From: an uncultured Candidatus Saccharibacteria bacterium
Lineage (GTDB): Bacteria; Patescibacteriota; Minisyncoccia; UBA6257; 2-01-FULL-56-20
Assembly (NCBI GenBank): GCA_964355785.1
Contig: CAYHEU010000002.1
Location: forward strand, 1-38,559
Reading direction: 5' to 3'
Length of the DNA stretch: 38,559 nt
Shown here: positions 1 to 38,559 of the stretch, one piece after another
Layout of the letters: each line of letters begins with the position of its first letter
Position numbering within the stretch: the first letter of the stretch is position 1
Notes under the pieces: model-generated
The model's database searches: none
Seen by the model: only the letters and a program-made list of their open reading frames with translations
What the model was told of the DNA's origin: nothing
Program-made: the position numbers and the translations under genes

Positions 1-183
1 ATTCCCCCCGGCTATTAAAAAAAAGACCCCGATCCCGCCGAACAACGCCACCAAAAAATTCCGCGCCCACCCGGAACCCCCTAGCCAAAAGCCCCCGCCC
101 ACGATGCTCAACCAGTACCAGGAAATATCTTTGTTTCGGTATTCAAACTCGGGGGCTTCCCACTTGATTTCAAATTGCTGCAT
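1..183 (-). CDS. Hypothetical small membrane protein, N-terminal 61 codons only (continues past left edge)
   Basis: Minus-strand ATG at 183..181. Open frame to position 1 translates MQQFEIKWEAPEFEYRNKDISWYWLSIVGGGFWLGG..., with a hydrophobic segment after a W/Y-rich start. Absent from the ORF track because no stop lies in the window. Confidence 0.45.
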   Translation of the reverse strand, partial: MQQFEIKWEAPEFEYRNKDISWYWLSIVGGGFWLGGSGWARNFLVALFGGIGVFFLIAGGN

Positions 184-225
184 CGCTTTTCATCCTATCA
201 CGAAAACACCCCGCTGTAAAAGAAT

Positions 226-924
226 TTACGCTTTTGCGACCGCAAGAGCAAGTATCCGTTTCACGCCGCAGTCTTTTACTGCGCGTACGGCTTCGTCGAG
301 CGTTGCACCCGAGGTGGTTACGTCGTCAACGAGGATTATATTCTGTTTTTCAAATTTCGAAGGAGAACGCACCGCAAAGCAGTTCTCTACGTTTTTGCGG
401 CGCGCTCCGAGATCACGGATTTCGCTCTGCGGGGAAGTATTGCGAGTTCGGACGAGATTCGTGGAAATCGGGAGATCCATTTTTTCCGCGAATATTTTTG
501 CAATAAGCTCAGACTGATTGAATCCACGCTCGCGCTCACGAACTTTGCTTAAAGGCAAAGGAACCACTAAAAAATTTTTAAATTCTATACCCAGCGAAGA
601 AACGTATTCGCCCAAGATTCGCGCGAGCGGTTCCGCCGCGTCTTTCACAGATTTGAATTTCAAGTTGTGGATGAGTTCGCGCACGGTTCGGTCGGCGTAA
701 TCCGCAGCGGCGCCCAAGAGGTAAGGAGAATCTTTGTGACAGACTTTTTTGTTGTGAGGAAGGCGGTTTCTGCATCGCGCGCAAAAAAGCGTCTCGTGAA
801 TTTTTATTCCCGAAAAGCACTCGTCGCAGAGAACCCCTGCTTCCGGGGAAAGATGCGGCATGTTTTTCCCGCACCCCACGCAGAGTCTGGGGAAAATTAA
901 ATCGAGGAACGGATAAAACCTCAC
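226..924 (-). CDS. comF: ComF-family phosphoribosyltransferase (competence protein ComFC-like)
   Basis: N-terminal Cys-rich Zn-finger region (CVGCG..CDEC..CARC). C-terminal PRTase motif ILVDDVTTSGATL. Divergent from the pilM operon. Confidence 0.85.
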   Translation of the reverse strand: MRFYPFLDLIFPRLCVGCGKNMPHLSPEAGVLCDECFSGIKIHETLFCARCRNRLPHNKKVCHKDSPYLLGAAADYADRTVRELIHNLKFKSVKDAAEPLARILGEYVSSLGIEFKNFLVVPLPLSKVRERERGFNQSELIAKIFAEKMDLPISTNLVRTRNTSPQSEIRDLGARRKNVENCFAVRSPSKFEKQNIILVDDVTTSGATLDEAVRAVKDCGVKRILALAVAKA

Positions 925-953
925 ATTCTTATAAATTCTAAGTTTCGACTTCG

Positions 954-962
954 TGTTATAAT
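954..962 (+). promoter_or_regulatory. Extended -10 box TGTTATAAT upstream of pilM
   Basis: TGnTATAAT match ends 9 nt before the pilM ATG (972), implying a leaderless or near-leaderless transcript. The same 13-mer TGTTATAATTATC recurs at 36302..36314. Confidence 0.4.
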
Positions 963-971
963 TATCCCAAA

Positions 972-2099
972 ATGAAGCTTGCTATCAAGTCGATCGCGGG
1001 GTCGCTCCGTGCCGCAAACCCATTCTCCTTTTTCAAGCAATCGGTGTTTCCGGCATACTTGGGCGTCGACATCGGCACCACCTCTATCAAGGTGGTTGAG
1101 GTAAAACAAGGGAGGCAGCTCCCCAAGGCGGTGAACTACGGTTTCCTTGAGGCAGGAGATTATCTGGGGCGGTCGAATAGCGCTCTCCAAACAAGCAGCT
1201 TGAAACTTTTTGATCAAGATGTAGCCGAGCTCTTGCGGCTCGTCGCGCGCGAAATGAAAGCGGAAGCAAAAGAGGTGCTTGCGTCGATTCCCGTTTTCAA
1301 CGCGTTCATCACCGCGCTCAATTTCCCCGAGATGAATCCCGCGGAAGTTGATAAGACAGTAACGTTCCAGGCTCGACAGTATATTCCCCTCCCGCTTTCC
1401 GAGGTGAATCTCGAGTGGATCAAAGTCGGCGAATTCGAGGACGAGCGCGGCTTCAAACAACAGCAGATTCTTTTGATCTCCATTCCGCGAGAGTACGTAG
1501 AGAAGTATCGGCGCATTTTCAAGAGTGCAGGCCTGCATCTCCGCGCGCTCGAAATCGAGAGCTTGAGCATTGCGCGCGCACTCGTGGGAAGCGATCCCAC
1601 GCCCACGGTGATTATTGACGTCGGGAGCCGTTCGACAAATATTTCTTTCGTTGAAAAGGGGCAGTTGAGGTTTAACAGTCAAAGCGACTTTGCGGGCGCC
1701 TCGCTCACTCAAGCGCTCGCGTCGAGCCTGAATATCAATCCAAGGCGCGCAGAAGAATTGAAACGCGAGAAAGGAATCGTTGCGTCAGGCGCAGATTACG
1801 AGTTATCCACAATAATGGTGCCATTTTTAGATGTTATAATTAATGAAGTAAAGAAGGCGGATTTTGCCTATAGAAACCAATTTCCTGCCGCAACGAAGAT
1901 CGAACGAGCAATTCTCTCGGGTGGTGGAGCTAATTTGAGGGGAATGGAAAAGTATTTCAATCGCGAGCTCGGGTTCCCGGTCGTCCGCGCCACTCCTTTC
2001 GTAAAGTTTGAATATCCACCAATTCTTGAGCCGGTTGTCACAGAGTTGAATCCGATCTTTAGCGTTGCCCTTGGTTTGACTTTAGGGGAGTTCGTCTAG
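972..2099 (+). CDS. pilM: Type IV pilus assembly protein PilM (actin-like ATPase fold)
   Basis: YLGVDIGTTSIKVVEV phosphate-1 motif, VIIDVGSRSTNISF, C-terminal ILSGGGANLRGM. Followed by pilN/pilO-like genes. Confidence 0.85.
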   Translation: MKLAIKSIAGSLRAANPFSFFKQSVFPAYLGVDIGTTSIKVVEVKQGRQLPKAVNYGFLEAGDYLGRSNSALQTSSLKLFDQDVAELLRLVAREMKAEAKEVLASIPVFNAFITALNFPEMNPAEVDKTVTFQARQYIPLPLSEVNLEWIKVGEFEDERGFKQQQILLISIPREYVEKYRRIFKSAGLHLRALEIESLSIARALVGSDPTPTVIIDVGSRSTNISFVEKGQLRFNSQSDFAGASLTQALASSLNINPRRAEELKREKGIVASGADYELSTIMVPFLDVIINEVKKADFAYRNQFPAATKIERAILSGGGANLRGMEKYFNRELGFPVVRATPFVKFEYPPILEPVVTELNPIFSVALGLTLGEFV

Positions 2100-2201
2100 A
2101 GAATGCAAAATTCAAAAGTCAAAGAGCAAAATTCAAGTGTCGTTCGCTTGGAACGAACTCGTTTATTTTGAATTTTGATATTTGCATTTTGAACTTTTTT
2201 T

Positions 2202-2762
2202 ATGGCCTTACCCCAAAAAGCCATCGAGCAGTTAAGCCGAGAGCCCGTGCGGACGCCGGGCTGGTCGGGCCGCATTTTGATGTTTTCTGGGACGGTCTTT
2301 TTTTTGAGTCTCGCAATTTACTTCGGCGTCTTCTTTGGCTACCGGCCGTATCTGAACTCGCAAGTCACGGGACTTAAGGACGAAATACAAAAATTCAGCC
2401 AGAGGATCCCCGTTGCCGATCAGGAGCGGCTTATTAATTTCTATTCACAGCTCGTCAATTTGAAGAGCATCCTCGCGAAACAGGAGCTCTCGTCGAAGGT
2501 GTTCGCGTGGATGGAAGCAAACACGCACATGAACGTGCATTTTGTGAGTTTTGCTCTGGACCTTTCCAAACACAAAATTAATCTCGCGGGCAGGGCGAAG
2601 ACAATACCGGATCTCGCACAACAGCTTGCCTCGCTCCAGATTCTTATGGAGATAAAAAAATTAGAATTCAGCGGAGCCTCGCTTTCAAAAGACGGTTTTT
2701 GGGAATTTTCTTTGAACTTGGAATTTGCGCCCGGATTTTTTGGGATACAAAGCAACTCATAG
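2202..2762 (+). CDS. pilN: PilN-like bitopic pilus alignment protein
   Basis: Single N-terminal TM (ILMFSGTVFFLSLAIYFGVFFGY), then a coiled-coil and a small globular domain. Position directly after pilM. Confidence 0.6.
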   Translation: MALPQKAIEQLSREPVRTPGWSGRILMFSGTVFFLSLAIYFGVFFGYRPYLNSQVTGLKDEIQKFSQRIPVADQERLINFYSQLVNLKSILAKQELSSKVFAWMEANTHMNVHFVSFALDLSKHKINLAGRAKTIPDLAQQLASLQILMEIKKLEFSGASLSKDGFWEFSLNLEFAPGFFGIQSNS

Positions 2763-2780
2763 ACAGATTATAGAAATCCA

Positions 2781-3395
2781 ATGAAGCAATCAACGAAAAG
2801 ACTCGCAAGCGTGGTACTCGGTCTCCTCTTCATCGTGGGAGCGCTTGTGATTTATTTTTACTTCGTGCGCCCCGCAAACGAGGAGGCCCAAAAAATAAAG
2901 AGCGATCTTGTGGGCCAAGAGCTTTTCCTTGAGAGTCAGAAATCGGCGGTGAGCCAAGTGGAGAATCTCATCAATTCCTATAAACAAGCCGAGGGCAAAG
3001 GGGAGTTTCAAGACGTAATCTCGATGGCGCTTCCGCTGAGCGCAGATTATGCGGGCGCGCTCGCCCAACTCGCCGGCATAGTTCAGAATAACGGACTCTC
3101 GCTCAAATCGCTCTCGTTTGGCACCCCCGGATCCAAAGGCCAGCCGATTCCGAGAAAAAAAACGGGAACGGCGTCTTCTCCCGGGGATTTGGTAAAGCCA
3201 TTGAACACGCTAAGGATCACGGTGAATTTTGACGGTTCGTACGAGAATTTCAAAAAGTTTTTGAGGAATTTGGAGACGAACATCAGGATTTTCGACGTTG
3301 AGACGCTTGGGTTCTCGCCGGTTGACACCACGAAATCGGGGCAGGACAATTTCGGCTATAAAATTACCGTTCTTGCGTATTATCAAAACCCATAA
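2781..3395 (+). CDS. pilO: PilO-like bitopic pilus alignment protein
   Basis: N-terminal TM (VVLGLLFIVGALVIYFYFV), coiled-coil, C-terminal domain with the LRNLETNIRIFDVETL motif typical of PilO. Operon position. Confidence 0.6.
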   Translation: MKQSTKRLASVVLGLLFIVGALVIYFYFVRPANEEAQKIKSDLVGQELFLESQKSAVSQVENLINSYKQAEGKGEFQDVISMALPLSADYAGALAQLAGIVQNNGLSLKSLSFGTPGSKGQPIPRKKTGTASSPGDLVKPLNTLRITVNFDGSYENFKKFLRNLETNIRIFDVETLGFSPVDTTKSGQDNFGYKITVLAYYQNP

Positions 3396-3402
3396 CACAA
3401 AC

Positions 3403-3693
3403 ATGGCGATCATTATCGAAGAAGAACGAAATAAAATGAGTCCGATCACGCTCCTCACGTGGGGCGTGGTTCTCGTGATTATCGTCGTCACGGTCTATTA
3501 CGTATTCTTCAAGAAGCCCCAGACGGTCGAGATTATCGCTCCGCCGGATTTTCAGAACACCCAGCAAATCTCGAAAATCAATCTCGATCCGGAGGTGATC
3601 ATTGAGCACCCCGGATTCAAATCGCGAACGACGTACGTCACGCCGCCTGTGCCGGGGAATCTCGGGAGAAGTAATCCATTCCTCCCGTTCTGA
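3403..3693 (+). CDS. Small single-pass membrane protein, pilus-operon accessory (function unknown)
   Basis: ATG at 3403 lies 8 nt after the pilO stop. The track ORF start at 3298 overlaps pilO and is less likely. TM segment ITLLTWGVVLVIIVVTVYYVFF. Confidence 0.5.
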   Translation: MAIIIEEERNKMSPITLLTWGVVLVIIVVTVYYVFFKKPQTVEIIAPPDFQNTQQISKINLDPEVIIEHPGFKSRTTYVTPPVPGNLGRSNPFLPF

Positions 3694-3964
3694 CGAGAAA
3701 ATATAAAATATTTTAAAGCCAAGAGTTAAAAATACCAGACACACAATGACATTATTTATCTCAAAGTCGAAACCAACATTGACGGAAAATATTCCCGCCT
3801 GCCAAAGCCGATCCAAAATTTTGGTTTACATACACAACACCTAATCCATATGAACACTAACGTAACATTAGGATATTCAGTTATGGGTCGAAAAATTTTG
3901 GTTTGTTCGGCGGGCCCCGTAGAAACAAGTTTCTCCGGGGCGGGCAGGTAATTTTCTGCGTGGT

Positions 3965-5695
3965 ATGGACCCTCTTGAATTTCTCAAAGAATTAAAAAAA
4001 GCGGGACTTGTTGATGAAAGTACCGCGGTACAGCTTGGCCGCGAAGTTTCGCTCTCCGGAAGATCGCTCGAAGAGCTGGTCTATGAACGGCGTTTAATTG
4101 ACGACGAGAAAATCGCCGAGCTCAAAAGTTCGCTCCTCAAGATTCCCTATCAAAAGATCAATTTCGACGCGTTCGATAAGAGTCTCTTTGATCTTGTTCC
4201 CGAAGAGACCGCGCGGACCTATCTCGTTTCCCCGATTTCGAAAGAAGGAAACCTTCTTGTCGTGGGGATGGTGAACCCAGACGATTCGAAGGCTCAAGAA
4301 GCATTGAAGTTCGTGGGGCGGCAAAGCCGCGTGAATTTGGGAGTGTACGTGATATCCTACAGCGATTGGCAAGAAGTACTCCGGAAATATTCTCCGTATA
4401 AGACGCAGATCGAAGCTGCGGTAAAATCATTGAACTTGAAGGGCGGAGATGCGGCAAGGAAGCTCATAAAGCTCGAGGAGAGCATGAAGACAGTTGCCGA
4501 AGAAGCGCCGATCATACGTATTGTTGCCGACACGCTCCGCGAAGCGGTCCAAGCGCAGGCCTCCGACGTTCACATTGAGCCGCAGCAGAATTATCTGCGC
4601 GTAAGGTTTCGCGTCGACGGGAGTTTGCGGGAGGAGGCGTCGCTCCCAGTTGAGCTTGCACAGCCGGTCGTCTCGCGCGTCAAGGTCATCTCCAATCTGA
4701 AGATTGACGAATCGCGCGTTCCCCAGGACGGGAGATTCCGAGCGAAAATTTTTGACCGCGAGATTGATTTTCGCGTTTCGACATTTCCCACGCCGCTCGG
4801 AGAGAAGGTTGCAATTCGTATTCTCGATCCTACAACGGGACTCAAGAAACTCGATCAGCTTGGGCTTGTAGGAAGGAATCTTGAGCGGGTGAAAAAAGGG
4901 CTTGAGAAGCCCTATGGTCTCATACTCGTTACCGGGCCCACTGGTTCGGGAAAAACAACGACGATTTACGCGCTCCTCCAGATCTTGAATAAAGAAGACG
5001 TAAATATTGTGAGTCTTGAAGATCCGGTCGAGTACTCAATTTCGGGCCTGAACCAGTCGCAGGTTCGGCCGGAGATCGGTTACGACTTCGCTTCCGGACT
5101 CCGCGAAATTCTCCGCCAAGACCCGGACGTGATTTTGGTCGGTGAGATACGCGACAATGAAACCGCGGGACTTGCGATCCACGCGGCCTTAACCGGCCAT
5201 GTCGTGCTCTCAACGCTCCACACGAATAACGCGGTGGGGAGCATTCCGCGCCTCATTGATATGAAGGTGGAGCCGTTCCTCATTCCCTCGGCGATAAATC
5301 TTATAATTGCGCAGCGCCTTATCTCCGCGCTCTGCGAGAATTGCAAAAAGCCGGAAGAGGCCCCCCCCGCGGTTCAAAAGCTTGTGAAGAAAGCACTCTC
5401 GAATCTTCCTCCCGATACGCCGAATCCTTATAAGGAACCTTATAAGATATATCATGCACCGGGCTGTGACAGATGCCGCGGAAAGGGAGTTGCAGGGCGC
5501 GTTGCAGTCTACGAGTTTATCGAAATGACGCACGAGCTCGAGGAAATTGTAAATTCAGGATCACCGACCTCGCAGAAAATTTTGGAAGAAGGGAGGCGAC
5601 AGGGGATGATCACGCTCCGCGAAGACGGAGTTTTGAAGGCGCTCTCGGGACTTGTTCCGATTGAGGACGTTGTAAGAGAAACCGAAGACGCCTGA
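3965..5695 (+). CDS. pilB: Type IV pilus extension ATPase PilB (GspE family)
   Basis: N-terminal GspII_E-like domain, Walker A GPTGSGKTTT, Asp box, Walker B ILVGEIRD, His box TGHVVLSTLHTN, tetracysteine C..C...C..C. Confidence 0.92.
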   Translation: MDPLEFLKELKKAGLVDESTAVQLGREVSLSGRSLEELVYERRLIDDEKIAELKSSLLKIPYQKINFDAFDKSLFDLVPEETARTYLVSPISKEGNLLVVGMVNPDDSKAQEALKFVGRQSRVNLGVYVISYSDWQEVLRKYSPYKTQIEAAVKSLNLKGGDAARKLIKLEESMKTVAEEAPIIRIVADTLREAVQAQASDVHIEPQQNYLRVRFRVDGSLREEASLPVELAQPVVSRVKVISNLKIDESRVPQDGRFRAKIFDREIDFRVSTFPTPLGEKVAIRILDPTTGLKKLDQLGLVGRNLERVKKGLEKPYGLILVTGPTGSGKTTTIYALLQILNKEDVNIVSLEDPVEYSISGLNQSQVRPEIGYDFASGLREILRQDPDVILVGEIRDNETAGLAIHAALTGHVVLSTLHTNNAVGSIPRLIDMKVEPFLIPSAINLIIAQRLISALCENCKKPEEAPPAVQKLVKKALSNLPPDTPNPYKEPYKIYHAPGCDRCRGKGVAGRVAVYEFIEMTHELEEIVNSGSPTSQKILEEGRRQGMITLREDGVLKALSGLVPIEDVVRETEDA

Positions 5696-5756
5696 AGATC
5701 CGGGTTCAAGTGTGATATTATAGAATAAAGTCATATAGAATTTTCTCCTCGAAAAA

Positions 5757-6830
5757 ATGGACGATTATAAGCAAAAACTTTTGGATCTCTTGATCACGAC
5801 TGCGAAACAGAACGCCTCGGATCTTCATATAGGCGTCGGGCGCCGTCCCACGCTCCGCATCGACGGGAGTTTGGTGCCGCTCCAAAAAGAGCCAATCGTG
5901 ACTCCGGAGATCGCAGAAGGGCTGATCTTAAGCCTCTTGACCCCCGATCAGAAGGAGCATTTCGTGGTGAAAAAGCAGATCGATTTCGCCTACACGCTTT
6001 TAGATAAGGCGCGATTCAGGGTAAACGTGTATTTCCAGCGAGGATACATGGCGGCTTCTCTCCGCCTCATTCCTGGGAGGATCCGGACGCTTGAAGAATT
6101 GAATCTCCCACCGATTCTCCATGACTTTACGGGCCTCTCCCAAGGATTCGTTCTCCTCGTTGGGCCGGCTGGCCATGGAAAATCCACCACGCTTGCCGCG
6201 TTGCTCGATGAGATAAACCACAAGCGGACCGACCACATTATCACTATTGAGGATCCGATAGAATACCTTTTCGTGCAGGATCGCTGTCTCATCTCACAAA
6301 AAGAGGTGGGAAGCGACATCCCGACTTTCCGCGAGGGTCTCCGCACGATTCTCCGCCAGGACCCGGACGTAATCATGATCGGCGAGATGCGGGATCCCGT
6401 ATCAATCTCGACTTCAATGACGGCGGCGGAAACGGGGCATTTGGTTTTTTCGACTCTTCACACCAACTCCGCTTCGCAGACCGTCGACCGCATCATCGAC
6501 TCCTTCCCGCCGGAACAGCAGGGGCAGGTTATTTCTCAACTCGCCGCAACGCTTGTTGCGATTGTTTCCGAACGTTTGATCCCGCGCCTCTCCGGCGGCC
6601 GCGTGCCTGCGGTTGAGATTATGATTGTGAATCCGGCGATCCGAAACCTTATCCGCGAGCGCAAAGTGTATCAGATTGACTTGGTGATTGAGACGAGCCT
6701 TCAGGAGGGGATGATTACTTTGAATCGCTCGCTTGCAAGTTTGGTGAAAAACAAAGAGATTTCTCTCGAGACCGCGGAGACCTATTCCTTCAACCAAGCA
6801 GAGCTTCGGATCCTTCTTGAGAGAACATAG
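5757..6830 (+). CDS. pilT: Twitching-motility / pilus retraction ATPase PilT
   Basis: ASDLHI, Walker A GPAGHGKSTT, IMIGEMRD, GHLVFSTLHTNSA, AIRNLIRE motif. ~357 aa, typical PilT size. Confidence 0.92.
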   Translation: MDDYKQKLLDLLITTAKQNASDLHIGVGRRPTLRIDGSLVPLQKEPIVTPEIAEGLILSLLTPDQKEHFVVKKQIDFAYTLLDKARFRVNVYFQRGYMAASLRLIPGRIRTLEELNLPPILHDFTGLSQGFVLLVGPAGHGKSTTLAALLDEINHKRTDHIITIEDPIEYLFVQDRCLISQKEVGSDIPTFREGLRTILRQDPDVIMIGEMRDPVSISTSMTAAETGHLVFSTLHTNSASQTVDRIIDSFPPEQQGQVISQLAATLVAIVSERLIPRLSGGRVPAVEIMIVNPAIRNLIRERKVYQIDLVIETSLQEGMITLNRSLASLVKNKEISLETAETYSFNQAELRILLERT

Positions 6831-6839
6831 TGCTTCTCT

Positions 6840-8051
6840 ATGAAATTCAAATACAACGCAAAAACGAAGGAAGGGCAGACGCAGGTTGGATTCGTGGAGT
6901 CGGGAAACCGCGAATCGGCCGCGAACATTTTGGCGAGCCACGATCTTTTCGTGTTGAGCATCGCGGAGGCGGAGAAAGTCCGCTGGTATGATAGAATCGC
7001 GAATTACTTCCGCGGCGTGAAACGGAAGGACATGGTGCTCTTCACGCGCCAGTTGGCCACGCTTCTTGAGGCGCGCATTTCATTGAACGATTCTTTGAAG
7101 ACCCTCGCAAAGCAGATTACGCACCCCGTGCTCAAGGAAACGGTTTTTCAAGTGTCGCAGGACATCGACGCCGGGCTCTCATTCTCGCAATCGCTTGAGC
7201 GGCAGGGCGCCGTTTTTTCCGATTTTTTCGTGAGCATGATTCGGTCGGCGGAGGTAACGGGAAATCTCGACGAGGTGACGAGTTTCCTTGCCGATTACTA
7301 TGAAAAGGATTTTATCTTGATCGGGAAAGCCCGTTCGGCGCTTATCTATCCGGCAGTCGTGATAGGCCTTTTCGCAATAGTGGTTATTTTGATGCTTACC
7401 ATGGTTATTCCCCAGCTCGCGCCGATCTTCTCACAGGCGGGCGTGAAGCTCCCCGTATTTACGAGATTTCTCGTGGCATCCGGGAGTTTTCTTGTTTCTT
7501 GGTGGCCGGCCGTGCTTTTTGGAATTGTCGGAGTCGTGATGATTGTGTTAAACTATCTTCAGACTCCGGAAGGGCGGGGTTTTTGGGATGACATGAAGCT
7601 CCGCCTCCCTATTTTAAGTCGTATTTATAGGCCTTTGAGCATCGCACGATTTTCAAATGCGGCCTCGATACTCTTAAGGGGGGGCGTTCCGGTGTCCCAA
7701 GCGATGGAGATCGTGAGTCACACTGTGGATAACGTCCTCTACCAGGATTTTCTCCACGAAGCGGCGGAGGCGGTGCGGCAAGGAGAGCCGCTCTCGACCG
7801 CGATTAGCCGGCACCCGGAATACTTCCCGTCGCTTGTCTCCCAGATGCTTGTGATAGGGGAAACGACGGGCCAACTTGATAAAATATTCATGAGAATAGC
7901 GACGTTCTACAGCCGCGAGGCGGATAACGTGATGAACAACATCGTGGATCTTATCCAGCCGCTTCTCATGATCGGCATCGGGGGGCTCGTAGGGTTGCTC
8001 TTTGCGTCAATCCTCCTTCCAATTTACGAGTTGACAACAAAGATCCAGTAA
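6840..8051 (+). CDS. pilC: Type IV pilus platform protein PilC (GspF family)
   Basis: Two GspF repeats (FTRQLATLLEARISL... and FSNAASILLRGGVPV...), three TM segments, ~400 aa. Confidence 0.9.
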   Translation: MKFKYNAKTKEGQTQVGFVESGNRESAANILASHDLFVLSIAEAEKVRWYDRIANYFRGVKRKDMVLFTRQLATLLEARISLNDSLKTLAKQITHPVLKETVFQVSQDIDAGLSFSQSLERQGAVFSDFFVSMIRSAEVTGNLDEVTSFLADYYEKDFILIGKARSALIYPAVVIGLFAIVVILMLTMVIPQLAPIFSQAGVKLPVFTRFLVASGSFLVSWWPAVLFGIVGVVMIVLNYLQTPEGRGFWDDMKLRLPILSRIYRPLSIARFSNAASILLRGGVPVSQAMEIVSHTVDNVLYQDFLHEAAEAVRQGEPLSTAISRHPEYFPSLVSQMLVIGETTGQLDKIFMRIATFYSREADNVMNNIVDLIQPLLMIGIGGLVGLLFASILLPIYELTTKIQ

Positions 8052-8081
8052 AACGAAAAGGTCGAAAACGAAATAAATTAA

Positions 8082-8594
8082 ATGAATAGAAAAGGTTTTA
8101 CTCTTATTGAGCTTCTGATCGTAATCGCCATCATCGGCATTTTGGCCTCCGTGGTCTTGGTCGGCATCGGTCCGGCGCAGCGGAGCGGCAGGGATGCCCG
8201 CCGCATCGCGGACCTCCGGCAGATTCAGAATGCGCTCGAGCTCTACAAGTCGGCGAACGGGCAGTATCCGGTGGGATCGGGAGATGTAGCAGCCCTTGGT
8301 CTCGGAATTGATATTTCGAAAGATCCGAGGGTGGGAGTCGGAGGCGCTGGCCCCGACTATCAATACCTTCCGGGCCTCGATTCGACTGGCGTAGTGACCG
8401 GCTATCTCTTGCTCGCGGTGCTTGAAGGCGATATTCCGGCATCAGCGAACAACGTAGCTGCGAGCCCCATGCAGCCGGACGGCGTTACCCTCTATGACTT
8501 TGGTCTTTTGACGGTCGGAACATTCACCGCCTGCGGCACAGATGGGTTTACGGGGGCCGGTGCTCCCTCGGACGTCTACTGCATACAGCTCTAA
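8082..8594 (+). CDS. Type IV major pilin (prepilin with short leader)
   Basis: MNRKG|FTLIELLIVIAIIGILASVV class III signal with Glu+5. The only pilin here with a short leader. Directly after pilC. Confidence 0.85.
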   Translation: MNRKGFTLIELLIVIAIIGILASVVLVGIGPAQRSGRDARRIADLRQIQNALELYKSANGQYPVGSGDVAALGLGIDISKDPRVGVGGAGPDYQYLPGLDSTGVVTGYLLLAVLEGDIPASANNVAASPMQPDGVTLYDFGLLTVGTFTACGTDGFTGAGAPSDVYCIQL

Positions 8595-8624
8595 GAAGTT
8601 CTATCTCCCCCTAGAGTTCGTATA

Positions 8625-9479
8625 ATGGCGATTTCTCTTTTTGTGTTCGGCGTAGCAGTCGGAAGCTTCCTGAATGTCTTGCGCGTCCGTTACGATCCGG
8701 AGAAATTCATCTTGAACAAGAATATTATTGGCGGCCGGTCGGTCTGTCCGAAGTGCCGGAATACGCTCAGATGGTTTGAGCTCGTTCCAGTCGTGAGCTT
8801 CGTTCTCCAGGCCGGCCGCTGTCGCCATTGCGGAGGTAAAATCAGCCCTCTCTACCCAATTGTTGAGATTGTGATGGGGCTGATTTTTGTTTTTGTGCCG
8901 TTCGGCCTCACGCCCGTGTTCGGCGTCCCAAGTCCTCTGTTCTACGCGCTTTCTCTCTTATGGATCTTGGTCGGCGTCGCCCTTTTTCTTATGGCGCTCA
9001 TTGACGCAAAAACAAACCTTATTCCGAACGAGATAGTTTTTTTGCTTGTCGTTTTGGGAATTTTGATCGCCGCCCTCTCCGGTTCACGCTTCGGATACAC
9101 CGAGGGGTCGTTTGCGGGGCACTATGCCTTCCTTCTCGGGATTCGCGAGAATATCTGGCTGAATCGCTTGTTCGCCTCCGCCGTCTCCGCGCTCTTTTTC
9201 GGTTTCGTGATCGCCGTAACCCGCGGGCGCGCGATGGGTATGGGGGACGCAAAGCTCGCCTTTGCGCTCGGGATGGTGTTCGGGTGGCCGGACGTGCTTC
9301 TCGTTGTCGCGGTCGCATTCATACTTGGAGCGCTCTTCGGGCTCGGCGCGATACTCTTGAGAAAAAAGACGATGAGAGGAACGGTGCCGTTCGGTCCGTT
9401 CCTTGCGATAGCTTCTTTCCTGGTTTTCTTTTTCGGATTTGAGATCGTTGATTTCTATTTCAAACTGTTCAATATTTAG
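8625..9479 (+). CDS. pilD: Prepilin peptidase / N-methyltransferase (A24 family) PilD
   Basis: CPKC...CRHC Zn motif in the N-terminal domain. Polytopic membrane protein with GMGDAKL and a second Asp-containing motif. Confidence 0.9.
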   Translation: MAISLFVFGVAVGSFLNVLRVRYDPEKFILNKNIIGGRSVCPKCRNTLRWFELVPVVSFVLQAGRCRHCGGKISPLYPIVEIVMGLIFVFVPFGLTPVFGVPSPLFYALSLLWILVGVALFLMALIDAKTNLIPNEIVFLLVVLGILIAALSGSRFGYTEGSFAGHYAFLLGIRENIWLNRLFASAVSALFFGFVIAVTRGRAMGMGDAKLAFALGMVFGWPDVLLVVAVAFILGALFGLGAILLRKKTMRGTVPFGPFLAIASFLVFFFGFEIVDFYFKLFNI

Positions 9480-9515
9480 AATTCTAAGGATAGGATTTAG
9501 GGTATAATAAAAGCT

Positions 9516-10148
9516 GTGCGGATAATAAAACCCCTAAATTCTAAATTCTATCCCCTAAATACTCACTCGGGTTTTACATTGATCGAGCTTCTTGTGGTTG
9601 TTGCGGTAACCCTTGTTGTCTCGAGTATCATGATTGTCTACGGGAACAAATCGCGGAGCCAGGCATCGCTCTCGATCGAGGCGGCGAAGATTGCGCAGGT
9701 GATCCTCCGCGCGAAATCGCTCGCAATCTCAACCTACAACATTCCTCCGATTCCCTGCGGCTACGGTATCAAGATAGATTATCCTAATAAAGAATATTCA
9801 CTTGTCCTCTACGATTATCTGCCGACCGAAACGGAATGCCTCGACATAAAAGACAGGCTTGTTCAAGAGCAGACGAGAATCGTGCCGCTTGCGGCGAGCG
9901 GGATTCCGGAAACCTATCGTTTAAGCGAAGGGGTTGTGTTTCCCACGCCGCCGAGCGGTCTTGTGGAATACGTGGTGTTCGTGCCACCGGATCCGAAGAC
10001 TCACATATTCCTGCGGCCGGGAGGAGGAGGCGGATCGCCGAATCCCGCGCTCACCTCCGGCTCCGGCGAGATAAAAATTGAAACACAAGATGGCTCCGTG
10101 GGTATCTCGATATTCATAACGCCATTCGGGCAACTGAGCTTCCGATGA
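9516..10148 (+). CDS. Prepilin-type minor pilin (long leader)
   Basis: GTG start. Leader MRIIKPLNSKFYPLNTHSG|FTLIELLVVVAV with Glu+5. Confidence 0.75.
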   Translation: MRIIKPLNSKFYPLNTHSGFTLIELLVVVAVTLVVSSIMIVYGNKSRSQASLSIEAAKIAQVILRAKSLAISTYNIPPIPCGYGIKIDYPNKEYSLVLYDYLPTETECLDIKDRLVQEQTRIVPLAASGIPETYRLSEGVVFPTPPSGLVEYVVFVPPDPKTHIFLRPGGGGGSPNPALTSGSGEIKIETQDGSVGISIFITPFGQLSFR

Positions 10149-10684
10149 ATCTTATCCTAAATTCTTTCCGCGTGAGGCGATACCCGGGCGTTTCAAGGAG
10201 GGGCATGATTATTGTGGAGCTCATGGTGGCGCTAAGCGTCTTAATGGTGGGGCTTATTGCGATACTTACGCTTTTGAACCGCTCGCTTGCGTTGACTCGC
10301 GCGATTACCGAAAATTACGCCGCAACGTACCTTGCAGCGGAAGGAGTGGAGGTCGTGAAAAATTTGGTGGACGGGAACCATCTTCAGGGAAAGATATGGG
10401 GCGACGGATTCGGCGGAGGCGGCACGTTTGAGGTTGTCTATGACAGCGCGACGCTGTCGTCCGATCTCGGAAGATTCTTGTCTTTTGATCCTACGACGCA
10501 TCTCTACGGCTATGCGGGCGGCGACATAACGCCCTTCAAGCGGCGAGTGGAAGTTTCGTTTTTCGATAATGACGGGGATGGCGTGGGGGAAGAGATGAAG
10601 GTGAACTCTGTGGTACTCTGGCAGGGCCCGGGCGGCCTTTTGCAAATAAACTTGGAAGACCATTTTTATAAATGGAGACTCTAA
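10145..10684 (+). CDS. Prepilin-type minor pilin
   Basis: 4-nt overlap with the previous gene. Leader MNLILNSFRVRRYPGVSRRG|MIIVELMVALSVLMVGL with Glu+5. Confidence 0.7.
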   Translation: MNLILNSFRVRRYPGVSRRGMIIVELMVALSVLMVGLIAILTLLNRSLALTRAITENYAATYLAAEGVEVVKNLVDGNHLQGKIWGDGFGGGGTFEVVYDSATLSSDLGRFLSFDPTTHLYGYAGGDITPFKRRVEVSFFDNDGDGVGEEMKVNSVVLWQGPGGLLQINLEDHFYKWRL

Positions 10685-10708
10685 GAATAGGGGTTAGGGA
10701 TTAGAATA

Positions 10709-11089
10709 TAGAATTTAGGGATATGAAAAATACAAAACTACATTCATTTAAAGATTTGAATGTGTGGCAAAAAATAGCTGATTTGTCGGTGCGCCTCTAT
10801 TCTGTGACGGAAAAATTTCCGCCTTCAGAGTTATATGGATTGGTAAACCAAATGAGGAGGGCGACAATTTCCGCAAGTTCTAATATTGCGGAGGGGTTCA
10901 AGAGATCCCACAAGAAGGAAAAGTTGCAATTCTACAGGATCGCATCAAGTTCTGTAACGGAGTTAGAGAGCCAAATCGAGATTACTTGCAAGCTTAAATT
11001 TTTAACCAATAATGATTATAGGGATCTTATGAATCGTGTTACGGAAGTTTCAAAAATGATTGAGGGGCTAATCAAATCCCTAAATTCTA
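10709..11089. repeat. Perfect 13-bp inverted repeat bracketing the four-helix-bundle coding part
   Basis: TAGAATTTAGGGA at 10709..10721 and its exact reverse complement TCCCTAAATTCTA at 11077..11089. Imperfect complementarity extends outward to ~10681 and ~11117. Confidence 0.8.
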
Positions 11090-11598
11090 AATCCTATTCC
11101 CTAAGTCCTGATTCAGGCTTCACTATGATCGAGCTCGTGGTGTCGCTTGGAATTTTTGTGGTTCTTGTGACGATCGCGGCCGGAGGTTTCGTGCAGGCGC
11201 TCCGAGCCCAGCGCCAGGTAGGGGCTTTGATCGCCGCGAACAGCAGCGTGAGTCTCACGATCGAGCAGCTCACGAGAGAAATCCGCACGGGGTTTGATTT
11301 CTCTCTCCTTGCGCCCGACGAACTTACCTTCACGAATGCCCGGCTTGAAGATGTTACCTATCGCCTGAATGTGGACGTGATCGAGCGGCGTGCGATCGAC
11401 AGCGCGGGGAACGATTCTGGTTTTCAGCCCATAACCGCCGATAACGTTTCGGTGAAATATCTCGGCTTTGTTTTCTTGGACGATCCAGTGAATTACCCGC
11501 CGCGCATTACGATTTCTCTCGGCATCTCGCCCACGGAAAGCGACGTAAAAGAAGTGATTTTGAAGCTCCAGACGACGGCGAGCGCGCGGTTCCTTTAG
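10723..11598 (+). CDS. Single ORF fusing a 23S-rRNA-IVS-type four-helix-bundle protein (codons 1-~118) to a prepilin-type minor pilin
   Basis: The N-terminal part has the family hallmarks FKDLNVWQK...SSNIAEGF...ASSSVTELESQ. It continues in frame into ...SLNSKSYSLSPDSG|FTMIELVVSLGIFVV. An internal ATG at 11056 would give a conventional 20-aa leader. Confidence 0.7.
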   Translation: MKNTKLHSFKDLNVWQKIADLSVRLYSVTEKFPPSELYGLVNQMRRATISASSNIAEGFKRSHKKEKLQFYRIASSSVTELESQIEITCKLKFLTNNDYRDLMNRVTEVSKMIEGLIKSLNSKSYSLSPDSGFTMIELVVSLGIFVVLVTIAAGGFVQALRAQRQVGALIAANSSVSLTIEQLTREIRTGFDFSLLAPDELTFTNARLEDVTYRLNVDVIERRAIDSAGNDSGFQPITADNVSVKYLGFVFLDDPVNYPPRITISLGISPTESDVKEVILKLQTTASARFL

Positions 11599-11710
11599 TG
11601 AATCCTGGTCCGAGGCGGGCTTGTGTGTATATCTCCTCTGATTAATTTGCTATAATTTAGGAAACATAAAACAGGACTGCGACGGCAGAAAAGGCAGCAT
11701 AAATAATCTC

Positions 11711-12229
11711 GTGAAAAAAACACTTATTCTTCTTATTGTAGTAATCGCGGGATTCGGAATGGTGTATCTCTTGCTTACCTCCGGTCTCGTTCGCCGGGAC
11801 GAAAACGTTCTCCCTCCGGAAGTGAAACTTACGGAATACGAAAAAGTTCTCGAAACCACCCCGGTTTCGGTTCTCGTGGGAACGATCGTGCGAACCGGGG
11901 AAGAACTTGTGGTTGATGTCCCCGCTATCCTTGGCGTTGCGACCCCGGAAAATTCTCCGAGAAGGACGAAGATGATCGCGATTATCGAGGGAACGCGGGT
12001 GCTCGCGCGCGCCGTAAAGAGCAGCGCGGAGCTCGATCGCGAACTTCGTGAGTACACGCGAAAAACCTCTTCTCTCCGGGGAGAGCCACCCCTTCCTTAT
12101 ACGATTAAGACAATCGACAAAGTCGATCTAAAGGTCGGTGATGTGGTAATGATTCGTGCGGCCGCGGGAGTCGACGTACGGGACGAGAAAATAATCGAGG
12201 CCGCAGAGATCATACGGGAAAATCAATAA
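11711..12229 (+). CDS. Hypothetical secreted/membrane-anchored protein
   Basis: GTG start, N-terminal hydrophobic anchor LILLIVVIAGFGMVYLLL. No recognisable domain. Confidence 0.5.
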   Translation: MKKTLILLIVVIAGFGMVYLLLTSGLVRRDENVLPPEVKLTEYEKVLETTPVSVLVGTIVRTGEELVVDVPAILGVATPENSPRRTKMIAIIEGTRVLARAVKSSAELDRELREYTRKTSSLRGEPPLPYTIKTIDKVDLKVGDVVMIRAAAGVDVRDEKIIEAAEIIRENQ

Positions 12230-12233
12230 CAGC

Positions 12234-13022
12234 ATGAAAAAAGAACTCAAGAATTTCATCAAAGAAGTGGGAACTTTTACCGTTGCACTCACGCTCGCAT
12301 TCGTAATATTTCTGGGAATCGTGGTAGTGCGAGGAGCATTCGGGGAGCCGACTGGTTCGCCGTCTGATGCCTCGAGTAATGCGCCTTCTCCCATTAACGT
12401 GAATTTGGGAACGCAAACGAAGCAGGGAAAAATAGTTGCTGAAGATTTTTTCAGTCTTACTGCGATCGCTATTGATCCGGGACTCGGATGGATGTCGCAA
12501 ATCGTACAGAGAATAAAAGATGTGCGGGAAACGTATCACTTGGAAGCCGCGGGAGCGAACAACCTTACCGTGCCGTTCGATCTTCCTACCTTTTACCGGT
12601 TGTGCGGCGACAGTGACGGTTGCCGAGTAGTGCTCGGAGCTCGCAATGTTTATACCACCTTGCCCGCTGGCTTCGGCCCCGACGTTATTTATCTCAAGGG
12701 TCCTTATGTGATGAGCGTAGGGAGTCCCTTTGCTGGCGGTTTAGGCCGCGGCTGGAGCTTGTTTGCAGCCGGACTTCCTACTTCTCTCGTGTCCATAAAC
12801 CAAGGTATCGATTTGAACGGCACGGTTCAATACCCGGTTGGCGGTCCCTCTGTGGGTATTCTCTTCGGCTGTCAGTTTACAGATGGAGAATTTGGCTTGC
12901 CGAGCGGCGGATCGTCTCCCAGTTTTATCCAGAGCGATGCGCTGGAAGGTTTTGGCCTTCGTAATGCCGTCGTGAGCACCTACAGCAACAGCAAAATTTG
13001 TTCTTTGGATATCGAAGATTAA
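12234..13022 (+). CDS. Hypothetical secreted protein sharing an N-terminal module with the next three genes
   Basis: N-terminal hydrophobic segment, then AFGEPTGSP...PINVNLGTQTKQGKIVAEDFF. C-terminal part is Gly-rich and unrelated to the Cys-rich paralogues. Confidence 0.6.
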   Translation: MKKELKNFIKEVGTFTVALTLAFVIFLGIVVVRGAFGEPTGSPSDASSNAPSPINVNLGTQTKQGKIVAEDFFSLTAIAIDPGLGWMSQIVQRIKDVRETYHLEAAGANNLTVPFDLPTFYRLCGDSDGCRVVLGARNVYTTLPAGFGPDVIYLKGPYVMSVGSPFAGGLGRGWSLFAAGLPTSLVSINQGIDLNGTVQYPVGGPSVGILFGCQFTDGEFGLPSGGSSPSFIQSDALEGFGLRNAVVSTYSNSKICSLDIED

Positions 13023-13054
13023 GGGAAATGGAAAACCCAAAGGAGTCCAAAGTA

Positions 13055-13540
13055 ATGAGGTTATTTGTTCTCTTTGCTGGATCGTCTCTTTTCGCGTTTT
13101 TTGTTTTTATGGGAGTAGCGGTGGTAAAAGGGAACATTGAAGAACCTTCAAGCATCTCTGTGGTCATGCCCGTTGTCATGAATACCGGCCCTTCCTACCA
13201 AGAGAAAGCGAAGAACCTTGGCGCGGAGGATTTTTATGTGCGGGCGACCGGAAGGTGGCTGAGTCGGGGGCCCAAGGTCGTGGTCGTGGGGAGTATTTTG
13301 GATGCAGTAAATACGACCGCCTACTGTCCTGCCGGGTACCAGCTTATAAGTTGTTCTGGAGCGCGCGCACGCGACGGGGCTGATAACTGTCCCGAAGACC
13401 AGTGCGGATATGTGGGGGTGATTGCCGTTGACGCATCGGGAAATCCCGCGACCACGGACGCCGTGGGCTGCAAAGTGGGTGTTGATCCGAGTGGTAATGC
13501 GGAAGCGGTGGTGCACACATTCTGCATCCAGCGGTTTTAA
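13055..13540 (+). CDS. Small secreted Cys-rich protein, paralogue 1
   Basis: ATG at 13055 is preceded by AAGGAG at 9-nt spacing; alternative ATG at 13028. Signal anchor, GPSYQEKAKNLGAEDFYV, then a 6-Cys module CPAGYQLISCSG...CPEDQCGYVG...GC...C. Confidence 0.65.
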   Translation: MRLFVLFAGSSLFAFFVFMGVAVVKGNIEEPSSISVVMPVVMNTGPSYQEKAKNLGAEDFYVRATGRWLSRGPKVVVVGSILDAVNTTAYCPAGYQLISCSGARARDGADNCPEDQCGYVGVIAVDASGNPATTDAVGCKVGVDPSGNAEAVVHTFCIQRF

Positions 13541-13556
13541 TTTGTACTCGTCCTTT

Positions 13557-14072
13557 ATGAATCATTTTGCCGTATTTTTGAAAAGAGCCGGCGTGGCGGC
13601 GGTCGCCGCGGGAGCTTTTGGAGTTCTCTTTCTGGGCGCGGCGATCATTTCGAAGGCGTTCCAAGACCCCTCGGGAGGACAACCGTCGGTTCCGACAAAT
13701 CTCATTGATGCGCTCGATGTGGGTTCGACGTATCAGGAGAAAGGCGGTACGATTGGCGCAAGCGATTTCTATGTCGTAAATGCGGGGCGGTGGGCGAGCG
13801 AGGTTTTAGAGACAAAGATTGAAGAAGTTACGGGCGGTGCGACCGCGATTGCCTACTGCCGCCCGGGTTACCAGCTTGTGGGTTGCTCTGGCACAGGAAT
13901 TCGCGATGCGGCGAGTGCATGCCCGGAGGACCAATGCGGCTACGTGGGGACGGTGCCGGTTAACGGAGGAGGGAACCCCACGACGGTGAACCCCGCGGGC
14001 TGCAAGGCGGGCGTGGACGCAGGGGGCTATATGCGCGCAATCGTCTATGCGTACTGCCTCGAGAGTTTCTAA
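13557..14072 (+). CDS. Small secreted Cys-rich protein, paralogue 2
   Basis: ATG at 13557 (the track start 13422 overlaps the previous gene). AFQDPSGGQPS, GSTYQEKGGTIGASDFYV, CRPGYQLVGCSG...CPEDQCGYVG...GC...C. Confidence 0.65.
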   Translation: MNHFAVFLKRAGVAAVAAGAFGVLFLGAAIISKAFQDPSGGQPSVPTNLIDALDVGSTYQEKGGTIGASDFYVVNAGRWASEVLETKIEEVTGGATAIAYCRPGYQLVGCSGTGIRDAASACPEDQCGYVGTVPVNGGGNPTTVNPAGCKAGVDAGGYMRAIVYAYCLESF

Positions 14073-14082
14073 AGATAACGCA

Positions 14083-14727
14083 ATGAAAAAAGATTTTTTC
14101 GTACTGTACTTTCTTATAACATTCCTCTTTTCTCTTACGATCCTCGGATGGAGTGGCGGGATTCTCTTTGCGCTTCCCCCCCAGACGGCGCCCGGAGGTC
14201 CCGGCACGCCCCCTCCGTCGCCCCCCCCGCCGCCGAGCATTCCATCTCCTGCGCCTACGCCAACCGGCGGCGTGAAGAATTTTGCTGAAGCGACGCAAGC
14301 CCCGCCGATAGATAACATCCCTATTCCGCTCAATATCGGCTCCGCCTATCAGCAGAAAGCGGGAGAGCTCGGGGCAAATGTGTTCTACCTCGTGTCCTTG
14401 GGAAGGTTTGCGCACGAGGCACCGAAAATCAAAGTTAAAAATATGACCCAGTTGAGTGGAAGAATCGCGGAGGTGCTCTGTGATCCGGGATACAAATTGA
14501 TAAGCTGCTCCGGGGGCAGGGATCAAAACGTAGCTGATAGCTGTCCCGAAGATGCGTGCGGTTTTGTGGGAGTGGTGCCGATTGATAAAACCGGGCGGAC
14601 GAGCACCTCGACGGATCCGGGAGACGCCATGGCGGTCGGATGCAAAGCGTATGCACGAAATACCGGCGGCGCTCATGTTGCGGTGTATGCGTACTGCATG
14701 TGTAACCAAATTACGTGCCTCCCCTAA
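14083..14727 (+). CDS. Small secreted Cys-rich protein, paralogue 3, with Pro-rich linker
   Basis: ATG at 14083. Signal peptide, linker PPQTAPGGPGTPPPSPPPPPSIPSPAPTPTGG, GSAYQQKAGELGANVFYL, CDPGYKLISCSG...CPEDACGFVG...GC...C plus two extra C-terminal Cys. Confidence 0.65.
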   Translation: MKKDFFVLYFLITFLFSLTILGWSGGILFALPPQTAPGGPGTPPPSPPPPPSIPSPAPTPTGGVKNFAEATQAPPIDNIPIPLNIGSAYQQKAGELGANVFYLVSLGRFAHEAPKIKVKNMTQLSGRIAEVLCDPGYKLISCSGGRDQNVADSCPEDACGFVGVVPIDKTGRTSTSTDPGDAMAVGCKAYARNTGGAHVAVYAYCMCNQITCLP

Positions 14728-14730
14728 AGC

Positions 14731-16095
14731 ATGAAATTTTATGCCCATATAGTATGTGCACTCGTGGGAATTGCGGTTTTCACCCAGATCCCGGATGTGA
14801 CGGCGGCGCCTCGCCGGCTTGACGGACAGGCATGGTCGCCGAACGTGGGATGGGTGAGTTTCCGCGGTACGGCAAGCGACGGATCTCCCTACGGCGTATT
14901 CGTTGATGACGTAAACGGAGGATTTTCGGGAAACGCCTGGTCCCCGAACGTGGGATGGTTAAGTTTTGAGCGCGGTGCGTTCAACAATGTGACGCTCCCG
15001 GGAAGCTCGGCCGCAGGGTCCCCCGTCGGCAATTGGAGATTTGAGGAAACGGGGGGAACCCAAGCCCTCGACTCTTCCGGGAACGCAAACAATGGATCGA
15101 TGATCGGGAATCCCGCGAGGAGAACGGGTATTTTGGGGAGGGGAATTGGCTTTGACAGCGTGGACGATGTCGTGAGAGTAGATACTCCCACAACGGACCA
15201 CGTTTTGAATCCTGCGACGAGCATGACCGTCGAGACCTTTATAAATCCGTCCGTTGGATACGGAAGTAGCGCGAATCCCGGCGTCATAAGCAAAAGAGGA
15301 ACTTGGGACGATGGGTGGGGTGGTATTTGGATAAGCACAGAGGCCCTAACGTACGGGAAGATCTGGGGCAGAATATATCAGTCAAACGGCCTCGATCGCA
15401 CTCTCCCTAAGGTGGTCACGATTCCCACTGACAGATGGTCGCATGTGGTGCTCGTCGCGGACGCGACAGTTTCTCCCCGCAGAGTACAGCTCTACATAAA
15501 CGGGGCGCCTGCGGGTTCGGTTACTTATAACGGCACGCTGCGGCAGTCGACCGCCCCGCTCCTCATCGGGCAGCAGCTGGGCGGACGTTTCAAGGGCGCG
15601 ATTGATGAGGTGCGAATCTATGACCGCCCGCTCTCGCAAGCAGAAGTCCTCGCGCGGTTCAACGAAGTGACGGGCGGGACGGGCATCACGGGGTACTGGA
15701 GGATGGATGAAACAAGCGGCGTCGTTGTCGGCGATTCTTCGGGGAACGAGAGGCACGGGACGGTGAACCGAGGTTTTACCCCCGCGATCGGGAAAAACGG
15801 CGGCGCCTATAGTTTTGAAAACACTCTGGGGCAGTATGTGACATTGCCCGAGGCAACGCTTACGGATATCGCGAACATTAATAATGTAACCTTAGAGGGA
15901 TGGTTTTATTGGAAGGGCGGGACGACGCTTATGCGGGATTCCGGATGGGGCCCGAGTAACATCTTGGGCGGATGGGCTCTCGGGCTCGATATTAGCGGAC
16001 GGCTCCACTTTGACGCGGGCGACAAACGGTTTTCAACCGGCATTTCCGTCGCAGTACTCGAGAACGCATTGCACCATTACGCAATGGTGAAATAA
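14731..16095 (+). CDS. Secreted LamG (concanavalin-A-like) repeat protein, upstream segment ending at an in-frame TAA
   Basis: Signal peptide. Two LamG_3-like units (GNWRFEE..LDSSGNANNG...WSHVVLVAD...LYINGA...FKGAIDEVRIYDRPLSQAEV; second unit starts GYWRMDETSG...). The second unit is cut by TAA at 16093..16095. Confidence 0.75.
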   Translation: MKFYAHIVCALVGIAVFTQIPDVTAAPRRLDGQAWSPNVGWVSFRGTASDGSPYGVFVDDVNGGFSGNAWSPNVGWLSFERGAFNNVTLPGSSAAGSPVGNWRFEETGGTQALDSSGNANNGSMIGNPARRTGILGRGIGFDSVDDVVRVDTPTTDHVLNPATSMTVETFINPSVGYGSSANPGVISKRGTWDDGWGGIWISTEALTYGKIWGRIYQSNGLDRTLPKVVTIPTDRWSHVVLVADATVSPRRVQLYINGAPAGSVTYNGTLRQSTAPLLIGQQLGGRFKGAIDEVRIYDRPLSQAEVLARFNEVTGGTGITGYWRMDETSGVVVGDSSGNERHGTVNRGFTPAIGKNGGAYSFENTLGQYVTLPEATLTDIANINNVTLEGWFYWKGGTTLMRDSGWGPSNILGGWALGLDISGRLHFDAGDKRFSTGISVAVLENALHHYAMVK

Positions 16096-16167
16096 GGCGG
16101 GAACGTCACGTACTATATTTACGGAGAGCGTGTATTCTCCGGAAGCGGGGTTACCAATACCAAACCG

Positions 16168-17715
16168 GTGCAGAGTCCATGGTATGTGATGAAAAATGGA
16201 AGGCATGTAAGCGGCATAGACACCCTCGACTACACTTCCGGCTTTGCGGACGATATTCGAATTTATAACCGCGCCTTGAGCGAGGCGGAAATTCAGGCGT
16301 ACGTCGGTACGGTAAACGCTGCAGTTGCGCGTCTTGATCTCGGCGTAACGCCGAACGAGGGGAAGGGTTTCGGAAGATTTCTCGCGACGGACACCGGCTG
16401 GGATGGCCTTCTTAAGTTCGACGGCACGGGGTATGGCGTAATCCGCAAGGAACTCGATCTTTTGGGGTACGTATGGGGGAGCGATAAAAATGTATCAACC
16501 GGGGAATTGACGGGAGTTGTGGGATGGATGAGTTTTAACGGAAGGGCGACTGATGCCGCAAAAACTCCCTACGGGGTTTCGATCATGAATGTAAACCCGG
16601 GTTTCTCGATCTCCGTTTCCGCTGACCCCGCTTCTGGCCAACGGCCGTTGAACGATGTCGATTTTAATATTGAAATTTCAGGGAATATCCTGAATTCGTT
16701 TGTATACAAAGTTGATTGCACGAGTGACGGCACGTACGACATAACACAAAACGGAACGCAGACGACCTACGTAGTTGCCGATGCGTGCGACTATAACATA
16801 CCGGGGCGCTATCTTGCGACTGTCTTGGTTGAAGAATTATCCGCCTCGCCAATTCCCACCTCCGTCGATTACAAGCAGATATTTATCGATGTCGCGCCTC
16901 GTGCGAACCTCTCGGGCTACGGGTGGTCCTCTGAAATTGGATGGCTAAGTTTTCGCGGGACGACCTTGGACGGTTATCCTTACGGTGTCTACATTGATGA
17001 AGCGACCGGGAATTTCTCCGGGTATACCTGGTCCTCAAATTCTTCGGGCGGCGTTACGGGCGGGATCGGGTGGATCAACTTCGCTCCCTCGGGGCCTTAT
17101 CCGAGCGCGCCAAATTTCTCCGCACGCTATAACTTCTTAACTGATACGATCGATGGATGGGCGCGCGCGGTTTCCGCAGGAGGCGGTTGGGATGGCTGGA
17201 TCAAGCTTAGCGGAACTGCAACGGACGGCACGGTCTATCAGGTAAAGCGGGATATCGTGACAAGCAGAATGCAGGGATTTGCCTGGGGAGGCGACGTAAT
17301 CGGCTGGATCAGCTTCTGCGGTCCCGGCGGGAGTCCGTATTGCGTGATCGCAACCGGACTCGTAAGGCCCGTAACCGCGAGCCTCGTGGCAATACCGAAT
17401 AACGGCAAGCGCCCGCTCGCGGACGTGGATCTTGCGGCGACCACGAATACCACAAACGACGTGAATATTTTCCCCGTTACCTACAAGTTTGACTGCACCG
17501 ACGATGTTGCGGCGGGATCCGCAGGCGCGGTCTACGAAAAAACGATTACGGTTCCTGCCGCGACCTATGCCGCAACCGATCTTTGCAGATATGATAATGC
17601 GGGGAGCTATACTGCGAGCGTGAGAATCGAGCAGGGGACGGGCCAAGTGGTAACCGCGCGCGCAACAACGAAAGTGATTGTGTTCCCCGGCGGCATTATT
17701 GAGACGCCGCCGTAA
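16168..17715 (+). CDS. Downstream segment of the same LamG/repeat protein (same frame, open from 16096)
   Basis: Codons 16096 onward (GGNVTYYIYGERVF...FADDIRIYNRALSEAEIQ) complete the LamG unit interrupted at 16095. Then GW[ILM]SF repeats and PKD-like segments follow. Confidence 0.7.
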   Translation: MQSPWYVMKNGRHVSGIDTLDYTSGFADDIRIYNRALSEAEIQAYVGTVNAAVARLDLGVTPNEGKGFGRFLATDTGWDGLLKFDGTGYGVIRKELDLLGYVWGSDKNVSTGELTGVVGWMSFNGRATDAAKTPYGVSIMNVNPGFSISVSADPASGQRPLNDVDFNIEISGNILNSFVYKVDCTSDGTYDITQNGTQTTYVVADACDYNIPGRYLATVLVEELSASPIPTSVDYKQIFIDVAPRANLSGYGWSSEIGWLSFRGTTLDGYPYGVYIDEATGNFSGYTWSSNSSGGVTGGIGWINFAPSGPYPSAPNFSARYNFLTDTIDGWARAVSAGGGWDGWIKLSGTATDGTVYQVKRDIVTSRMQGFAWGGDVIGWISFCGPGGSPYCVIATGLVRPVTASLVAIPNNGKRPLADVDLAATTNTTNDVNIFPVTYKFDCTDDVAAGSAGAVYEKTITVPAATYAATDLCRYDNAGSYTASVRIEQGTGQVVTARATTKVIVFPGGIIETPP

Positions 17716-17764
17716 AGTTAGGGGTGAGAATTTAGAATATAGGGATTAGGGTATAATTAAGGAA

Positions 17765-18325
17765 ATGGGTTTGCTAAATCCTGAATCCTACACCCTAAAT
17801 TCTCGGGCATCGGGGCAGGCCCCGCACCGAGCCGAGCGCTTCGTTTTCTTCAACGCCATGAGTCGAATGAGGCGTTACTTTTCCTCCATTGCTGTCTTGG
17901 GCAAACAAACGTTGTTTAGGAGAAAACGCCGGAGCGTTGCAGTGCTCGACCCGCCTGCCTTAGTACGAGTACGGCGGGCAGGTCTGGTGTCGGGGCAAGC
18001 AATGATCCTTACCGTTTTGGCGCTCGGTGGGACGATTTTGGGTGCTACCACGATCGCCGGTCTCCTTATGCTCTATCAAATTCGGCAGACGGCCGATCTC
18101 GCAAATTCCGCGAAGGCGATTTTTGCGGCGGATGCCGGCATTGAGTGGGCTCTCTACGATTTTACGTGCAACCTTGATCCGGGGGATTCAATCGTCTGCG
18201 TGCCGCAGCCTACGATGACGAACGGGAGCTTGCTTTCCGTAACCGTTACTCCCGGTCCGGGCGGTTCGATAAAATCAGTAGGATCGTCGGGAAAATCGAG
18301 CCGCGCATTCCTTCTCTCGCTCTAA
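17765..18325 (+). CDS. Pilin-like protein with a 60-codon in-frame insertion after the leader
   Basis: MGLLNPESYTLNSRASGQ..., then an Arg-rich non-protein-like 60 aa, then SGQAMILTVLALGGTILGATTIAGLLMLY hydrophobic helix. Last gene of the pilus block. Confidence 0.55.
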   Translation: MGLLNPESYTLNSRASGQAPHRAERFVFFNAMSRMRRYFSSIAVLGKQTLFRRKRRSVAVLDPPALVRVRRAGLVSGQAMILTVLALGGTILGATTIAGLLMLYQIRQTADLANSAKAIFAADAGIEWALYDFTCNLDPGDSIVCVPQPTMTNGSLLSVTVTPGPGGSIKSVGSSGKSSRAFLLSL

Positions 18326-18541
18326 AAAAACATCCGGCAGATTTAAGCGATCCGCTCTCCGGCGGATAATTTTGTCTGAGGGGTATATAATTAGTAGAAG
18401 ATGAATCCCTCACCCTTGAAAGATAAGCAATTTTCTATGAAGCCCTTGTTTTATCTAGATACTTTGACTCACTGTATAGACGGCAAGTCGAAAACCGTAA
18501 GAAAGAATTGCGGGAGCTTCGCAATCCTTGAAGGGTGAGGG

Positions 18542-20656
18542 ATGGATAAAAAAACCGCGAAAGAGCGGATCGAGAAACTCAAAAAAGAGATCAATCGATA
18601 TCGGCACGCATACCACGTACTCGATAAATCCTTGATCTCGGACGCCGCTCACGATTCATTGAAAAGGGAGCTTTTTGAGCTTGAGGAGCAGTTTCCCGAA
18701 TTTGTGACGCCGGACTCCCCGACTCAGCGCGTGGGGGGTGAGCCGCTTGAGAAGTTCAAGAAAGTGCGCCACGAGGCAGGAGGAAAAGCCGTGCGGATGA
18801 ATTCTCTAAACGATGCTTTTTCGGAGGAAGAAATGCGTGCATGGCTTGAGCGCCTTGAGAATTACCTTGGTTACCATATTTCTCCCGCTCTTGCCGAAGA
18901 ACGACCGGTTCTCCGCGGTCAAAAGACCGAGCTTTTCTACTGCGATCTCAAAATGGACGGGCTTGCGATCGAAGTTGTCTATAAAGATGGAATTCTTGTG
19001 CGCGGCACCACGCGCGGCGACGGGGAGATTGGGGAGGACGTCACCCAAAATGTAAGGACAATCGAGGCAATCCCTCTTCGGCTTGAGGGAGACGGCTGGC
19101 CCAGAGAACTTATTGTCCGGGGCGAAGCGGTGCTCACAAAAAAAGAATTCGAGGCGATTAACAGGGAGCAGAGTAAGAAGGGCGAAAAACTTTATGCGAA
19201 TCCGCGAAATGTCGCCGCAGGGTCAATTCGCCAGCTCGATCCCAGGATCACTGCGAACCGCCATCTTGATTTCTACGCCTATGGAATCGTGGGAGTGCCC
19301 GGTGACGCGGAACACTTCCGGCGTTTTCCAACGCATGAAGAAGAATACCGCGCGCTCAACAGATGGGGGATTAAGACGAACAAGATGGGGCGCGCAGCAC
19401 ATTCCTTGGGAGAGGTTCTTAAGTTCCATGAGGAAGTGGAAAGGAAACGCAACGCCATCCCCTTTGAGATTGACGGGATTGTAGTAACCGTAAACGACAA
19501 TCGTATGTATGAGGAAGCCGGTGTTATCGGCAAAGCCCCGCGTGCCGCGGTCGCATACAAATTTTCTCCGCGCGAAGCGACGACTATTGTCGAGGATATC
19601 GTGGTTCAGATTGGGCGGACAGGGGCCTTGACTCCCGTCGCCGTGATGCGCCCTGTTGAGGTAGGAGGAGTGACGATTACGCATGCCTCGCTCCACAACG
19701 CTGACGAGATCAAGCGCCTGGGACTCAAAATTGGAGACACAGTAATTGTGAGTCGTGCGGGGGACGTAATCCCCCAGGTCACAAAAGTGCTAAAGGAGCT
19801 ACGGACGGGCAAGGAGAAGGAATTCGCGATGCCCGCGCGGTGCCCGGTTGATGGCTCGAAAGTAATCCGCAGCGGTGTGATCTACCGGTGCCTAAGCAAA
19901 ACCTGCGCCGCACAGCACCGCGAATCGCTCTACCACTTTGTATCCCGCTCGGCATTCAATCTTGAGGGCTTGGGCCCGAAGATACTCGACCGTTTCTTGG
20001 ACGAAGGACTGATCTCCGACGCCGCGGACATTTTTACTCTTCAAAAGAGGGACGTTGCCGCACTCCCGAGATTCGGCGAGAAATCCGCGGAGAATATTGT
20101 TTCGGAGATCCAGGCGAAGAAAGAAATCCCGCTTCCGCGCCTCATCTACGCGCTCGGCATTCTCCACGTGGGAGAGGAAACTGCGCAATTACTCGCGCGG
20201 GAGATAATCGCTAAATTCAAATTTCATAAATTAAAGATCAAAATCGGTGAGCTTTTAAAAATCTTTATGGGATTATCTTTAGAGGATCTCCAAGAAATAC
20301 CCGACATCGGTCCCAAGGTTGCGGAGAGTATTTATGCCTGGTTTCATGACGCGAAAAACGGGCATTTCCTGGAAAAGCTCGAGAAAGTTGGGGTAAGAAT
20401 TGAGCCGAGGCGAGCTTCGGAGAAAGGAGAAAAACTTAACGGAAAAACTTTCGTGCTTACGGGCAGTTTGAAGTCAATGTCGCGTGAAGAGGCAAAGGAG
20501 AAAGTCCGCGCGTTGGGCGGCGACGTTTCGGAAACGGTAAGCAAAAAAATCTCCTATGTGGTTGCGGGTTCCGAGCCGGGTTCGAAGTTCGAGAAAGCGA
20601 AGAAATTTGGCGTGAAAACGATTAATGAAAAAGAACTTCTCGCTCTTCTCAAGTGA
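18542..20656 (+). CDS. ligA: NAD-dependent DNA ligase LigA
   Basis: Adenylation motif KMDGLAIE, OB fold, Cys4 Zn finger (CPVDGS..C....C), HhH repeats, C-terminal BRCT (GKTFVLTGSL...). Confidence 0.95.
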   Translation: MDKKTAKERIEKLKKEINRYRHAYHVLDKSLISDAAHDSLKRELFELEEQFPEFVTPDSPTQRVGGEPLEKFKKVRHEAGGKAVRMNSLNDAFSEEEMRAWLERLENYLGYHISPALAEERPVLRGQKTELFYCDLKMDGLAIEVVYKDGILVRGTTRGDGEIGEDVTQNVRTIEAIPLRLEGDGWPRELIVRGEAVLTKKEFEAINREQSKKGEKLYANPRNVAAGSIRQLDPRITANRHLDFYAYGIVGVPGDAEHFRRFPTHEEEYRALNRWGIKTNKMGRAAHSLGEVLKFHEEVERKRNAIPFEIDGIVVTVNDNRMYEEAGVIGKAPRAAVAYKFSPREATTIVEDIVVQIGRTGALTPVAVMRPVEVGGVTITHASLHNADEIKRLGLKIGDTVIVSRAGDVIPQVTKVLKELRTGKEKEFAMPARCPVDGSKVIRSGVIYRCLSKTCAAQHRESLYHFVSRSAFNLEGLGPKILDRFLDEGLISDAADIFTLQKRDVAALPRFGEKSAENIVSEIQAKKEIPLPRLIYALGILHVGEETAQLLAREIIAKFKFHKLKIKIGELLKIFMGLSLEDLQEIPDIGPKVAESIYAWFHDAKNGHFLEKLEKVGVRIEPRRASEKGEKLNGKTFVLTGSLKSMSREEAKEKVRALGGDVSETVSKKISYVVAGSEPGSKFEKAKKFGVKTINEKELLALLK

Positions 20657-20684
20657 TGCAAGTTGGGGTATAGTAAAACCGCTT

Positions 20685-20761
20685 GCGGGCGTAGCTTAGC
20701 GGTCTAAAGCGCTGCCCTGTCACGGCAGAGATCGTGGGTTCAAATCCCATCGCCCGCGCCA
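20685..20761 (+). tRNA. tRNA-Asp (anticodon GTC), CCA encoded
   Basis: Acceptor GCGGGCG/CGCCCGC, D-arm TAGCTTAGCGGTCTAAAGC, anticodon stem CTGCC/GGCAG with loop CTGTCAC, T-arm GTGGG-TTCAAAT-CCCAT, discriminator G, then CCA. Confidence 0.9.
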
Positions 20762-22375
20762 TTTGAGACGAATCGAGGCAAGAGCCTCTTCTCTTGTAGA
20801 ATCCAACGGCCTTTTCCACGGTTCTAACTTTTTGTATTCCGTTTCGAGTTCTGGATAAGCATTTCCGATTGGTATGAACCATTCGTACGGAGAAATATTG
20901 AGTTTTCCGTCTTTAAGGACTGAGTTCTGACTGAACCCCTTAAGTATTTCCCGTTTTACCTCTAGAGTACCGAAAAGAAAGGCTTTATGAGCGTATAGAG
21001 CGAAGTTAAATGTCTTTTCAGTCAGTTCTAGCCATTTCTCGGCTCTCGCCTCGGTATCGCGTAAATTAGCCTTGAGTTGAAGTATTTTCTTCTCTAGCTC
21101 ACCCTTCTCTTGGAGAAAAAAATTATCGCCAATCATTTCTCGGTATCGCATTCTGATGAGTTCGTCGAGTTCGCTTTGAGTCTTCACGAGCGTCCTGTTT
21201 TGCATTTCGTAGATTTTGGTCCTATCTTCAATTTCTTTATCGTTCTGTTCGTTAAGAACTTCTAGCGCCCAATCTCTAAACTCGGGCAGAATCGTATATT
21301 TTTCAATTTCGTTTTCAATTTGCAGCTCGATATTTTCCAGCGAAACGGTTTTCCTCTGAGAACAATTAACTTCCACTTTTTTGCGGGTGCAGAAGTAATA
21401 CGTAAAACTTTTGAGCTTATTATCTCTTTTAATCAGTTTAATCTTCTCTATGGCGGTAATCATGCAATTACATTCACCACAGTGCATGCATCCCGTGAAA
21501 GCGAATATGTGTTTCTTGGGCCTAGGCTTACCCTTTCTTCCTAGTAAGACTTGAACTCTGTCAAATTCTTCAAGTGTTACAATGGGGTCATGTTTGCCTT
21601 CGTATAGGTTCCCCTTGTATTCGATAAGACCCGCATAGAATGGATTGGTAAAGATTCTATAAAGGGTGCTTCGAGACATTGGTTTGCCACCTTTCTTTTT
21701 GGTTTGTCTAGTTCTGAATCCCCATTGATTGTTAAGAATTTCAAGAATTTGTGGTGGCGTGTAGTTTCCCGTGAGCATTAAGTCCCACGCCTTGCGGATT
21801 AAATGAAAACGCTCTGGGTCATTCAGTATATAGTTTTCCCCTCGTAGTTCTGTTTTTGTGTTGAGATACCCCGAAGGAGCCGAGCCAGGAAGCCACCCCT
21901 TTTGCCGCTTTGTGTTTAGGCCTCGTTTTACCGCAACACTGCTGTCGTCCGAGTATTTTTTGGCCATTCCAAACTCAAGTTGAAGCATGAATTTGTCCTC
22001 GGGTGTGTTGCGGTAAACTCGCTGCAGAGTTTTAACTTCTACAAGTTTACTTTCATCCATTGCGGTGACTATCCACCCTCCATCAAAGGCATTTCGAGCC
22101 AACCTATTTGGATGCCAAACCAAGAGCCCTCCTGCCTTTCCCGACTCTATTTGTTGCATAACGTGGTTGAAGATAGGCCTACCGCGCTTAAAGGCACTCT
22201 GGCTTTCACCTTTCTCGCTGCCGCCGAATCTTTCAATAACCTTGAGGTGTTCACGTTTTTCTATAGCTGCTAGCTCCCTCTCTTGGTCATCAAGGGAGAG
22301 CATCTGTCTGTCTTCGCTCTCGGTGCTTTTACGGCAGTACAGAATATATTTAATTTTCTCGCTTTCTTGTTTCAT
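20720..22375 (-). CDS. Large serine recombinase (integrase)
   Basis: N-terminal resolvase domain YCRKSTESEDRQMLSLDDQ, recombinase domain, Zn ribbon CMHCGECNCMITA...C, long coiled-coil. ATG at 22375 is preferred over the track TTG at 22462. The last 13 codons and the stop lie antisense in tRNA-Asp. Confidence 0.88.
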   Translation of the reverse strand: MKQESEKIKYILYCRKSTESEDRQMLSLDDQERELAAIEKREHLKVIERFGGSEKGESQSAFKRGRPIFNHVMQQIESGKAGGLLVWHPNRLARNAFDGGWIVTAMDESKLVEVKTLQRVYRNTPEDKFMLQLEFGMAKKYSDDSSVAVKRGLNTKRQKGWLPGSAPSGYLNTKTELRGENYILNDPERFHLIRKAWDLMLTGNYTPPQILEILNNQWGFRTRQTKKKGGKPMSRSTLYRIFTNPFYAGLIEYKGNLYEGKHDPIVTLEEFDRVQVLLGRKGKPRPKKHIFAFTGCMHCGECNCMITAIEKIKLIKRDNKLKSFTYYFCTRKKVEVNCSQRKTVSLENIELQIENEIEKYTILPEFRDWALEVLNEQNDKEIEDRTKIYEMQNRTLVKTQSELDELIRMRYREMIGDNFFLQEKGELEKKILQLKANLRDTEARAEKWLELTEKTFNFALYAHKAFLFGTLEVKREILKGFSQNSVLKDGKLNISPYEWFIPIGNAYPELETEYKKLEPWKRPLDSTREEALASIRLKWRGRWDLNPRSLP

Positions 22376-22540
22376 AAACTCAAAGGGCGGTTCTGGTTGA
22401 CCCAGCCGCTTGCCCACACGGGTAGCCTTCTGGCAGAACCGCCCTTTCAGGGTAGAAGGCAATAAAAATCCGTGTGGATTTGCTTCGGCGGGTCAACGAT
22501 TCAATTGTACCACTTTTTCTCAACATATAAAAGCATCTAA

Positions 22541-22939
22541 TCACTTTAGGCGAGTTATTTTTGCGATAATATAATTCACCAAATCTTGGTTGGACATACC
22601 TGCGAATTTCATCTGAGTCTTATCTTCAAAATCCTCAAAGGTTTGAAGCCACAACTTAACTTCTTGTGCGCTCCCTGTCTTCAGTATTTTCTTATAAAGA
22701 CTCAAAACGACCCTAGGTGTTTTCTCGCGCGCCCATTTCGTTAATTCTCGTTTAACTTGAGAGTTGAAATCGACCCTTTGTTTCCAATCGGAAAGCGTTG
22801 CGTTATCAACCTTTAACTTACTTGCCAATTCTTTTTGGGTCTTCGGTTTCCTAAGTGGGGCTGGAGTCGCAATCCACCTAATAAATTCCCCATATTCGTT
22901 TGCCTTCAAGGGTATACTATTTTTGGCTTGTTTTGGCAT
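22541..22939 (-). CDS. HTH DNA-binding protein (terminase-small-subunit-like / regulator)
   Basis: TQKELASKLKVDNATLSDWK helix-turn-helix in a small basic protein next to replication and integration genes. Confidence 0.5.
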   Translation of the reverse strand: MPKQAKNSIPLKANEYGEFIRWIATPAPLRKPKTQKELASKLKVDNATLSDWKQRVDFNSQVKRELTKWAREKTPRVVLSLYKKILKTGSAQEVKLWLQTFEDFEDKTQMKFAGMSNQDLVNYIIAKITRLK

Positions 22940-22943
22940 ATTT

Positions 22944-23516
22944 TTAGTAGTTCTTAGGAAACGAAAATTTTTTAGACAGTCCCTTCCTCAGTGTTGCATA
23001 ATCTTTACTAAAAAGAGGAAATCCTCCTTTCTTTTCTTTATTTAATCTTTCTTTACTTTCTTTCGGTGACGGTCCTTGTCTGTAAATAAGAGATTTTCGA
23101 TTGACTTCAGTTGGTGCGCTGTTCACTTTTCCGTTAGTGTGCCACCTACTTTTTGGTAGGTGCTTTGCTAACAATCTAGTAAGCAGTGTATTAAATTTTT
23201 CTTGGTCAAATAATTTACTTCGATTCACCTTCCACTCATCTACGTTCACGTTTACCGACACCAAATCGTCTCCTTGATTCCACTCAATCACGCGACGACC
23301 CGCTAGAGTTTCCAACTCTTCCCGAATATCGCTTTTATAAATTCCCGCAAGTTGAAAATCTGTAAGTCTGATTTTTGCTGAATTTCTTTGTTTGCAACCA
23401 TGGGTTAGCCTAAGAACGAATAAAATAATTCTTCGCTGTCTATCTGTAAAGTTGTAGACGTATAGGCTGTCCAAGAGGGAGTTTATAATTTTTGTGAATC
23501 CCTTATTTCTAGTCAT
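22944..23516 (-). CDS. Replication-protein-O-like (phage replisome organiser N-terminal winged helix)
   Basis: FTDRQRRIILFVLRLTHGCKQRNSAKIRLTDFQLAGIYKSDIREELETLAGRRVIEW matches the pattern of the lambda-O N-terminal family as I remember it. Confidence 0.5.
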   Translation of the reverse strand: MTRNKGFTKIINSLLDSLYVYNFTDRQRRIILFVLRLTHGCKQRNSAKIRLTDFQLAGIYKSDIREELETLAGRRVIEWNQGDDLVSVNVNVDEWKVNRSKLFDQEKFNTLLTRLLAKHLPKSRWHTNGKVNSAPTEVNRKSLIYRQGPSPKESKERLNKEKKGGFPLFSKDYATLRKGLSKKFSFPKNY

Positions 23517-23520
23517 CTTA

Positions 23521-23709
23521 TTACGTTGTTGCCTTACGGCGTTTTTGCAGACTTTTGTATTCTTCTTGTGTCATCGGGCTAAACACCAATTTCATCAAAT
23601 TCAGCAAAGCCACCCCTTTTTCCAAGGCCTCTTTCTCGTTTATGTCTTTCCCAAACTGTTTTTTGTATAATGCCTGGAATTTTTTGATTTGAGCCTGCGA
23701 TAACATCAC
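23521..23709 (-). CDS. Small hypothetical protein (62 aa)
   Basis: ORF is tightly packed (4-nt gap) upstream of the replication-like gene on the same strand. No recognisable domain. Confidence 0.4.
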   Translation of the reverse strand: MMLSQAQIKKFQALYKKQFGKDINEKEALEKGVALLNLMKLVFSPMTQEEYKSLQKRRKATT

Positions 23710-23822
23710 CTTTCAGATTACACAGTACTCATAGCTTAAAAAATGCGGAAAAACTTTCTTGCAAAGATAAAAATACCGCAGATTAGAGCGGCGTTTTTTA
23801 GTTATCCACTTTTTAAGTTTTT

Positions 23823-24572
23823 TTAAGCTGCCTTTTTGTCTTTATTCAACCTTGTTTGAAACGCCTTCTCGCTCATAGGGATGACTTCAATATTCGGCCT
23901 TATATACCCATCCTCAATTTTTAGAATCTTAGTCACTCTGTGTCCGAATTTTGAATAGAGCTTGCATTGTTTGTTGGAATTGAAATAGTCGAAAGCTCCT
24001 TTGTGCTTGGATGCCTCAAGGTCTTCTTCCCCCGAGGCAACCCGAAATAGAAAAGACCAGTAATCTTTGTATCCAACGTCGAAAAAGTTTTTGTAGTCGT
24101 CGTTTATAACAACCTTAATACGTCTACCCTTGGGTTCTACGAGTATTAGTTTCTCGATTGCCTCTGATTTATACTTCTTAATCCTTTTCGTACCATATGC
24201 AATCTGGTAGGCCTTGTTGAAATCCTCTAAGCTGGAGACCCTAATTATTAAGTTTTCGTATATATCGGCGGTAGGTATGTTTAGCGCAACGGCGGTTGCG
24301 GTCAAAAGAAGCGATGGAAAATTGCTATTCCCAGTCCGTAGCATTTCTTCGTTGAAAACTTTAAAAATTGGTTTGTTACAGCGGACATTCGCTGTCTTTA
24401 GCGCCATTCGAACCCCTTGATAATCCCACCCCTGCCTCTTCAGTAGTAAGAGAGGGAGCTTTACAATCTTCCTTTCTGCATCAAAATAATCAATCTCTAT
24501 TTGGTCCGAGATAAGCTGAAGCATCCTTTGCATCCGATGAGAGTTGGTTTCAGAGGAGGTAACGTTTTGCAT
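23823..24572 (-). CDS. Hypothetical protein, first gene of the minus-strand module
   Basis: 249-aa ORF with typical composition, preceded by a perfect 23-bp palindrome. No recognisable domain. Confidence 0.5.
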   Translation of the reverse strand: MQNVTSSETNSHRMQRMLQLISDQIEIDYFDAERKIVKLPLLLLKRQGWDYQGVRMALKTANVRCNKPIFKVFNEEMLRTGNSNFPSLLLTATAVALNIPTADIYENLIIRVSSLEDFNKAYQIAYGTKRIKKYKSEAIEKLILVEPKGRRIKVVINDDYKNFFDVGYKDYWSFLFRVASGEEDLEASKHKGAFDYFNSNKQCKLYSKFGHRVTKILKIEDGYIRPNIEVIPMSEKAFQTRLNKDKKAA

Positions 24573-24578
24573 TGTTCT

Positions 24579-24601
24579 ATAGTTAGTAATTTACTAACTA
24601 T
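24579..24601. promoter_or_regulatory. Perfect 23-bp palindrome (candidate operator)
   Basis: ATAGTTAGTAA-T-TTACTAACTAT lies 7 nt upstream of the start of the 23823..24572 gene, in the divergent intergenic region. Confidence 0.45.
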
Positions 24602-24861
24602 CCACGTGATGTTCAATGCCTTGCCTGACAAAGCCGTTCTTTAAAGCTTCATAAAAAAGTGGTTAAATTAGATTGAAAATTAAATATGAGCCTAAACTGC
24701 GCCAGAATGGCGTGGCAGGGCGTAAAAAAGCCCCACAAAGGTATTAAGCTCCTCGTCAGAGCACCTTTGTGGGTCATATGGGGAAACCTATATGGGTGGC
24801 CGCAAGGCCATCGCTGGCGGGGAGCTTTGTATTTAAAGGAGTCCTCCTCTAGCTCCAAGTT

Positions 24862-25860
24862 ATGGAAAGAGAAAGTTCCGAGAATAAAAATAAATCATTA
24901 CAGACAAGAGACTGGGTTGTTAGCAAGAATATTGTTGCGGGAGTTTCCCTGGTAATCGTTGTGGCAGTCTCAATTACTGCCTTAAAGATAAGCACAAACG
25001 AGCAGAAAGGAACTGATGGTGGATTTGCGCTAACAGAAGAAGAAATTACTCGAATATCAAGGTCCGTCGTTGCTGTTCAGTGTTTGTATGATGAGAACGA
25101 TGACGGACAGTGGGACGATGCTATTTATGGCTCGGGAATATATATCGGCGAAGCCTTTATCAGCAGAGAAAGAAGTAAAACCTTTGGGGAAAAATTTACT
25201 CTCTATGATGGATATGTCCTTACTAATGCACACGTCGCACAACTTAAAAGAAAATATAAAGAAAAGTATGACTATAATTTTTGCTCCATTGAAATCTCGC
25301 TACCAGAGTTAGAGCCGTCGCGACGAGGAATTTTCCCGTATGTATACGATGACAAGGCCCATTTTCTGTATGATGGTAAAGTTGACATTGCGCTCTTAAG
25401 ATTTAGTACGGTGCTTCACGGGGAAGAAGTAGTAAATGAGACAAGTAAATTGGTTAACTTCGACCAAAATCTTTTGCGCAACAACATACTTCCGTCTTAC
25501 CCGTTTTGTTCGTATGAAAGAGTTGTTGGGAAAAGAGTTTATATTTTTGGTTATCCAAGCAGTGCCTTTGAATTTGAAAAAATAGAAAGTAGTTTTTTAG
25601 AAGAGCCAACAACAATCATTGCTCAACAGAATCTAATTATTTCCGAAGGCATCATTAGTGGAGTAAACAGTAGCGGAAACTATTACACGACAGCTAGGAT
25701 TGATACGGGGAATTCTGGCGGATTGGCAATCTCAAAATCAGGCGGAGAAATTTGCTTATTGGGAGTTCCGACATGGGTAAGCGAAGGCGAATACGAGAAT
25801 CTAGGTGTTATACAGCCATTTTCTAAACTATTTACTGTTCTCCAGTCGTCTCTTGAATGA
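24862..25860 (+). CDS. Membrane-anchored trypsin-like (S1/chymotrypsin-fold) serine protease
   Basis: N-terminal TM (IVAGVSLVIVVAVSITAL). Catalytic triad contexts VLTNAHVA, VDIALLRF, DTGNSGGLA. Confidence 0.8.
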   Translation: MERESSENKNKSLQTRDWVVSKNIVAGVSLVIVVAVSITALKISTNEQKGTDGGFALTEEEITRISRSVVAVQCLYDENDDGQWDDAIYGSGIYIGEAFISRERSKTFGEKFTLYDGYVLTNAHVAQLKRKYKEKYDYNFCSIEISLPELEPSRRGIFPYVYDDKAHFLYDGKVDIALLRFSTVLHGEEVVNETSKLVNFDQNLLRNNILPSYPFCSYERVVGKRVYIFGYPSSAFEFEKIESSFLEEPTTIIAQQNLIISEGIISGVNSSGNYYTTARIDTGNSGGLAISKSGGEICLLGVPTWVSEGEYENLGVIQPFSKLFTVLQSSLE

Positions 25861-26930
25861 AATACACAGAAAAAATTAAAAGGTTAACATTTGGAGTATT
25901 TAATCTACTCGCTTTCACTGCTGTATTAGCCATAGCTTTCGGGGGGTTGCAGATTCCTTTCACAGGGGATTGGGCGTGGAACTGGATTCTTGGGTTGGTT
26001 TTCATTATTGGATTTTGGCATTTTGCGTATTCTCTTGGTCGGGATGGAAAAGACAAGCAAGTGATTCCGAGTAGGGAAGAAAATCCTCAAAACTTATCGA
26101 ACGAGAAAGCAACAGGCGAAAGGAAAGAGGGAGAAATTGTTTTCCTCCCGACTTATCGCAATCCAAGTAGCCCGAAGCCGTACTGGGAGCATGACCCAGA
26201 GGACAACTTAATCAAAGTTTTAGAAGAGCTGGAAAAAGAAGAGCAGGAAAGACCCAGAATCCTCGCGCATAAGAATCACAACGTACCCCTAATTAAGTGT
26301 AGAAAATGCAGCACCATCTATTGTCCCCTGGAAAAGTATTGCCCTGAGTGCAAGGAGGTTGATGTAAGCAACGTTGAAATTCGAGAACAATGGCGGCGCG
26401 AGTTAATAACGTTTTCCGATAACTGGGGCTCGTCAGTCGAAGACGCTATTGTGATTAGAGGTGCAGAGAGCCAATCCGAAGGGATTGCCGTCGAACATCG
26501 CTATTTACAAGGCAAATATGGTGAGCGTAGAGAAGATTGGGATTTATTGGTACAGCAACTTATCCATGACGGCGGAAGAAGCTATGACCAAATGGAGCTA
26601 TCTCTTCTGCCAGATGGCTTCAAAGAAACTTTGTATTTTGACATTACGGATTTTTTTGGTAAGCAAACGCCAGCATTGACGCGAGCAGCCGAGGAAATAA
26701 TGAGTTATAAGGACGTCGAGGATGCAGGGCGCCAACTGGTCCAAAATATGAATGCCACAAGGAAAATTTCAGAGACCCTATTTGCTGTCTACTCTTACGT
26801 GTGCGAAATTTTTGATGGGAAGCGAGGTAGGTTTTTAGAAATTGTGGCCACAATAATAGGTATAATTTTTGGTATATATTTTCTGACACTTTTCGTAGCG
26901 GTTATCTTTTGGTTATATGAGAATTTTTGA
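25857..26930 (+). CDS. Membrane protein with central Zn ribbon and a soluble domain of unknown function
   Basis: ATGA overlap with the protease stop (translational coupling). Two N-terminal TMs and one C-terminal TM. CRKCSTIYCPLEKYCPECK ribbon. Soluble domain ...AIVIRGAESQSEGIAVEHRYLQGKYG...YDQMEL...LYFDITDFFGK. Confidence 0.6.
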   Translation: MKYTEKIKRLTFGVFNLLAFTAVLAIAFGGLQIPFTGDWAWNWILGLVFIIGFWHFAYSLGRDGKDKQVIPSREENPQNLSNEKATGERKEGEIVFLPTYRNPSSPKPYWEHDPEDNLIKVLEELEKEEQERPRILAHKNHNVPLIKCRKCSTIYCPLEKYCPECKEVDVSNVEIREQWRRELITFSDNWGSSVEDAIVIRGAESQSEGIAVEHRYLQGKYGERREDWDLLVQQLIHDGGRSYDQMELSLLPDGFKETLYFDITDFFGKQTPALTRAAEEIMSYKDVEDAGRQLVQNMNATRKISETLFAVYSYVCEIFDGKRGRFLEIVATIIGIIFGIYFLTLFVAVIFWLYENF

Positions 26931-27080
26931 AACCGCACAACATGGAACTGTGAGCGAGTGGTATCAAGCTGCGAAAGCGCAGGGCTATCTGGTGCCGCTC
27001 CCCAATGTGCCATGGACTAAGTTAACTAATGAAAGCTAAGAGTACGAATCTTTTAGAAGCATTTAATTTTCTCATAAAAC

Positions 27081-27881
27081 ATGGGAAAATCATCCTGGTT
27101 GGTAAATCTTACATCTACGATTTATCAGCCTCCAAATTATGGGATAATGGTTTCAATGGAAGAGAAGAAATTAACTCAAGCAGATTTCGAAAAACTTGAA
27201 AAAGAGTTTCTGACTAATCTCCAGAAGATATTTAGTGATATTACGGCTTCTATCAGAATTTTACGCAAGCGAAATAAGGCATTCGTCAAAAGCGAGCTGT
27301 GTTTAGCTTTTACTGCTGCCGATACTTTCTCCCGTTTCTATAAAATTTTTCAAGGTTCTTCCGAGGAAGAATTGGATAAGTGGAGTGAGGATAGATTCAA
27401 GGCTTGGATGCAGGACTTTGTATTCAATAACGCGAACGAAGTGTACAAAGTTCATAAGGAAGACATAGCTTGTGATACTGGCCTTGCGTGGAAACTTCGC
27501 TGTTCCTTACTGCACTTTTATGGGTTACCTAGTCCAAAAAGCACTGGCGGGAGAGTCGGCTTCATGGGTGGAAATCCCGAAGAAGTAATGAAGATGAGAG
27601 AGGAATTTAGTAAAAGAGGAAAACATATACAACTCGTACATCCGTACTGGTTAGTCGAGGCAATTTTGAGTGGCTTATTGGTACAGTTGCAGAGCATGGT
27701 GAAAATGATTCGAGAAAACCCCAACGCCTATATTAAGGGGGTAAGGTTGGCACACAAGATTATCATGTCCGAAGGTGCAATTTTTGTTGACATTGAAAAA
27801 ATGATGCGACAGACGGGCATTCGCAAATGGAAGAGCAAAGTACAAACCCTCCTTGGTTACCTCCGAAAACGTATAAGTTAA
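27081..27881 (+). CDS. Hypothetical alpha-helical protein with HEPN-type Rx4H motif
   Basis: LAWKLRCSLLHFYG (R140..H145, nt 27498..27515) in a predicted helical protein. The start is uncertain; internal ATGs fall at codons 23 and 26. Confidence 0.45.
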   Translation: MGKSSWLVNLTSTIYQPPNYGIMVSMEEKKLTQADFEKLEKEFLTNLQKIFSDITASIRILRKRNKAFVKSELCLAFTAADTFSRFYKIFQGSSEEELDKWSEDRFKAWMQDFVFNNANEVYKVHKEDIACDTGLAWKLRCSLLHFYGLPSPKSTGGRVGFMGGNPEEVMKMREEFSKRGKHIQLVHPYWLVEAILSGLLVQLQSMVKMIRENPNAYIKGVRLAHKIIMSEGAIFVDIEKMMRQTGIRKWKSKVQTLLGYLRKRIS

Positions 27882-27888
27882 CTCTCAG

Positions 27889-28593
27889 GTGCCAAAAACC
27901 CCAAACGGAATAATTGGATTTTTCAGTTACAGTCTTGAAGACAAGCAGCAGAATAATTTTGACCTACATCACGCACGAAAAGTTTTTGACTTAAAAATCA
28001 CCAATACGTTTCCTTTGGTTACTTTAAACAGTGAGGGCGAGCAATTTGTACAGAACAGTTCTGGGGGTATCGGGAAATCGTCCATTGAATTTCAGCATTT
28101 TTCTATCCCTCCAGACCTAGAAGTCCATCTGAGTGGTCCCGCAGGACATCAATTTTTCGAGACTGACCTCGTTGACCCCAAAACGAAGGAGATGAAAAGA
28201 GATTTTATTCACATGTTTAGTTGGCTAAGTAAGCCAATAGTGCACTATCAATATTTTCCAAAAGGCACTTGGTATGGTGCAGCGTTGATAACTTTGATAC
28301 CTGGCCAAGAACATACTCAAAACACTGGTCTTTTCGTTGATTTTTTTGTGCATCGAAAACTCACTGATTACAGCCAGGCTAAAACCTTTCAGCTACAAAA
28401 CCCAACCTGCTACTTTATGCGCCCAAGTGAAGAGAAATCATACCTCTTTGGCCCTTACGACTTTTATGGCGACGATGTTTTTAGAGGGAAAAATCCTAGC
28501 GTAAAGGGGGCAAATTTTTTCACTATACGTTTTGGTTTTTATGAGTGTAGAGATGGGAATTCGAAATTAGTAATACCCTTTAAACCAAGGTAA
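27889..28593 (+). CDS. Hypothetical protein (no recognisable domain)
   Basis: GTG start 7 nt after the previous stop. 234-aa ORF, aromatic-rich and probably beta-rich. Confidence 0.45.
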   Translation: MPKTPNGIIGFFSYSLEDKQQNNFDLHHARKVFDLKITNTFPLVTLNSEGEQFVQNSSGGIGKSSIEFQHFSIPPDLEVHLSGPAGHQFFETDLVDPKTKEMKRDFIHMFSWLSKPIVHYQYFPKGTWYGAALITLIPGQEHTQNTGLFVDFFVHRKLTDYSQAKTFQLQNPTCYFMRPSEEKSYLFGPYDFYGDDVFRGKNPSVKGANFFTIRFGFYECRDGNSKLVIPFKPR

Positions 28594-28686
28594 TATTTCC
28601 AGAGGCCACGAGCTTTGGTTGTATTATAATGCCGTCTATGTCGGGCAAAACCAAATCAAAGACTAGCTATTAATTTACTACAAGAT

Positions 28687-29775
28687 ATGACAAGGAACAG
28701 AGCCATTTTTCTTGCATTCACGGGACAAGAAATTGAGCAGTCGGAGCACACCTCTGAAATACGGGATGGCTATGAATGCTGGAATCTCAAAAAATTTACT
28801 CTAGCCGAATTTATTAAAGCGCTTCAAGGCAAGATACCGCCAGTTAACGATAATGTCCTTCGGAACTATGCGAGAAACGAAGACAACACACAGGACATAT
28901 TTGGTATTACCGAAAGACTTTTCAAAGAGTGTTCTTGGGGCCTGCTCATTCCCGATAGCTTGGAGGATGCTGTGGGTAACTATGCGGAGACGATTTTCTT
29001 AGTTAACCTGTATTCTCCAACGTTTCTTTACCCACTATTTTATGCTGGCGACATGGGCATCACACGTCCAGTGCATGACCGAGAAATTTTCGAATTTGCC
29101 CACTATCAAAATCAAGCACCCCTTTTCAAAAGAAAGGAATTTGTTTCTTTCTTCAAGACCATGCTTCCACAATCTCAGTACGGGACATGGATGCTCTATC
29201 GTGCTCAGAGGTGGGATGAAGAGGACTGGCGACTATTCGTTGCGGGGATGCTTTTTTCTGGTCTTAGAGATTACGACAATAGAAAAACATCGTTTGGCTG
29301 GCAGAGGGAATCTGCTGATATGGGAGCGGTTCTTGAATCACTATTCACCGCAGGAGATTCTCACAACGAAGAGGTTGGATACAGATTGCGGAAGCGCGTA
29401 GCAGTGCTTTTGTCAAAGAGATTCCCATCAATCGAGGAAGATATTAAACAGCTCTACGCACAGCGGAGTGCATTTGTGCATGGAGCGTTTTTTGCACAAA
29501 TTGCGCGAGATAGCAAAGATGCCTTTAACAATCTCCCAATTCCAGATTTTAACCTCTTGTATCAACAAAAAGAGTATGTCCGATGGGCACTGGTTGCCTA
29601 TCTCCATCTGGCACAACTCGTAAAATCGAAGCCAGCCCCATATGGCGGCGCAACAAAGGTTATTAGAGTGCTCGAAAACTCAATTATAGATATGGAGTTG
29701 CGAAAGAAAGTCCTTGCAGATGTCGAGAAAGTTCTTTCTTTGTTGCCCAAACCGAGGGGATACGACGAGACTTAA
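28687..29775 (+). CDS. Hypothetical protein with C-terminal HEPN-like domain (Apea-like pattern)
   Basis: LYAQRSAFVHGAFF (R260..H265, nt 29464..29481) preceded by helical segments. The RS..VHG pattern resembles HEPN RNase active-site helices. Confidence 0.5.
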   Translation: MTRNRAIFLAFTGQEIEQSEHTSEIRDGYECWNLKKFTLAEFIKALQGKIPPVNDNVLRNYARNEDNTQDIFGITERLFKECSWGLLIPDSLEDAVGNYAETIFLVNLYSPTFLYPLFYAGDMGITRPVHDREIFEFAHYQNQAPLFKRKEFVSFFKTMLPQSQYGTWMLYRAQRWDEEDWRLFVAGMLFSGLRDYDNRKTSFGWQRESADMGAVLESLFTAGDSHNEEVGYRLRKRVAVLLSKRFPSIEEDIKQLYAQRSAFVHGAFFAQIARDSKDAFNNLPIPDFNLLYQQKEYVRWALVAYLHLAQLVKSKPAPYGGATKVIRVLENSIIDMELRKKVLADVEKVLSLLPKPRGYDET

Positions 29776-29864
29776 CGGTCTTTAGTGTAAGAGCTTTTAA
29801 GTACATAGGCACGAGCAAGGAATATTGATTAGCGAGTGGAAAACTGGTTTTTTCTACTCTCATC

Positions 29865-29873
29865 TGCTATAAT
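29865..29873 (+). promoter_or_regulatory. Extended -10 box TGCTATAAT
   Basis: TGnTATAAT match about 265 nt upstream of the HD-domain gene, at the start of an ORF-free structured region. Confidence 0.35.
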
Positions 29874-30022
29874 ATGAGTGTAAGTTTGACAATGTAGGTG
29901 TCGTTCGTACACGCAATCACGAATCGCTTCTTTCTCCCCGCTGGGGTAGGCAAACTGGGAAATCTGCAGGGAGCCAAATGAAATAAGCGACTAACCACGA
30001 AAGGCGGTTGGGAGATTTCAAT

Positions 30023-30069
30023 CTAAGAGATAGCAATATCTTTTGGTGAAATCTCTTAGCCGCTTTTTT
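30023..30069 (+). terminator. Terminator-like hairpin plus U-tract inside the leader of the HD-domain gene
   Basis: CTAAGAGAT (30023..30031) pairs with ATCTCTTAG (30051..30059), followed by CCGC and TTTTTT (30064..30069). Competing pairings exist (see finding). Confidence 0.4.
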
Positions 30070-30138
30070 CGTTTTCGGGGAGGTCGAGTGAAAACGAAGA
30101 ACGAGCTAATAGTCGAAAAAAATAACAAAAACAAATCT

Positions 30139-30726
30139 ATGAACAATACACAAAATCTCGTAGAGAAGGCCATAGCGAAAGCAATAGAGCTTCACAAAGG
30201 GCAAGTAAGAAAAGGGGATGGCAAAATTCCTTATGTCGTGCACCCCTTTGAAGTTGGCATAATCGTTGCGCGATATACCAATAGCCCAGAGCTCGTTGCC
30301 GTAGCCATCCTTCACGATACCGCAGAGGATTGTAAATACCCTCTTGAAGAACTAGAGAACGAGTTTGGAAGCGAGGTAAAAAATATCGTATCTACGCTCA
30401 CGGAGAATAAAGCAATTTCTGATTGGGCGGACCGAAAGATAGAAAACATTAAACGCTTGCGATTGAATCAGGAAGCCTACTTCATCAAAAGCGCCGATGC
30501 ACTTGCAAATATGCGTTCGCTTCTCACGGCAATAAAGGAAGAAGGTTCCATTGTGTGGTCCCGATTCAACGCCCCGAAAGAAAAGAAGATGGATTACTTC
30601 AAGGTTATCCTTCAAGACACAGAGGATTTTCTTCCGAAGAAGCTCATTGAAGACTATGTCTCGGCCCTAAAAGACCTTGAATACTCAGAGTTTCTGGAGA
30701 AAGAATCAGCCTTTGGATTTGCGTAA
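30139..30726 (+). CDS. HD-domain (p)ppGpp/alarmone hydrolase-like protein (SpoT/Mesh1-type small alarmone hydrolase)
   Basis: AIELHKGQVRKGDGKIPYVVHPFEVGII...VAVAILHDTAEDC...L...FG..V...V..LTE is the classic HD hydrolase core. ATG at 30139 is preferred over the track start at 30043. Confidence 0.75.
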   Translation: MNNTQNLVEKAIAKAIELHKGQVRKGDGKIPYVVHPFEVGIIVARYTNSPELVAVAILHDTAEDCKYPLEELENEFGSEVKNIVSTLTENKAISDWADRKIENIKRLRLNQEAYFIKSADALANMRSLLTAIKEEGSIVWSRFNAPKEKKMDYFKVILQDTEDFLPKKLIEDYVSALKDLEYSEFLEKESAFGFA

Positions 30727-30812
30727 GGAAAAAACGTCCGCTGTACAACTTTAGCAGCATTCTCAGGAGGTTATTTGAAAACACCTATCGAGGAGAGTAC
30801 ATTGAGATTGAT

Positions 30813-31328
30813 ATGAGAAGACACGTTATCGGTATTATGACCTCCCTCCTATTACTGGTCCCAATTGCTAGCTTTGCTCATCCTGGGCGAACGGATAGTT
30901 ACGGATGCCACACGTGCCGCACGAATTGTCCTTCGTGGGGGCTAAGTTCTGGAGAATATCATTGCCATCATGCCAAGGCGTTACCACAACCAGAACCGCC
31001 TATTAGGAGCCGTTACGGCGAATATGGAACTGGATACACGGAGCCAGCGCCTGACTACGCGAAGCCTGTCTCGCCCGTAACTCCGACTCTCGCACCAAAG
31101 CCTGTACCATCGTACCAGCCGCAGTCACCACAATACGCGCCCGAACCCAAGGTAGAATTTTTGCAACCAAAAAAAGAAAGCGTTGACGCCGCTTCTCCAT
31201 CCAACCAACTCCAAGAAATAGAGGAAAAGTATTCACCCTCTCAACAAGCGGCGGTAGTGCATAACAATCAACCTCAGGAGGGATTTTGGAAGCGACTGTT
31301 TGGTTGGTTCGCAAATCTTTTTGATTAG
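30813..31328 (+). CDS. Secreted YHYH-domain protein with Pro/Gln-rich tail
   Basis: Signal peptide, then HPGRTDSYGCHTC....GEYHCHH, matching the YHYH motif pattern. Confidence 0.65.
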   Translation: MRRHVIGIMTSLLLLVPIASFAHPGRTDSYGCHTCRTNCPSWGLSSGEYHCHHAKALPQPEPPIRSRYGEYGTGYTEPAPDYAKPVSPVTPTLAPKPVPSYQPQSPQYAPEPKVEFLQPKKESVDAASPSNQLQEIEEKYSPSQQAAVVHNNQPQEGFWKRLFGWFANLFD

Positions 31329-31331
31329 CCA

Positions 31332-31607
31332 ATGAAAAAATTAATCGTTTGGATTCTACTCGTTAGTGGGGTTGTCGGAGGTATATGGTGGTTTAATTCC
31401 AATAATTCTCAGAGTTCTAAGACCAGTTTTGAGCGTCTCGATAATCCGAATATAGAACGCTCTTTCTCTTCAGGCGATTACGACTGTTCTGATTTTTCCA
31501 CCCAAGATGAAGCACAGACATTCTTTGAATCAGAAGGCGGGCCTAGCGACGACCCTCATAATTTAGACAGAGATGGTGATGGTGTGGCCTGCGAGTCGTT
31601 GCCGTAA
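31332..31607 (+). CDS. Excalibur calcium-binding domain protein
   Basis: N-terminal TM. C-terminal [16 protein letters not shown]...[18 protein letters not shown] matches the Excalibur signature. Confidence 0.75.
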
Positions 31608-31976
31608 GACGTGAATAGGTTATACGGAAAAGAGCGAAATACACAAAGAATTAGAAGGTTTAGTGCATTAAGGAATTAGAGCGAGCAGTATTGACGATTT
31701 AAACCCAGACCATCACGACAGAGTCCAAATCGCCATCGGTCTCCTAAACGCTGAGTCGGCAGAAAAAATTACCAAATCCATAGACAAGTTAGTTGAATCA
31801 AATGAGACGAGCGGCAAAATAAGCGGTAAAGCGATATTCTGGAGCAAGGTCCTTACTATTGCACTAATTTGCGTTACCTTGATTGTGGGGTTGTTACAGG
31901 CGTACGTGATTTGGAAAACTTCAACTTTCGGCCAAGCTGAAACACAAGATTTTTCATCCGAGCCCACTCAATAAAA

Positions 31977-32453
31977 ATGGAAACAGAAAACCTTTCTGCA
32001 AAGGACGACATTATTAGGGGCGATAAAGCCATCTTGGGCTATTTAGTTGAAAACTGTATATCTGCCTATGATGAATTGTGCAAAGTAAATCGAGAGCTTG
32101 TTGAGGGAATGGCACCAAACTCAAATGCCGACGTAAATCGTTTGGGTATGATGAACAGGGTACTTCAAGATTACGTAATTATTCGCGTTGGTGGACTGTT
32201 TGATAGGGTGAAATATAAGACAAGAGGCGAAACCGATGAAGTCATCTCTTTCGAAAAGCTATATTCTGGTGACAAAGGGCTTGAAAACGTAAAAGGGCAA
32301 GAAATCATAAAATACATTATTAAGCAAAGGCATAATTTTACTGCACACACTAACCGAAATCATATAGAAAAAAACTTCCCAGTGACGGCCAAGATTTGCG
32401 ATTCTAACCTAAAGACATTATTGGAAATCTTGCAAAAATTATTAAAAAGCTAA
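31977..32453 (+). CDS. Hypothetical helical protein with HEPN-type Rx5H motif (AbiU2-like pattern)
   Basis: IIKQRHNFTAHTNRNH (R118..H124, nt 32328..32348) near the C-terminus of a 158-aa helical protein. Confidence 0.4.
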   Translation: METENLSAKDDIIRGDKAILGYLVENCISAYDELCKVNRELVEGMAPNSNADVNRLGMMNRVLQDYVIIRVGGLFDRVKYKTRGETDEVISFEKLYSGDKGLENVKGQEIIKYIIKQRHNFTAHTNRNHIEKNFPVTAKICDSNLKTLLEILQKLLKS

Positions 32454-32586
32454 TCATCGCCAACGAACCGTGAGTACCTCGATGCGGCGGGTTCGATTAA
32501 ATCCCCCCAGATAAATCAGGTATATAAACATAACCTTTTCGCCTAGCAATTACAGTTCTAACGTCGTCTACGACCCCGCGCAGCCT

Positions 32587-32626
32587 AAAACAAAAACAGC
32601 CCCGCCACGGCGGGGCTGTTTTTGTT
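32587..32626. terminator. Bidirectional rho-independent terminator
   Basis: A-tract AAAACAAAAA, GC-rich hairpin CAGCCCCGCC-AC-GGCGGGGCTG, T-tract TTTTTGTT. Serves the minus-strand gatA operon and the plus-strand island genes. Confidence 0.75.
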
Positions 32627-32765
32627 CGGCTGCCCGACACGAAGTGTTTAGGGCAATAATTTACTTCGCGATGGGATTTGAACGAGGTGTGGGTCGGCCT
32701 AGCTCGTGCCGGACGACCATAGGGAGGGGAAGCCACCGCTTTTATTTTCCGTCGCAGTCGGGAAT

Positions 32766-34214
32766 TCAGAGCTTCTCGTAATATTCCCCAAGCGCGAAAA
32801 GGTCTCCTTCTCCCAACATTTTTCCGATGAGCTGGAATCCCACGGGGAGGGGAAGATCGCCTTTTATAGGAATTGATATTGCCGGGAGCCCTGCGAGATT
32901 CACGGGAATCGTAAAAATATCAGAAAGGTACATCGAGAGCGGATCTGCGGTTTTCTCTCCGATTGCGAATGCAGTCGTAGGAGAAGTGGGCGCGAGGATT
33001 ACATTCACTTCTTTGAACGCATCGTCGAAATCTTTCTTTACCAGCGTTCTTACCTGTTGAGCTTTTCTGTAGTACGCGTCGTAGTAGCCGGACGAGAGCA
33101 CAAACGTCCCGAGGATAATACGCCGTTTCACCTCGCTTCCGAAACCGAGCCCCCGCTGTTTAAAATAGATCTCCCGAAGCGTGCGGTGCTGGTGATCGGG
33201 GTTTGAAGCCCGAATCCTCGAGTAGCGGACGCCGTCAAAGCGGGCAAGATTCGCGCTCGCCTCCGCAGGGAGAATTATGTAATAACAGGAGAGCGCGTAT
33301 TTGGAATGCGGAAGAGAAATTTCCTTGAACCGTATCCCAAGGGATTTCAGATCTTTTATCGCCGTCTCTACCGCGTCATTCACGCTTTTTTCAAGCTTGT
33401 AGGAAAAATATTCTTTCGGGATGCCAATCGTAAAATTCTTAATTTCTTCAAAAGACGGCTTCTTGAAACGTTTGTGGTGCTCCATGGGTAAGCTTGTCGC
33501 GTCCTGGGAATCATGCCCTCGGATTGCCCTATAGAGAATTTCCGCGTCCGCAACCGTTTTTGTGATCGGACCGATTTGATCCAAGCTTGAGGCAAGTGCG
33601 ATAAGTCCCGAGCGGGAAACTGTTCCATAGGTCGGTTTGAATCCGACTACTCCGCAGAGCCCGGCCGGCTGGCGGATTGATCCGCCGGTGTCGGACCCTA
33701 AAGCTCCGAGCGCCATATGGGCCGCGACCGCCGCGGCTGATCCTCCGGAAGACCCTCCCGGAACTCGCCTTGGATCGTACGGATTCCGTGTGATCTGAAA
33801 GGCCGAATTCTCGGTTGAAGATCCCATCGCGAACTCGTCGAGGTTCGTCTTGCCGAGGAAAACTGCTTTGCGGTGCTTCAGTTTTTTTATTACCCCCGCA
33901 TCATATGCGGCCGTGTAGTTCCCGAGGATTTTCGAGCCCGCAGTTGCGGGGAGTTTCTTTATCAAAATATTGTCCTTGATCGCAAGAGGAACGCCCGCGA
34001 GCTCGTCGATTTCTTCTCCCTTCGCGATTGCAAGGTCGACTTTTTCCGCGGCTCTTGCCGCTCCCTCTTCGTCCAAACTCAAATACGCGCCGATTTTCTT
34101 GTCAGCATCCTTAATATGAGAGAAGAACGTCTGGGCGATCTCAAGCGCCGAAAACTCTTTGCGGATAAGTCCCGCGTGAAATTTTTTGATCGTAAGATCC
34201 TTAAGCGCGTTCAT
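32766..34214 (-). CDS. gatA: Glu/Asp-tRNA amidotransferase subunit A (amidase signature family)
   Basis: Amidase signature [12 protein letters not shown]...[15 protein letters not shown] at 34214 ([13 protein letters not shown]...) starts 1 nt after the gatC stop. The track start at 34376 runs through repeat sequence. Confidence 0.92.
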
Positions 34215-34215
34215 A

Positions 34216-34560
34216 TTATTCTCCGCCAGAGGCGCCCGCCTGCCGGACGGGCAGGGATCCGCCTTTGGCGGAGAAAACCGCAGGGATCTTGAGAAATCCG
34301 CCTTGTTCTTCGGGAAAGCTTTCTCTTCCGGCACCGCGATTAGAGTTCTCGCCTTCGGCGTCATCTCGGAATACATTCTTGAGCGACGTTCCGCCGCTCA
34401 TCGGCTCTACTCCCCGCGTGTCAAGTTCCTGGAGCTCTTTGAAGTAGCCGACGATTTTTTGAAGATCCTTCAGAATTTTCTCTTCCTCACGAGTGTTGAG
34501 CTCAATGCGCGTGAGTTCCGTAAGATGTTTCAATGTTTTTTTGTTGATTGGCGAAGCCAT
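34216..34560 (-). CDS. gatC: Glu/Asp-tRNA amidotransferase subunit C with repeat-encoded C-terminal tail
   Basis: MASPINKKTLKHLTELTRIEL...LQELDT...FLKIPAVF is GatC-like. The extra tail SAKGGSLPVRQAGASGGE is encoded by palindromic repeats. Alternative start at 34578. Confidence 0.75.
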   Translation of the reverse strand: MASPINKKTLKHLTELTRIELNTREEEKILKDLQKIVGYFKELQELDTRGVEPMSGGTSLKNVFRDDAEGENSNRGAGRESFPEEQGGFLKIPAVFSAKGGSLPVRQAGASGGE

Positions 34561-34566
34561 AAGAAT

Positions 34567-34631
34567 AGGACTTAGCAATTAGAATTTAGGACTTTCCGCC
34601 AAAGGCGGACCAGCCTTGGGCTGGAGGGCTT
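34567..34631. repeat. Intergenic copy of the composite palindromic repeat (between murD and gatC)
   Basis: AGGACTTAG...AGAATTTAGGACTT, then palindrome TCCGCCAAAGGCGGA (34595..34609), then palindrome CCAGCC-TTG-GGCTGG (34610..34624). Confidence 0.7.
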
Positions 34632-34651
34632 AGTGTGACGTTAAAATAATT

Positions 34652-35938
34652 TTAACGCGCTTTTATTGCTTTGACTAATTTTTTGAATTGCCTGCCGCGG
34701 TCGGCGTAGTTTTGGAACTGATCAAAACTCGCGGCGCCGGGTGAGAACACGATACAGGACTTTCCGCCCGAGGCGGATCCGCCTTTGGCGGAAGAACTTA
34801 GGACGTAGGACTTAGTAGTATACTTGTAGGCGGTGCGGATTGCCTCGGACAAGTTTTCTGCGATTGCGATTTTGACGCCACGGTTTTTGATGGCGCGGTG
34901 GATTTTCTTTTTGTTTTCACCGAAGAGAATCACAAGTCGCGTGCTTGAATTTTTGAGGGCCTTCGCAAGCGGCGCGTAATTCAATCCTTTGTCTTGGCCG
35001 CCAGCGATAAGGATGTGTGGTTCGTTTTTGAATGCGCCCACAGCGGCAGCGGCGGTGTGCGGGTTAGTTGAGGCCGAATCGTTGTAGAATTTCACTCCCG
35101 AAACGTTCTTTATAAACTCCAGGCGGTGTTCAAGTCCGCGAAAGCTTTTTAGCGTTTTCACTATAGTGCGGTCCGGGATACCGAGCGAACGCGCAACGGT
35201 TGCTGCCATTATCGCATTGCGGTATGCGTGCGCGCCTATGAGCTTCAAGTCTTGGGGATCGACGAAAGGTGCGGAATTTTGGGATACCAAAATTTTTCTA
35301 CCCCTCCCTTTTGTTGCAATGCTTCTTGTGAGCGGATTGTCCGCAAAGAAAAAGACGAGATCGCGGGGATTTTGCCACCGAACAATGTTTGCTTTTGCGC
35401 CGTAGTATTCCCTTACGCTTTTATGGTGATCCAGATGCTCCGGAAAAGCATCAAGCACGACTGCGATGTGGGGCGAAGCGGGGAGATCATGAAGCTGAAA
35501 ACTTGAGAGTTCGAGCACGACCCACGAGGTTTTTTTTAGCTTCTTTGTGATGTTGAGCGGGGATTCGCCGATATTTCCGGCAAGATATACGTCTTTGCCC
35601 GCCGCTTTGAGGATTTCATAGATAAGCGTTGCAGTCGTGCTTTTCCCCTTACTGCAGGTGATTCCGATGATATTGCGTGTGGGGGAGTGGGTGAAAAAAA
35701 GAATTGTTGCGCTTGAAAATTTCACCCCGTTGCACCGTGCCCGGAATAAACGCGGGTGCGAGTATGGAATGCCCGGAGTTCTGAATACAAGATCAAAACA
35801 TTCAAGATTTTTTAAATAGTCCGGGTCGGTTTTTTGATCAAGAATTTCAATCTCCGCTTTTTTGTAGCGCGGATGTTTTTTAATGAAACGCAGAACTGAT
35901 TTCCCTTCCCGTCCGAAGCCGAGAATCGCAATTCGCAT
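34652..35938 (-). CDS. murD: UDP-N-acetylmuramoyl-L-alanine--D-glutamate ligase MurD
   Basis: MRIAILGFGREGKS Rossmann start, GITCSKGKSTTATL P-loop, C-terminal FSPGAASFDQFQNYADRGRQF. Confidence 0.9.
   Translation of the reverse strand: MRIAILGFGREGKSVLRFIKKHPRYKKAEIEILDQKTDPDYLKNLECFDLVFRTPGIPYSHPRLFRARCNGVKFSSATILFFTHSPTRNIIGITCSKGKSTTATLIYEILKAAGKDVYLAGNIGESPLNITKKLKKTSWVVLELSSFQLHDLPASPHIAVVLDAFPEHLDHHKSVREYYGAKANIVRWQNPRDLVFFFADNPLTRSIATKGRGRKILVSQNSAPFVDPQDLKLIGAHAYRNAIMAATVARSLGIPDRTIVKTLKSFRGLEHRLEFIKNVSGVKFYNDSASTNPHTAAAAVGAFKNEPHILIAGGQDKGLNYAPLAKALKNSSTRLVILFGENKKKIHRAIKNRGVKIAIAENLSEAIRTAYKYTTKSYVLSSSAKGGSASGGKSCIVFSPGAASFDQFQNYADRGRQFKKLVKAIKAR
34757..34815. repeat. Copy of the composite palindromic repeat translated in frame inside murD
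   Basis: Tandem palindromes TCCGCCCGAGGCGGA (34763..34777) and TCCGCCTTTGGCGGA (34778..34792), flanked by AGGACTT / TTAGGACGTAGGACTTAG. Encodes TKSYVLSSSAKGGSASGGKS in MurD. Confidence 0.75.
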
Positions 35939-35982
35939 GGTTTAATTGTACTCCCAATTTTTGGGAAGTGTCGTGGAGCGGA

Positions 35983-36118
35983 GTATTTTCTCTTTTTGAG
36001 AAGCTTTCGGAGTCATCTTAAGCTTGGTTTTTTGCATAGCAAAATTAAGATGACGAGAAACAACGGGCGTTTCGCCGCTGGAGCGAAACGAACCGCGGTT
36101 CTCAAAAAGAGAAAATAC
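35983..36118. repeat. 136-nt element closed by a 20-bp perfect inverted repeat with two internal hairpins
   Basis: 35983..36002 pairs with 36099..36118. Inner stems are 36012..36021/36045..36054 (10 bp) and 36068..36075/36083..36090 (8 bp). Confidence 0.7.
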
Positions 36119-36301
36119 GAAGCATGTTGCGGGGGCCGGAATCGGACCAGCTTCTGGAGCTTATGGGGCTCCAAGGGAAACCATTCCCTGCCCTCCCGCG
36201 CTACTTATTGTATAGGGGATTCGTAAAGTGTCAAAGATAGAACAATATTTTTTGATATTATTTTGTGCACACCCAGCAAATTTTCTTCCTAAACCGCACT
36301 C

Positions 36302-36310
36302 TGTTATAAT
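36302..36310 (+). promoter_or_regulatory. Extended -10 box TGTTATAAT
   Basis: Same 13-mer TGTTATAATTATC as upstream of pilM, with the same 9-nt gap to the ATG at 36320. Confidence 0.4.
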
Positions 36311-36319
36311 TATCAGGCA

Positions 36320-38559
36320 ATGGAAAAAGTATCACACAAAACTGCGGCACTTGCGGTTTTTTTTGTGCTCGTCACCACATCTCTTTTGGTTGCCGCAAGG
36401 ATTTTTGCTTCTCACACGACGGCACCTCCGCCAACTCCAGTTTCCGAGAGTCCAAAGGCCAAGAAACTTCGGGAGGAGTTGACCAAAACCCCGAATTTCC
36501 TACAGTACACCGAATATAAGATGTTGCGCCACAAAGAAGCACCCTCCGCATATACGTACGATGATTATCGACTCAAGCCAAGCGGCCAGTCGCCTCTTTC
36601 TCTTGAACGTAGCGGCGGTCTTGGCGCGCTCGATTATTTTTCTTCATCAGCGCTGGGAGGGAGTATTGATGTCTTAACCGGCGCAAGGGCAATCGATGAA
36701 AGTTTGCAATTAGGTTCTATCAGCCAACCGGGGGGATTTCGCTCGGCGGGCGATTTTGATCGTCAACGCATCACAAATGCGCTTCGGCTCTATTATAGGG
36801 ACAAAAAGATATACCCCGACAGGCTGGATCAACTTGTTCCCGCATATCTCTCGGAGGTGCCTTCGGGTTTTCAGTATCAAAAGACCGGCACATATTACAA
36901 TCTTCAGTTTGTCGGTTCTCCTGTTGATACCTTTTCTATATCGGCGATTTCTTCCGTGGATCTCAAACCCCACCCGTGGGGAGAAATGATAAAAGGAAAA
37001 AACTTTTCCATCCCATCTATTTTTTCCGTGATTCCGAAAGATTACTTCGCCACTTACTTTAAAGAGGGCGATAAACTTTCGAGATTGGAAGAGGTGTTGA
37101 ATGCGATGGCGAAATCAGCCGGTAGATTTTACGGGGTGGATGAGGCGCTCACTATAAGAAAGAATGTGTTTCGTCGTCTTGGTATTAGCGACACGCGCGA
37201 GATAAACGATTTTGTTCAAGACGTTGCATTTATTTCATATGATTTATCATTTTATCCAAGTACCGATTATGCCATTATCTTCAAAGTAGATTCATCGCGC
37301 CTTGATGAATTTACACGGAAGTTTCTTTTAGGGCCTTCCAATTTGCGCGGAACCGTTGGGGAGTATTACGCGGTAGTAACGACACCCTCTCTCCTCGAAG
37401 ATCTCAAGACAACATTGAGTGATCCGTCGCGCTCAATGGCGAAAGCAGAAGATCTTCACTTTACGCTTGCGACCATGGACGAGGACTACGACGGCTTGGC
37501 ATACATTTCCGAAGCGTTCGTCCAAAAACTCACCGGTCCAGCATATCGTATCAACGCGGGGAGAAGAGCGGGAGCACTCCAGGCGCTCGAAGCCTTACAG
37601 TATGCGGTCTTTGCTTACCGCGATCTTACGGGAGCGTGGCCTGCGACTTTAGCCCAAATGTTTTCGGAAGGGTATCTCGCCGATAATACGGTTGCTGAAA
37701 TCGACAGTTATTCGGTGGATGGCGAAGGTGTCGTGGAACACAGGGACTGGAACAGCATTTACGATCCAATACCAGTAGGGAGAGTGCAAATCGATCAGGT
37801 GTCTGCGATGGAAAAATCTTTTTATGAGGCATTCCGCGACAATTATCAGCGATACTGGCGCGGATTTATTGATCCTATAGGAATTACCGTCGCCGTCCGT
37901 GACCAATTGAGGTTTCACACCGTTATCCTCCCTCTGATCGAAGAAAGCCAATATAACTTTATTAAGGACGTGTTCGGAGGAAGTCCTCTTCAAATGAATT
38001 ATATTATGAAGCCGGATAGGATACCCGCGCTTCAGTTTGCGGCAAAGTTTGATGTTGACGGACTTCTCTACGCGACAAGGGATTTAGGAAATTTCTTCTT
38101 CGGCGCTGGATCGAATCGAGATGAGGAGAATCGCGATACCGTGATTGATAAAGCGAAGAAAGACTTGGCAAAGGCGATTGGATGGGACGGTGATTACAGG
38201 ACTATATTGGATTTTGTCGGGAACGAAGTGATGCTCGGCGCTGGCGAGGAGGTTGTGTTCGAGCTGAACGATATCGGGAGGCTTGATTTCTATCTTAGCG
38301 TGGCGCTTAAGGATGTCGAAGCGGCGAAAAAATTTTTGGAGAAGTCGTTTGCTGCCCTTGGAAAAAGTTTCGGAGGGGAGCGCGGCGTCGGCTTAGGATT
38401 TTTCTCAATTTCCACAACGAAACCGCTTAAGAATACTTATAATGGCGTTGATTTCTACCTTATCCCCACCGGTTTTACGAACATCTACTACACCATCGTG
38501 GGTAATCGGTTCTATGGCACTATATCCCAGGATGCCATGAACAAAATTATTGACGGCTG
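36320..38559 (+). CDS. Large secreted/membrane-anchored hypothetical protein, N-terminal >746 codons (runs off right edge)
   Basis: I translated the frame by eye from the ATG at 36320 to the window end and saw no stop. N-terminal TM AALAVFFVLVTTSLLVAA. Absent from the ORF track because no stop falls in the window. Confidence 0.6.
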   Translation, partial: MEKVSHKTAALAVFFVLVTTSLLVAARIFASHTTAPPPTPVSESPKAKKLREELTKTPNFLQYTEYKMLRHKEAPSAYTYDDYRLKPSGQSPLSLERSGGLGALDYFSSSALGGSIDVLTGARAIDESLQLGSISQPGGFRSAGDFDRQRITNALRLYYRDKKIYPDRLDQLVPAYLSEVPSGFQYQKTGTYYNLQFVGSPVDTFSISAISSVDLKPHPWGEMIKGKNFSIPSIFSVIPKDYFATYFKEGDKLSRLEEVLNAMAKSAGRFYGVDEALTIRKNVFRRLGISDTREINDFVQDVAFISYDLSFYPSTDYAIIFKVDSSRLDEFTRKFLLGPSNLRGTVGEYYAVVTTPSLLEDLKTTLSDPSRSMAKAEDLHFTLATMDEDYDGLAYISEAFVQKLTGPAYRINAGRRAGALQALEALQYAVFAYRDLTGAWPATLAQMFSEGYLADNTVAEIDSYSVDGEGVVEHRDWNSIYDPIPVGRVQIDQVSAMEKSFYEAFRDNYQRYWRGFIDPIGITVAVRDQLRFHTVILPLIEESQYNFIKDVFGGSPLQMNYIMKPDRIPALQFAAKFDVDGLLYATRDLGNFFFGAGSNRDEENRDTVIDKAKKDLAKAIGWDGDYRTILDFVGNEVMLGAGEEVVFELNDIGRLDFYLSVALKDVEAAKKFLEKSFAALGKSFGGERGVGLGFFSISTTKPLKNTYNGVDFYLIPTGFTNIYYTIVGNRFYGTISQDAMNKIIDG

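Follow-up and report, generated by a model that had tools for sequence, protein, structure and literature searches.

The window, i.e., the whole stretch of 38,559 nucleotides that was analyzed, carries a pilus gene cluster in which one uninterrupted open reading frame (10723..11598 on the forward strand, 291 aa, with the first stop only at 11598) encodes a four-helix bundle, a disordered linker and a G|FTMIEL prepilin, in that order. The junction reads ...SLNSKSYSLSPDSG|FTMIELVV. The gene for the prepilin peptidase PilD lies 1.2 kb upstream in the same cluster, and PilM, PilB, PilT and PilC are also encoded in the pilus machinery nearby. The bundle-coding part and the inverted arms around it, hereafter the cassette, occupy all of the space from the stop codon of one minor-pilin gene to the class III signal sequence of the following, GspJ/ComGF-like pilin. 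No rRNA was found in the window with Rfam, and the cassette is placed between two pilin coding regions.

Table 1. Features of the cassette and its surroundings in the window.
Feature	Position	Strand	Remarks
Prepilin peptidase PilD, A24 family	8625..9479	+	PF06750 and PF01478; enzyme expected to cut after Gly132
ORF-less palindrome copy between pilD and minor-pilin gene 9516..10148	9477..9563	+	36 nt at 89% identity to right-arm region
Right-arm remnant CCTAAATTCT	10151..10168	+	Within leader of minor-pilin gene 10145..10684 (MNLILNSF...)
Left arm of cassette	10673..10726	+	Core 10689-10726; terminal stem in MFE fold; overlaps bundle start codon
Four-helix-bundle coding part	10723..11082	+	aa 1-120; PF05635 / TIGR02436; without its own stop codon
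Candidate internal start, in-frame ATG (Met112 in SKMIEGLIKS)	11056..11058	+	From sequence; would give a 21-aa prepilin leader
Right arm of cassette	11070..11122	+	Core 11072-11109; reverse-complement heptamers; encodes low-confidence linker/leader ...IKSLNSKSYSLSPDSG
Predicted prepilin peptidase site Gly132|Phe133, then Glu137	11116..11121	+	N_methyl / IV_pilin_GFxxxE matches; cleavage predicted
Mature GspJ/PulJ/ComGF-like minor pilin, aa 133-291	11119..11598	+	Orthologues named PulJ/GspJ family; weak ComGF match
Second ORF-less palindrome copy	17719..17804	+	Start of PilX-like ORF 17765..18325 (MGLLNPESYTLNSRASG...)

The bundle, about aa 9-120 of the product, is matched by PF05635 at aa 10-114 (E 3e-34, 117.8 bits against a Pfam cutoff of 33.8) and by TIGR02436 (112.8 bits against an NCBIfam cutoff of 24), contains the NIAEG motif and is similar to PDB 2gsc in phmmer (E 2e-16). 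The AlphaFold model has helices at 9-29, 38-60, 64-90 and 96-120 with a pLDDT of about 86-93, and Foldseek aligns it with 2gsc at a TM-score of 0.91 and an rmsd of 1.1 Å. The predicted fold is a four-helix bundle like those of XCC0516 (2gsc) and BT_0352 (2rld), and by analogy with 2gsc, which crystallized with five chains, the bundle is probably oligomeric. The DGR accessory protein bAvd has the same fold (Foldseek matches 4dwl and 8ub7, TM 0.82-0.89; weak match to PF22296), but Avd was rejected as the identity of the bundle, since NF033474 scored 42.5 bits against an NCBIfam cutoff of 80 and no reverse transcriptase domain was found in the window ORFs scanned. The family norm is a stand-alone protein of ~120 aa with its own stop, and distant PF05635 relatives have 117-138 aa and a stop codon; the window copy departs from this norm.

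In the second half of the product, N_methyl is matched at aa 130-152 (Pfam), together with TIGR02532 and the IV_pilin_GFxxxE domain (NCBIfam). Across 13 orthologues F133 is invariant and E137 nearly invariant (≥90%), and the hydrophobic segment of the window prepilin has a Kyte–Doolittle value of 2.68; a class III signal, G|F-x-x-x-E plus about 20 hydrophobic residues, is present. The model of the pilin part combines a long α1 helix with a β sheet, and its Foldseek match is the XcpV-XcpW minor pseudopilin complex (chain 5bw0_C). Gly-1, Phe+1, Glu+5, the hydrophobic α1-N and the A24 peptidase in the cluster are shared with long-leader type IV prepilins (type IVb, Flp), but known prepilin leaders are hydrophilic, unstructured and 6-26 aa long (PMC4471445), whereas the leader here would have 132 aa from ATG 10723 and contain a folded domain; only the use of ATG 11056 would give 21 aa. 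The original prediction described a continuous ORF that opens with a four-helix bundle of the 23S rRNA intervening sequence (IVS) type and runs directly into a prepilin leader and cleavage site, and both statements are borne out by these matches, with the cleavage itself being predicted.

The arms are centered on the perfect 13-bp inverted repeat that had been reported earlier, TAGAATTTAGGGA (10709-10721) / TCCCTAAATTCTA (11077-11089), and the outward pairing proposed along with it is also present, as the 13 bp are the core of a 38-nt repeat (the arm cores in Table 1) with 84% complementarity. The ungapped inverted-repeat score was 23, above the maximum of 10.5 in 30 shuffles, so the pairing is not due to chance. 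Minor-pilin gene 10145..10684 ends with a stop codon at 10682-10684, and the left-arm core begins 5 nt further on. In the MFE fold, RNA 10670-11130 is closed by a terminal stem of ~45 bp formed by the two arms, with ATG 10723 sitting within the predicted stem; the energy of -135.9 kcal/mol (z = -5.6) was matched by none of 100 shuffles. Each arm is made of four tandem heptamers, TTAGGGA TTAGAAT ATAGAAT TTAGGGA (4 units, 3 variants), and these, like the ORF-less palindrome copies described below, were unremarked in the first reading. GC content drops from ~0.55 to 0.33-0.40 across 10650-11100. The right arm is open in the pilin frame only, with TAA in both other frames. A scan for sigma-70 promoters and terminators over 7900-12300 gave nothing above shuffles and no match in the arms.

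At 92 related loci, lag-7 periodicity was detected on both sides of the ORF but not inside it, and flank duplexes of -40 to -70 kcal/mol were obtained for all loci of the clade. In the orthologue L094, both arms have switched to GTGAG-type heptamers and the leader reads LTSHSSSPTPRSG, while the arms still pair (-63.8 kcal/mol). This arm change and the pLDDT below 50 of linker/leader residues 123-130 show that the constraint on the linker acts on the nucleic acid rather than on the peptide. Over 34 loci, pairing with the own arm gave -62.6 kcal/mol vs -57.1 kcal/mol with a foreign arm, which does not discriminate for compensatory evolution because the clade arms all use the same heptamers; concerted arm change is visible only in L094 and in between-clade comparisons. 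Depending on the locus, 0 to 25 nt separate the left arm from the ATG, and formal pair counting by anchored arm alignment was dropped for this reason.

The 38.5-kb window contains three palindrome copies and two remnants. The loop of the copy at 9477..9563 holds TATAAT and the GTG start of gene 9516..10148, its right arm encodes the leader MRIIKPLNSKFYPLNTHSG|FTLIEL, and its loop end (..ATAATAAAACCCC) is homologous to the final bundle codons (..CTAATCAAATCCC). At the second ORF-less copy, TATAAT stands 7 nt upstream of the ATG of the PilX-like ORF. Seventeen ORF-less hairpins were found at related loci, several of them read in frame, and such hairpins also lie in frame inside cohesin-like ORFs of L004, L089 and L102; leaders are encoded by the ORF-less hairpins of window genes 9516 and 17765 and of L081. 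A size difference between L089 and L090, considered as hairpin gain or loss, is actually an unrelated 108-nt indel. Neither of the two ORF-less hairpins of the window folded better than shuffled sequence (z -0.9 and -0.7). Over the window and the related loci, the element is multi-copy and partly in frame, as are elements of the Rickettsia palindromic element (RPE) or MITE kind. No transposase was identified and no target-site duplication was evident at the cassette borders; the arms are interchangeable between loci, which would also permit spread by recombination.

A survey for the same cassette in non-rRNA contexts of other CPR genomes had been suggested, and the same bundle clade was found at about 45 related Patescibacteria loci. 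Roughly 40 of these bundles have no stop codon and continue without a frame change into a minor pilin, a PilX-like protein or a surface protein with a Sec signal. Loci L080-L108 come from groundwater sites such as Hainich or Rifle. Orthologous full-length fusions share 41-57% identity; for the same GspJ-like pilin, the fusion is present in at least 13 distinct clusters at 50% identity, and at least three other exported-protein classes are joined to the same stop-less bundle. Fusion was observed at 13 of 15 close genome loci and 27 of 29 informative close metagenome loci (32/34 after duplicate removal), although by the tree the fused loci stem from few ancestral events and are not independent trials. 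A transmembrane-like segment, defined as a 17-aa window with a Kyte–Doolittle mean of at least 1.68, begins 11-31 residues past the bundle in each of the 33 fused ORFs tested. The sole two stand-alone copies in the clade have stops and precede genes for cytoplasmic proteins, shikimate kinase and leucyl-tRNA synthetase. Fusion to pilins also occurs in other bundle subfamilies, whose heptamers differ (L022, P0128, P0199, P0206).

PF05635 genes across phyla likewise carry tandem-heptamer arms. Of the stand-alone cassettes in other phyla, 57/63 are co-oriented with both neighbors with gaps of only about 60-70 nt, indicating that they sit inside transcripts, and relatives at ~45% identity with the same arms occur in unrelated operons of many phyla. 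A 23S/16S motif search at 159 related loci gave no clustered 23S motifs and only three isolated single-motif matches.

The dN/dS of the bundle was 0.03-0.20 in the 25 closest pairs; on this sequence evidence, the bundle is under purifying selection and would be a working protein. Synonymous sites are saturated between bundle copies, and synteny is conserved among the window, L085 and L094. Sequence comparison supports an insertional origin of the cassette: in the related genome L160 the same operon is present but its site is unoccupied, and L161 (P0133) has an internally deleted cassette copy. In the deleted copies P0016, P0133/L161 and L102 2380-2523 the bundle ATG is still in frame with the exported protein, in a sample that is biased towards in-frame cases since these derivatives were found by protein search. 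Many orthologous pilins have short leaders and no bundle. The proposal of an IVS-like mobile cassette that landed in a protein-coding leader is thus upheld with respect to insertion, whereas a singular recent landing disagrees with the number of clusters and other partner classes, the conserved synteny and the saturated synonymous sites. Orthologues carrying the domain without the repeats, which would have pointed to a stable domain fusion, were not found; the orthologues have the domain together with flanking repeats.

The cassette shares with the 23S IVS of Coxiella burnetii and Leptospira (S23p ORF) a PF05635 bundle ORF in the loop of a long terminal stem, the sense orientation in the host transcript, an AT content above the surroundings and tandem heptamers by the start codon; in the Coxiella IVS, tandem heptamers (GACAGAT) adjoin the ORF start codon (PMC4990558). 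The stem-plus-ORF architecture of rRNA IVS elements that was originally proposed is therefore found in a non-rRNA context. It differs in that the host is a protein-coding operon and not helix 25/45 of 23S rRNA, and in that the ORF has no stop, is joined to the host protein and evolves under purifying selection. The Coxiella ORF, by contrast, has been reported as decaying and untranslated. RPEs, reportedly described by Ogata et al. in 2000 as in-frame palindromic repeats in protein genes, are similar in that palindromic repeats survive in ORFs and are read in frame in tolerant segments, but they are not known to carry a gene, to be built of heptamers or to be tied to signal sequences, while the full-length element here carries a selected protein domain. 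Neisseria Correia elements are transcribed hairpin MITEs with short inverted repeats near gene starts, which can supply promoter-like boxes and mRNA hairpins. The ORF-less copies of the window resemble them in adjoining gene starts with TATAAT in the loop, but the arms here are heptamer arrays and full-length copies carry the bundle gene.

The reading that we favor, with confidence that is about evenly balanced, is that an old, conserved IVS-type cassette is tolerated inside cleavable signal sequences and that PilD would free the pilin from the 132-aa leader. A ribosome starting at ATG 10723 would make a 291-aa bundle–linker–prepilin precursor, as it must when the bundle has no stop and the right arm is open in the pilin frame only. 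The bundle and the arm-encoded linker would remain in the cytoplasm, like prepilin leaders, which stay there and are cut at the cytoplasmic face (PMC4471445), the hydrophobic α1-N helix would enter the membrane, and PilD would cut after Gly132 to give an ordinary mature pilin and the 132-aa bundle-plus-leader. We infer this start codon, membrane topology and cleavage, and the freed bundle may serve either the element or the cell. Since the bundle is selected and has no stop codon, it can be produced only as the fusion, and the 132-aa leader, the first of the three outcomes listed originally, must be translated; the other two, internal initiation at ATG 11056 and RNA processing, may come in addition. 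The cassette apparently persists in the leader because the signal sequence is discarded after use and the passenger is harmless to the host protein; the same tolerance would hold for the relatives joined to Sec signal peptides.

A folded 118-aa domain ahead of a class III signal has no precedent and could stand in the way of PilD or of membrane insertion, and a literature search gave no paper linking PF05635 or four-helix-bundle proteins to pilins or signal peptides. If the favored reading is true, the range of prepilin peptidase substrates would widen from 6-26-residue leaders to a folded 130-residue domain. A precursor that is made and cut would represent a new way for an element to persist in essential or useful genes, hidden in a discarded protein part. 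With more reserve, we suggest tentatively that transcript-embedded PF05635 cassettes with inverted heptamer-array arms are widespread as a class and that one Patescibacteria lineage of them moved from between genes into genes, where the stop was dropped and the cassette resides in cleavable signal sequences; the passenger would be removed from pilins by prepilin peptidase and from Sec substrates by signal peptidase I. On this view, removal at the protein level would parallel what RNase III does to such elements in 23S rRNA, and the folded class III leader of 130 aa would have about five times the length of any on record.

Given the in-frame ATG 11056 and its 21-aa leader (MIEGLIKSLNSKSYSLSPDSG), the assembled pilin need not derive from the fusion. 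Initiation at this codon, with read-through from ATG 10723 only making the bundle or being a tolerated by-product, is considered unlikely but is the alternative with most in its favor. Met112 is nearly invariant (≥90%) among orthologous fusions (alignment A1), its ATG has the A-rich context (tttcaaaa|ATG) typical of starts in this SD-poor genome, the leader would be inside the known range (PMC4471445), and ORF-less copies start at the homologous position (L081 MLLKSLNSKSY...A|FTLIEL and window 9516 MRIIKPLNSKFY). However, the Met is a family feature that is also common in stand-alone relatives (...SKMITVLIRKLK*), it is missing from some fusions (L094 SKLISGLTRS; L015 SRLLDGIIRS), and deleted derivatives without it keep the bundle ATG in frame (P0016, L102 2380-2523); moreover, the fusion stays under internal initiation as well, with the selected bundle still lacking a stop codon. 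A Shine-Dalgarno comparison between ATG 10723 and ATG 11056 was uninformative, because most window genes lack such a sequence and the start sites cannot be ranked by it. Separation at the RNA level, in which RNase III would cut the ~45-bp stem, free a bundle mRNA and change how stable the flanking pilin cistrons are or how they are translated, is improbable. The predicted stem and the clade flank duplexes speak for it, as does the Coxiella IVS, which shares the ORF family and the heptamers and whose stem RNase III cleaves (PMC4990558); most stand-alone cassettes of other phyla sit within transcripts, and neither a terminator nor a promoter signal was found between the pilin genes. Nevertheless, cleavage of the right arm would cost the pilin cistron its start codon and leave the bundle mRNA stop-less, destroying both products, and would not account for the stop being missing only where the downstream protein is exported. 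In addition, ORF-less hairpins fold no better than shuffles (z about -0.8), and with TATAAT/TAGAAT boxes 7-8 nt before start codons, some transcripts may start in the loop without the left arm.

A domesticated pro-domain, i.e., a bundle with a host export function that might tether minor pilins and surface proteins to the cytoplasmic face, oligomerize them or time their release by PilD or signal peptidase, would fit the strong purifying selection, the long vertical retention of the fusion with conserved synteny and the restriction of partners to pilus or surface-protein classes. Its chances are nevertheless slim, as many orthologous pilins work without the bundle and one relative has an empty site, internally deleted copies persist beside intact pilins, and the ~45%-identity relatives with the same arms occupy unrelated operons of many phyla. 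Slimmer still are those of a phase-variation switch, in which slippage by 7 nt in the right arm, shifting the frame because 7 is not a multiple of 3, would toggle between the bundle–pilin fusion (ON) and a bundle ending at an arm TAA (pilin OFF). The tandem heptamers with TAA in the other two right-arm frames, the difference in heptamer copy number among Coxiella strains (PMC4990558), the surface-protein partners, which are usual phase-variation targets, and the variable linker length among orthologues (e.g., +21 nt in L087) agree with such a switch. On the other hand, the imperfect units of the window disfavor slippage, and no out-of-frame allele was found beside exported-protein genes in about 45 loci, although consensus assemblies hide minority alleles. 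Finally, the low GC relative to the flanks and the odd gene model could suggest a recent accidental insertion by which the pilin gene was, or is being, inactivated, or else an artefact of assembly or gene calling. This is hardly credible and is contradicted by the data: the same architecture occurs in dozens of independent assemblies from different studies, the ORFs are intact with dN/dS far under 1, and the pilin half is conserved, with the invariant F133 and a C-terminal motif.

The '23S rRNA IVS protein' family is made up mostly of heptamer-flanked cassettes co-oriented in ordinary operons, with the rRNA copies looking like a special case. The long-open question of S23p protein function becomes testable in a setting such as this one, with clear selection on the protein. 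In current annotation, dozens of Patescibacteria pilins and surface proteins bear only the label 'four helix bundle protein', and their true nature is thereby obscured.

The ORF at 10723..11598 runs uninterrupted for 291 aa, with a PF05635 match at residues 10-114 (117.8 bits, cutoff 33.8) and the prepilin N_methyl motif at residues 130-152. TIGR02436 'four helix bundle protein' (112.8 bits) and an IV_pilin_GFxxxE domain were also found with NCBIfam, which bears out the continuous reading from bundle into prepilin claimed by the original prediction. The perfect 13-bp inverted repeat reported there was recovered as the core of a 38-nt inverted repeat (10689-10726 / 11072-11109, 84% complementary), scoring 23 against 10.5 or less in shuffles in an ungapped scan. 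RNA 10670-11130 is predicted to fold into a structure closed by a ~45-bp terminal stem (z = -5.6). Each arm carries four tandem heptamers, and the right arm contains TAA in two frames, leaving only the pilin frame open. Cassette GC is 0.33-0.40 versus about 0.55 around it.

The type IV pilus cluster of the window includes PilM, PilB, PilT and PilC, and the fused gene is the third of three minor pilins 3' of PilD. Promoter or terminator signals were not found between the pilin, PilD and minor-pilin genes, and the cassette takes up all of the space from the stop codon at 10682-10684 to the signal sequence of the pilin. Since Rfam matches in the window were limited to LOOT RNA and one tRNA, and reverse transcriptase was absent among the ORFs scanned, both an rRNA and a DGR context were ruled out.

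Cluster genes and cassette-related copies in the window
Feature	Position	Remark
Major pilin	8082..8594	
Prepilin peptidase PilD	8625..9479	
ORF-less copy of cassette palindrome (first)	~9477-9563	
Right-arm remnant		in leader of gene 10145
ORF-less copy of cassette palindrome (second)	~17719-17804	
Solo arm, right-arm-like heptamer block (GTCCTAAATTCTAATTGCTAAGTCCTATTCTT)	34560-34595	read on minus strand

Protein search found full-length orthologous fusions that share 41-57% identity over 97-100% of the query. When 1.8 billion cluster representatives were searched without an index, 61 matches were obtained at E <= 1e-30; the full-length fusion occurs in at least 13 distinct 50%-identity clusters, and additional bundle subfamilies have other pilins as fusion partners. 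The same bundle, 60-68% identical and ending ...GLIKSLNSKSYILNS in every case, also precedes PilX-like proteins and proteins of 420-590 aa in fusions; those of 420-590 aa have a hydrophobic stretch and then a small-x-small site, and some give weak cohesin matches. The fusion is in frame in 13 of 15 close genome loci and 27 of 29 informative close metagenome loci (32/34 after duplicate removal), and a transmembrane-like segment lies 11-31 residues past the bundle in all 33 fused ORFs tested. Only two clade members stand alone, 5' of shikimate kinase and leucyl-tRNA synthetase, with stop codons between. The order pilin, PilD, minor pilins, fused gene is kept in loci L085 and L094, whose orthologues group with the window copy in the bundle tree; elsewhere pilin, PilX-like and stand-alone partners are intermixed. 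Overall, the picture is one of old inheritance with occasional moves.

Individual loci showed some variation. In L006, otherwise laid out identically to L086, a TAA lies in frame at bundle codon 6 within an A-run (3027-3044, MENKK-stop-KSFKDL...), and the bundle-PilX-like ORF is intact beyond it; the TAA may reflect a sequencing error or a null allele, or translation may begin at a downstream start. A second PF05635 gene of another subfamily, stand-alone, 128 aa long and with its own stop codon, sits at 4036-4422 of L094, in the orthologous operon, where it separates the first minor-pilin gene from the second, and the pilin after it has the leader MLHVSRFKFQDRKGQ up to its cleavage site. PF05635 cassettes seem to favour the minor-pilin operon as a location. 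In Sec-signal fusions (L003, L007, L013 and others) pairing is best for a right arm located 30-45 nt past the bundle, for example at L007 6398-6429. This arm encodes part of the hydrophobic core of the signal peptide (..STFYILNPS..), which means that the signal peptide is itself formed in part by T-rich heptamer arrays.

Across many phyla, inverted repeats beating all shuffles bracket the PF05635 gene in 70 of 79 loci, with cassette GC generally below that of the flanks in this set. Inverted arms of tandem heptamers flank nearly every PF05635 gene of loci L016-L079 and L110-L159, including those from Omnitrophota, Planctomycetota, Atribacterota, Saccharibacteria and others, and the heptamer type varies by protein clade (TCGTATA, AAGTTGT, TAGTATG...). 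Periodicity at lags 7 and 14 was present in both flanks of related loci and absent from the ORF interior. Both neighbours are on the same strand for 57/63 stand-alone cassettes (median gaps 71 and 59 nt). Clustered 23S rRNA motifs were found in none of 159 loci, which gave three isolated single-motif matches only.

The closest bundle-less pilin relative, L160, has in the same operon a short ordinary intergenic region without heptamers. Locus L161 retains the arms, bundle codons 1-13, the final helix and the pilin in one continuous frame. Protein P0016 and L102 2380-2523 also carry in-frame deletions in which the ATG of the bundle is preserved. In the window, the right arm of the first ORF-less copy encodes the pilin-like start MRIIKPLNSKFYPLNTHSG/FTLIEL (slash, cleavage site) and that of the second MGLLNPESYTLNSRASG... 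Since the loop of the first copy ends in sequence homologous to the final codons of the bundle (IIKP-LNSK vs LIKS-LNSK, 36 nt at 89%), the ORF-less copies look like internal-deletion derivatives of the cassette. In related loci there are 17 ORF-less hairpins, some encoding pilin leaders and some in frame in cohesin-like ORFs. Heptamers of other types give a 7-residue periodicity to the leaders of several orthologous pilins. The original interpretation held in part: an IVS-type cassette of insertional origin in a protein-coding leader stood, and a single landing did not, the architecture being old, conserved and recurrent. The kind of element is already known, and its protein-coding-leader context is undescribed in the searchable literature.

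The AlphaFold model of the ORF predicts two confident domains, four helices and then a pilin fold, joined by residues 123-130 with pLDDT below 50. The modelled bundle superposes on XCC0516 (2gsc) at 1.1 A, and 2rld and bAvd also match. Bundle dN/dS was 0.03-0.20 in the 25 closest pairs, with synonymous sites near saturation overall. In L094 both arms have switched to GTGAG-type heptamers and the leader peptide is unrelated (LTSHSSSPTPRSG), yet the arms are still predicted to pair (-63.8 kcal/mol), so the constraint on the arms is on nucleic acid, not peptide. The bundle, unlike the linker, is a working protein. Since the bundle is selected and has no stop codon, it can be produced only as an N-terminal fusion.

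The best-supported reading is a bundle-linker-prepilin precursor cut by PilD into a normal pilin. Translation from ATG 10723 would give the precursor, its leader side would stay cytoplasmic, and PilD would free the normal pilin by cutting after Gly132, since prepilin leaders are cytoplasmic and cleaved on the cytoplasmic face (PMC4471445). Known leaders have 6-26 aa (PMC4471445), against 132 aa predicted here. The cassette would be tolerated because signal sequences are discarded, which would explain why the stop codon is missing, why the partners are exclusively exported, why stop codons precede cytoplasmic genes and why the linker peptide drifts freely. Domestication of the bundle as a pro-domain is a rival or an addition to this precursor. 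Literature linking the PF05635 family to pilins or signal peptides was not found.

Internal initiation may likewise replace or accompany cleavage of the precursor, and ATG 11056 is, from its sequence, a credible second start codon. TATAAT lies exactly 7 nt 5' of the start codon in the loop of both ORF-less hairpins (9503-9516, 17752-17767), a TAGAAT heptamer lies 8 nt 5' of ATG 10723 in the full cassette (10709-10725), and Shine-Dalgarno sequences are absent from most window genes; leaderless transcripts beginning inside the hairpin loop are therefore possible. RNase III processing of the stem and phase variation by heptamer slippage could also compete with the precursor or add to it. In the Coxiella 23S IVS, tandem heptamers lie 5' of the S23p start, RNase III cuts at the first repeat and the copy number is variable (PMC4990558); the heptamer-stem design is therefore common to true rRNA IVSs and PF05635 cassettes.

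Other features were observed apart from the fused gene. In-frame ORF-less heptamer hairpins in cohesin-like surface-protein ORFs (L004 5575-5641, L089 5595-5655, L102 2082-2142) lie just 5' of a conserved ESPYLL.DQ C-terminal module and resemble the in-frame palindromic elements of Rickettsia. The solo arm in the window directly adjoins the ATG of a gatC-like ORF, itself 5' of gatA. This arm lacks a left-arm counterpart, and two small GC hairpins precede it. The region 20685-24572 is probably an element integrated at tRNA-Asp, the 3' end of which is overlapped by a large serine recombinase gene (20720..22462, minus), with a phage RepO-like gene (22944..23516, minus) next. The LOOT RNA motif (Rfam RF03000, 84.5 bits, full length) is at 24689-24812 (+), and a trypsin-like peptidase gene (24862..25860) lies just 3' of it.

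Follow-up and report, generated by a model that had tools for sequence, protein, structure and literature searches.

Gene content and conservation of the block

The window, a stretch of 38,559 nucleotides from an uncultured, ultrasmall Candidatus Saccharibacteria bacterium (CPR/Patescibacteria), contains a tightly packed type IV pilus operon (gaps of 3–32 nt) in the order pilM/O/B/T/C, pilin, pilD and three minor pilins, followed by a block of four genes for small proteins, a giant LamG protein and, at the end, a pilin-like gene. The four small open reading frames (12234–13022, 13055–13540, 13557–14072 and 14083–14727) translate without a stop. P-numbers below designate proteins and L-numbers metagenomic loci; "head" refers to the C-terminal domain of the four small proteins, and "N-module" to their common N-terminal module.

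8625–9479, + strand: prepilin peptidase PilD (Pfam Peptidase_A24), upstream of the block in the same operon
9516–10148, 10145–10684 and 10723–11598, + strand: three minor pilins (Pfam N_methyl), same operon, directly upstream of the block
11711–12229, + strand: orf11711, predicted single-pass membrane protein, with orthologues in L007, L022 and L023
12234–13022, + strand: P0004, first gene of the block; N-module in common with the three small genes, head different
13055–13540, + strand: paralogue A (P0001, 161 aa); signal or anchor helix, neck, and six-Cys head at about 13280–13537
13557–14072, + strand: paralogue B (P0002, 171 aa); helix at residues 3–33, linker, neck, and six-stranded six-Cys head at about 13812–14069
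14083–14727, + strand: paralogue C (P0003, 214 aa); six-Cys head at about 14434–14697, then the two-Cys tail C-M-C-N-Q-I-T-C-L-P
14173–14271: Pro-rich linker of paralogue C, between helix and neck
14731–17715, + strand: giant exported protein with LamG and "GW-x-SF" repeats, as two ORFs in one frame (Laminin_G_3, E = 4.9e-27)
17765–18325, + strand: pilin-like last gene of the operon, which closes the block; its orthologue follows the giant protein in L022

An alternative in-frame ATG is present at 13028, and the L005 orthologue of paralogue A has a longer, Lys-rich N-terminus; paralogue A may start there instead of at 13055. The head of P0004 has four invariant Cys and ends in C-x-L-D-I-E-D when aligned with its orthologues from L005, L007, L022, L023 and L027, and P0004 has no match in Pfam, NCBIfam or PDB sequences. 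Neither orf11711 nor the last pilin-like gene matches a Pfam model. The giant LamG/GW protein is likely a partner of the head proteins or an adhesin.

About six metagenomic lineages have the same block, consisting of orf11711, a P0004-type gene, two or three head genes and the giant LamG/GW protein, behind pilD and the minor pilins. This gene order recurs in L005, L007, L022, L023/L024, L025, L026 and L027, and the order of pilD and the minor pilins is also the same in L007 and L023/L024. In every syntenic locus orf11711 precedes the block, the giant protein always comes after the head genes (orthologues of 1077+ and 1997 aa in L023, L022 and L025), and three head genes are present in five of the six arrays that could be counted. 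Every lineage that has this head on the N-module carries the genes within the pilus operon, between the minor pilins and the last pilin-like gene, and the close relatives are always found in pilus loci, as the first-pass annotation of this DNA had led us to expect. Head genes were found in none of 60 relatives and in none of 400 genomes of the phylum, orf11711 was likewise found in none of the 60 relatives, and a search for related loci in 185,579 species genomes returned no relative. A PilD-anchored scan yielded a single relative among Patescibacteria, in which the sequence beyond that gene was too short to be informative.

The six-cysteine head and its carriers

The three consecutive small genes are paralogues that share a six-Cys module, as had been proposed from the DNA alone. 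They are 35–42% identical over their full length (P0001 versus P0003, BLASTP E = 5e-31), and their six Cys are invariant, as are the motifs C-x-x-G-Y-[QK]-L-[IV]-[SG]-C-S-G, C-P-E-D-x-C-G-[YF]-V-G and G-C-K. The loop between Cys4 and Cys5, which had been described as strongly divergent, is not the most divergent part: it is 27–50% identical (the third gene carries a 6-residue insert there), and it is surpassed in divergence by the two strands before Cys1 (12–20%) and by the linker that follows the helix (15–31%). A Pro-rich linker in the third gene was correctly noted: it reads LPPQTAPGGPGTPPPSPPPPPSIPSPAPTPTGG at residues 31–63 and is 48% Pro. Paralogue C has eight Cys in total, and its C-terminal C-M-C-N-Q-I-T-C tail is conserved in the orthologues P0006 and P0009.

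Among 72 aligned heads, all six Cys are present in 55; Cys1, 2, 5 and 6 are nearly invariant, while Cys3 and Cys4 are lost jointly in approximately 10, which implies a C3–C4 bond. The other two bonds would be C1–C6 and C2–C5, which may correspond to disulfides of PCSK9. Because the genome encodes a VKOR (83 bits) and a DsbA-like oxidoreductase (142 bits), extracytoplasmic disulfides are plausible. The head is accompanied in unrelated carriers by the motif [DN]-[FV]-[YW]-x(4-6)-G-[RK]-W-[AL]-S, which lies outside the leader and belongs to a part that we refer to as the neck.

The paralogues had also been described as a diversifying set, and this description is not supported, because their orthologues are under strong purifying selection. 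Each protein is 73–76% identical to its positional orthologue versus 35–42% to the neighboring paralogues, and omega is approximately 0.07 for the pairs formed by the window and L005, although dS is saturated in this comparison (pS 0.68–0.72), so that omega can be taken as no more than a coarse, upper-level sign of such selection. Between orthologues, conservation is highest in the head (pN 0.07–0.10). A tree of the array members supports the A, B and C groups in part only (89–93% support) and leaves deep positional orthology unresolved.

An AlphaFold model of P0002 (mean pLDDT 84.6) predicts a head in the form of a six-stranded beta-sandwich, with strands within residues 86–169 and, for residues 91–170, 10-residue block means of 83–98, most of them above 89. 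This usable model was obtained from a 55-sequence alignment; a run with four sequences gave a pLDDT of 43.6 and was unusable. When the model was compared with the PDB by Foldseek, the PCSK9 C-terminal domain accounted for all of the best 11 matches and for 26 of the best 29 (probability 0.94–1.0, about 90 columns, rmsd 2.7–4.2 Å, 15–23% identity), the remaining 3 were less probable matches to chains of phage tailspikes or pyocin fibres, and resistin-like beta (1rh7, RELM-beta) ranked 31; the E-values of these fold matches are modest (0.04–0.2). Viral models gave only weak, generic matches to tail-fibre knobs. At the sequence level, PCSK9_C3 was detected below threshold in distant relatives (21.5 and 17.7 bits versus a cut-off of 26.7; E = 2.6e-4 and 4.3e-3), as was Resistin (14.1 bits versus a cut-off of 25; E = 0.072). 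The four window proteins themselves have no match to PF06954 or PF18463 even at E = 10, no gathering threshold was passed, no Pfam or NCBIfam model covers them, and phmmer and profile searches of PDB sequences returned nothing significant. Based on the predicted structure, the head appears to be a remote bacterial relative, at the level of fold, of resistin and the PCSK9 C-terminal module, one that passes no curated sequence threshold. The earlier statement that the Cys module could not be assigned to any named family should therefore be revised, but only in part, since the fold is a known one whereas no bacterial domain family that is well known was matched.

When 1.84 billion proteins were searched with a profile, 75 relatives were recovered, counted as representatives at 50% identity; word-indexed homology searches found a single orthologue when started from P0002 and a few sequences when profiles were used. 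The proteins that carry the head include bona fide type IV pilins, a PilV/shufflon-type protein and fibre proteins. In P0039, P0073, P0062 and P0057, which match N_methyl above its cut-off, the head is the C-terminal module of a true type IV pilin, and class III leaders are present on P0023, P0029, P0032, P0037, P0070 and P0082–85. About 18 of the other head carriers are pilins, and the distant carriers of this type are often orphan genes. P0036 matches PilV/Shufflon_N (E = 2.3e-10), and in P0022 the head terminates a YadA-like repeat fibre. These sequences define an uncatalogued bacterial domain family, for which Pfam and NCBIfam have no model, and they offer a clean case of module swapping in which one head moves among true pilins, adhesins resembling PilV and a leader specific to Patescibacteria, which should be useful for annotating "hypothetical" genes beside pilus operons.

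The shared N-terminal module

The proposed N-terminal module common to P0004 and the three small genes, a hydrophobic helix plus [FW]-x-E-P, was borne out. P0002 and P0004 match by BLASTP (E = 2e-9) over residues 7–91, and P0004 has the same N-terminal helix, A-F-G-E-P and Q-x-K-x-G as the three small genes. The P0004 N-terminus was also found at E = 1.4e-6 in a profile search of the whole genome, with a seed made up only of the three small proteins and one orthologue. The consensus consists of a basic n-region, a hydrophobic helix of about 20 residues and [AG]-[FW]-x-E-P-x3-P-P, followed by P-[IL]-N-x-G-x3-Q-x-K-x-G; a profile of this module recovers all four window genes at E-values of 1.7e-27 to 5.4e-12, three of the four being already in its seed alignment.

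The N-module extends beyond the pilus block. In 17 of 61 relatives it is found on fibre-like proteins whose C-termini are unrelated, and most genes that encode it there lie away from pilus machinery genes: of 13 loci examined, 4 are beside a GW-repeat protein and 1 is near pilB. A fifth N-module protein, of the fibre type, is encoded on another contig of the same genome. These observations support the view that the N-module, which represents an uncatalogued family of exported Patescibacteria proteins, is a leader and stem widely reused for different heads in Patescibacteria.

We considered whether this module might be a divergent prepilin leader, and comparison with pilin N-termini by hhalign (probability 0.4%) ruled this out. 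N_methyl does not match any of the four window proteins even at E = 10, and all four lack a class III (prepilin) signal, their conserved motif being located after the hydrophobic helix. On these three grounds the four proteins cannot polymerize as pilins. An AxA-like site ahead of [FW]-x-E-P is compatible with cleavage by signal peptidase I.

A possible role as pilus-associated binding knobs

Patescibacteria live attached to other microbes, and type IV pili, which mediate host binding in cultivated members, are the best-supported organelle for this purpose (PMC11623550). Because other bacteria carry the head on genuine pilus subunits, the most likely role of the window proteins is that of pilus-associated, host-binding knobs, and what had been read from the DNA as disulfide-type heads on a common N-module in a type IV pilus operon, with a binding role, agrees with this once the word "diversifying" is dropped. 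We propose that the three head proteins and the P0004-type protein are non-pilin binding knobs, accessory to the adhesive end of the pilus, a reading to which we give about even credence. Each head protein begins with a predicted Sec-type signal or anchor helix, whose end is marked by the conserved junction [RK]-G-x-[FW]-x-[ED]-P. A flexible linker follows, which in the third protein is rich in Pro, then a neck that is conserved (Q-x-K-x-G...D-F-Y-x...G-R-W-A-S), and finally a six-stranded beta-sandwich of about 85 residues, presumably locked by three disulfides. Following export and oxidation by the VKOR/DsbA pair, the proteins would join the tip complex of minor pilins, the giant LamG/GW adhesin whose gene lies just downstream, or both, and would serve as ligand- or host-surface-binding knobs of an episymbiont-type bacterium.

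The maintenance of three distinct, individually conserved paralogues in most lineages suggests three non-redundant subunits. They could possibly form one heterotrimeric knob, much as resistin forms a trimer and the PCSK9 domain has three modules. The complete version of this idea, in which A, B and C make a resistin-like heterotrimer that docks through the N-module and neck, with the P0004-type protein and the LamG/GW giant, on the minor-pilin tip, is a speculative extension that we consider unlikely. If it were true, the knob would be the equivalent of the three PCSK9 modules split over three genes and would belong to a pilus-tip adhesin system of Patescibacteria that plugs in non-covalently, and the resistin/PCSK9 module, known as a vertebrate hormone- or receptor-binding domain, would be an ancient prokaryotic cell-contact module that possibly binds the envelope of the host bacterium, as RELM-beta binds bacterial membranes.

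A different possibility, which we find somewhat doubtful and yet the one most deserving of attention, is that the proteins are independent cell-surface knobs or fibres, secreted or anchored by the N-module, that constitute an adhesin system with the LamG/GW giant and are merely co-transcribed with the pilus genes. They would then be a miniature analogue of the mosaic adhesive trimer (MAT) fibres of Bdellovibrio, whose constant base and exchanged beta-sandwich tips follow the same logic (PMC10769870). The fifth N-module protein encoded elsewhere in the genome, the combination of the module with other heads and "GNVGIGT" fibre repeats in the 17 relatives, the preference of its loci there for a GW-repeat neighbor over a pilus ATPase, and the YadA-like fibre that ends in this head all favor such independence; the confinement of every head-on-N-module lineage to the pilus operon and the many pilins among the other head carriers argue against it. 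Should the proteins instead be released at the contact site as soluble effectors that bind or permeabilize the membrane of the host bacterium, in the manner of mammalian resistin or RELM-beta, their small size, the AxA-like site and the resistin-like fold would be accounted for, and recombinant RELM-beta does permeabilize bacterial membranes (PMC13647132). We regard this as improbable, given that neck and head form the terminal module of pilins and fibres, a context of display and not of toxicity, that no immunity-like gene is evident, that the Pro-rich spacer of paralogue C suggests a tethered, wall-spanning protein, and that sequence similarity to RELM falls below every threshold.

The two remaining alternatives fare worse. 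Placement among the minor pilins, together with the loosely prepilin-like arrangement of P0004-type proteins, in which a basic n-region precedes G-[TI]-[FL]-[ST] and a 20-residue hydrophobic stretch, could indicate non-canonical pilins whose N-terminal helix is a divergent alpha-1 helix, processed by PilD and polymerized into the pilus. This is very improbable: Glu5 is absent, the conserved motif stands after and not before the helix and is succeeded by a Pro-rich coil, and the N_methyl and hhalign results described above point the same way. That the paralogues lie in tandem, vary in their loops and include one copy with an insertion might likewise recall a diversifying, antigenically variable set, an interpretation that scarcely merits belief in view of the closeness of orthologues relative to paralogues, the low omega, the position of the head as the most conserved region and the lack of repeats or a recombinase associated with the block.

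Binding knobs accessory to the pilus can be compared with several known systems. The resistin/RELM and PCSK9 C-terminal (Cys/His-rich) modules (PF06954, PF18463; 2p4e, 2qtw, 7anq, 1rh7) are disulfide-locked, six-stranded beta-sandwiches of about 80–90 residues, as the head is predicted to be, and have in common with it the motif C-x-x-G-[WY]-x-L-x-G-C-S and a Cys on the last strand; they work as three heads, either a trimer or three tandem modules, which parallels the three genes here. The window family differs in being bacterial, in a putative C-P-E-D-x-C disulfide that is family-specific and dispensable, in its lack of a coiled-coil tail, and in its carriers, which are pilins, fibres and the Patescibacteria N-module. 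The family connects vertebrate resistin/PCSK9 modules with prokaryotic pilus and fibre tips. MAT fibres of Bdellovibrio bacteriovorus share a constant N-terminal part and exchanged beta-sandwich tips, and their trimeric tips serve host or prey recognition by a bacterium that lives on other bacteria (PMC10769870), but they are trimeric fibres of about 1000 residues with an unrelated N-terminal domain, whereas the window proteins have 161–214 residues and almost no stalk. Few of the actual binding parts of Patescibacteria pili are known, and the block, which does not settle a long-standing question, provides a concrete, small and expressible set of candidate binding heads in a pilus operon.

Other parallels are found in pili themselves. 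Modular pilins and PilY1-type proteins present modules of this kind at pilus tips (PMC8179133). The modular pilins of Streptococcus sanguinis (PilB with vWA, PilC with a lectin; concept in PMC8179133) and the PilV shufflon adhesins of IncI-type thin pili are cases in which the pilus displays a binding module; similarly, the head described here is fused to true pilin N-termini and is found within a Shufflon_N protein, and the window genes lie among minor pilins. The window proteins differ in having neither a class III signal nor a pilin domain, and for this reason they would have to dock non-covalently, as PilY1 does, if they are borne by the pilus. The PilY1/PilC tip adhesins of type IVa pili are non-pilin proteins encoded in minor-pilin operons, with swappable binding modules, and are believed to be displayed on the tip complex of minor pilins (PMC8179133). 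One large protein fills that place there versus four small proteins and one giant LamG protein here; the PilY1 beta-propeller has no Pfam match in the four proteins, and the giant downstream protein has Laminin_G_3 only. The head set is best read as a variation on the modular-pilin and PilY1 theme that is new in form.

Gene order and paralogue history

The three head genes (paralogues A, P0001; B, P0002; C, P0003), named for their six-Cys C-terminal domain, lie in a single + strand type IV pilus operon that spans 972-18325 of the window, itself part of an 851-kb Patescibacteria (CPR) genome, G000. Its genes are, in order:

First gene, +, PilM
Two genes after PilM, +, PilN/O-like
After the PilN/O-like pair, +, PilB (T2SSE, E = 1.9e-126)
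Between PilB and PilC, +, PilT
After PilT, +, PilC (T2SSF)
8082, +, major-pilin-like gene
After the 8082 gene, +, PilD (Peptidase_A24)
9516, 10145 and 10723, +, three minor pilins
11711-12229, +, single-pass membrane protein (orf11711), no family match
12234-14727, +, P0004 (12234-13022) and head genes A (13055-13540), B (13557-14072) and C (14083-14727)
14731-17715, +, LamG/'GW' repeat giant protein
17765-18325, +, last pilin-like gene

Downstream lie ligA and tRNA-Asp. Within the block, neighbouring genes are 3-32 nt apart, which makes their co-transcription very likely. In the related locus L022, the orthologue of the pilin-like gene at 17765-18325 (9686-10036) encodes 116 aa and has no equivalent of the Arg-rich extension at the window gene's N-terminus.

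All four ORFs of the 12234-14727 stretch are open, and the first-pass annotation's description of six-Cys paralogues with a shared N-terminal module (N-module; a helix and an [FW]-x-E-P leader) was borne out on translation. P0001, P0002 and P0003 are 35-42% identical, with the six Cys and the motifs reported for them invariant (P0001 versus P0003, BLASTP E = 5e-31). The likeness of P0004 to these proteins is restricted to its N-terminal ~90 residues (E = 2e-9), and a profile made without P0004 still detects it (E = 1.4e-6). P0003 has a 33-residue insert, 48% Pro, and two additional C-terminal Cys. Strong divergence had been noted in the Cys4-Cys5 loop, which is exceeded in this respect by the linker and by the strands preceding Cys1. 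Translation of P0001 may begin at 13028 instead of 13055; an in-frame ATG there would extend paralogue A by M-E-N-P-K-E-S-K-V (13028-13054), giving a more typical basic n-region like that of the longer orthologue in the related locus L005 (MNNPNELKPKRP...). The better Shine-Dalgarno (GGAG, 13041-13044) belongs to the ATG at 13055.

The same annotation had taken the paralogues for a diversifying set, a reading that we reject. For each of them, identity to the positional orthologue (L005_A, P0005, P0006) is 73-76%, versus 35-42% to its neighbours, and a tree partly supports position-specific groups (89-93%), its deep nodes being unresolved. Between the window and L005, omega is about 0.07 for A and B (Nei-Gojobori), a rough value because dS is saturated but clear in direction, and in both of them conservation is strongest in the head (pN 0.07 and 0.10). 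Judged from these comparisons, the paralogues are old and each is under its own constraint.

Predicted fold and disulfides of the head

The window proteins matched nothing in Pfam, NCBIfam or PDB sequences. When 1.84 billion representative proteins were searched exhaustively with a profile, 75 relatives emerged at E <= 1e-3, and 21 of these reached E <= 1e-10. An alignment of 55 relatives (one of four sequences gave no usable model) yielded an AlphaFold2 model of P0002 with a mean pLDDT of 84.6, in which an N-terminal helix (residues 3-33) leads through a coil into a beta-sandwich of six strands (residues 86-169); from residue 91 on, 10-residue blocks average 83-98, mostly >89. When the model was compared with the PDB by Foldseek, the PCSK9 C-terminal domain accounted for all 11 best matches and 26 of the 29 top matches (probability 0.94-1.0, ~90 columns, rmsd 2.7-4.2 A, identity 15-23%), the other three being phage tailspike or pyocin-fibre chains of lower probability; resistin-like beta (1rh7) ranked 31st. 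Independently of the structure comparison, distant relatives gave sub-threshold Pfam matches to PCSK9_C3 (P0024, 2.6e-4, profile positions 17-71 of 74; P0027, 4.3e-3) and Resistin (P0025, 0.072). On these matches and the Foldseek result we assign the head the resistin/PCSK9-module fold, as a remote, uncatalogued bacterial branch below every curated sequence threshold. The module had been called unassignable, which holds for curated sequence families but not at the level of fold.

All six Cys are present in 55 of 72 aligned heads. Cys1, 2, 5 and 6 are almost invariant, and Cys3 and Cys4 (C-P-E-D-x-C) are jointly replaced in about ten unrelated heads. Such paired loss argues for a local Cys3-Cys4 disulfide supplementing a four-Cys core, which would match two of the three bonds of PCSK9, whose pattern we take to be C-E-E-G-W-T-L-T-G-C-S ... 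C ... C-C. In the first head genes of the related loci L023 (6895-7491, P0016) and L027 (949-1563) the replaced segments read G-F-P-L-D-Q-G-G and G-F-P-L-D-D-A-G, and the other four Cys are kept. A VKOR homologue (83 bits) and a DsbA-like protein (142 bits) are encoded in G000, which therefore has the means to form disulfides outside the cytoplasm.

Distribution of the block and carriers of the head

Exact-match look-ups of relatives gave syntenic contigs from metagenomes SRR12113383/4, SRR22387853 and SRR7467839. One gene order (pilT-pilC-pilin-pilD, three minor pilins, orf11711-like, P0004-like, two or three head genes, LamG/GW giant, pilin-like gene) recurs in L005, L007, L022, L023/L024, L025, L026 and L027; five of six countable arrays have three head genes and L027 has two. 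Relatives of P0004 were found solely on the contigs that bear head arrays. The Cys head turned up neither in 60 genomes from the same family and order nor in 400 sampled from the whole phylum, and a pattern search through 185,579 species genomes did not detect it either. Given the recurrent synteny and this absence, the block is an accessory cassette restricted to one small Patescibacteria clade, and it lies within the pilus operon every time. The G000 bin has a contamination rating of 8.8%, and the whole accessory block, even a close PilD, is missing from species-representative genomes classed in its family; these two points leave some doubt that contig C2 shares its organism with the rest of the bin. 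In L007, L022 and L023, orf11711, absent from 60 relatives, is inherited together with the block; it might serve specifically in assembly or export.

A dedicated N-module profile (A5) matched the four block genes, a fifth protein on another G000 contig and, in 17 of 61 relatives, proteins of 146-868 residues whose C-termini are unrelated, often Cys-rich or 'GNVGIGT'-repeat, some of them in tandem trios. Trios with quite different Cys-rich heads occur at L059 (G040:C4, 7558-11233), where they directly adjoin a 1662-residue GW-repeat protein, and at L062 (G051:C12, 9395-11939); N-module trios beside a GW giant possibly represent a general arrangement. The fifth G000 protein (509 aa, 'GNV[AG]IGT' fibre repeats; contig C6 20662-20808; L063 8604-10133, minus strand) is encoded at a distance from the pilus operon, and the product of the adjacent gene has a pilin-like N-terminus.

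The head, with the conserved stretch before it (the neck), is C-terminal in nearly all of the 75 relatives. Its carriers are:

(a) Patescibacteria N-module, [AG]-[FW]-x-E-P-x3-P-P...Q-x-K-x-G
(b) True type IV pilin N-termini: N_methyl above cut-off in P0039, P0073, P0062 and P0057; clear G-F-[ST]-L-[IL]-E leaders in P0023, P0029, P0032, P0037, P0070 and P0082-85
(c) PilV-like, head internal: P0036 (Shufflon_N at 2.3e-10)
(d) Proteins beginning T-T-Y-Y-P-[SA]-P-x-G-x-Y
(e) YadA-like repeat fibre: P0022

Internal heads occur in long proteins whose leader reads R-R-G-A-T-L-[IV]-E (P0036, P0040, P0048; L100 542-2524). Shufflon_N, the Pfam family that P0036 matches, belongs to PilV of IncI-type thin pili; in the 12.5 kb examined, a recombinase was not evident. 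In P0020, P0021, P0027, P0035 and P0060 a signal peptide precedes [ST]-[ST]-Y-Y-P-[SA]-P-x-G-x-Y, a conserved motif with no family assigned. According to the published modular-pilin concept, pilins carry grafted binding modules, as do, in parallel, PilY1-type tip proteins that are not pilins (PMC8179133); the head's occurrence on pilins and non-pilin carriers is a 'Rosetta-stone' pattern that fits this concept.

Possible functions

Fold-level placement, carriers and synteny are now defined for the Cys head. Pilin carriers and synteny within the pilus operon lend support to part of the original interpretation, that of pilus-associated binding heads; its diversification does not stand. We infer, as the best-supported reading, with about an even chance of being right, that the head proteins are exported, disulfide-locked, resistin-like knobs that, without being pilins themselves, would serve as accessory binding parts of the pilus tip, of the LamG/GW adhesin or of both. 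The main rival, possible but rather doubtful, is an independent surface-knob system that has the GW protein as its partner and is merely co-regulated with pili. Among 13 examined loci, a GW-repeat protein adjoins N-module genes in four and a pilus ATPase is within reach in only one. Non-canonical pilins are a minor alternative; the N-module was ruled out as a prepilin leader (no N_methyl match, hhalign probability 0.4%), and the small residues at -3/-1 ahead of [FW]-x-E-P look like a signal peptidase I site, at which the leader may be cut off or else kept as an anchor. Secreted effectors are likewise a minor candidate, favoured by the reported permeabilisation of bacterial membranes by RELM-beta (PMC13647132).

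Resistin is trimeric and PCSK9 has a three-module organisation, which, with the recurring conserved trio, suggests by analogy that the three paralogues might form a heterotrimeric knob. Host binding by Saccharibacteria depends on T4P (PMC11623550), and knobs at the pilus, if real, would be relevant to the episymbiont's host attachment. In its logic, the independent-knob rival is analogous to the MAT fibres of Bdellovibrio (PMC10769870). As binding parts of the pilus tip and/or the adhesin, the head proteins would represent the PilY1/modular-pilin theme in a small-protein form.

What the first reader, a model, noticed from the sequence alone, without database searches (positions are those of the whole stretch)
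24862..26930. Translationally coupled trypsin-like protease and Zn-ribbon membrane protein on the mobile element
Seen in sequence:
- The protease stop and the partner start overlap as ATGA (25857..25860).
- The protease has a clear His/Asp/Ser triad context and one N-terminal TM.
- The partner has two N-terminal TMs, a CxxC-x9-CxxC ribbon, a ~130-aa soluble domain and a C-terminal TM.

Inference: protease plus membrane-protein pairs recall protease-activated membrane effectors such as the bacterial gasdermin systems. However, the partner does not look gasdermin-like, and the protease domain may face outward. This could therefore be a different kind of conflict, maturation or surface-remodelling module.
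Basis: partly seen in the sequence, partly recalled or inferred. Interest (0 to 1): 0.6.

Follow-up and report, generated by a model that had tools for sequence, protein, structure and literature searches.

The report
Outward protease, inward zinc-ribbon partner
Two overlapping genes on a mobile element of an ultra-small (Patescibacteria) bacterium encode a protease that sits on the outside of the cell membrane and a one-of-a-kind membrane protein whose bulk faces inside, so they are co-expressed cargo but not a gasdermin-style "protease cuts its neighbour" killing system.

Summary
ORFs 24862-25860 (332 aa) and 25857-26930 (357 aa) overlap by ATGA. The first is a Trypsin_2 serine protease with triad H124/D175/S285 and one N-terminal TM. 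The second has three TM helices, a CxxC-x10-CxxC ribbon (not x9) and a soluble domain.

- **Conservation:** the full-length partner has no relative in 1.8 billion representative proteins. Protease homologues have varied neighbours and never a partner-like gene.
- **Topology:** the protease domain is predicted outside, and the partner's soluble part inside.

Three things are new.
- The pair are the first genes downstream of a LOOT RNA (RF03000) on a tRNA-Asp-integrated serine-recombinase element. LOOT lies in 7 of 15 loci of the closest protease homologues examined (window included).
- Relatives of the protease often carry a cytoplasmic Zn ribbon in cis, or sit behind arrays of Zn-ribbon membrane genes. 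The partner may therefore supply that ribbon in trans (inferred).
- The partner's 86-aa domain belongs to a family of at least 959 clusters. It has no Pfam or NCBIfam match and no significant PDB or BFVD match.

Function is unproven. Interest is modest.

The parts
24689..24812 (+). LOOT RNA (Rfam RF03000). It ends 49 nt before the protease start codon and is the likely 5' leader or marker RNA of the element's cargo operon.
   Evidence: cmscan gives 84.5 bits against a gathering score of 46.4, E 1e-14, over the full model 1-121. The same RNA lies upstream and co-directional in 5 of the 6 other loci that have both LOOT and this protease, plus the window.
24862..25860 (+). Trypsin_2 (PA-clan, distantly HtrA-like, no PDZ) serine protease, 332 aa, membrane-anchored or secreted, with the catalytic domain outside the cytoplasm.
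   Evidence: Pfam. Alignment A1 shows an invariant triad and four invariant Cys. The nearest solved relatives are DegP/HtrA, E 6e-7.
24928..24984 (+). N-terminal signal-anchor / TM segment of the protease (residues 23-41).
   Evidence: Hydropathy and flanking charges. All homologues have an equivalent segment. Relatives L028 and L029 place a Zn ribbon before it, which fixes the N terminus in the cytoplasm.
25231..25233 (+). Catalytic His124 codon (TNAHV motif).
   Evidence: Invariant in A1.
25384..25386 (+). Catalytic Asp175 codon.
   Evidence: Invariant in A1.
25714..25716 (+). Catalytic Ser285 codon (GNSGG motif).
   Evidence: Invariant in A1.
25857..25860 (+). ATGA stop/start overlap between protease and partner.
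   Evidence: Read directly from the sequence. No SD-like sequence lies upstream. About 75 comparable overlaps occur in the genome.
25857..26930 (+). Orphan three-pass membrane protein, 357 aa (the partner).
   Evidence: ORF. The full length matches only itself in 5.8 billion and 1.84 billion protein libraries. AF2 model.
25884..26036 (+). N-terminal TM hairpin (TM1 residues 10-31, 11-aa outside loop, TM2 residues 43-60).
   Evidence: Hydropathy and the positive-inside rule: the N-terminal tail is +4/-1 and the loop carries no positive charge. The model shows helices 2-28 and 38-62.
26292..26360 (+). Zn ribbon, CxxC-x10-CxxC (residues 146-168), predicted cytoplasmic.
   Evidence: Cys positions. 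The model shows beta-hairpins. The spacing is the same as in the Zn_Ribbon_1 modules of relatives. Only a sub-threshold zf-ChsH2 hit was found, E 0.033.
26403..26663 (+). 86-aa alpha/beta domain ('domain X', residues 183-269) of a large uncatalogued family.
   Evidence: 959 representative clusters at E<=1e-3, all matching this stretch. Profile match at 26406-26663. AF2 mean pLDDT 89.7. No Pfam, NCBIfam, PDB or BFVD match.
26835..26918 (+). C-terminal TM tail anchor (residues 327-354), with only 3 residues beyond it.
   Evidence: Hydropathy, with KRGR just before the segment. The model shows helix 323-356. P0172 has the same Zn ribbon, domain X, C-terminal TM order.

Best explanation
The two genes are the first, co-transcribed and probably translationally coupled cargo genes downstream of the LOOT RNA. 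They lie on a low-GC element of about 12 kb, integrated at tRNA-Asp by a large serine recombinase, in a Patescibacteria genome.

**Gene 1** is a PDZ-less, distantly HtrA-like Trypsin_2 serine protease. An N-terminal signal anchor holds it on, or releases it from, the outer face of the cytoplasmic membrane. It would act on extracellular or surface proteins (the substrate class is inferred).

**Gene 2** is a unique fusion protein. It consists of a TM hairpin, a disordered linker, a Zn ribbon, a widespread but uncharacterised 86-aa domain, two helices and a C-terminal tail anchor. Everything soluble faces the cytoplasm.

The protease therefore cannot cut the partner's soluble domain, and the pair is not a protease-activated pore or effector system.

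The most likely relation, which is inferred and not shown, is association within the membrane. The partner would supply in trans the cytoplasmic Zn-ribbon 'handle' that many relatives of this protease carry in cis (Zn ribbon-TM-Trypsin_2). It would tether, position or regulate the external protease.

Shown in silico: the gene structure, the family assignments, the lack of pair conservation and the LOOT-element context. Predicted from sequence only: the opposite-side topology. Inferred: the physical association, the substrates, and any role in surface remodelling or exclusion.
For: **Gene structure and family.**

**Protease domain is outside:**
- The N-terminal flank is net positive and the C-terminal flank net negative.
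- Four Cys are invariant across 15 homologues. They are also present in the distant chromosomal paralogue on contig C5, which suggests disulfides.
- L028 and L029, 39-40% identical and in the same 14-row subclade, have Zn ribbon-TM-protease. So do 16 proteases of the 18-row sister clade. An N-terminal Zn ribbon with no signal peptide must be cytoplasmic.

**Partner's soluble part is inside:**
- Positive-inside charges occur at all three TM segments.
- P0172 has Zn ribbon, domain X and a tail anchor with no N-terminal signal.

**Link between the Zn ribbon and this protease family:**
- In 16 of 39 loci a CxxC-x8-12-CxxC ORF lies within 60 nt on the same strand.
- In the window's own genome only 12 of 4059 ORFs carry the motif, and only 3 of those also have a TM segment.

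**Mobile cargo context:**
- Element GC is 0.40-0.44 against 0.50-0.55 in the flanks.
- Recombinase, RepO-like and HTH genes are present.
- LOOT RNA lies directly upstream.
- LOOT lies in 6 of the 14 loci of close protease homologues that were scanned. It is upstream and co-directional in 5 of them, plus the window.
- LOOT loci often carry the same recombinase: 9 of 20.
- The protease is patchy, found in 4 of 61 related genomes.
Against: - No other genome shows this pair. The partner is a singleton, so co-evolution cannot be tested.
- The closest protease relatives work without any Zn-ribbon neighbour.
- The partner's ribbon does not reach any Pfam threshold. Its N-terminal half shows no similarity to the Zn-ribbon membrane proteins next to distant relatives.
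- Zn_Ribbon_1 is a promiscuous module, so the fusion argument is weak.
- 4-nt overlaps are common in this genome.
- Topology rests on hydropathy, charge rules and architecture logic, not on a dedicated predictor or an experiment.
- No substrate is known.
Confidence: 0.45

Rival explanations
1. Independent cargo. The protease and the membrane protein are two unrelated accessory genes that happen to be packed head-to-tail with a 4-nt overlap on a compact mobile element. They share a transcript but no function.
For: - The pair is not conserved anywhere.
- Each component occurs elsewhere without the other. The protease sits beside varied neighbours.
- Domain X is found in 80 metagenome loci with no trypsin-like neighbour.
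- About 75 comparable overlaps occur in this genome.
- The neighbouring cargo genes were also judged independent by an earlier follow-up (e1-3322427), which was not re-tested here.
Against: - The Zn ribbon recurs with this protease family, in cis or as the adjacent gene.
- Only 3 ORFs in the whole genome combine the Zn-ribbon motif with a TM segment, and one of them overlaps one of only two proteases of this family.
- The partner has no SD of its own.
Confidence: 0.35
2. Protease-activated membrane effector, gasdermin-like or abortive-infection type. The protease cleaves the partner, which then permeabilises the membrane.
For: Adjacency, overlap and mobile-element context, with HEPN-like genes downstream. 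The partner is a membrane protein.
Against: - The partner has no gasdermin or defence-family match.
- It is already an integral membrane protein with three TM helices.
- The protease domain is predicted extracytoplasmic, while all but about 14 residues of the partner's non-membrane sequence are predicted cytoplasmic.
- Adjacency is not conserved.
Confidence: 0.05
3. Site-1-protease-type transmembrane signalling, functionally like DegS-RseA or PrsW-RsiW. The external protease clips the partner's 11-residue outside loop (or its 3-residue tail). This starts release of the cytoplasmic Zn-ribbon/domain-X portion, which then acts inside the cell.
For: A membrane-anchored external trypsin-like protease lies next to a membrane protein with a cytoplasmic Zn-binding module. 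The disordered linker at residues 65-101 would suit a released fragment.
Against: - The partner exposes only about 14 residues outside.
- The protease has no PDZ or other sensor domain.
- No sigma factor or site-2 protease was seen among the element's ORFs scanned.
- The ribbon is not the ZAS HxxxCxxC type.
- No conservation supports it.
Confidence: 0.08

Closest known systems
HtrA/DegP/DegS family (MEROPS S1C) membrane-anchored periplasmic or extracytoplasmic serine proteases
   Same: PA-clan fold with an H-D-S triad and a GxSGG motif. An N-terminal membrane anchor puts the catalytic domain outside the cytoplasm. They are the nearest solved relatives by sequence profile (DegP, E 6e-7).
   Different: No PDZ domain; the protein ends at residue 332 straight after the protease domain. 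TIGR02037 scores 12.7 bits against a cut-off of 416. Four family-specific conserved Cys. Carried on a mobile element and patchily distributed.
Zn_Ribbon_1 (PF13240)-TM-Trypsin_2 proteases of Patescibacteria and their upstream arrays of Zn-ribbon membrane proteins (uncharacterised; seen here in loci L035-L062)
   Same: Homologous protease domain (25-40% identity) with the same topology. A cytoplasmic CxxC-x10-CxxC ribbon is associated with the protease, and the genes are tightly packed and co-directional.
   Different: In the window the ribbon sits on a separate, downstream, three-TM protein that also carries domain X. That ribbon does not reach the Pfam threshold. The partner shows no detectable homology to the array proteins.
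Bacterial gasdermin plus protease defence systems
   Same: A protease gene next to a membrane-acting protein gene in a mobile or defence context.
   Different: No gasdermin fold or family match. The partner is a constitutive integral membrane protein. The protease is predicted outside the cell. The pair is not conserved.
LOOT-RNA-bearing serine-recombinase integrative elements of CPR bacteria
   Same: tRNA-adjacent large serine recombinase, low GC, and a LOOT RNA at the head of a variable cargo run.
   Different: Here the cargo directly behind LOOT is a protease plus an orphan membrane protein. Other elements are reported to carry restriction or Avs-type genes. None of 20 other LOOT loci examined carries this protease.

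Membership tests
Pfam Trypsin_2 / PA-clan serine protease | Profile match above the curated threshold | tested here: met
   PF13365 scores 37.7 bits against 27.6. PF00089 scores 22.3 against 20.6.
Pfam Trypsin_2 / PA-clan serine protease | His-Asp-Ser catalytic triad in that order, with a GxSGG serine motif | tested here: met
   H124 (TNAHV), D175 and S285 (GNSGG) are invariant in 15 homologues.
HtrA/DegP/DegS (S1C) | One or two C-terminal PDZ domains | tested here: not met
   No PDZ hit. The protein ends about 45 residues after the catalytic Ser.
HtrA/DegP/DegS (S1C) | Family-level profile match (TIGR02037) | tested here: not met
   12.7 bits against a cut-off of 416.2. Only weak local similarity to DegP chains.
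Bacterial gasdermin system | Partner has the gasdermin fold or family match and is soluble until cleaved | tested here: not met
   No Pfam or PADLOC match. Three predicted TM helices and a Zn ribbon. No PDB fold match.
Bacterial gasdermin system | Protease and substrate domain lie in the same compartment | tested here: not met
   The protease domain is predicted outside and the partner's soluble region inside. This is prediction only.
Bacterial gasdermin system | Conserved adjacency of protease and effector across genomes | tested here: not met
   The partner is a singleton. Protease neighbours vary.
Zn_Ribbon_1 (PF13240) module | CxxC-x10-CxxC ribbon that matches the profile | tested here: inconclusive
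   The spacing is identical to Zn_Ribbon_1 modules in relatives. The partner has no PF13240 hit; its only ribbon hit is zf-ChsH2, E 0.033. The mini-homologue P0172 does hit PF13240, E 4e-5, 23.6 bits against 25.
LOOT-bearing serine-recombinase element | LOOT RNA above the Rfam gathering score | tested here: met
   84.5 bits against 46.4.
LOOT-bearing serine-recombinase element | Large serine recombinase next to a tRNA gene, with composition distinct from the flanks | tested here: met
   Resolvase, Recombinase and Zn_ribbon_recom domains in ORF 20720-22462. tRNA at 20685-20758. GC 0.40-0.44 against 0.50-0.55. Homologous recombinases lie within 8 kb of LOOT in 9 of 20 other loci.
DegS-RseA / PrsW-RsiW type regulated proteolysis | Substrate has an extracytoplasmic domain for site-1 cleavage and a cytoplasmic anti-sigma domain | tested here: not met
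   Only an 11-residue loop and a 3-residue tail are predicted outside. There is no ZAS motif and no anti-sigma family hit.
DegS-RseA / PrsW-RsiW type regulated proteolysis | Cognate sigma factor and site-2 protease | not tested
   None was seen among the element ORFs scanned. The whole genome was not searched for them.

The most novel reading that the evidence does not exclude
Inside-out gating. The partner is a cytoplasmic sensor. Its Zn ribbon and the uncharacterised 86-aa domain would detect an intracellular cue such as invading DNA, another element or stress. Through its three TM helices it would switch the co-translated external protease on or off. The mobile element could then strip or remodel surface structures such as pili or receptors, to exclude competing phages or elements, or to change attachment to the host cell. 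This would be a new kind of two-component exclusion device, and it would give the orphan domain family its first function. The secreted domain-X/serpin operons seen in another lineage would then point to a general link between this domain and control of serine proteases.
Probability: 0.08. Interest if true: 0.7.

Novelty: new variant of a known kind. Interest (0 to 1): 0.3.

Why it matters
As a candidate defence or effector system the finding does not hold up, and saying so keeps a false gasdermin analogue out of the catalogue. Three by-products may be useful.
- A membrane-anchored, PDZ-less protease family is recurrent cargo of LOOT-RNA elements in Patescibacteria. This adds to the picture of what these uncultivated episymbionts exchange.
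- The family is repeatedly tied to cytoplasmic Zn-ribbon modules, either in cis or through arrays of neighbouring genes. This hints at an unstudied way of organising exported enzymes from the inside.
- The partner contains a confidently folding 86-aa domain with about a thousand representative clusters. It has no database entry and no significant structural neighbour, so it is a good target for family curation and structure determination.

Tried and rejected
- **Defence and phage libraries.** PADLOC and PHROGs gave nothing for either protein.
- **Fold searches.** The domain model against PDB and BFVD, and the full partner model against PDB, gave no match at E<=0.001. The best hits have TM-scores of 0.09-0.4, for example RadD at 0.09.
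- **Cas9 HNH resemblance.** Residues 183-229 resemble the NmeCas9 HNH domain weakly, E 0.03-0.2. I rejected this because the family profile does not find it and the HNH catalytic residues are absent.
- **Protease plus small HEPN gene as the real conserved pair.** Rx4H proteins follow the protease in L006, L019, L064 and L199. I rejected this for three reasons:
  - These proteins share no significant pairwise similarity in the all-against-all BLAST. One two-sequence comparison gave E 0.001 over the motif only.
  - The bare motif is expected by chance in roughly one protein in six of this size. That figure is my own estimate from residue frequencies.
  - Pfam finds no HEPN family in the two I scanned, the L006 and L019 proteins.
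- **Domain X as a general protease-associated module.** No trypsin-like neighbour was found in 80 metagenome loci. One lineage pairs it with a serpin, which I keep only as a lead.
- **Homology of the partner's N-terminal half to the Zn-ribbon membrane proteins beside distant protease relatives.** None was found.
- **Phage origin of the protease.** No INPHARED hit and one distant IMG/VR hit.
- **Literature.** Searches for a described Zn-ribbon/trypsin module in CPR found nothing relevant. The LOOT paper's text held no details on the motif.
Full report
**1. The observation**

The ORF listing and the raw sequence confirm two plus-strand ORFs, 24862-25860 (332 aa) and 25857-26930 (357 aa). They share ATGA at 25857-25860.

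The first ORF matches Pfam Trypsin_2 above threshold (37.7 bits against 27.6) and Trypsin. In an alignment with 14 homologues, H124, D175 and S285 (GNSGG) are invariant, and so are four cysteines: C74, C141, C216 and C298. One hydrophobic segment spans residues 23-41.

The second ORF has hydrophobic segments at 10-31, 43-60 and 327-354, and a ribbon C148xxC151-x10-C162xxC165. The AF2 model shows:
- helices at 2-28, 38-62 and 323-356;
- a disordered stretch at 65-101;
- small hairpins at the ribbon;
- a compact domain followed by two helices.

No Shine-Dalgarno-like sequence precedes the partner's ATG, which fits re-initiation coupling. Such 4-nt overlaps are common here, about 75 between long ORFs in the 851-kb genome. 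The overlap shows co-expression, not partnership.

**2. Context**

The genes lie in a low-GC stretch (0.40-0.44 against 0.50-0.55 in the flanks). This stretch begins at a tRNA (20685-20758). On the minus strand it carries a large serine recombinase, an HTH protein and a replication-O-like protein.

An Rfam scan found a full-length LOOT RNA (RF03000) at 24689-24812 on the plus strand: 84.5 bits against a gathering score of 46.4. It ends 49 nt before the protease start. The two hairpins that another first-stage note described at this spot are stems of this RNA.

LOOT occurs in 77 of 401 sampled Patescibacteria genomes. In 20 LOOT loci fetched with 8-kb flanks, 9 carry a homologue of the window's recombinase and none carries the protease. 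Earlier notes of this scan had independently described "LOOT elements" with variable, often defence-type cargo. My counts agree with that picture.

The protease and partner are thus the first cargo genes behind LOOT on such an element. No plus-strand terminator was detected between LOOT and the end of the partner gene.

**3. Is the pair conserved?**

No.
- The full-length partner finds only itself in the 5.8-billion-protein collection.
- It also finds only itself in an exhaustive phmmer search of 1.84 billion representatives. All 959 hits at E<=1e-3 that I could inspect match residues ~183-269 only.
- The partner is absent from 60 related genomes, and a profile of its domain finds no match in 400 other genomes of the phylum.
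- The protease has homologues at 33-46% identity but is patchy: 4 of 61 related genomes.

The neighbours of the protease homologues differ from locus to locus. They include:
- an S8 peptidase;
- an XRE-type HTH gene;
- a LexA-like gene;
- a HicAB-like pair;
- a methylase S subunit with a reverse transcriptase;
- a type III methylase-like gene;
- small helical proteins.

None of these loci has a partner-like gene.

**4. Topology**

For the protease, three lines of evidence place the catalytic domain outside.
- The N-terminal flank is net positive and the flank after the TM segment is net negative.
- All homologues have short, Lys-rich N termini followed by one hydrophobic segment.
- Two members of the window's own subclade, L028 and L029 (39-40% identity), begin with a Zn ribbon ([22 protein letters not shown]...) followed by the TM segment and the protease. 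Sixteen proteases of the 18-row sister clade have the same layout.

An N-terminal Zn ribbon with no signal sequence is cytoplasmic, so the protease domain must be outside. The four invariant cysteines recur in the distant chromosomal paralogue on contig C5, which fits disulfide bonds.

For the partner, the charges are consistent at every segment. The N-terminal tail is +4/-1. The 11-residue loop between TM1 and TM2 has no positive charge. KRGR precedes the last TM segment, and only three residues follow it. The mini-homologue P0172 has a Zn ribbon at residue 3, then domain X, then a C-terminal TM, with no signal peptide. In that protein the same module order must be cytoplasmic.

The protease domain and the partner's soluble region are therefore predicted to lie on opposite sides of the membrane. 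These are predictions. No dedicated topology predictor was available.

**5. The Zn-ribbon theme**

I surveyed 39 genome loci that encode relatives of the protease. In 16 of them a CxxC-x8-12-CxxC ORF lies within 60 nt on the same strand. Often it is the last of two to five such genes. Pfam identifies these as Zn_Ribbon_1 membrane proteins with TPR, DUF2569 or Zn_ribbon_15 parts, and the protease in those loci carries its own N-terminal Zn_Ribbon_1.

For comparison, only 12 of 4059 ORFs in the window's genome have the motif, and only 3 also have a TM segment. One of those three is the partner.

The tree shows that the array-linked proteases form one clade, so this is a single conserved operon type. 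The window's protease belongs to the other clade. That other clade nevertheless contains the cis-fused L028 and L029. This is the only positive evidence for a functional link between the window's two genes: the ribbon that relatives carry in cis may be supplied here in trans.

The argument is weak to moderate, for three reasons. Zn_Ribbon_1 is promiscuous. The partner's ribbon reaches no Pfam threshold. The partner's N-terminal half shows no similarity to the array proteins.

**6. The 86-aa domain**

Residues 183-269 belong to a family with at least 959 representative clusters. Among the 171 members I examined:
- about half are stand-alone proteins of about 90-135 aa with no TM segment;
- about 30% have an N-terminal signal or TM segment;
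- some contain two or three tandem copies;
- a few have a C-terminal tail anchor or a Zn ribbon.

Fusions to TPR repeats and an RNase_H_2 domain also occur. The family has no Pfam or NCBIfam model and no PDB sequence relative.

AF2 folds it confidently (mean pLDDT 89.7) as two short strands, a helix and a three-stranded sheet. Foldseek finds nothing significant in PDB or BFVD. It is nearly absent from plasmids (one Salinibacter hit) and absent from phages.

In 80 metagenome loci no trypsin-like gene lies nearby. In one lineage (9 loci in 4 groups) a secreted domain-X protein overlaps a serpin gene. That is a second, independent brush with serine-protease biology, but too thin to build on.

**7. 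Interpretation**

The gasdermin-type model requires a soluble, cleavable effector in the same compartment as the protease, and a conserved pairing. All three features were tested and not met.

A DegS/RseA-like site-1 model would need an external substrate domain. The partner exposes about 14 residues outside.

Two readings remain.
- **Tether or regulator in trans (my preferred reading).** The partner associates with the external protease within the membrane and provides the cytoplasmic Zn-ribbon handle.
- **Independent cargo.** The two genes share only a transcript.

I put the composite preferred statement at 0.45 and independent cargo at 0.35. What the protease does outside the cell is inferred only. 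Possibilities include surface remodelling, exclusion of competing elements or phages, and protein scavenging for an auxotrophic episymbiont. The family is absent from reference phage genomes.

**8. Novelty and score**

The protease is a new, mobile-element-borne member of a known enzyme kind. The split arrangement with a trans-encoded ribbon protein is at most a new variant of an uncharacterised but recurrent architecture. The partner is an orphan.

Nothing here is very surprising to a specialist, and no open question becomes directly testable. I score interest at 0.3. The uncatalogued domain family, the Zn-ribbon gene arrays and the LOOT linkage are worthwhile side observations.

Noticed in passing
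window 24689-24812 (+); also L027:2664-2780, L003:4357-4487, L033:3528-3642, L026:111-235, L036:164-281, L032:4103-4228: LOOT RNA (RF03000) sits directly upstream of the protease. It recurs on the same strand in 6 of the 14 loci of close protease homologues that were scanned, and lies upstream in 5 of them. LOOT is present in 77 of 401 Patescibacteria genomes. 9 of 20 LOOT loci have the serine recombinase within 8 kb, and none of the 20 has the protease.
   Followed up: partly
L059:1544-5966, L047:1951-5726, L040:2856-6107, L043:3005-6080, L035:2759-5564, L038:3053-6170 and others: Conserved Patescibacteria operon. Two to five consecutive genes for Zn_Ribbon_1 membrane proteins (some with TPR, DUF2569 or Zn_ribbon_15) are followed by a Zn_Ribbon_1-TM-Trypsin_2 protease. 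It occurs in 16 of 39 loci, and the 16 proteases all fall within one 18-row clade. I found no description of it in the literature searched.
   Followed up: partly
window 26403-26663 (partner residues 183-269): An 86-aa alpha/beta domain family with at least 959 clusters at 50% identity. Members are stand-alone, secreted, tandem, TPR-fused or tail-anchored. The family has no Pfam, NCBIfam, PDB or BFVD counterpart, although AF2 models it confidently (mean pLDDT 89.7).
   Followed up: partly
L124:4008-6535, L149:3328-5126, L153:4764-6562, L156:308-1971, L157:185-2697, L159-L161, L174:1491-5128: In one metagenomic lineage a secreted domain-X protein, alone or fused to TPR repeats, overlaps the start of a serpin gene (PF00079, E 2e-115). 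This suggests a possible link between the domain and control of serine proteases.
   Followed up: partly
L006:6962-7444, L019:1103-1573, L064:1839-2312, L199:1052-1711: Small helical proteins with an Rx4H (HEPN-like) motif lie directly downstream of several protease homologues. They share no significant similarity in the all-against-all BLAST, and the two scanned (L006, L019) have no Pfam HEPN hit. The pattern may be chance.
   Followed up: yes
L098 (first ORF after LOOT), L113 (first ORF after LOOT), L028:4773-6368, L029:4659-6311: A distinctive ribbon subtype, MKKCPxCAEE[IV]xDxAxxCKHC followed by a TM segment, heads the first cargo gene after LOOT in two other elements. It also forms the N terminus of the two cis-fused proteases closest to the window's.
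   Followed up: no
window 24579-24601: A perfect 23-bp palindrome (ATAGTTAGTAA-N-TTACTAACTAT) lies 7 nt from the start of the minus-strand module, between it and LOOT. It is a likely operator of the divergent promoters.
   Followed up: no
own genome contig C5:29348-30283 (-): A chromosomal paralogue of the protease (311 aa). It has a TM anchor, a coiled-coil spacer, the same triad motifs and the same four cysteines. No Zn-ribbon-motif ORF was found anywhere on that contig.
   Followed up: partly

Follow-up and report, generated by a model that had tools for sequence, protein, structure and literature searches.

HEPN proteins are recognised by an Rx4-6H motif in which a polar residue (N, D or H) comes right after the arginine; this motif is located at the end of helix-3, an acidic Ex3[KR] motif is located on helix-2, and inserts are found between helices 2 and 3 (PMC3710099). 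At least 16 HEPN clades have been linked to restriction-modification (R-M) systems, and the R-M-linked HEPN abortive nucleases, such as PrrC/RloC and Abi2/AbiD/AbiF, are presumed to act as back-up RNases behind the R-M system (PMC3710099). ApeA is a single polypeptide that joins one or more non-catalytic N-terminal domains to a diverged C-terminal HEPN domain, and some of its genes are found in R-M operons (PMC3710099). The catalytic residues of ApeA are carried on helix H3, with insertions around the core helices (PMC3710099; bioRxiv 10.64898/2026.01.26.701840). ApeA is activated through a ligand pocket that lies apart from the active site, and it cleaves tRNA anticodon loops (bioRxiv 10.64898/2026.01.26.701840).

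We analysed a window of 38,559 nucleotides, by which we mean the whole stretch of DNA under study, that contains three neighbouring plus-strand genes: A (27081-27881, 266 aa), B (27889-28593, 234 aa, with a GTG start) and C (28687-29775, 362 aa). A preliminary description of this DNA had reported three co-directional open reading frames separated by gaps of 7 nt and 93 nt, with the strings LRCSLLH in the first product and QRSAFVHG in the third. Both the layout and the strings were confirmed, the latter at residues 139-145 of A and 259-266 of C, and the placement of the three genes on an integrated element also proved correct. A, B and C are part of the cargo of a ~12-kb integrative element adjoining tRNA-Asp in a Patescibacteria-like genome. 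The left end of this element is formed by tRNA-Asp (20685-20761, plus strand) and a large serine recombinase gene (20720-22462, minus strand), after which come an HTH gene and a Phage_rep_O-like gene. The G+C content falls from ~0.5-0.57 to 0.37-0.45 across about 21-33 kb, and the host GatA/Mur genes restart at 32766. A search for att direct repeats of the element revealed none, as is expected with a serine recombinase. The element also carries a LOOT RNA (RF03000; 24689-24812, plus strand; 84.5 bits) and a third HEPN-motif gene (31977-32453, plus strand), whose product contains R118-H-N-F-T-A-H124 (Rx5H) and gave a weak match to the Pfam model HEPN_AbiU2 (PF18734; E=6.2e-4, 19.7 bits, under the 26.8-bit cut-off). 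This AbiU2-like gene is separate from A, B and C, and A and C have no similarity to AbiU2-type HEPN proteins; given its presence nearby, the element appears to collect HEPN-type genes.

The preliminary description had interpreted A, B and C as one three-gene defence or abortive-infection system, in which two HEPN nucleases flank an adaptor or sensor. Such an arrangement would agree with the co-directional, tight spacing of the genes, above all the 7-nt gap between A and B, and with the finding of all three families in R-M-rich or mobile neighbourhoods. However, when related loci were examined with profile HMMs of the three families (66 loci, 560 kb), 26 loci carried A, 9 carried B and 31 carried C, and no locus held two of them; tblastn (58 loci) likewise revealed no locus with two. 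Since no two families stand together in any of the 66 loci, and each gene lies in unrelated contexts outside this genome, the cassette idea fails, and we regard a single three-gene system as very improbable. Family sizes in the same database are also far apart: the C family has 194 or more members, against 14 in the A family and 9 in the B family. Slight additional evidence against a single system comes from a weak terminator-like hairpin in the 93-nt B-C gap (28599-28618, plus strand), found by a consensus scan; it is only a hint of separate transcription of C, because the scan gave fewer sites than in shuffled sequence. Thus, A, B and C are not a conserved three-part system, and in other genomes each family is represented by genes that stand on their own, mostly next to R-M genes or on mobile elements. 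Nothing points to an adaptor role for B, which occurs alone near R-M genes and is an independent orphan rather than a dedicated partner of A or C. Close-packed HEPN-motif genes on a mobile element should not be taken as evidence of a system, as such elements stack independent single-gene modules.

Gene A encodes an all-helical protein that is a candidate stand-alone HEPN-like RNase. Its 14 homologues are 191-243 aa long and 42-57% identical to it, and a further 21 metagenome loci were found. The aligned homologues (208-243 aa) begin to match at about residue 31 of annotated A, and in the AF2 model (mean pLDDT 80) residues 1-28 are disordered, with pLDDT below 50; the true start is therefore probably M23 (nt 27147) or M26 (nt 27156), giving a protein of about 241-244 aa. 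The candidate catalytic motif R140-C-S-L-L-H145 (27498-27515, plus strand) corresponds to the family consensus WKLRNSLLHFYGLP, in which R140 and H145 are invariant among the 14 sequences; the residue after the arginine is N in 11 of them and C in 3, including the window protein. A candidate helix-2 motif of the acidic-x3-basic type, D81-T-F-S-R85 (27321-27335, plus strand), lies on predicted helix 69-90, and its D81 and R85 are invariant in the same 14 sequences. According to the AF2 secondary structure, helix 133-144 has R140 close to its end, H145 opens the next loop, a helical hairpin (102-129) intervenes between the D81-x3-R85 helix and the Rx4H helix, and a long helix (188-212) comes after the Rx4H motif. 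The same model contains a beta-hairpin-bearing insert on the C-terminal side of the motif. The family is found in company with R-M genes, for example between HsdM-like and HsdS-like genes (L045) or directly after an Mrr_cat_2-ResIII helicase gene (L006-8).

Gene C encodes a two-domain protein. In its AF2 model (mean pLDDT 92.1, pTM 0.91), an alpha/beta domain occupies residues ~1-130, and a helical domain (~134-350) carries the Rx4H motif. The N-terminal domain is confidently predicted, and no structural relative of it was detected in PDB or BFVD. We found 194 homologues of C at E<=1e-3, most of them 48-72% identical, and the family, with 194 or more members, is spread mostly over Patescibacteria and also reaches Binataceae and other MAGs. 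For a defence gene, C is unusually conserved, at 50-72% identity across phyla. The candidate catalytic motif, R260-S-A-F-V-H265(-G266) (29464-29481, plus strand, for R260 to H265), has an invariant R260, H265 and G266 and an at least 90% conserved S261 among 48 sequences; the motif also persists in ten additional relatives that were read from loci, six of them at 33-43% identity. In the AF2 secondary structure, helix 249-264 bears R260 close to its end, and H265 starts a break before helix 267-275. Just upstream, helix 227-242 bears the Ex3R motif E229-V-G-Y-R233 (29371-29385, plus strand); E229 is at least 90% conserved and not invariant, being lost in one relative (L037). Helix 202-220 carries two more acidic residues that are invariant, E208 and E217. 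A second motif of C, the Rx6H string R132..H139, is unconserved. Two relatives of C have a C-terminal GGACT/AIG2-like domain, which is too little to inform function.

Composition alone predicts 0.28 occurrences of an Rx4H string in A and 0.41 in C, so that one lone occurrence means little. The possibility of a chance match, raised in the preliminary description, is well founded for a single occurrence, but not for the families: neither the arginine nor the histidine varies in any of the 14 A-family or 48 C-family sequences, and the motifs are therefore not chance. Other HEPN features are likewise present, as the arginine of the Rx4-6H motif is followed by a polar residue in most of the A family (N in 11 of 14) and in C (S261), and in both proteins the AF2 one-dimensional topology places the motif at a helix end with an acidic-x3-R motif upstream. 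A and C themselves (window proteins and the 14 and 48 family members taken singly) gave no HEPN match in Pfam, NCBIfam, PADLOC or PHROGs, and members of the A family matched no HEPN-clan Pfam model at E<=5. For A and C, sequence and profile searches of PDB yielded no HEPN or otherwise meaningful match, whether the query was the whole protein, the family profile or a profile trimmed to the motif core. With Foldseek, the best E value for A against PDB was 0.31, with HepT (7AE8) at rank 34 and TM scores of 0.16/0.22, which is noise level; for C the best values were 0.44 (PDB) and 0.9 (BFVD), with AbiV (9bj7) at rank 48 and TM scores of 0.18/0.31, again noise level. Comparison of the A and C family profiles by hhalign, full length and trimmed, revealed no relationship and left the motifs unaligned. 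The one recurring match, to PADLOC PDC-M41A (E>=0.0017), was obtained for 3 of 50 members scanned, covered only residues 12-77 in the window protein A, and was taken as noise.

The proposal that A and C are HEPN proteins is thus favoured by motif conservation, helix placement and R-M or mobile company, and is opposed by profile and fold searches that gave no significant HEPN match. The conserved arginine and histidine of A and/or C may instead serve ligand binding, another catalysis or structure, in novel helical folds encoded by maintenance or regulatory genes of the serine-recombinase element rather than by toxin genes. This explanation would account directly for the absence of significant similarity to any HEPN family in HMM and Foldseek searches, and for the conservation of C along its full length (mean column identity 51%), which is unlike that of fast-evolving toxins. 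An element function would also suit four loci (L032 and L034-36) in which C is directly downstream of the recombinase gene and is the last gene before a tRNA. On the other hand, A and C display the full HEPN grammar, that is, R, a polar residue, x3 and H, with G or an aromatic residue often next; the motif lies where a helix ends, and acidic-x3-R precedes it. HEPN families are very divergent and all-helical, and all-alpha folds are a weak spot of Foldseek and HMM searches; the divergence and the all-helical fold could have hidden a similarity from both. Furthermore, both families have members with no recombinase, either within R-M operons or surrounded by metabolic genes of the host, which disfavours an element-specific role. 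We consider non-HEPN functions rather unlikely on balance, and A and C, judged by their motifs and predicted structures, look like candidate new families of HEPN-type RNA-cutting defence toxins.

The surroundings of C bear on what it may do for the element. A large serine recombinase gene is located no more than three genes from C in 8 of 24 loci, and within about 6 kb of C in ~12 distinct places, the window counted; the window recombinase shares 36.5% identity with the recombinase encoded immediately upstream of C in L034. LOOT RNA was detected in 7 of 11 recombinase-bearing C loci, in none of 14 other C loci and in none of 15 A or B loci. LOOT RNA is thus a recurrent marker of such serine-recombinase elements, and the link provides a genomic home for an orphan RNA motif. 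None of the three families was found in viral contigs (IMG/VR) or plasmids (PLSDB). The recombinase and LOOT associations, together with the absence of C from these viral and plasmid collections, would fit an addiction or stabilisation toxin of LOOT/serine-recombinase elements, or a factor in competition between elements, with no anti-phage role for C and with A and B as unrelated passengers. All-against-all clustering of flanking genes, however, revealed no conserved antitoxin-like neighbour of C, and C is also present in R-M operons and, without a recombinase, alone among metabolic genes on a Binataceae contig; we therefore judge such a role for C improbable. C is not always solo, because a conserved 700-aa protein is encoded upstream of it in three loci. 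C relatives also terminate type I R-M operons: in an operon that begins with HsdR-like and HsdM/S fusion genes, the gene of a 700-aa protein follows and C is last, after a 1-nt gap. For the 700-aa partner in L016, no PDB relative and no Pfam domain were found.

Taken together, the account that we cautiously favour is that three independent single-gene accessory modules lie side by side on the element, with A and C as HEPN-like defence or toxin genes and B as a separate orphan. A would be a stand-alone HEPN-like RNase with an active site made up of the invariant R and H of R140-(N/C)-x3-H145 at one helix end and of D81-x3-R85 on a helix that precedes it in the chain. The R-M-linked PrrC and AbiD/F suggest, by analogy, that it may serve as a back-up suicide RNase once a neighbouring or resident defence has been subverted. 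C would combine sensor and effector in one protein, its novel N-terminal alpha/beta domain restraining, or taking a signal for, the C-terminal HEPN-like domain (R260-S-x3-H265-G). Like other HEPN enzymes, whose RNase activity is metal-independent and depends on the R and H, activated C would probably dimerise to build a composite active site. It might then cleave RNAs of the cell, for instance tRNA or mRNA, leading to growth arrest. The outcome would be protection of the element or host population from phage, or stabilisation of the element.

A bolder interpretation, which we offer only tentatively, is that C represents an undescribed, widely transferred family of single-protein immune sensor-effectors, in which the N-terminal domain would control a highly diverged HEPN RNase, that this family is a signature cargo of a class of LOOT-marked, tRNA-targeting serine-recombinase elements, and that A and B are two more undescribed R-M-associated defence families. 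Patescibacteria (CPR) have small genomes, and apart from R-M and CRISPR the defence systems recognised in them are few. Should A and C prove to be active HEPN nucleases, the defence repertoire would gain two families that Pfam, NCBIfam, PADLOC and PHROGs miss entirely, and C would combine sensing and effector functions in a compact protein whose sensor domain is unclassified.

In its proposed mode of action, C may find its closest analogue in ApeA, which would serve as a precedent for the mechanism. Both are single proteins with N-terminal domain(s) ahead of a C-terminal domain, which is HEPN in ApeA and would be HEPN-like in C, but C is far shorter (the HEPN region of Ec2ApeA alone comprises residues 335-583), and it has an alpha/beta N-terminal domain, in contrast to the mainly helical ApeA. 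C and its relatives matched none of the ApeA models, either HEPN_Apea and ApeA_NTD1 (Pfam, E<=5) or PADLOC ApeA (E<=0.5). The closest analogues of A appear to be the R-M-linked HEPN abortive nucleases PrrC/RloC and Abi2/AbiD/AbiF, with which it shares siting within or beside type I/III R-M operons (A in L045 and L006) and the R-N-x3-H motif, its R and H being invariant in the A family. Unlike PrrC/RloC, A has no ABC-ATPase domain. HepT/DUF86 proteins (the toxin of HepT-MntA; PDB 7AE8, 5YEP) are comparable in that A is likewise small and mostly helical; no MNT/nucleotidyltransferase antitoxin gene adjoins A in any A locus. The motif context R-N-x-h-h-H-x-Y of A (RNSLLHFY) resembles RNxxxHxY, which we take to be the signature of DUF86 proteins.

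B belongs to a small family, with 9 homologues in a word-indexed search and 69 cluster representatives among 1.84 billion proteins. No match to B was found in Pfam, PADLOC, PHROGs, NCBIfam or PDB, and its longer relatives contain no Pfam domains. An apparent GPD...DLK string in close relatives suggested a PD-(D/E)xK nuclease; this assignment was rejected because the motif is unconserved in the wider family, which loses D18 and is variable at D34/K36. The family has a single strictly invariant block, H70-F-S-I-P-P-D-L-E-V-H80 (28096-28128, plus strand), a candidate active or metal-binding site with the family consensus QHLSIPPDLxxHLT; among 36 diverse members, H70, P74 and H80 never vary, and conservation reaches at least 90% at S72, D76 and L77. 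A 2H phosphoesterase was also considered, since B has two tandem H-h-[ST] motifs of similar appearance, but their 10-residue spacing is atypical. With its invariant His70/His80 dyad, B is possibly a small hydrolase. Its genes are located downstream of type I R-M genes or beside LexA, methylase and Vsr genes.

Three adjacent plus-strand genes of the window, A (27081-27881, a 266-aa ORF), B (27889-28593, 234 aa, GTG start) and C (28687-29775, 362 aa), are separated by gaps of 7 nt (A-B) and 93 nt (B-C), exactly as the preliminary description reported, and the second gap holds a weak terminator-like hairpin (28599-28618). That description proposed a single candidate defence module of two HEPN-motif proteins and an adaptor or sensor. 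Relatives were gathered from an index of 5.8 billion proteins (at least 194 for C, 14 for A and 9 for B), and 66 loci (560 kb) around them were fetched from assemblies, GTDB species genomes and JGI metagenomes. These loci were searched by tblastn, with the window proteins as queries, and by hmmsearch, with family profiles run over the ORFs of all six frames: 26 contained A, 9 contained B and 31 contained C, and none of the 66 contained two of them, which is the outcome that the preliminary description had itself set against the module. Judged by these loci, A, B and C are not one system, and the arrangement of two HEPN proteins plus an adaptor is unsupported, with B showing no sign of such a role for A or C. 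All three are missing from current annotation libraries and are thus new families; none has a match in IMG/VR viral contigs or PLSDB plasmids.

The Rx4H motifs claimed for A and C are present: LRCSLLH in A, with R140 and H145, and QRSAFVHG in C, with R260 and H265. Because composition alone predicts 0.3-0.4 such motifs per protein, their invariance, rather than mere occurrence, is what counts. The A alignment (14 sequences) has 26 invariant columns, R140 and H145 among them, inside the block WKLRNSLLHFYGLP; the C alignment (48 sequences) has 30, which include R260, H265 and G266, and these three are kept in relatives down to 33% identity; judged by these alignments, both motifs are under selection. 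In AF2 models, confident for C (pLDDT 92.1, pTM 0.91) and acceptable for A (pLDDT 80), the Arg is predicted to sit close to the C-terminus of a helix and the His to open the next loop, in order along the chain. Model and alignment together also place an acidic-x3-Arg motif on an upstream helix, namely the invariant D81x3R85 in A and E229x3R233 in C, the latter protein having invariant E208 and E217 as well. According to PMC3710099, the HEPN motif closes helix-3 and exposes its His at the loop, helix-2 bears Ex3[KR], inserts can separate helices 2 and 3, and a polar residue follows the Arg; motif placement and the upstream acidic-x3-Arg in A and C agree with these features by chain order. The A model shows a helical hairpin between the D81x3R85 helix and the motif helix and a beta-hairpin insert after the motif, and the residue following the motif Arg is N in 11 of 14 family members.

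Recognition by profile or fold, however, failed. Neither A nor C matched Pfam, NCBIfam, PADLOC or PHROGs, even when the 14 A- and 48 C-family members were searched singly; PDB profile searches, trimmed motif cores included, gave chance matches only; the best Foldseek E-value was not below 0.3, with AbiV and HepT only deep in the noise; and no alignment links the A family to the C family. The motif part of the earlier claim stands; the fold remains putative. Given motif and topology support combined with this lack of recognition, 'HEPN-like' is the best-supported hypothesis for each protein, somewhat better than an even chance in either case and short of established membership. If the HEPN reading is true, A and C join a very large, well-known superfamily in well-known use.

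Homologues of A are shorter (191-243 aa), their alignment with it begins at about residue 31, and residues 1-28 have pLDDT <50 in the AF2 model; the annotated start is thus likely too early, and the true one is probably M23 (nt 27147) or M26 (nt 27156). R-M linkage is among the commonest HEPN contexts (PMC3710099). In one locus, L045, A has an HsdM-like methylase gene (N6_Mtase plus HSDR_N_2) on one side and an HsdS-like gene on the other, and in L006-8 it follows a Mrr_cat_2-ResIII-helicase gene by 40 nt. A could be a stand-alone HEPN-type RNase backing up R-M systems, with the logic of PrrC/AbiD-F taken as the model. NYN-domain (RNase) genes occur at most three genes upstream of A in L006 (2100-2690), L009 (4890-5462) and L041 (269-718), those of L006 and L041 encoding proteins with only 28% identity; there is none near A in the window.

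C may act as a one-protein sensor-effector, in which the N-terminal alpha/beta domain (residues ~1-130), for which no structural relative was found, would gate the C-terminal HEPN-like nuclease. The precedent for this proposal is ApeA, a ligand-activated HEPN tRNase whose HEPN core mediates dimerisation and whose catalytic residues are on helix H3 (bioRxiv 10.64898/2026.01.26.701840). A tentative reading, which we consider less likely than not, makes C a new single-protein immune sensor that is centred on CPR and whose sensor domain is unclassified. C comes last, after a 1-nt gap, in the L016/L065 operon of HsdR-like, HsdM/S fusion and 700-aa protein genes. This ~700-aa protein, conserved at 54-78% pairwise identity, directly precedes C in three loci (L016 3840-5999, equal to L065 4897-6999; L015 925-3030; L020 3810-5996) and has neither a Pfam domain nor a PDB relative. 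Its gene in L065 is part of a type I-like R-M operon, and in some genomes the protein may be a partner of C. On a Binataceae contig, C is a lone gene flanked by a CoA-transferase and an MFS transporter. Two C-family clusters, P0088 (538 aa) and P0092 (539 aa), carry a C-terminal GGACT/AIG2-like domain (residues ~370-518), which has the gamma-glutamyl cyclotransferase fold.

B had been called unrecognisable, and indeed has no match in Pfam, PADLOC, PHROGs, NCBIfam or PDB. Scanned in full with HMMER, 1.84 billion representatives yielded only 69 clusters; longer relatives carry no known extra domains. The only residues invariant across 36 diverse members are H70, P74 and H80 (consensus QHLSIPPDLxxHLT), and conservation reaches at least 90% at S72, D76, L77, R214 and G216. 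A PD-(D/E)xK nuclease was rejected because the apparent PD...DxK pattern of close relatives is lost across the wider family; our guess is that the His dyad forms the core of a small hydrolase or of a metal-binding protein. B follows a complete type I R-M system plus DUF6978/DUF1828 in L059-62, precedes ParB-methylase genes and an HsdR in L013, and adjoins LexA/methylase/Vsr genes in L011 and L063. The LexA-type repressors (L011 3551-5278, minus strand, fused to a DNA methylase; L063 210-809, minus strand) hint at SOS-linked regulation, these two loci being perhaps not independent.

The placement of A, B and C on an integrated element was confirmed by a tRNA-Asp at its left end (20685-20761), a minus-strand large serine recombinase (20720-22462) followed by HTH and Phage_rep_O-like genes, G+C down to 0.37-0.45 over ~21-33 kb, and host genes (GatA amidase, a Mur ligase) restarting at 32766. 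Elsewhere, 8 of 24 C loci have a large serine recombinase within three genes, with the order recombinase, C, tRNA in L032 and L034-36; counting the window and matches within ~6 kb, about 12 distinct places pair the two. An orphan LOOT RNA (RF03000; 24689-24812, plus strand) lies in the window. Besides the window, 7 of 11 recombinase-bearing C loci contain one (L001 9635-9780; L021 7825-7944; L023 8659-8784; on the minus strand L003 5694-5800, L028 4444-4570 and L034 293-419; and two copies in L037, 4157-4277 on the minus strand and 9586-9704), as against 0 of 14 fetched C loci that lack a recombinase in the three flanking genes and 0 of 15 A/B loci. LOOT RNA tracks serine-recombinase integrative elements; the gene downstream differs between loci, and in Patescibacteria LOOT appears to be one of the parts of this class of tRNA/tmRNA-targeting elements.

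Directly 3' of LOOT RNA in the window, plus-strand genes for a trypsin-like peptidase (24862-25860) and a 357-aa protein with terminal hydrophobic segments and a weak zinc-ribbon match (25857-26930) overlap by 4 nt; a trypsin-like homologue lies ~3 kb from C in L017. Just downstream of C, a plus-strand HD_4/HD domain protein (30043-30726, E=9e-15), with a RelA/SpoT-type hydrolase domain, may be a small alarmone hydrolase carried as cargo. A 158-aa plus-strand ORF (31977-32453) matches HEPN_AbiU2 weakly (E=6.2e-4, short of the Pfam cut-off) and has an Rx5H motif, RHNFTAH (nt 32328-32348); it is a third HEPN-motif gene, outside the A-B-C coordinates, and the element appears to stack modules of the A/C type. 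The cargo also includes plus-strand genes (30813-31607) for two small, apparently secreted proteins, one of 171 aa rich in Cys/His and Pro and one of 91 aa with an Excalibur calcium-binding domain.

Follow-up and report, generated by a model that had tools for sequence, protein, structure and literature searches.

The window, meaning the whole 38,559-nt stretch of DNA analysed, carries the murD-gatC-gatA operon on its minus strand, and short GC-rich palindromes occur within murD, within gatC and in the spacer between these two genes. The features referred to below are as follows.

32766..34214, minus strand: gatA, the amidase subunit (Pfam Amidase, E = 6e-147)
34216..34560, minus strand: gatC, a host gene extended by a 17-codon insert (Pfam GatC and PDB alignments; start assigned by homology with the relative L001)
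34222..34272, minus strand: 51-nt (17-codon) insert between the final gatC Phe and Glu codons (sequence, ends of relatives' genes, PDB GatC)
34234..34254, minus strand: nested 21-nt type-C palindrome splitting the second gatC module (hairpin found at 34239-34255)
34561..34594, minus strand: heptamer array AAGTC CTAAATT CTAATTG CTAAGTC CTATTCTT directly upstream of the gatC ATG (repeat families D3, I8 and I9; L001 homologue)
34595..34624, minus strand: intergenic module pair of the murD-gatC spacer, in a heptamer array (exact match; repeat family D8)
34652..35938, minus strand: murD (UDP-N-acetylmuramoyl-L-alanine--D-glutamate ligase), a host gene (Pfam Mur_ligase_M and Mur_ligase_C; PDB MurD, E = 6e-49)
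34756..34762, minus strand: AAGTCCT, the remnant, 3' of the murD pair, of the heptamer unit that this pair interrupts, reading K-S-(C) (L001 comparison)
34763..34792, minus strand: inverted pair of 15-nt modules in murD (exact matches; 30-nt gap in L001)
34793..34815, minus strand: tandem heptamer array in murD that hosts the pair (sequence; orthologous array in L001)

The first-pass annotation of this DNA had reported four palindromes of the form TCCGCC-N3-GGCGGA within 540 bp, and a search of the 38.5-kb window with TCCGCCNNNGGCGGA returned the same four exact matches, starting at 34258, 34595, 34763 and 34778, where 0.01 were expected from 100 shuffles. The degenerate copy that it had placed at 34222..34236 was recovered with 2 mismatches and proved to be an intact module split by the nested 21-nt palindrome. 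Half of the GC-rich hairpins with 6-bp stems in the whole window (6 of 12) fell between 34239 and 34792, the whole-window background for such hairpins being ~2.5. The basic unit is 15 nt long and its commonest form is a 30-nt inverted dimer with the centre ...A-GGCGGA|TCCGCC-T..., in which the first loop is typically RRA and the second TYY; in a sample of 123 copies, loop 1 was nearly always xxA and loop 2 Txx, as expected of two modules in inverted orientation. Origin of the pair as a perfect duplication-inversion was rejected, loop complementarity being observed 15 times against ~15 expected. Related stems (CCAGCC/GGCTGG) and a 20-21-nt form (CCTGCC..GGCAGG) were also found. The lengths of the module (15 nt), the pair (30 nt) and the largest composite (51 nt) are all divisible by three, so that insertion always leaves the reading frame intact.

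In murD the palindrome had been described as translated in frame, and the same translation was obtained here: the coding strand runs TCCGCC-AAA-GGCGGA TCCGCC-TCG-GGCGGA and is predicted to read SAKGGSASGG, residues 383-392 of MurD, in the context ...YKYTTKSYVLSSSAKGGSASGGKSCIVFSPGAASFDQF..., while the array on its 5' side (CTAAGTC CTACGTC CTAAGTT CT) reads (T)KSYVLSS. The extra residues that had been noted ahead of the C-terminal motif of MurD are indeed absent from solved structures, which show a 16-residue gap opposite the insert, but only part of them comes from the palindrome, their first half (TKSYVLSS) being encoded by the separate heptamer array. The 10 hairpin-encoded residues were missing at this site from all 41 aligned relatives. 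An AlphaFold model of the window MurD had a mean pLDDT of 89, and its sole segment below 50 comprised residues 385-390, within the insert, which is the only part of the protein predicted to be disordered. Among MurD orthologues the same 10-residue insert occurred at four other sites, all of them at the ends of helices or strands, and the DNA behind these inserts was confirmed, one nested copy included. Some of the sites were common to orthologues only ~55-60% identical in protein and the stems were still perfect, which calls for repeated insertion at hot spots or for a process that homogenises the copies.

The gatC insert consists of a TCCGCC-AAA-GGCGGA + TCC|GCC-TCT-GGCGGA pair with the 21-nt palindrome nested in it; it is predicted to read SAKGGSLPVRQAGASGG, giving the C-terminal end ...FLKIPAVFSAKGGSLPVRQAGASGGE*. 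The nested palindrome (CTGCCCGTCCGGCAGGCGGGC on the coding strand, core CCTGCC-N5-GGCAGG) belongs to a family with the consensus CCTGCCTGCCGGCAGGCAGG that is present at other loci. That this peptide is a tail added after the normal end of GatC, as proposed at the outset, agrees with the palindrome-free relatives, whose proteins stop near VF (...IPAVFE*, ...VPPVFEQT* and ...IPPVFGSE*), and with solved GatC structures, which stop ~4 residues beyond the equivalent point in PDB alignments. Because the gatA ATG lies 1 nt past the gatC stop, the insert now falls within the gatA translation-initiation region. The spacer pair reads CCAGCC-CAA-GGCTGG and then TCCGCC-TTT-GGCGGA on the coding strand; its exact copy at 34595, rightly called intergenic in the first pass, lies 35 nt upstream of the gatC ATG (34560), and the closest relative uses the homologous ATG. 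Both stems of this pair, followed by AAGTCCT, recurred in a MAG labelled Verrucomicrobia (L026).

Filled and empty sites were compared mainly at the DNA level with L001, a relative 81.5% identical to the window. In murD the alignment contained a clean 30-nt indel, the pair standing at TTCT^AAGT in a heptamer array common to both, and in L001 AACTCCT followed TTCT directly, with no insert. With its orthologue in L001 (CTAAATC CTATATC CTAAATT CT), the array is ancestral to the two genomes; elsewhere in it, at AATC^CTAT, L001 bears its own 21-nt palindrome, identical at 17 of 21 positions to the type-C palindrome nested in gatC. The 51-nt gatC insert was likewise a clean block, at TTC^GAA, and the murD-gatC spacer of L001 contained heptamers only. 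No target-site duplication was found at the filled versus empty sites of the window and L001 or across heptamer junctions. MurD and GatC of palindrome-free relatives lack equivalent peptides, and because of this absence and the clean 30-nt indel the in-frame behaviour, like that of Rickettsia palindromic elements (RPEs), that had been proposed for this DNA is real.

The comparison gave a different answer for the AAGTCCT and CTAAGTCC units: they do adjoin the hairpins, as had been noted, but as tandem heptamers that occur at the same two places in L001, which lacks these hairpins, they are not parts of the palindrome. The AAGTCCT flanks belong to a separate heptamer-repeat system, and heptamer-like repeats with other sequences stand at the murD array site in many further relatives. 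AAGTCCT as a component of the element was also rejected on an unbiased search with the pair, which gave unrelated flanks, and an apparent enrichment of GGTTC...AAGTCCT T-loops was due to the presence of AAGTCCT in the search pattern.

In metagenomes the exact 30-nt pair was abundant, at no fewer than 120 loci, and the module-bearing MAGs were labelled as several phyla. The earlier idea of an analogous element family active in this lineage stands as regards RPE-like in-frame behaviour, with the amendment that the module is not restricted to one lineage; that the module is active we infer from the presence/absence polymorphism in the sequences. Carriage by phages was rejected, since IMG/VR viral contigs held only 2 pair loci. 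The flanks of the 123 copies were unrelated except for a target bias, with T at -2 in 104 and A at +2 in 103. Eight copies (6.5%) lay in heptamer arrays whose periodicity ran on through the junction, as it does at 0.23% of positions taken at random, an association visible when the two flanks were joined and not under strict one-sided thresholds; six lay in hairpin loops with at least 7 complementary flanking bases, against ~0.6 expected. Copies also occurred in non-coding DNA and in tRNA-like loops. At least 40 codons of ORF surrounded 75 of the 123, and the three reading frames were used 65 : 3 : 9 times, where target preference predicts 0.44 : 0.18 : 0.38, so that 84% of in-ORF copies read S-A-x-G-G when this preference by itself would give 44%. 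The host ORFs were real housekeeping genes (among them GyrB, MutL, RecG, UvrC, AlaRS and GatB), and GatB of locus L071 showed an exact 10-residue gap against PDB 3al0_B. In element-bearing contigs there were ~15 extra copies in ~800 kb (~1 per 50 kb), a density so low that spread within the region, or a hot spot there, is also needed to explain four copies in 540 bp.

With a probability of about 0.78, we consider the hairpins to be copies of a selfish insertion module that is palindromic, non-autonomous and very small. It inserts precisely, leaving no target-site duplication, at steps of the T|A type with T at -2 and A at +2, and it favours DNA that is easily single-stranded or folded, such as the loops of hairpins, tandem arrays of heptamers and the junctions of TTY|RAA codons; modules also insert into one another. 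Selection would then retain mainly those copies that are read S-A-x-G-G-S-A-x-G-G in surface loops or at protein termini. The window would record three such events, one each in murD, in the murD-gatC spacer and at the 3' end of gatC, and in two cases the target was a heptamer array that already existed. Polymorphism of insertion, lack of duplication, bias in target and in frame, and residence in loops are all observed in the sequences; the module probably moves by copying, for which a single-strand HUH/RAYT-type transposase and template-switch or gene-conversion copying are both candidate mechanisms.

The module is best read as RPE-like in behaviour, yet as neither RPE, REP nor MITE. MITEs have terminal inverted repeats, a target-site duplication and a length of ~50-500 bp, and the present elements show no duplication and measure 15-30 nt. 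The likeness to RPEs is drawn because the module is found in frame, as Ser-Ala-x-Gly-Gly, in many metagenomic housekeeping genes. RPEs are ~105-150 bp long and make up ten sequence families, all of them restricted to Rickettsia (PMC10969869, PMC3184786; after Ogata et al. 2000, 2002). As described there, they too are selfish-looking repeats that form hairpins, enter unrelated housekeeping genes in frame, place their peptide where the fold tolerates it and occur also in non-coding DNA (PMC10969869, PMC3184786). These same descriptions set apart a module of 15 nt (dimer 30 nt), probably different in sequence, that is carried by Patescibacteria, to judge from the names of homologues, and by MAGs labelled as several other phyla; here, moreover, ~61% of sampled copies lie deep in ORFs and one frame dominates. 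REP and REPIN sequences, which are mobilised by RAYTs, IS200-like Y1 transposases (PMC3116915, PMC3733652), and whose palindrome has a conserved tetranucleotide, GTAG or CGTC, at one end (PMC3733652), resemble the module as short GC-rich hairpins with an inverted dimer as the mobile form and no target duplication (PMC3116915, PMC3733652), and their single-strand HUH mechanism would suit its preference for hairpin loops. The module, however, starts with TCCG or CCAG between flanking T and A and has no GTAG or CGTC head, each monomer is a perfect 15-nt palindrome by itself, and its location is not extragenic, two of the three window sites being coding and most sampled pairs lying deep in ORFs.

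Cyanobacterial SDR4-6 elements are reportedly modules of ~20-30 nt (21-27 nt by the defining criterion) with family-specific sequences and a fixed position in a host repeat, in genomes said to be rich in tandem heptamers (Elhai et al. 2008). They are alike in being very small, mobile-looking and precisely inserted in short palindromic or repeated host sequence, and they differ in host phyla and, it appears, in sequence. To our knowledge, predominant in-frame residence in essential genes is not a feature of SDRs. [quoted passage not shown] Another parallel is offered by the mitochondrial GC clusters, double-hairpin elements and repetitive hairpin-forming elements found in organelles of fungi, sponges, algae and nematomorphs: they too are GC-rich, form one hairpin or two, measure a few tens of nucleotides and enter DNA of higher AT content, where they hit rRNA or tRNA regions and occasionally coding sequence (PMC2800124, PMC2670323, PMC6649704); their sequences and hosts are unlike those of the module.

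Local generation or spread by replication slippage, template switching or gene conversion in heptamer arrays, with no transposable unit, is improbable, although it would account for the crowding of all four exact window copies when the background in other element-bearing contigs is so sparse, for the two of three events that fall in tandem arrays and for the nested copies. It does not explain why the same 30-mer recurs in so many unrelated contexts and genes, in MAGs labelled as several phyla, or why the 30- and 21-nt indels are cleanly delimited and do not expand the local sequence. Furthermore, few copies elsewhere lie in heptamer arrays, and TCCGCC/GGCGGA is invariant across loci, where an origin independent of a donor predicts variation from locus to locus.

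A selected cis element (a terminator or attenuator, an RNase III or mRNA-stability site, a gatC-gatA translational coupler, a protein-binding site or a DNA uptake sequence) is somewhat less probable again. Stable folds are predicted at the three window sites (z = -2.4, -2.7 and -4.8, the last for the gatC insert at -43.5 kcal/mol), where the module stems form 6 perfect base pairs; two of the sites stand at gene junctions, the gatC insert puts a GGAG at 8-11 nt before the gatA ATG, and the type IV pilus and competence-type machinery encoded in the window would fit uptake. Against a regulatory role, the modules are missing from the orthologous junctions of relatives, most copies elsewhere lie deep in unrelated ORFs at non-homologous positions, the stems are invariant and not covarying, and uptake sequences are far denser. 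The terminator or attenuator variant was rejected, since an intrinsic terminator needs a T tract behind its GC-rich hairpin: none of the hairpins here has one, and a scan of 34100-34950 called no terminator at the modules. A genuine bidirectional terminator is present at 32590-32625 for comparison. No Rfam family matched the murD-gatC region, the only matches in the window being LOOT RNA and tRNA elsewhere.

Very improbable is selection of Ser/Ala/Gly peptides as flexible linkers, with the palindrome as a by-product of codon choice: the dominant frame and the position of the inserts in loops are what it predicts, yet the codons are identical in all copies, non-coding copies exist, 12 copies lie in the other two frames and a palindromic dimer has no rationale at the protein level. 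In addition, no SAxGG peptide encoded by synonymous, non-palindromic codons was found at orthologous sites among 120 MurD homologues. An assembly or sequencing artefact has next to no probability, because nothing specific points to one beyond the general tendency of palindromes to yield chimeric reads, while the same architecture recurs in contigs from many independent projects and assemblers (JGI, ENA Hainich, NCBI MAGs and Logan), with the frame always kept in long ORFs.

Selfish DNA inside essential genes has been regarded as peculiar to Rickettsia and a few organelles. A selfish insertion module would extend the same behaviour to a far smaller unit in Patescibacteria, whose genomes are streamlined, and apparently in other groups as well, with most sampled copies in core genes such as gyrB, mutL, recG, uvrC, alaS, gatB and murD. 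It would explain recurrent low-complexity loops and tails of the 'SAKGGSASGG' type, which annotators should then treat as parasitic inserts and not as functional motifs, and it offers a simple sequence signature with which to track insertion and selection in uncultured bacteria. More speculatively, and we think this rather doubtful, TCCGCC-N3-GGCGGA might be the first of a previously undescribed cross-phylum class of ultra-small 'loop-invading' mobile DNA, in which a putative enzyme pastes 15-nt palindromes at T|A steps without duplication. Many essential proteins of Patescibacteria, a sizeable share of the total, would owe to it their loops of Ser, Ala and Gly, extensions at the N terminus (MSAKGGSASGGK...) or tails at the C terminus, and tRNA-like sequences in other phyla would be decorated by it. 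Such a module would be a general force in the evolution of protein length in reduced Patescibacteria genomes.

A search for the enzyme that moves 15-nt palindromes could reveal a new insertion mechanism. No mobilising gene was found among the window ORFs scanned, and tblastn over 1.16 Mb of element-bearing loci gave no convincing IS200/RAYT homologue, the one weak candidate being a RAYT-like ORF (L039:6825-7526) with no Pfam match. Our literature search returned no paper linking such elements to Patescibacteria, and full-text searches with the DNA and peptide strings returned unrelated synthetic linkers only. Linkage to genes for S23p four-helix-bundle proteins showed no enrichment, the element-bearing loci (~1.1 Mb) containing only 3 further copies. 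Such proteins are encoded by IVS elements, of which the Coxiella 23S rRNA IVS is 428 nt long with a 28-bp terminal inverted repeat and tandem heptamers (PMC4990558). A 421-nt unit of the window (10689-11109), in which 38-nt inverted heptamer arrays surround a 23S_rRNA_IVP ORF, resembles it; the likeness concerns the heptamer arrays that host the hairpins and not the hairpins themselves, and the window unit differs in lying outside rRNA, as do the murD and spacer arrays in being one-sided and without an ORF.

The region 34216-34815 is part of a minus-strand operon of three genes, assigned from Pfam and PDB matches:

34652-35938, minus strand, murD
34216-34560, minus strand, gatC
32766-34214, minus strand, gatA

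A pattern search of the 38.5-kb window returned the four exact copies of TCCGCC-N3-GGCGGA reported by the first-pass annotation (34258, 34595, 34763 and 34778; chance expectation 0.01); the degenerate copy it had placed at 34222 was also present, and its quoted translations were correct on checking. GC-rich hairpins with 6-bp stems numbered 12 in the window versus ~2.5 in shuffles, and half of these (6/12) fell in 34239-34792, including CCAGCC-N3-GGCTGG (34610) and CCTGCC-N5-GGCAGG (34239). The terminator scan gave no T tract and no terminator call at any module hairpin, and Rfam gave no match in the murD-gatC hairpin region. A perfect bidirectional intrinsic terminator downstream of gatA (32590-32625; AAAACAAAAACAGCCCCGCC-ACG-GCGGGGCTGTTTTTGTT) is unrelated to the modules.

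The murD coding strand reads ...ACT-[CTAAGTC CTACGTC CTAAGTT CT]-[TCCGCCAAAGGCGGA][TCCGCCTCGGGCGGA]-[AAGTC CT]-GT ATC GTG TTC..., a 30-nt heptamer array broken by a 30-nt pair of modules, and together array and pair encode TKSYVLSS-SAKGGSASGG-KS. The murD-gatC spacer follows the same plan (CTAAGCC CT-[CCAGCCCAAGGCTGG][TCCGCCTTTGGCGGA]-AAGTC CTAAATT CTAATTG CTAAGTC CTATTCTT-ATG). At the 3' end of gatC (GTT TTC-[51 nt]-GAA TAA), the 51-nt segment comprises a pair, TCCGCCAAAGGCGGA + TCC|GCCTCTGGCGGA; a 21-nt palindrome, CTGCCCGTCCGGCAGGCGGGC, is nested in the second module of this pair and divides it. The module lengths of 15, 21, 30 and 51 nt are all divisible by three. At its 3' end (34216-34232), the gatC insert also creates GGCGGAGAATAATATG, whose GGAG precedes the gatA start codon by 8-11 nt and is buried in a predicted fold of -43.5 kcal/mol; relative contig L001 lacks this motif.

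The closest MurD homologue (76% protein identity) lies on L001, a 2-kb contig with the same murD-gatC order and 81.5% DNA identity over the locus. DNA alignment showed the murD heptamer array to be common to both, with a clean 30-nt insertion in the window at TTCT^AAGT and a clean 21-nt palindrome in L001, CCTGCCTCGCCGGCAGGCAGG, at AATC^CTAT, one heptamer unit upstream of the window site. The L001 spacer holds nothing but heptamers, and since L001 GatC ends ...IPAVFE*, the window gatC is longer by exactly 17 codons, inserted between F and E. Two further relatives' GatC proteins end ...VPPVFEQT* and ...IPPVFGSE*, solved GatC structures end ~4 residues past the insertion point, solved MurD structures have a 16-residue gap opposite the insert, and SAKGGSASGG occurs in none of 41 aligned MurD relatives. 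No flanking duplication was seen in any filled-versus-empty comparison. Thus, the hairpin-encoded peptides, for which equivalents in palindrome-free MurD and GatC relatives had been the proposed refutation, are absent from these relatives and from solved structures, and are therefore insertions.

Of the murD peptide, SAKGGSASGG comes from the hairpins and the TKSYVLSS part from heptamers, which are a separate and older repeat system. Many of the 41 relatives have variable segments at the insert site (e.g., LLPTPYSLL, SVVSSQWSAV), and those of L002 and L003 are other heptamer repeats at the DNA level. The MurD site before VFSPGAASFD is thus a place in an essential gene where heptamer arrays recur, a hot spot for them. 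In most related MurD proteins (alignment A1) it holds a variable segment of 0-20 aa; the L002:3320-3360 and L003:11150-11190 murD DNA consists of tandem heptamers of differing sequence (CTACTCC, CTAMATT), and the peptide periodicity SSQWSAV suggests that the P0036 MurD segment is also heptamer-derived.

Outside the window, the exact pair TCCGCCNNNGGCGGATCCGCCNNNGGCGGA was found at at least 120 loci in a metagenome scan and at only 2 in a viral collection. Flank, loop and frame counts rest on 123 pair copies among the matches listed. Their flanks were unrelated except for T at -2 (104/123), T at -1 (77), A at +1 (76) and A at +2 (103). The first loop was nearly always xxA (AGA, AAA, GGA, GAA...) and the second Txx (TTT, TCT, TTC...); therefore, the pair is an inverted dimer with palindromic core A-GGCGGA|TCCGCC-T. 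Loop-loop complementarity within pairs showed no excess over chance in the 123 copies. Tandem heptamer arrays of various sequences held 8 of the 123 (versus 0.23% of random positions), with the 7-nt phase running across the junction after pair removal; flank complementarity of at least 7 nt was seen in 6 of the 123 (~0.6 expected), and several copies lay in loops of pre-existing hairpins.

Of the 123 pairs, 75 were embedded in ORFs with at least 40 open codons on each side, and ~8 copies directly 3' of ATG gave N-termini of the form MSAKGGSASGGK.... Strong Pfam matches were obtained for 18 of the 20 longest host ORFs:

DNA repair and replication: RecG, MutL, GyrB, UvrD, UvrC (twice), PolX
Translation and RNA: AlaRS, CCA-adding/poly(A) polymerase family, GatB
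Other: ABC1 kinase, ComM-like protein, acyl-CoA synthetase, PGI
Other: solute-binding proteins (twice), HMGL-like enzyme, class-V aminotransferase

A Kerfeldbacteria MAG has the pair in frame within a long ORF, where it reads SAQGGSASGGKS; judging by its sequence, this ORF is a putative ATP synthase alpha gene. Readings S-A-x-G-G, R-x-x-R-I-R and P-P-x-A-D were split 65 : 3 : 9 where a target-only model from flank preferences predicted 0.44 : 0.18 : 0.38, so that selection on the encoded peptide is needed beyond target preference. The GatB of L071 has an exact 10-residue gap opposite its module insert in PDB 3al0_B. In 7 of 120 MurD homologues, not counting the window MurD, module-derived inserts occupy four further positions (following window residues 83, 112, 198 and 328), each an exact 5- or 10-residue gap in other MurDs at a helix or strand end; DNA from two of them confirmed modules, with one nested copy in the P-P-x-A-D frame. 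In the AlphaFold model of the window MurD (mean pLDDT 89.1), helix 363-382 and strand 395-398 are predicted to flank the insert, and residues 385-390 within it form the sole segment with pLDDT <50.

Insertion is precise, without duplication, at a T|A target step; loops and heptamer arrays are preferred targets, modules nest in one another, the architecture is that of an inverted dimer, and copies are filtered by frame and loop. We infer that copies derive from other copies, i.e., that they are mobile selfish DNA. Single-strand 'peel-and-paste' HUH transposition, proposed for REP/REPIN elements with RAYT transposases (PMC3116915), would fit these features. The scanned ORFs of the window include no RAYT or IS200 gene, and 1.16 Mb of element-bearing loci yielded one weak RAYT candidate only:

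L039:6825-7526, minus strand, RAYT-like ORF with HVH motif, WQPRFHDHLIR...YIKNNP

This ORF, in a module-bearing Gammaproteobacteria-labelled MAG, contains ETRHGAS twice in a repeat-like internal stretch and gave no Pfam match at E <= 1e-4. The window has four copies within 540 bp, whereas elsewhere extra copies number ~1 per 50 kb; this contrast suggests local hopping, gene conversion or a hot spot formed by heptamers. Some insert sites are common to distant MurD orthologues yet stems are still perfect, which points to TTY|AAR hot spots hit repeatedly by insertion, or to homogenisation of some form.

Cyanobacterial small dispersed repeats resemble the modules in size and insertion precision; their small size was reportedly described by Elhai et al. 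in 2008. According to PMC4390886, SDR5 always enters the HIP1 palindrome at one defined position. The modules are also similar to mitochondrial GC clusters and double-hairpin elements (PMC2800124). The modules lack the GTAG/CGTC head of REPs (PMC3733652) and their extragenic location, and the target duplication and size of MITEs. Rickettsia palindromic elements behave alike but differ in size, sequence and host (PMC10969869, PMC3184786). The proposal of RPE-like in-frame insertion is supported, amended in that the unit is a 15-nt module that is usually paired, the heptamer part is separate, and copies also occur in MAGs labelled as several phyla. Full-text searches of incomplete coverage returned no description of the DNA or peptide strings, or of such elements in Patescibacteria. 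The evidence supports modules as in-frame selfish palindromes, a known kind in a new variant, which stand out by minimal size, wide distribution and predominance inside essential genes.

A genome scan whose pattern included the AAGTCCT flank found copies in Patescibacteria-labelled MAGs (including Liptonbacteria, Kerfeldbacteria, Doudnabacteria) and in MAGs labelled Verrucomicrobiota/Kiritimatiellales, Omnitrophota, Ignavibacteriota, Bacteroidota and others, labels that depend on binning. Many fell within parts of tRNA fragments that resemble T loops or anticodon loops, adjoining real tRNA genes; the AAGTCCT/T-loop bias is due to the AAGTCCT in the search pattern. At L024:1478-1640, L026, L028, L030, L039, L011 and L025, a partial second tRNA 3' half (T arm and acceptor strand) lies directly 3' of real tRNA genes, and two hairpin modules break up its T loop (GGTTC|AAGTCC). 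The first of these hairpins carries, in three lineages, an AT-rich loop of ~20 nt, and in L039 the unit plus terminator is tandemly repeated. L023:1860-1950 and L035:5520-5700 (Ignavibacteriota, Bacteroidota MAGs) hold tRNA-fMet-like sequences full of GC-rich hairpin inserts in D-/T-loop regions, then a terminator, and L012/L013/L029 (Verrucomicrobiota/Pontiellaceae MAGs) hold tandem pseudo-tRNA-Leu units with modules in anticodon and T loops. In L021 (Thiocapsa sp. MAG; reverse strand ~2996-3063), one spacer of a CRISPR array with 106 or more repeats, AGTTACTTTGATT-TCCGCCTCTGGCGGA-AAGTCC, holds a single module with typical TT...AA flanks. A second palindrome family (consensus CCTGCCTGCCGGCAGGCAGG, 20 nt; L069:6004, L022, L059, L097, L131, L138) has 21-nt variants in coding DNA, nests in the window gatC tail and the L001 murD array, and in L069 lies in a tRNA D-loop-like sequence.

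Other features of the window were as follows:

10689-11109 (421 nt), heptamer-flanked unit, 38-nt inverted repeats of heptamers, 84% complementary
573-592, 2106-2197, 9478-9560, 17713-17804, further tandem-heptamer arrays of TAGGGAT / TAGAATT / CAAAAGT types
20720-22462, minus strand, large serine recombinase, first gene of a low-GC block
24689-24812, LOOT RNA (RF03000), 84.5 bits, full length, inside the putative island

The 421-nt unit encloses a 23S_rRNA_IVP / bAvd-like four-helix-bundle ORF (10723-11598) whose reading frame stays open into type IV pilin sequence (N_methyl motif, residues 130-152); it resembles the 428-nt Coxiella 23S rRNA IVS (PMC4990558) but is not in rRNA. Several of the further arrays are inverted pairs forming hairpins, and 9516-9560 is read in frame as a pilin leader (KPLNSKFYPLNTHSGFTLIELLVV). 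The low-GC block (~20700-32500; 0.37-0.45 versus 0.50-0.57 elsewhere) lies between ligA/tRNA-Asp (20685-20761) and gatA and, because ligA is close to gatA in relatives, looks like an integrated island.
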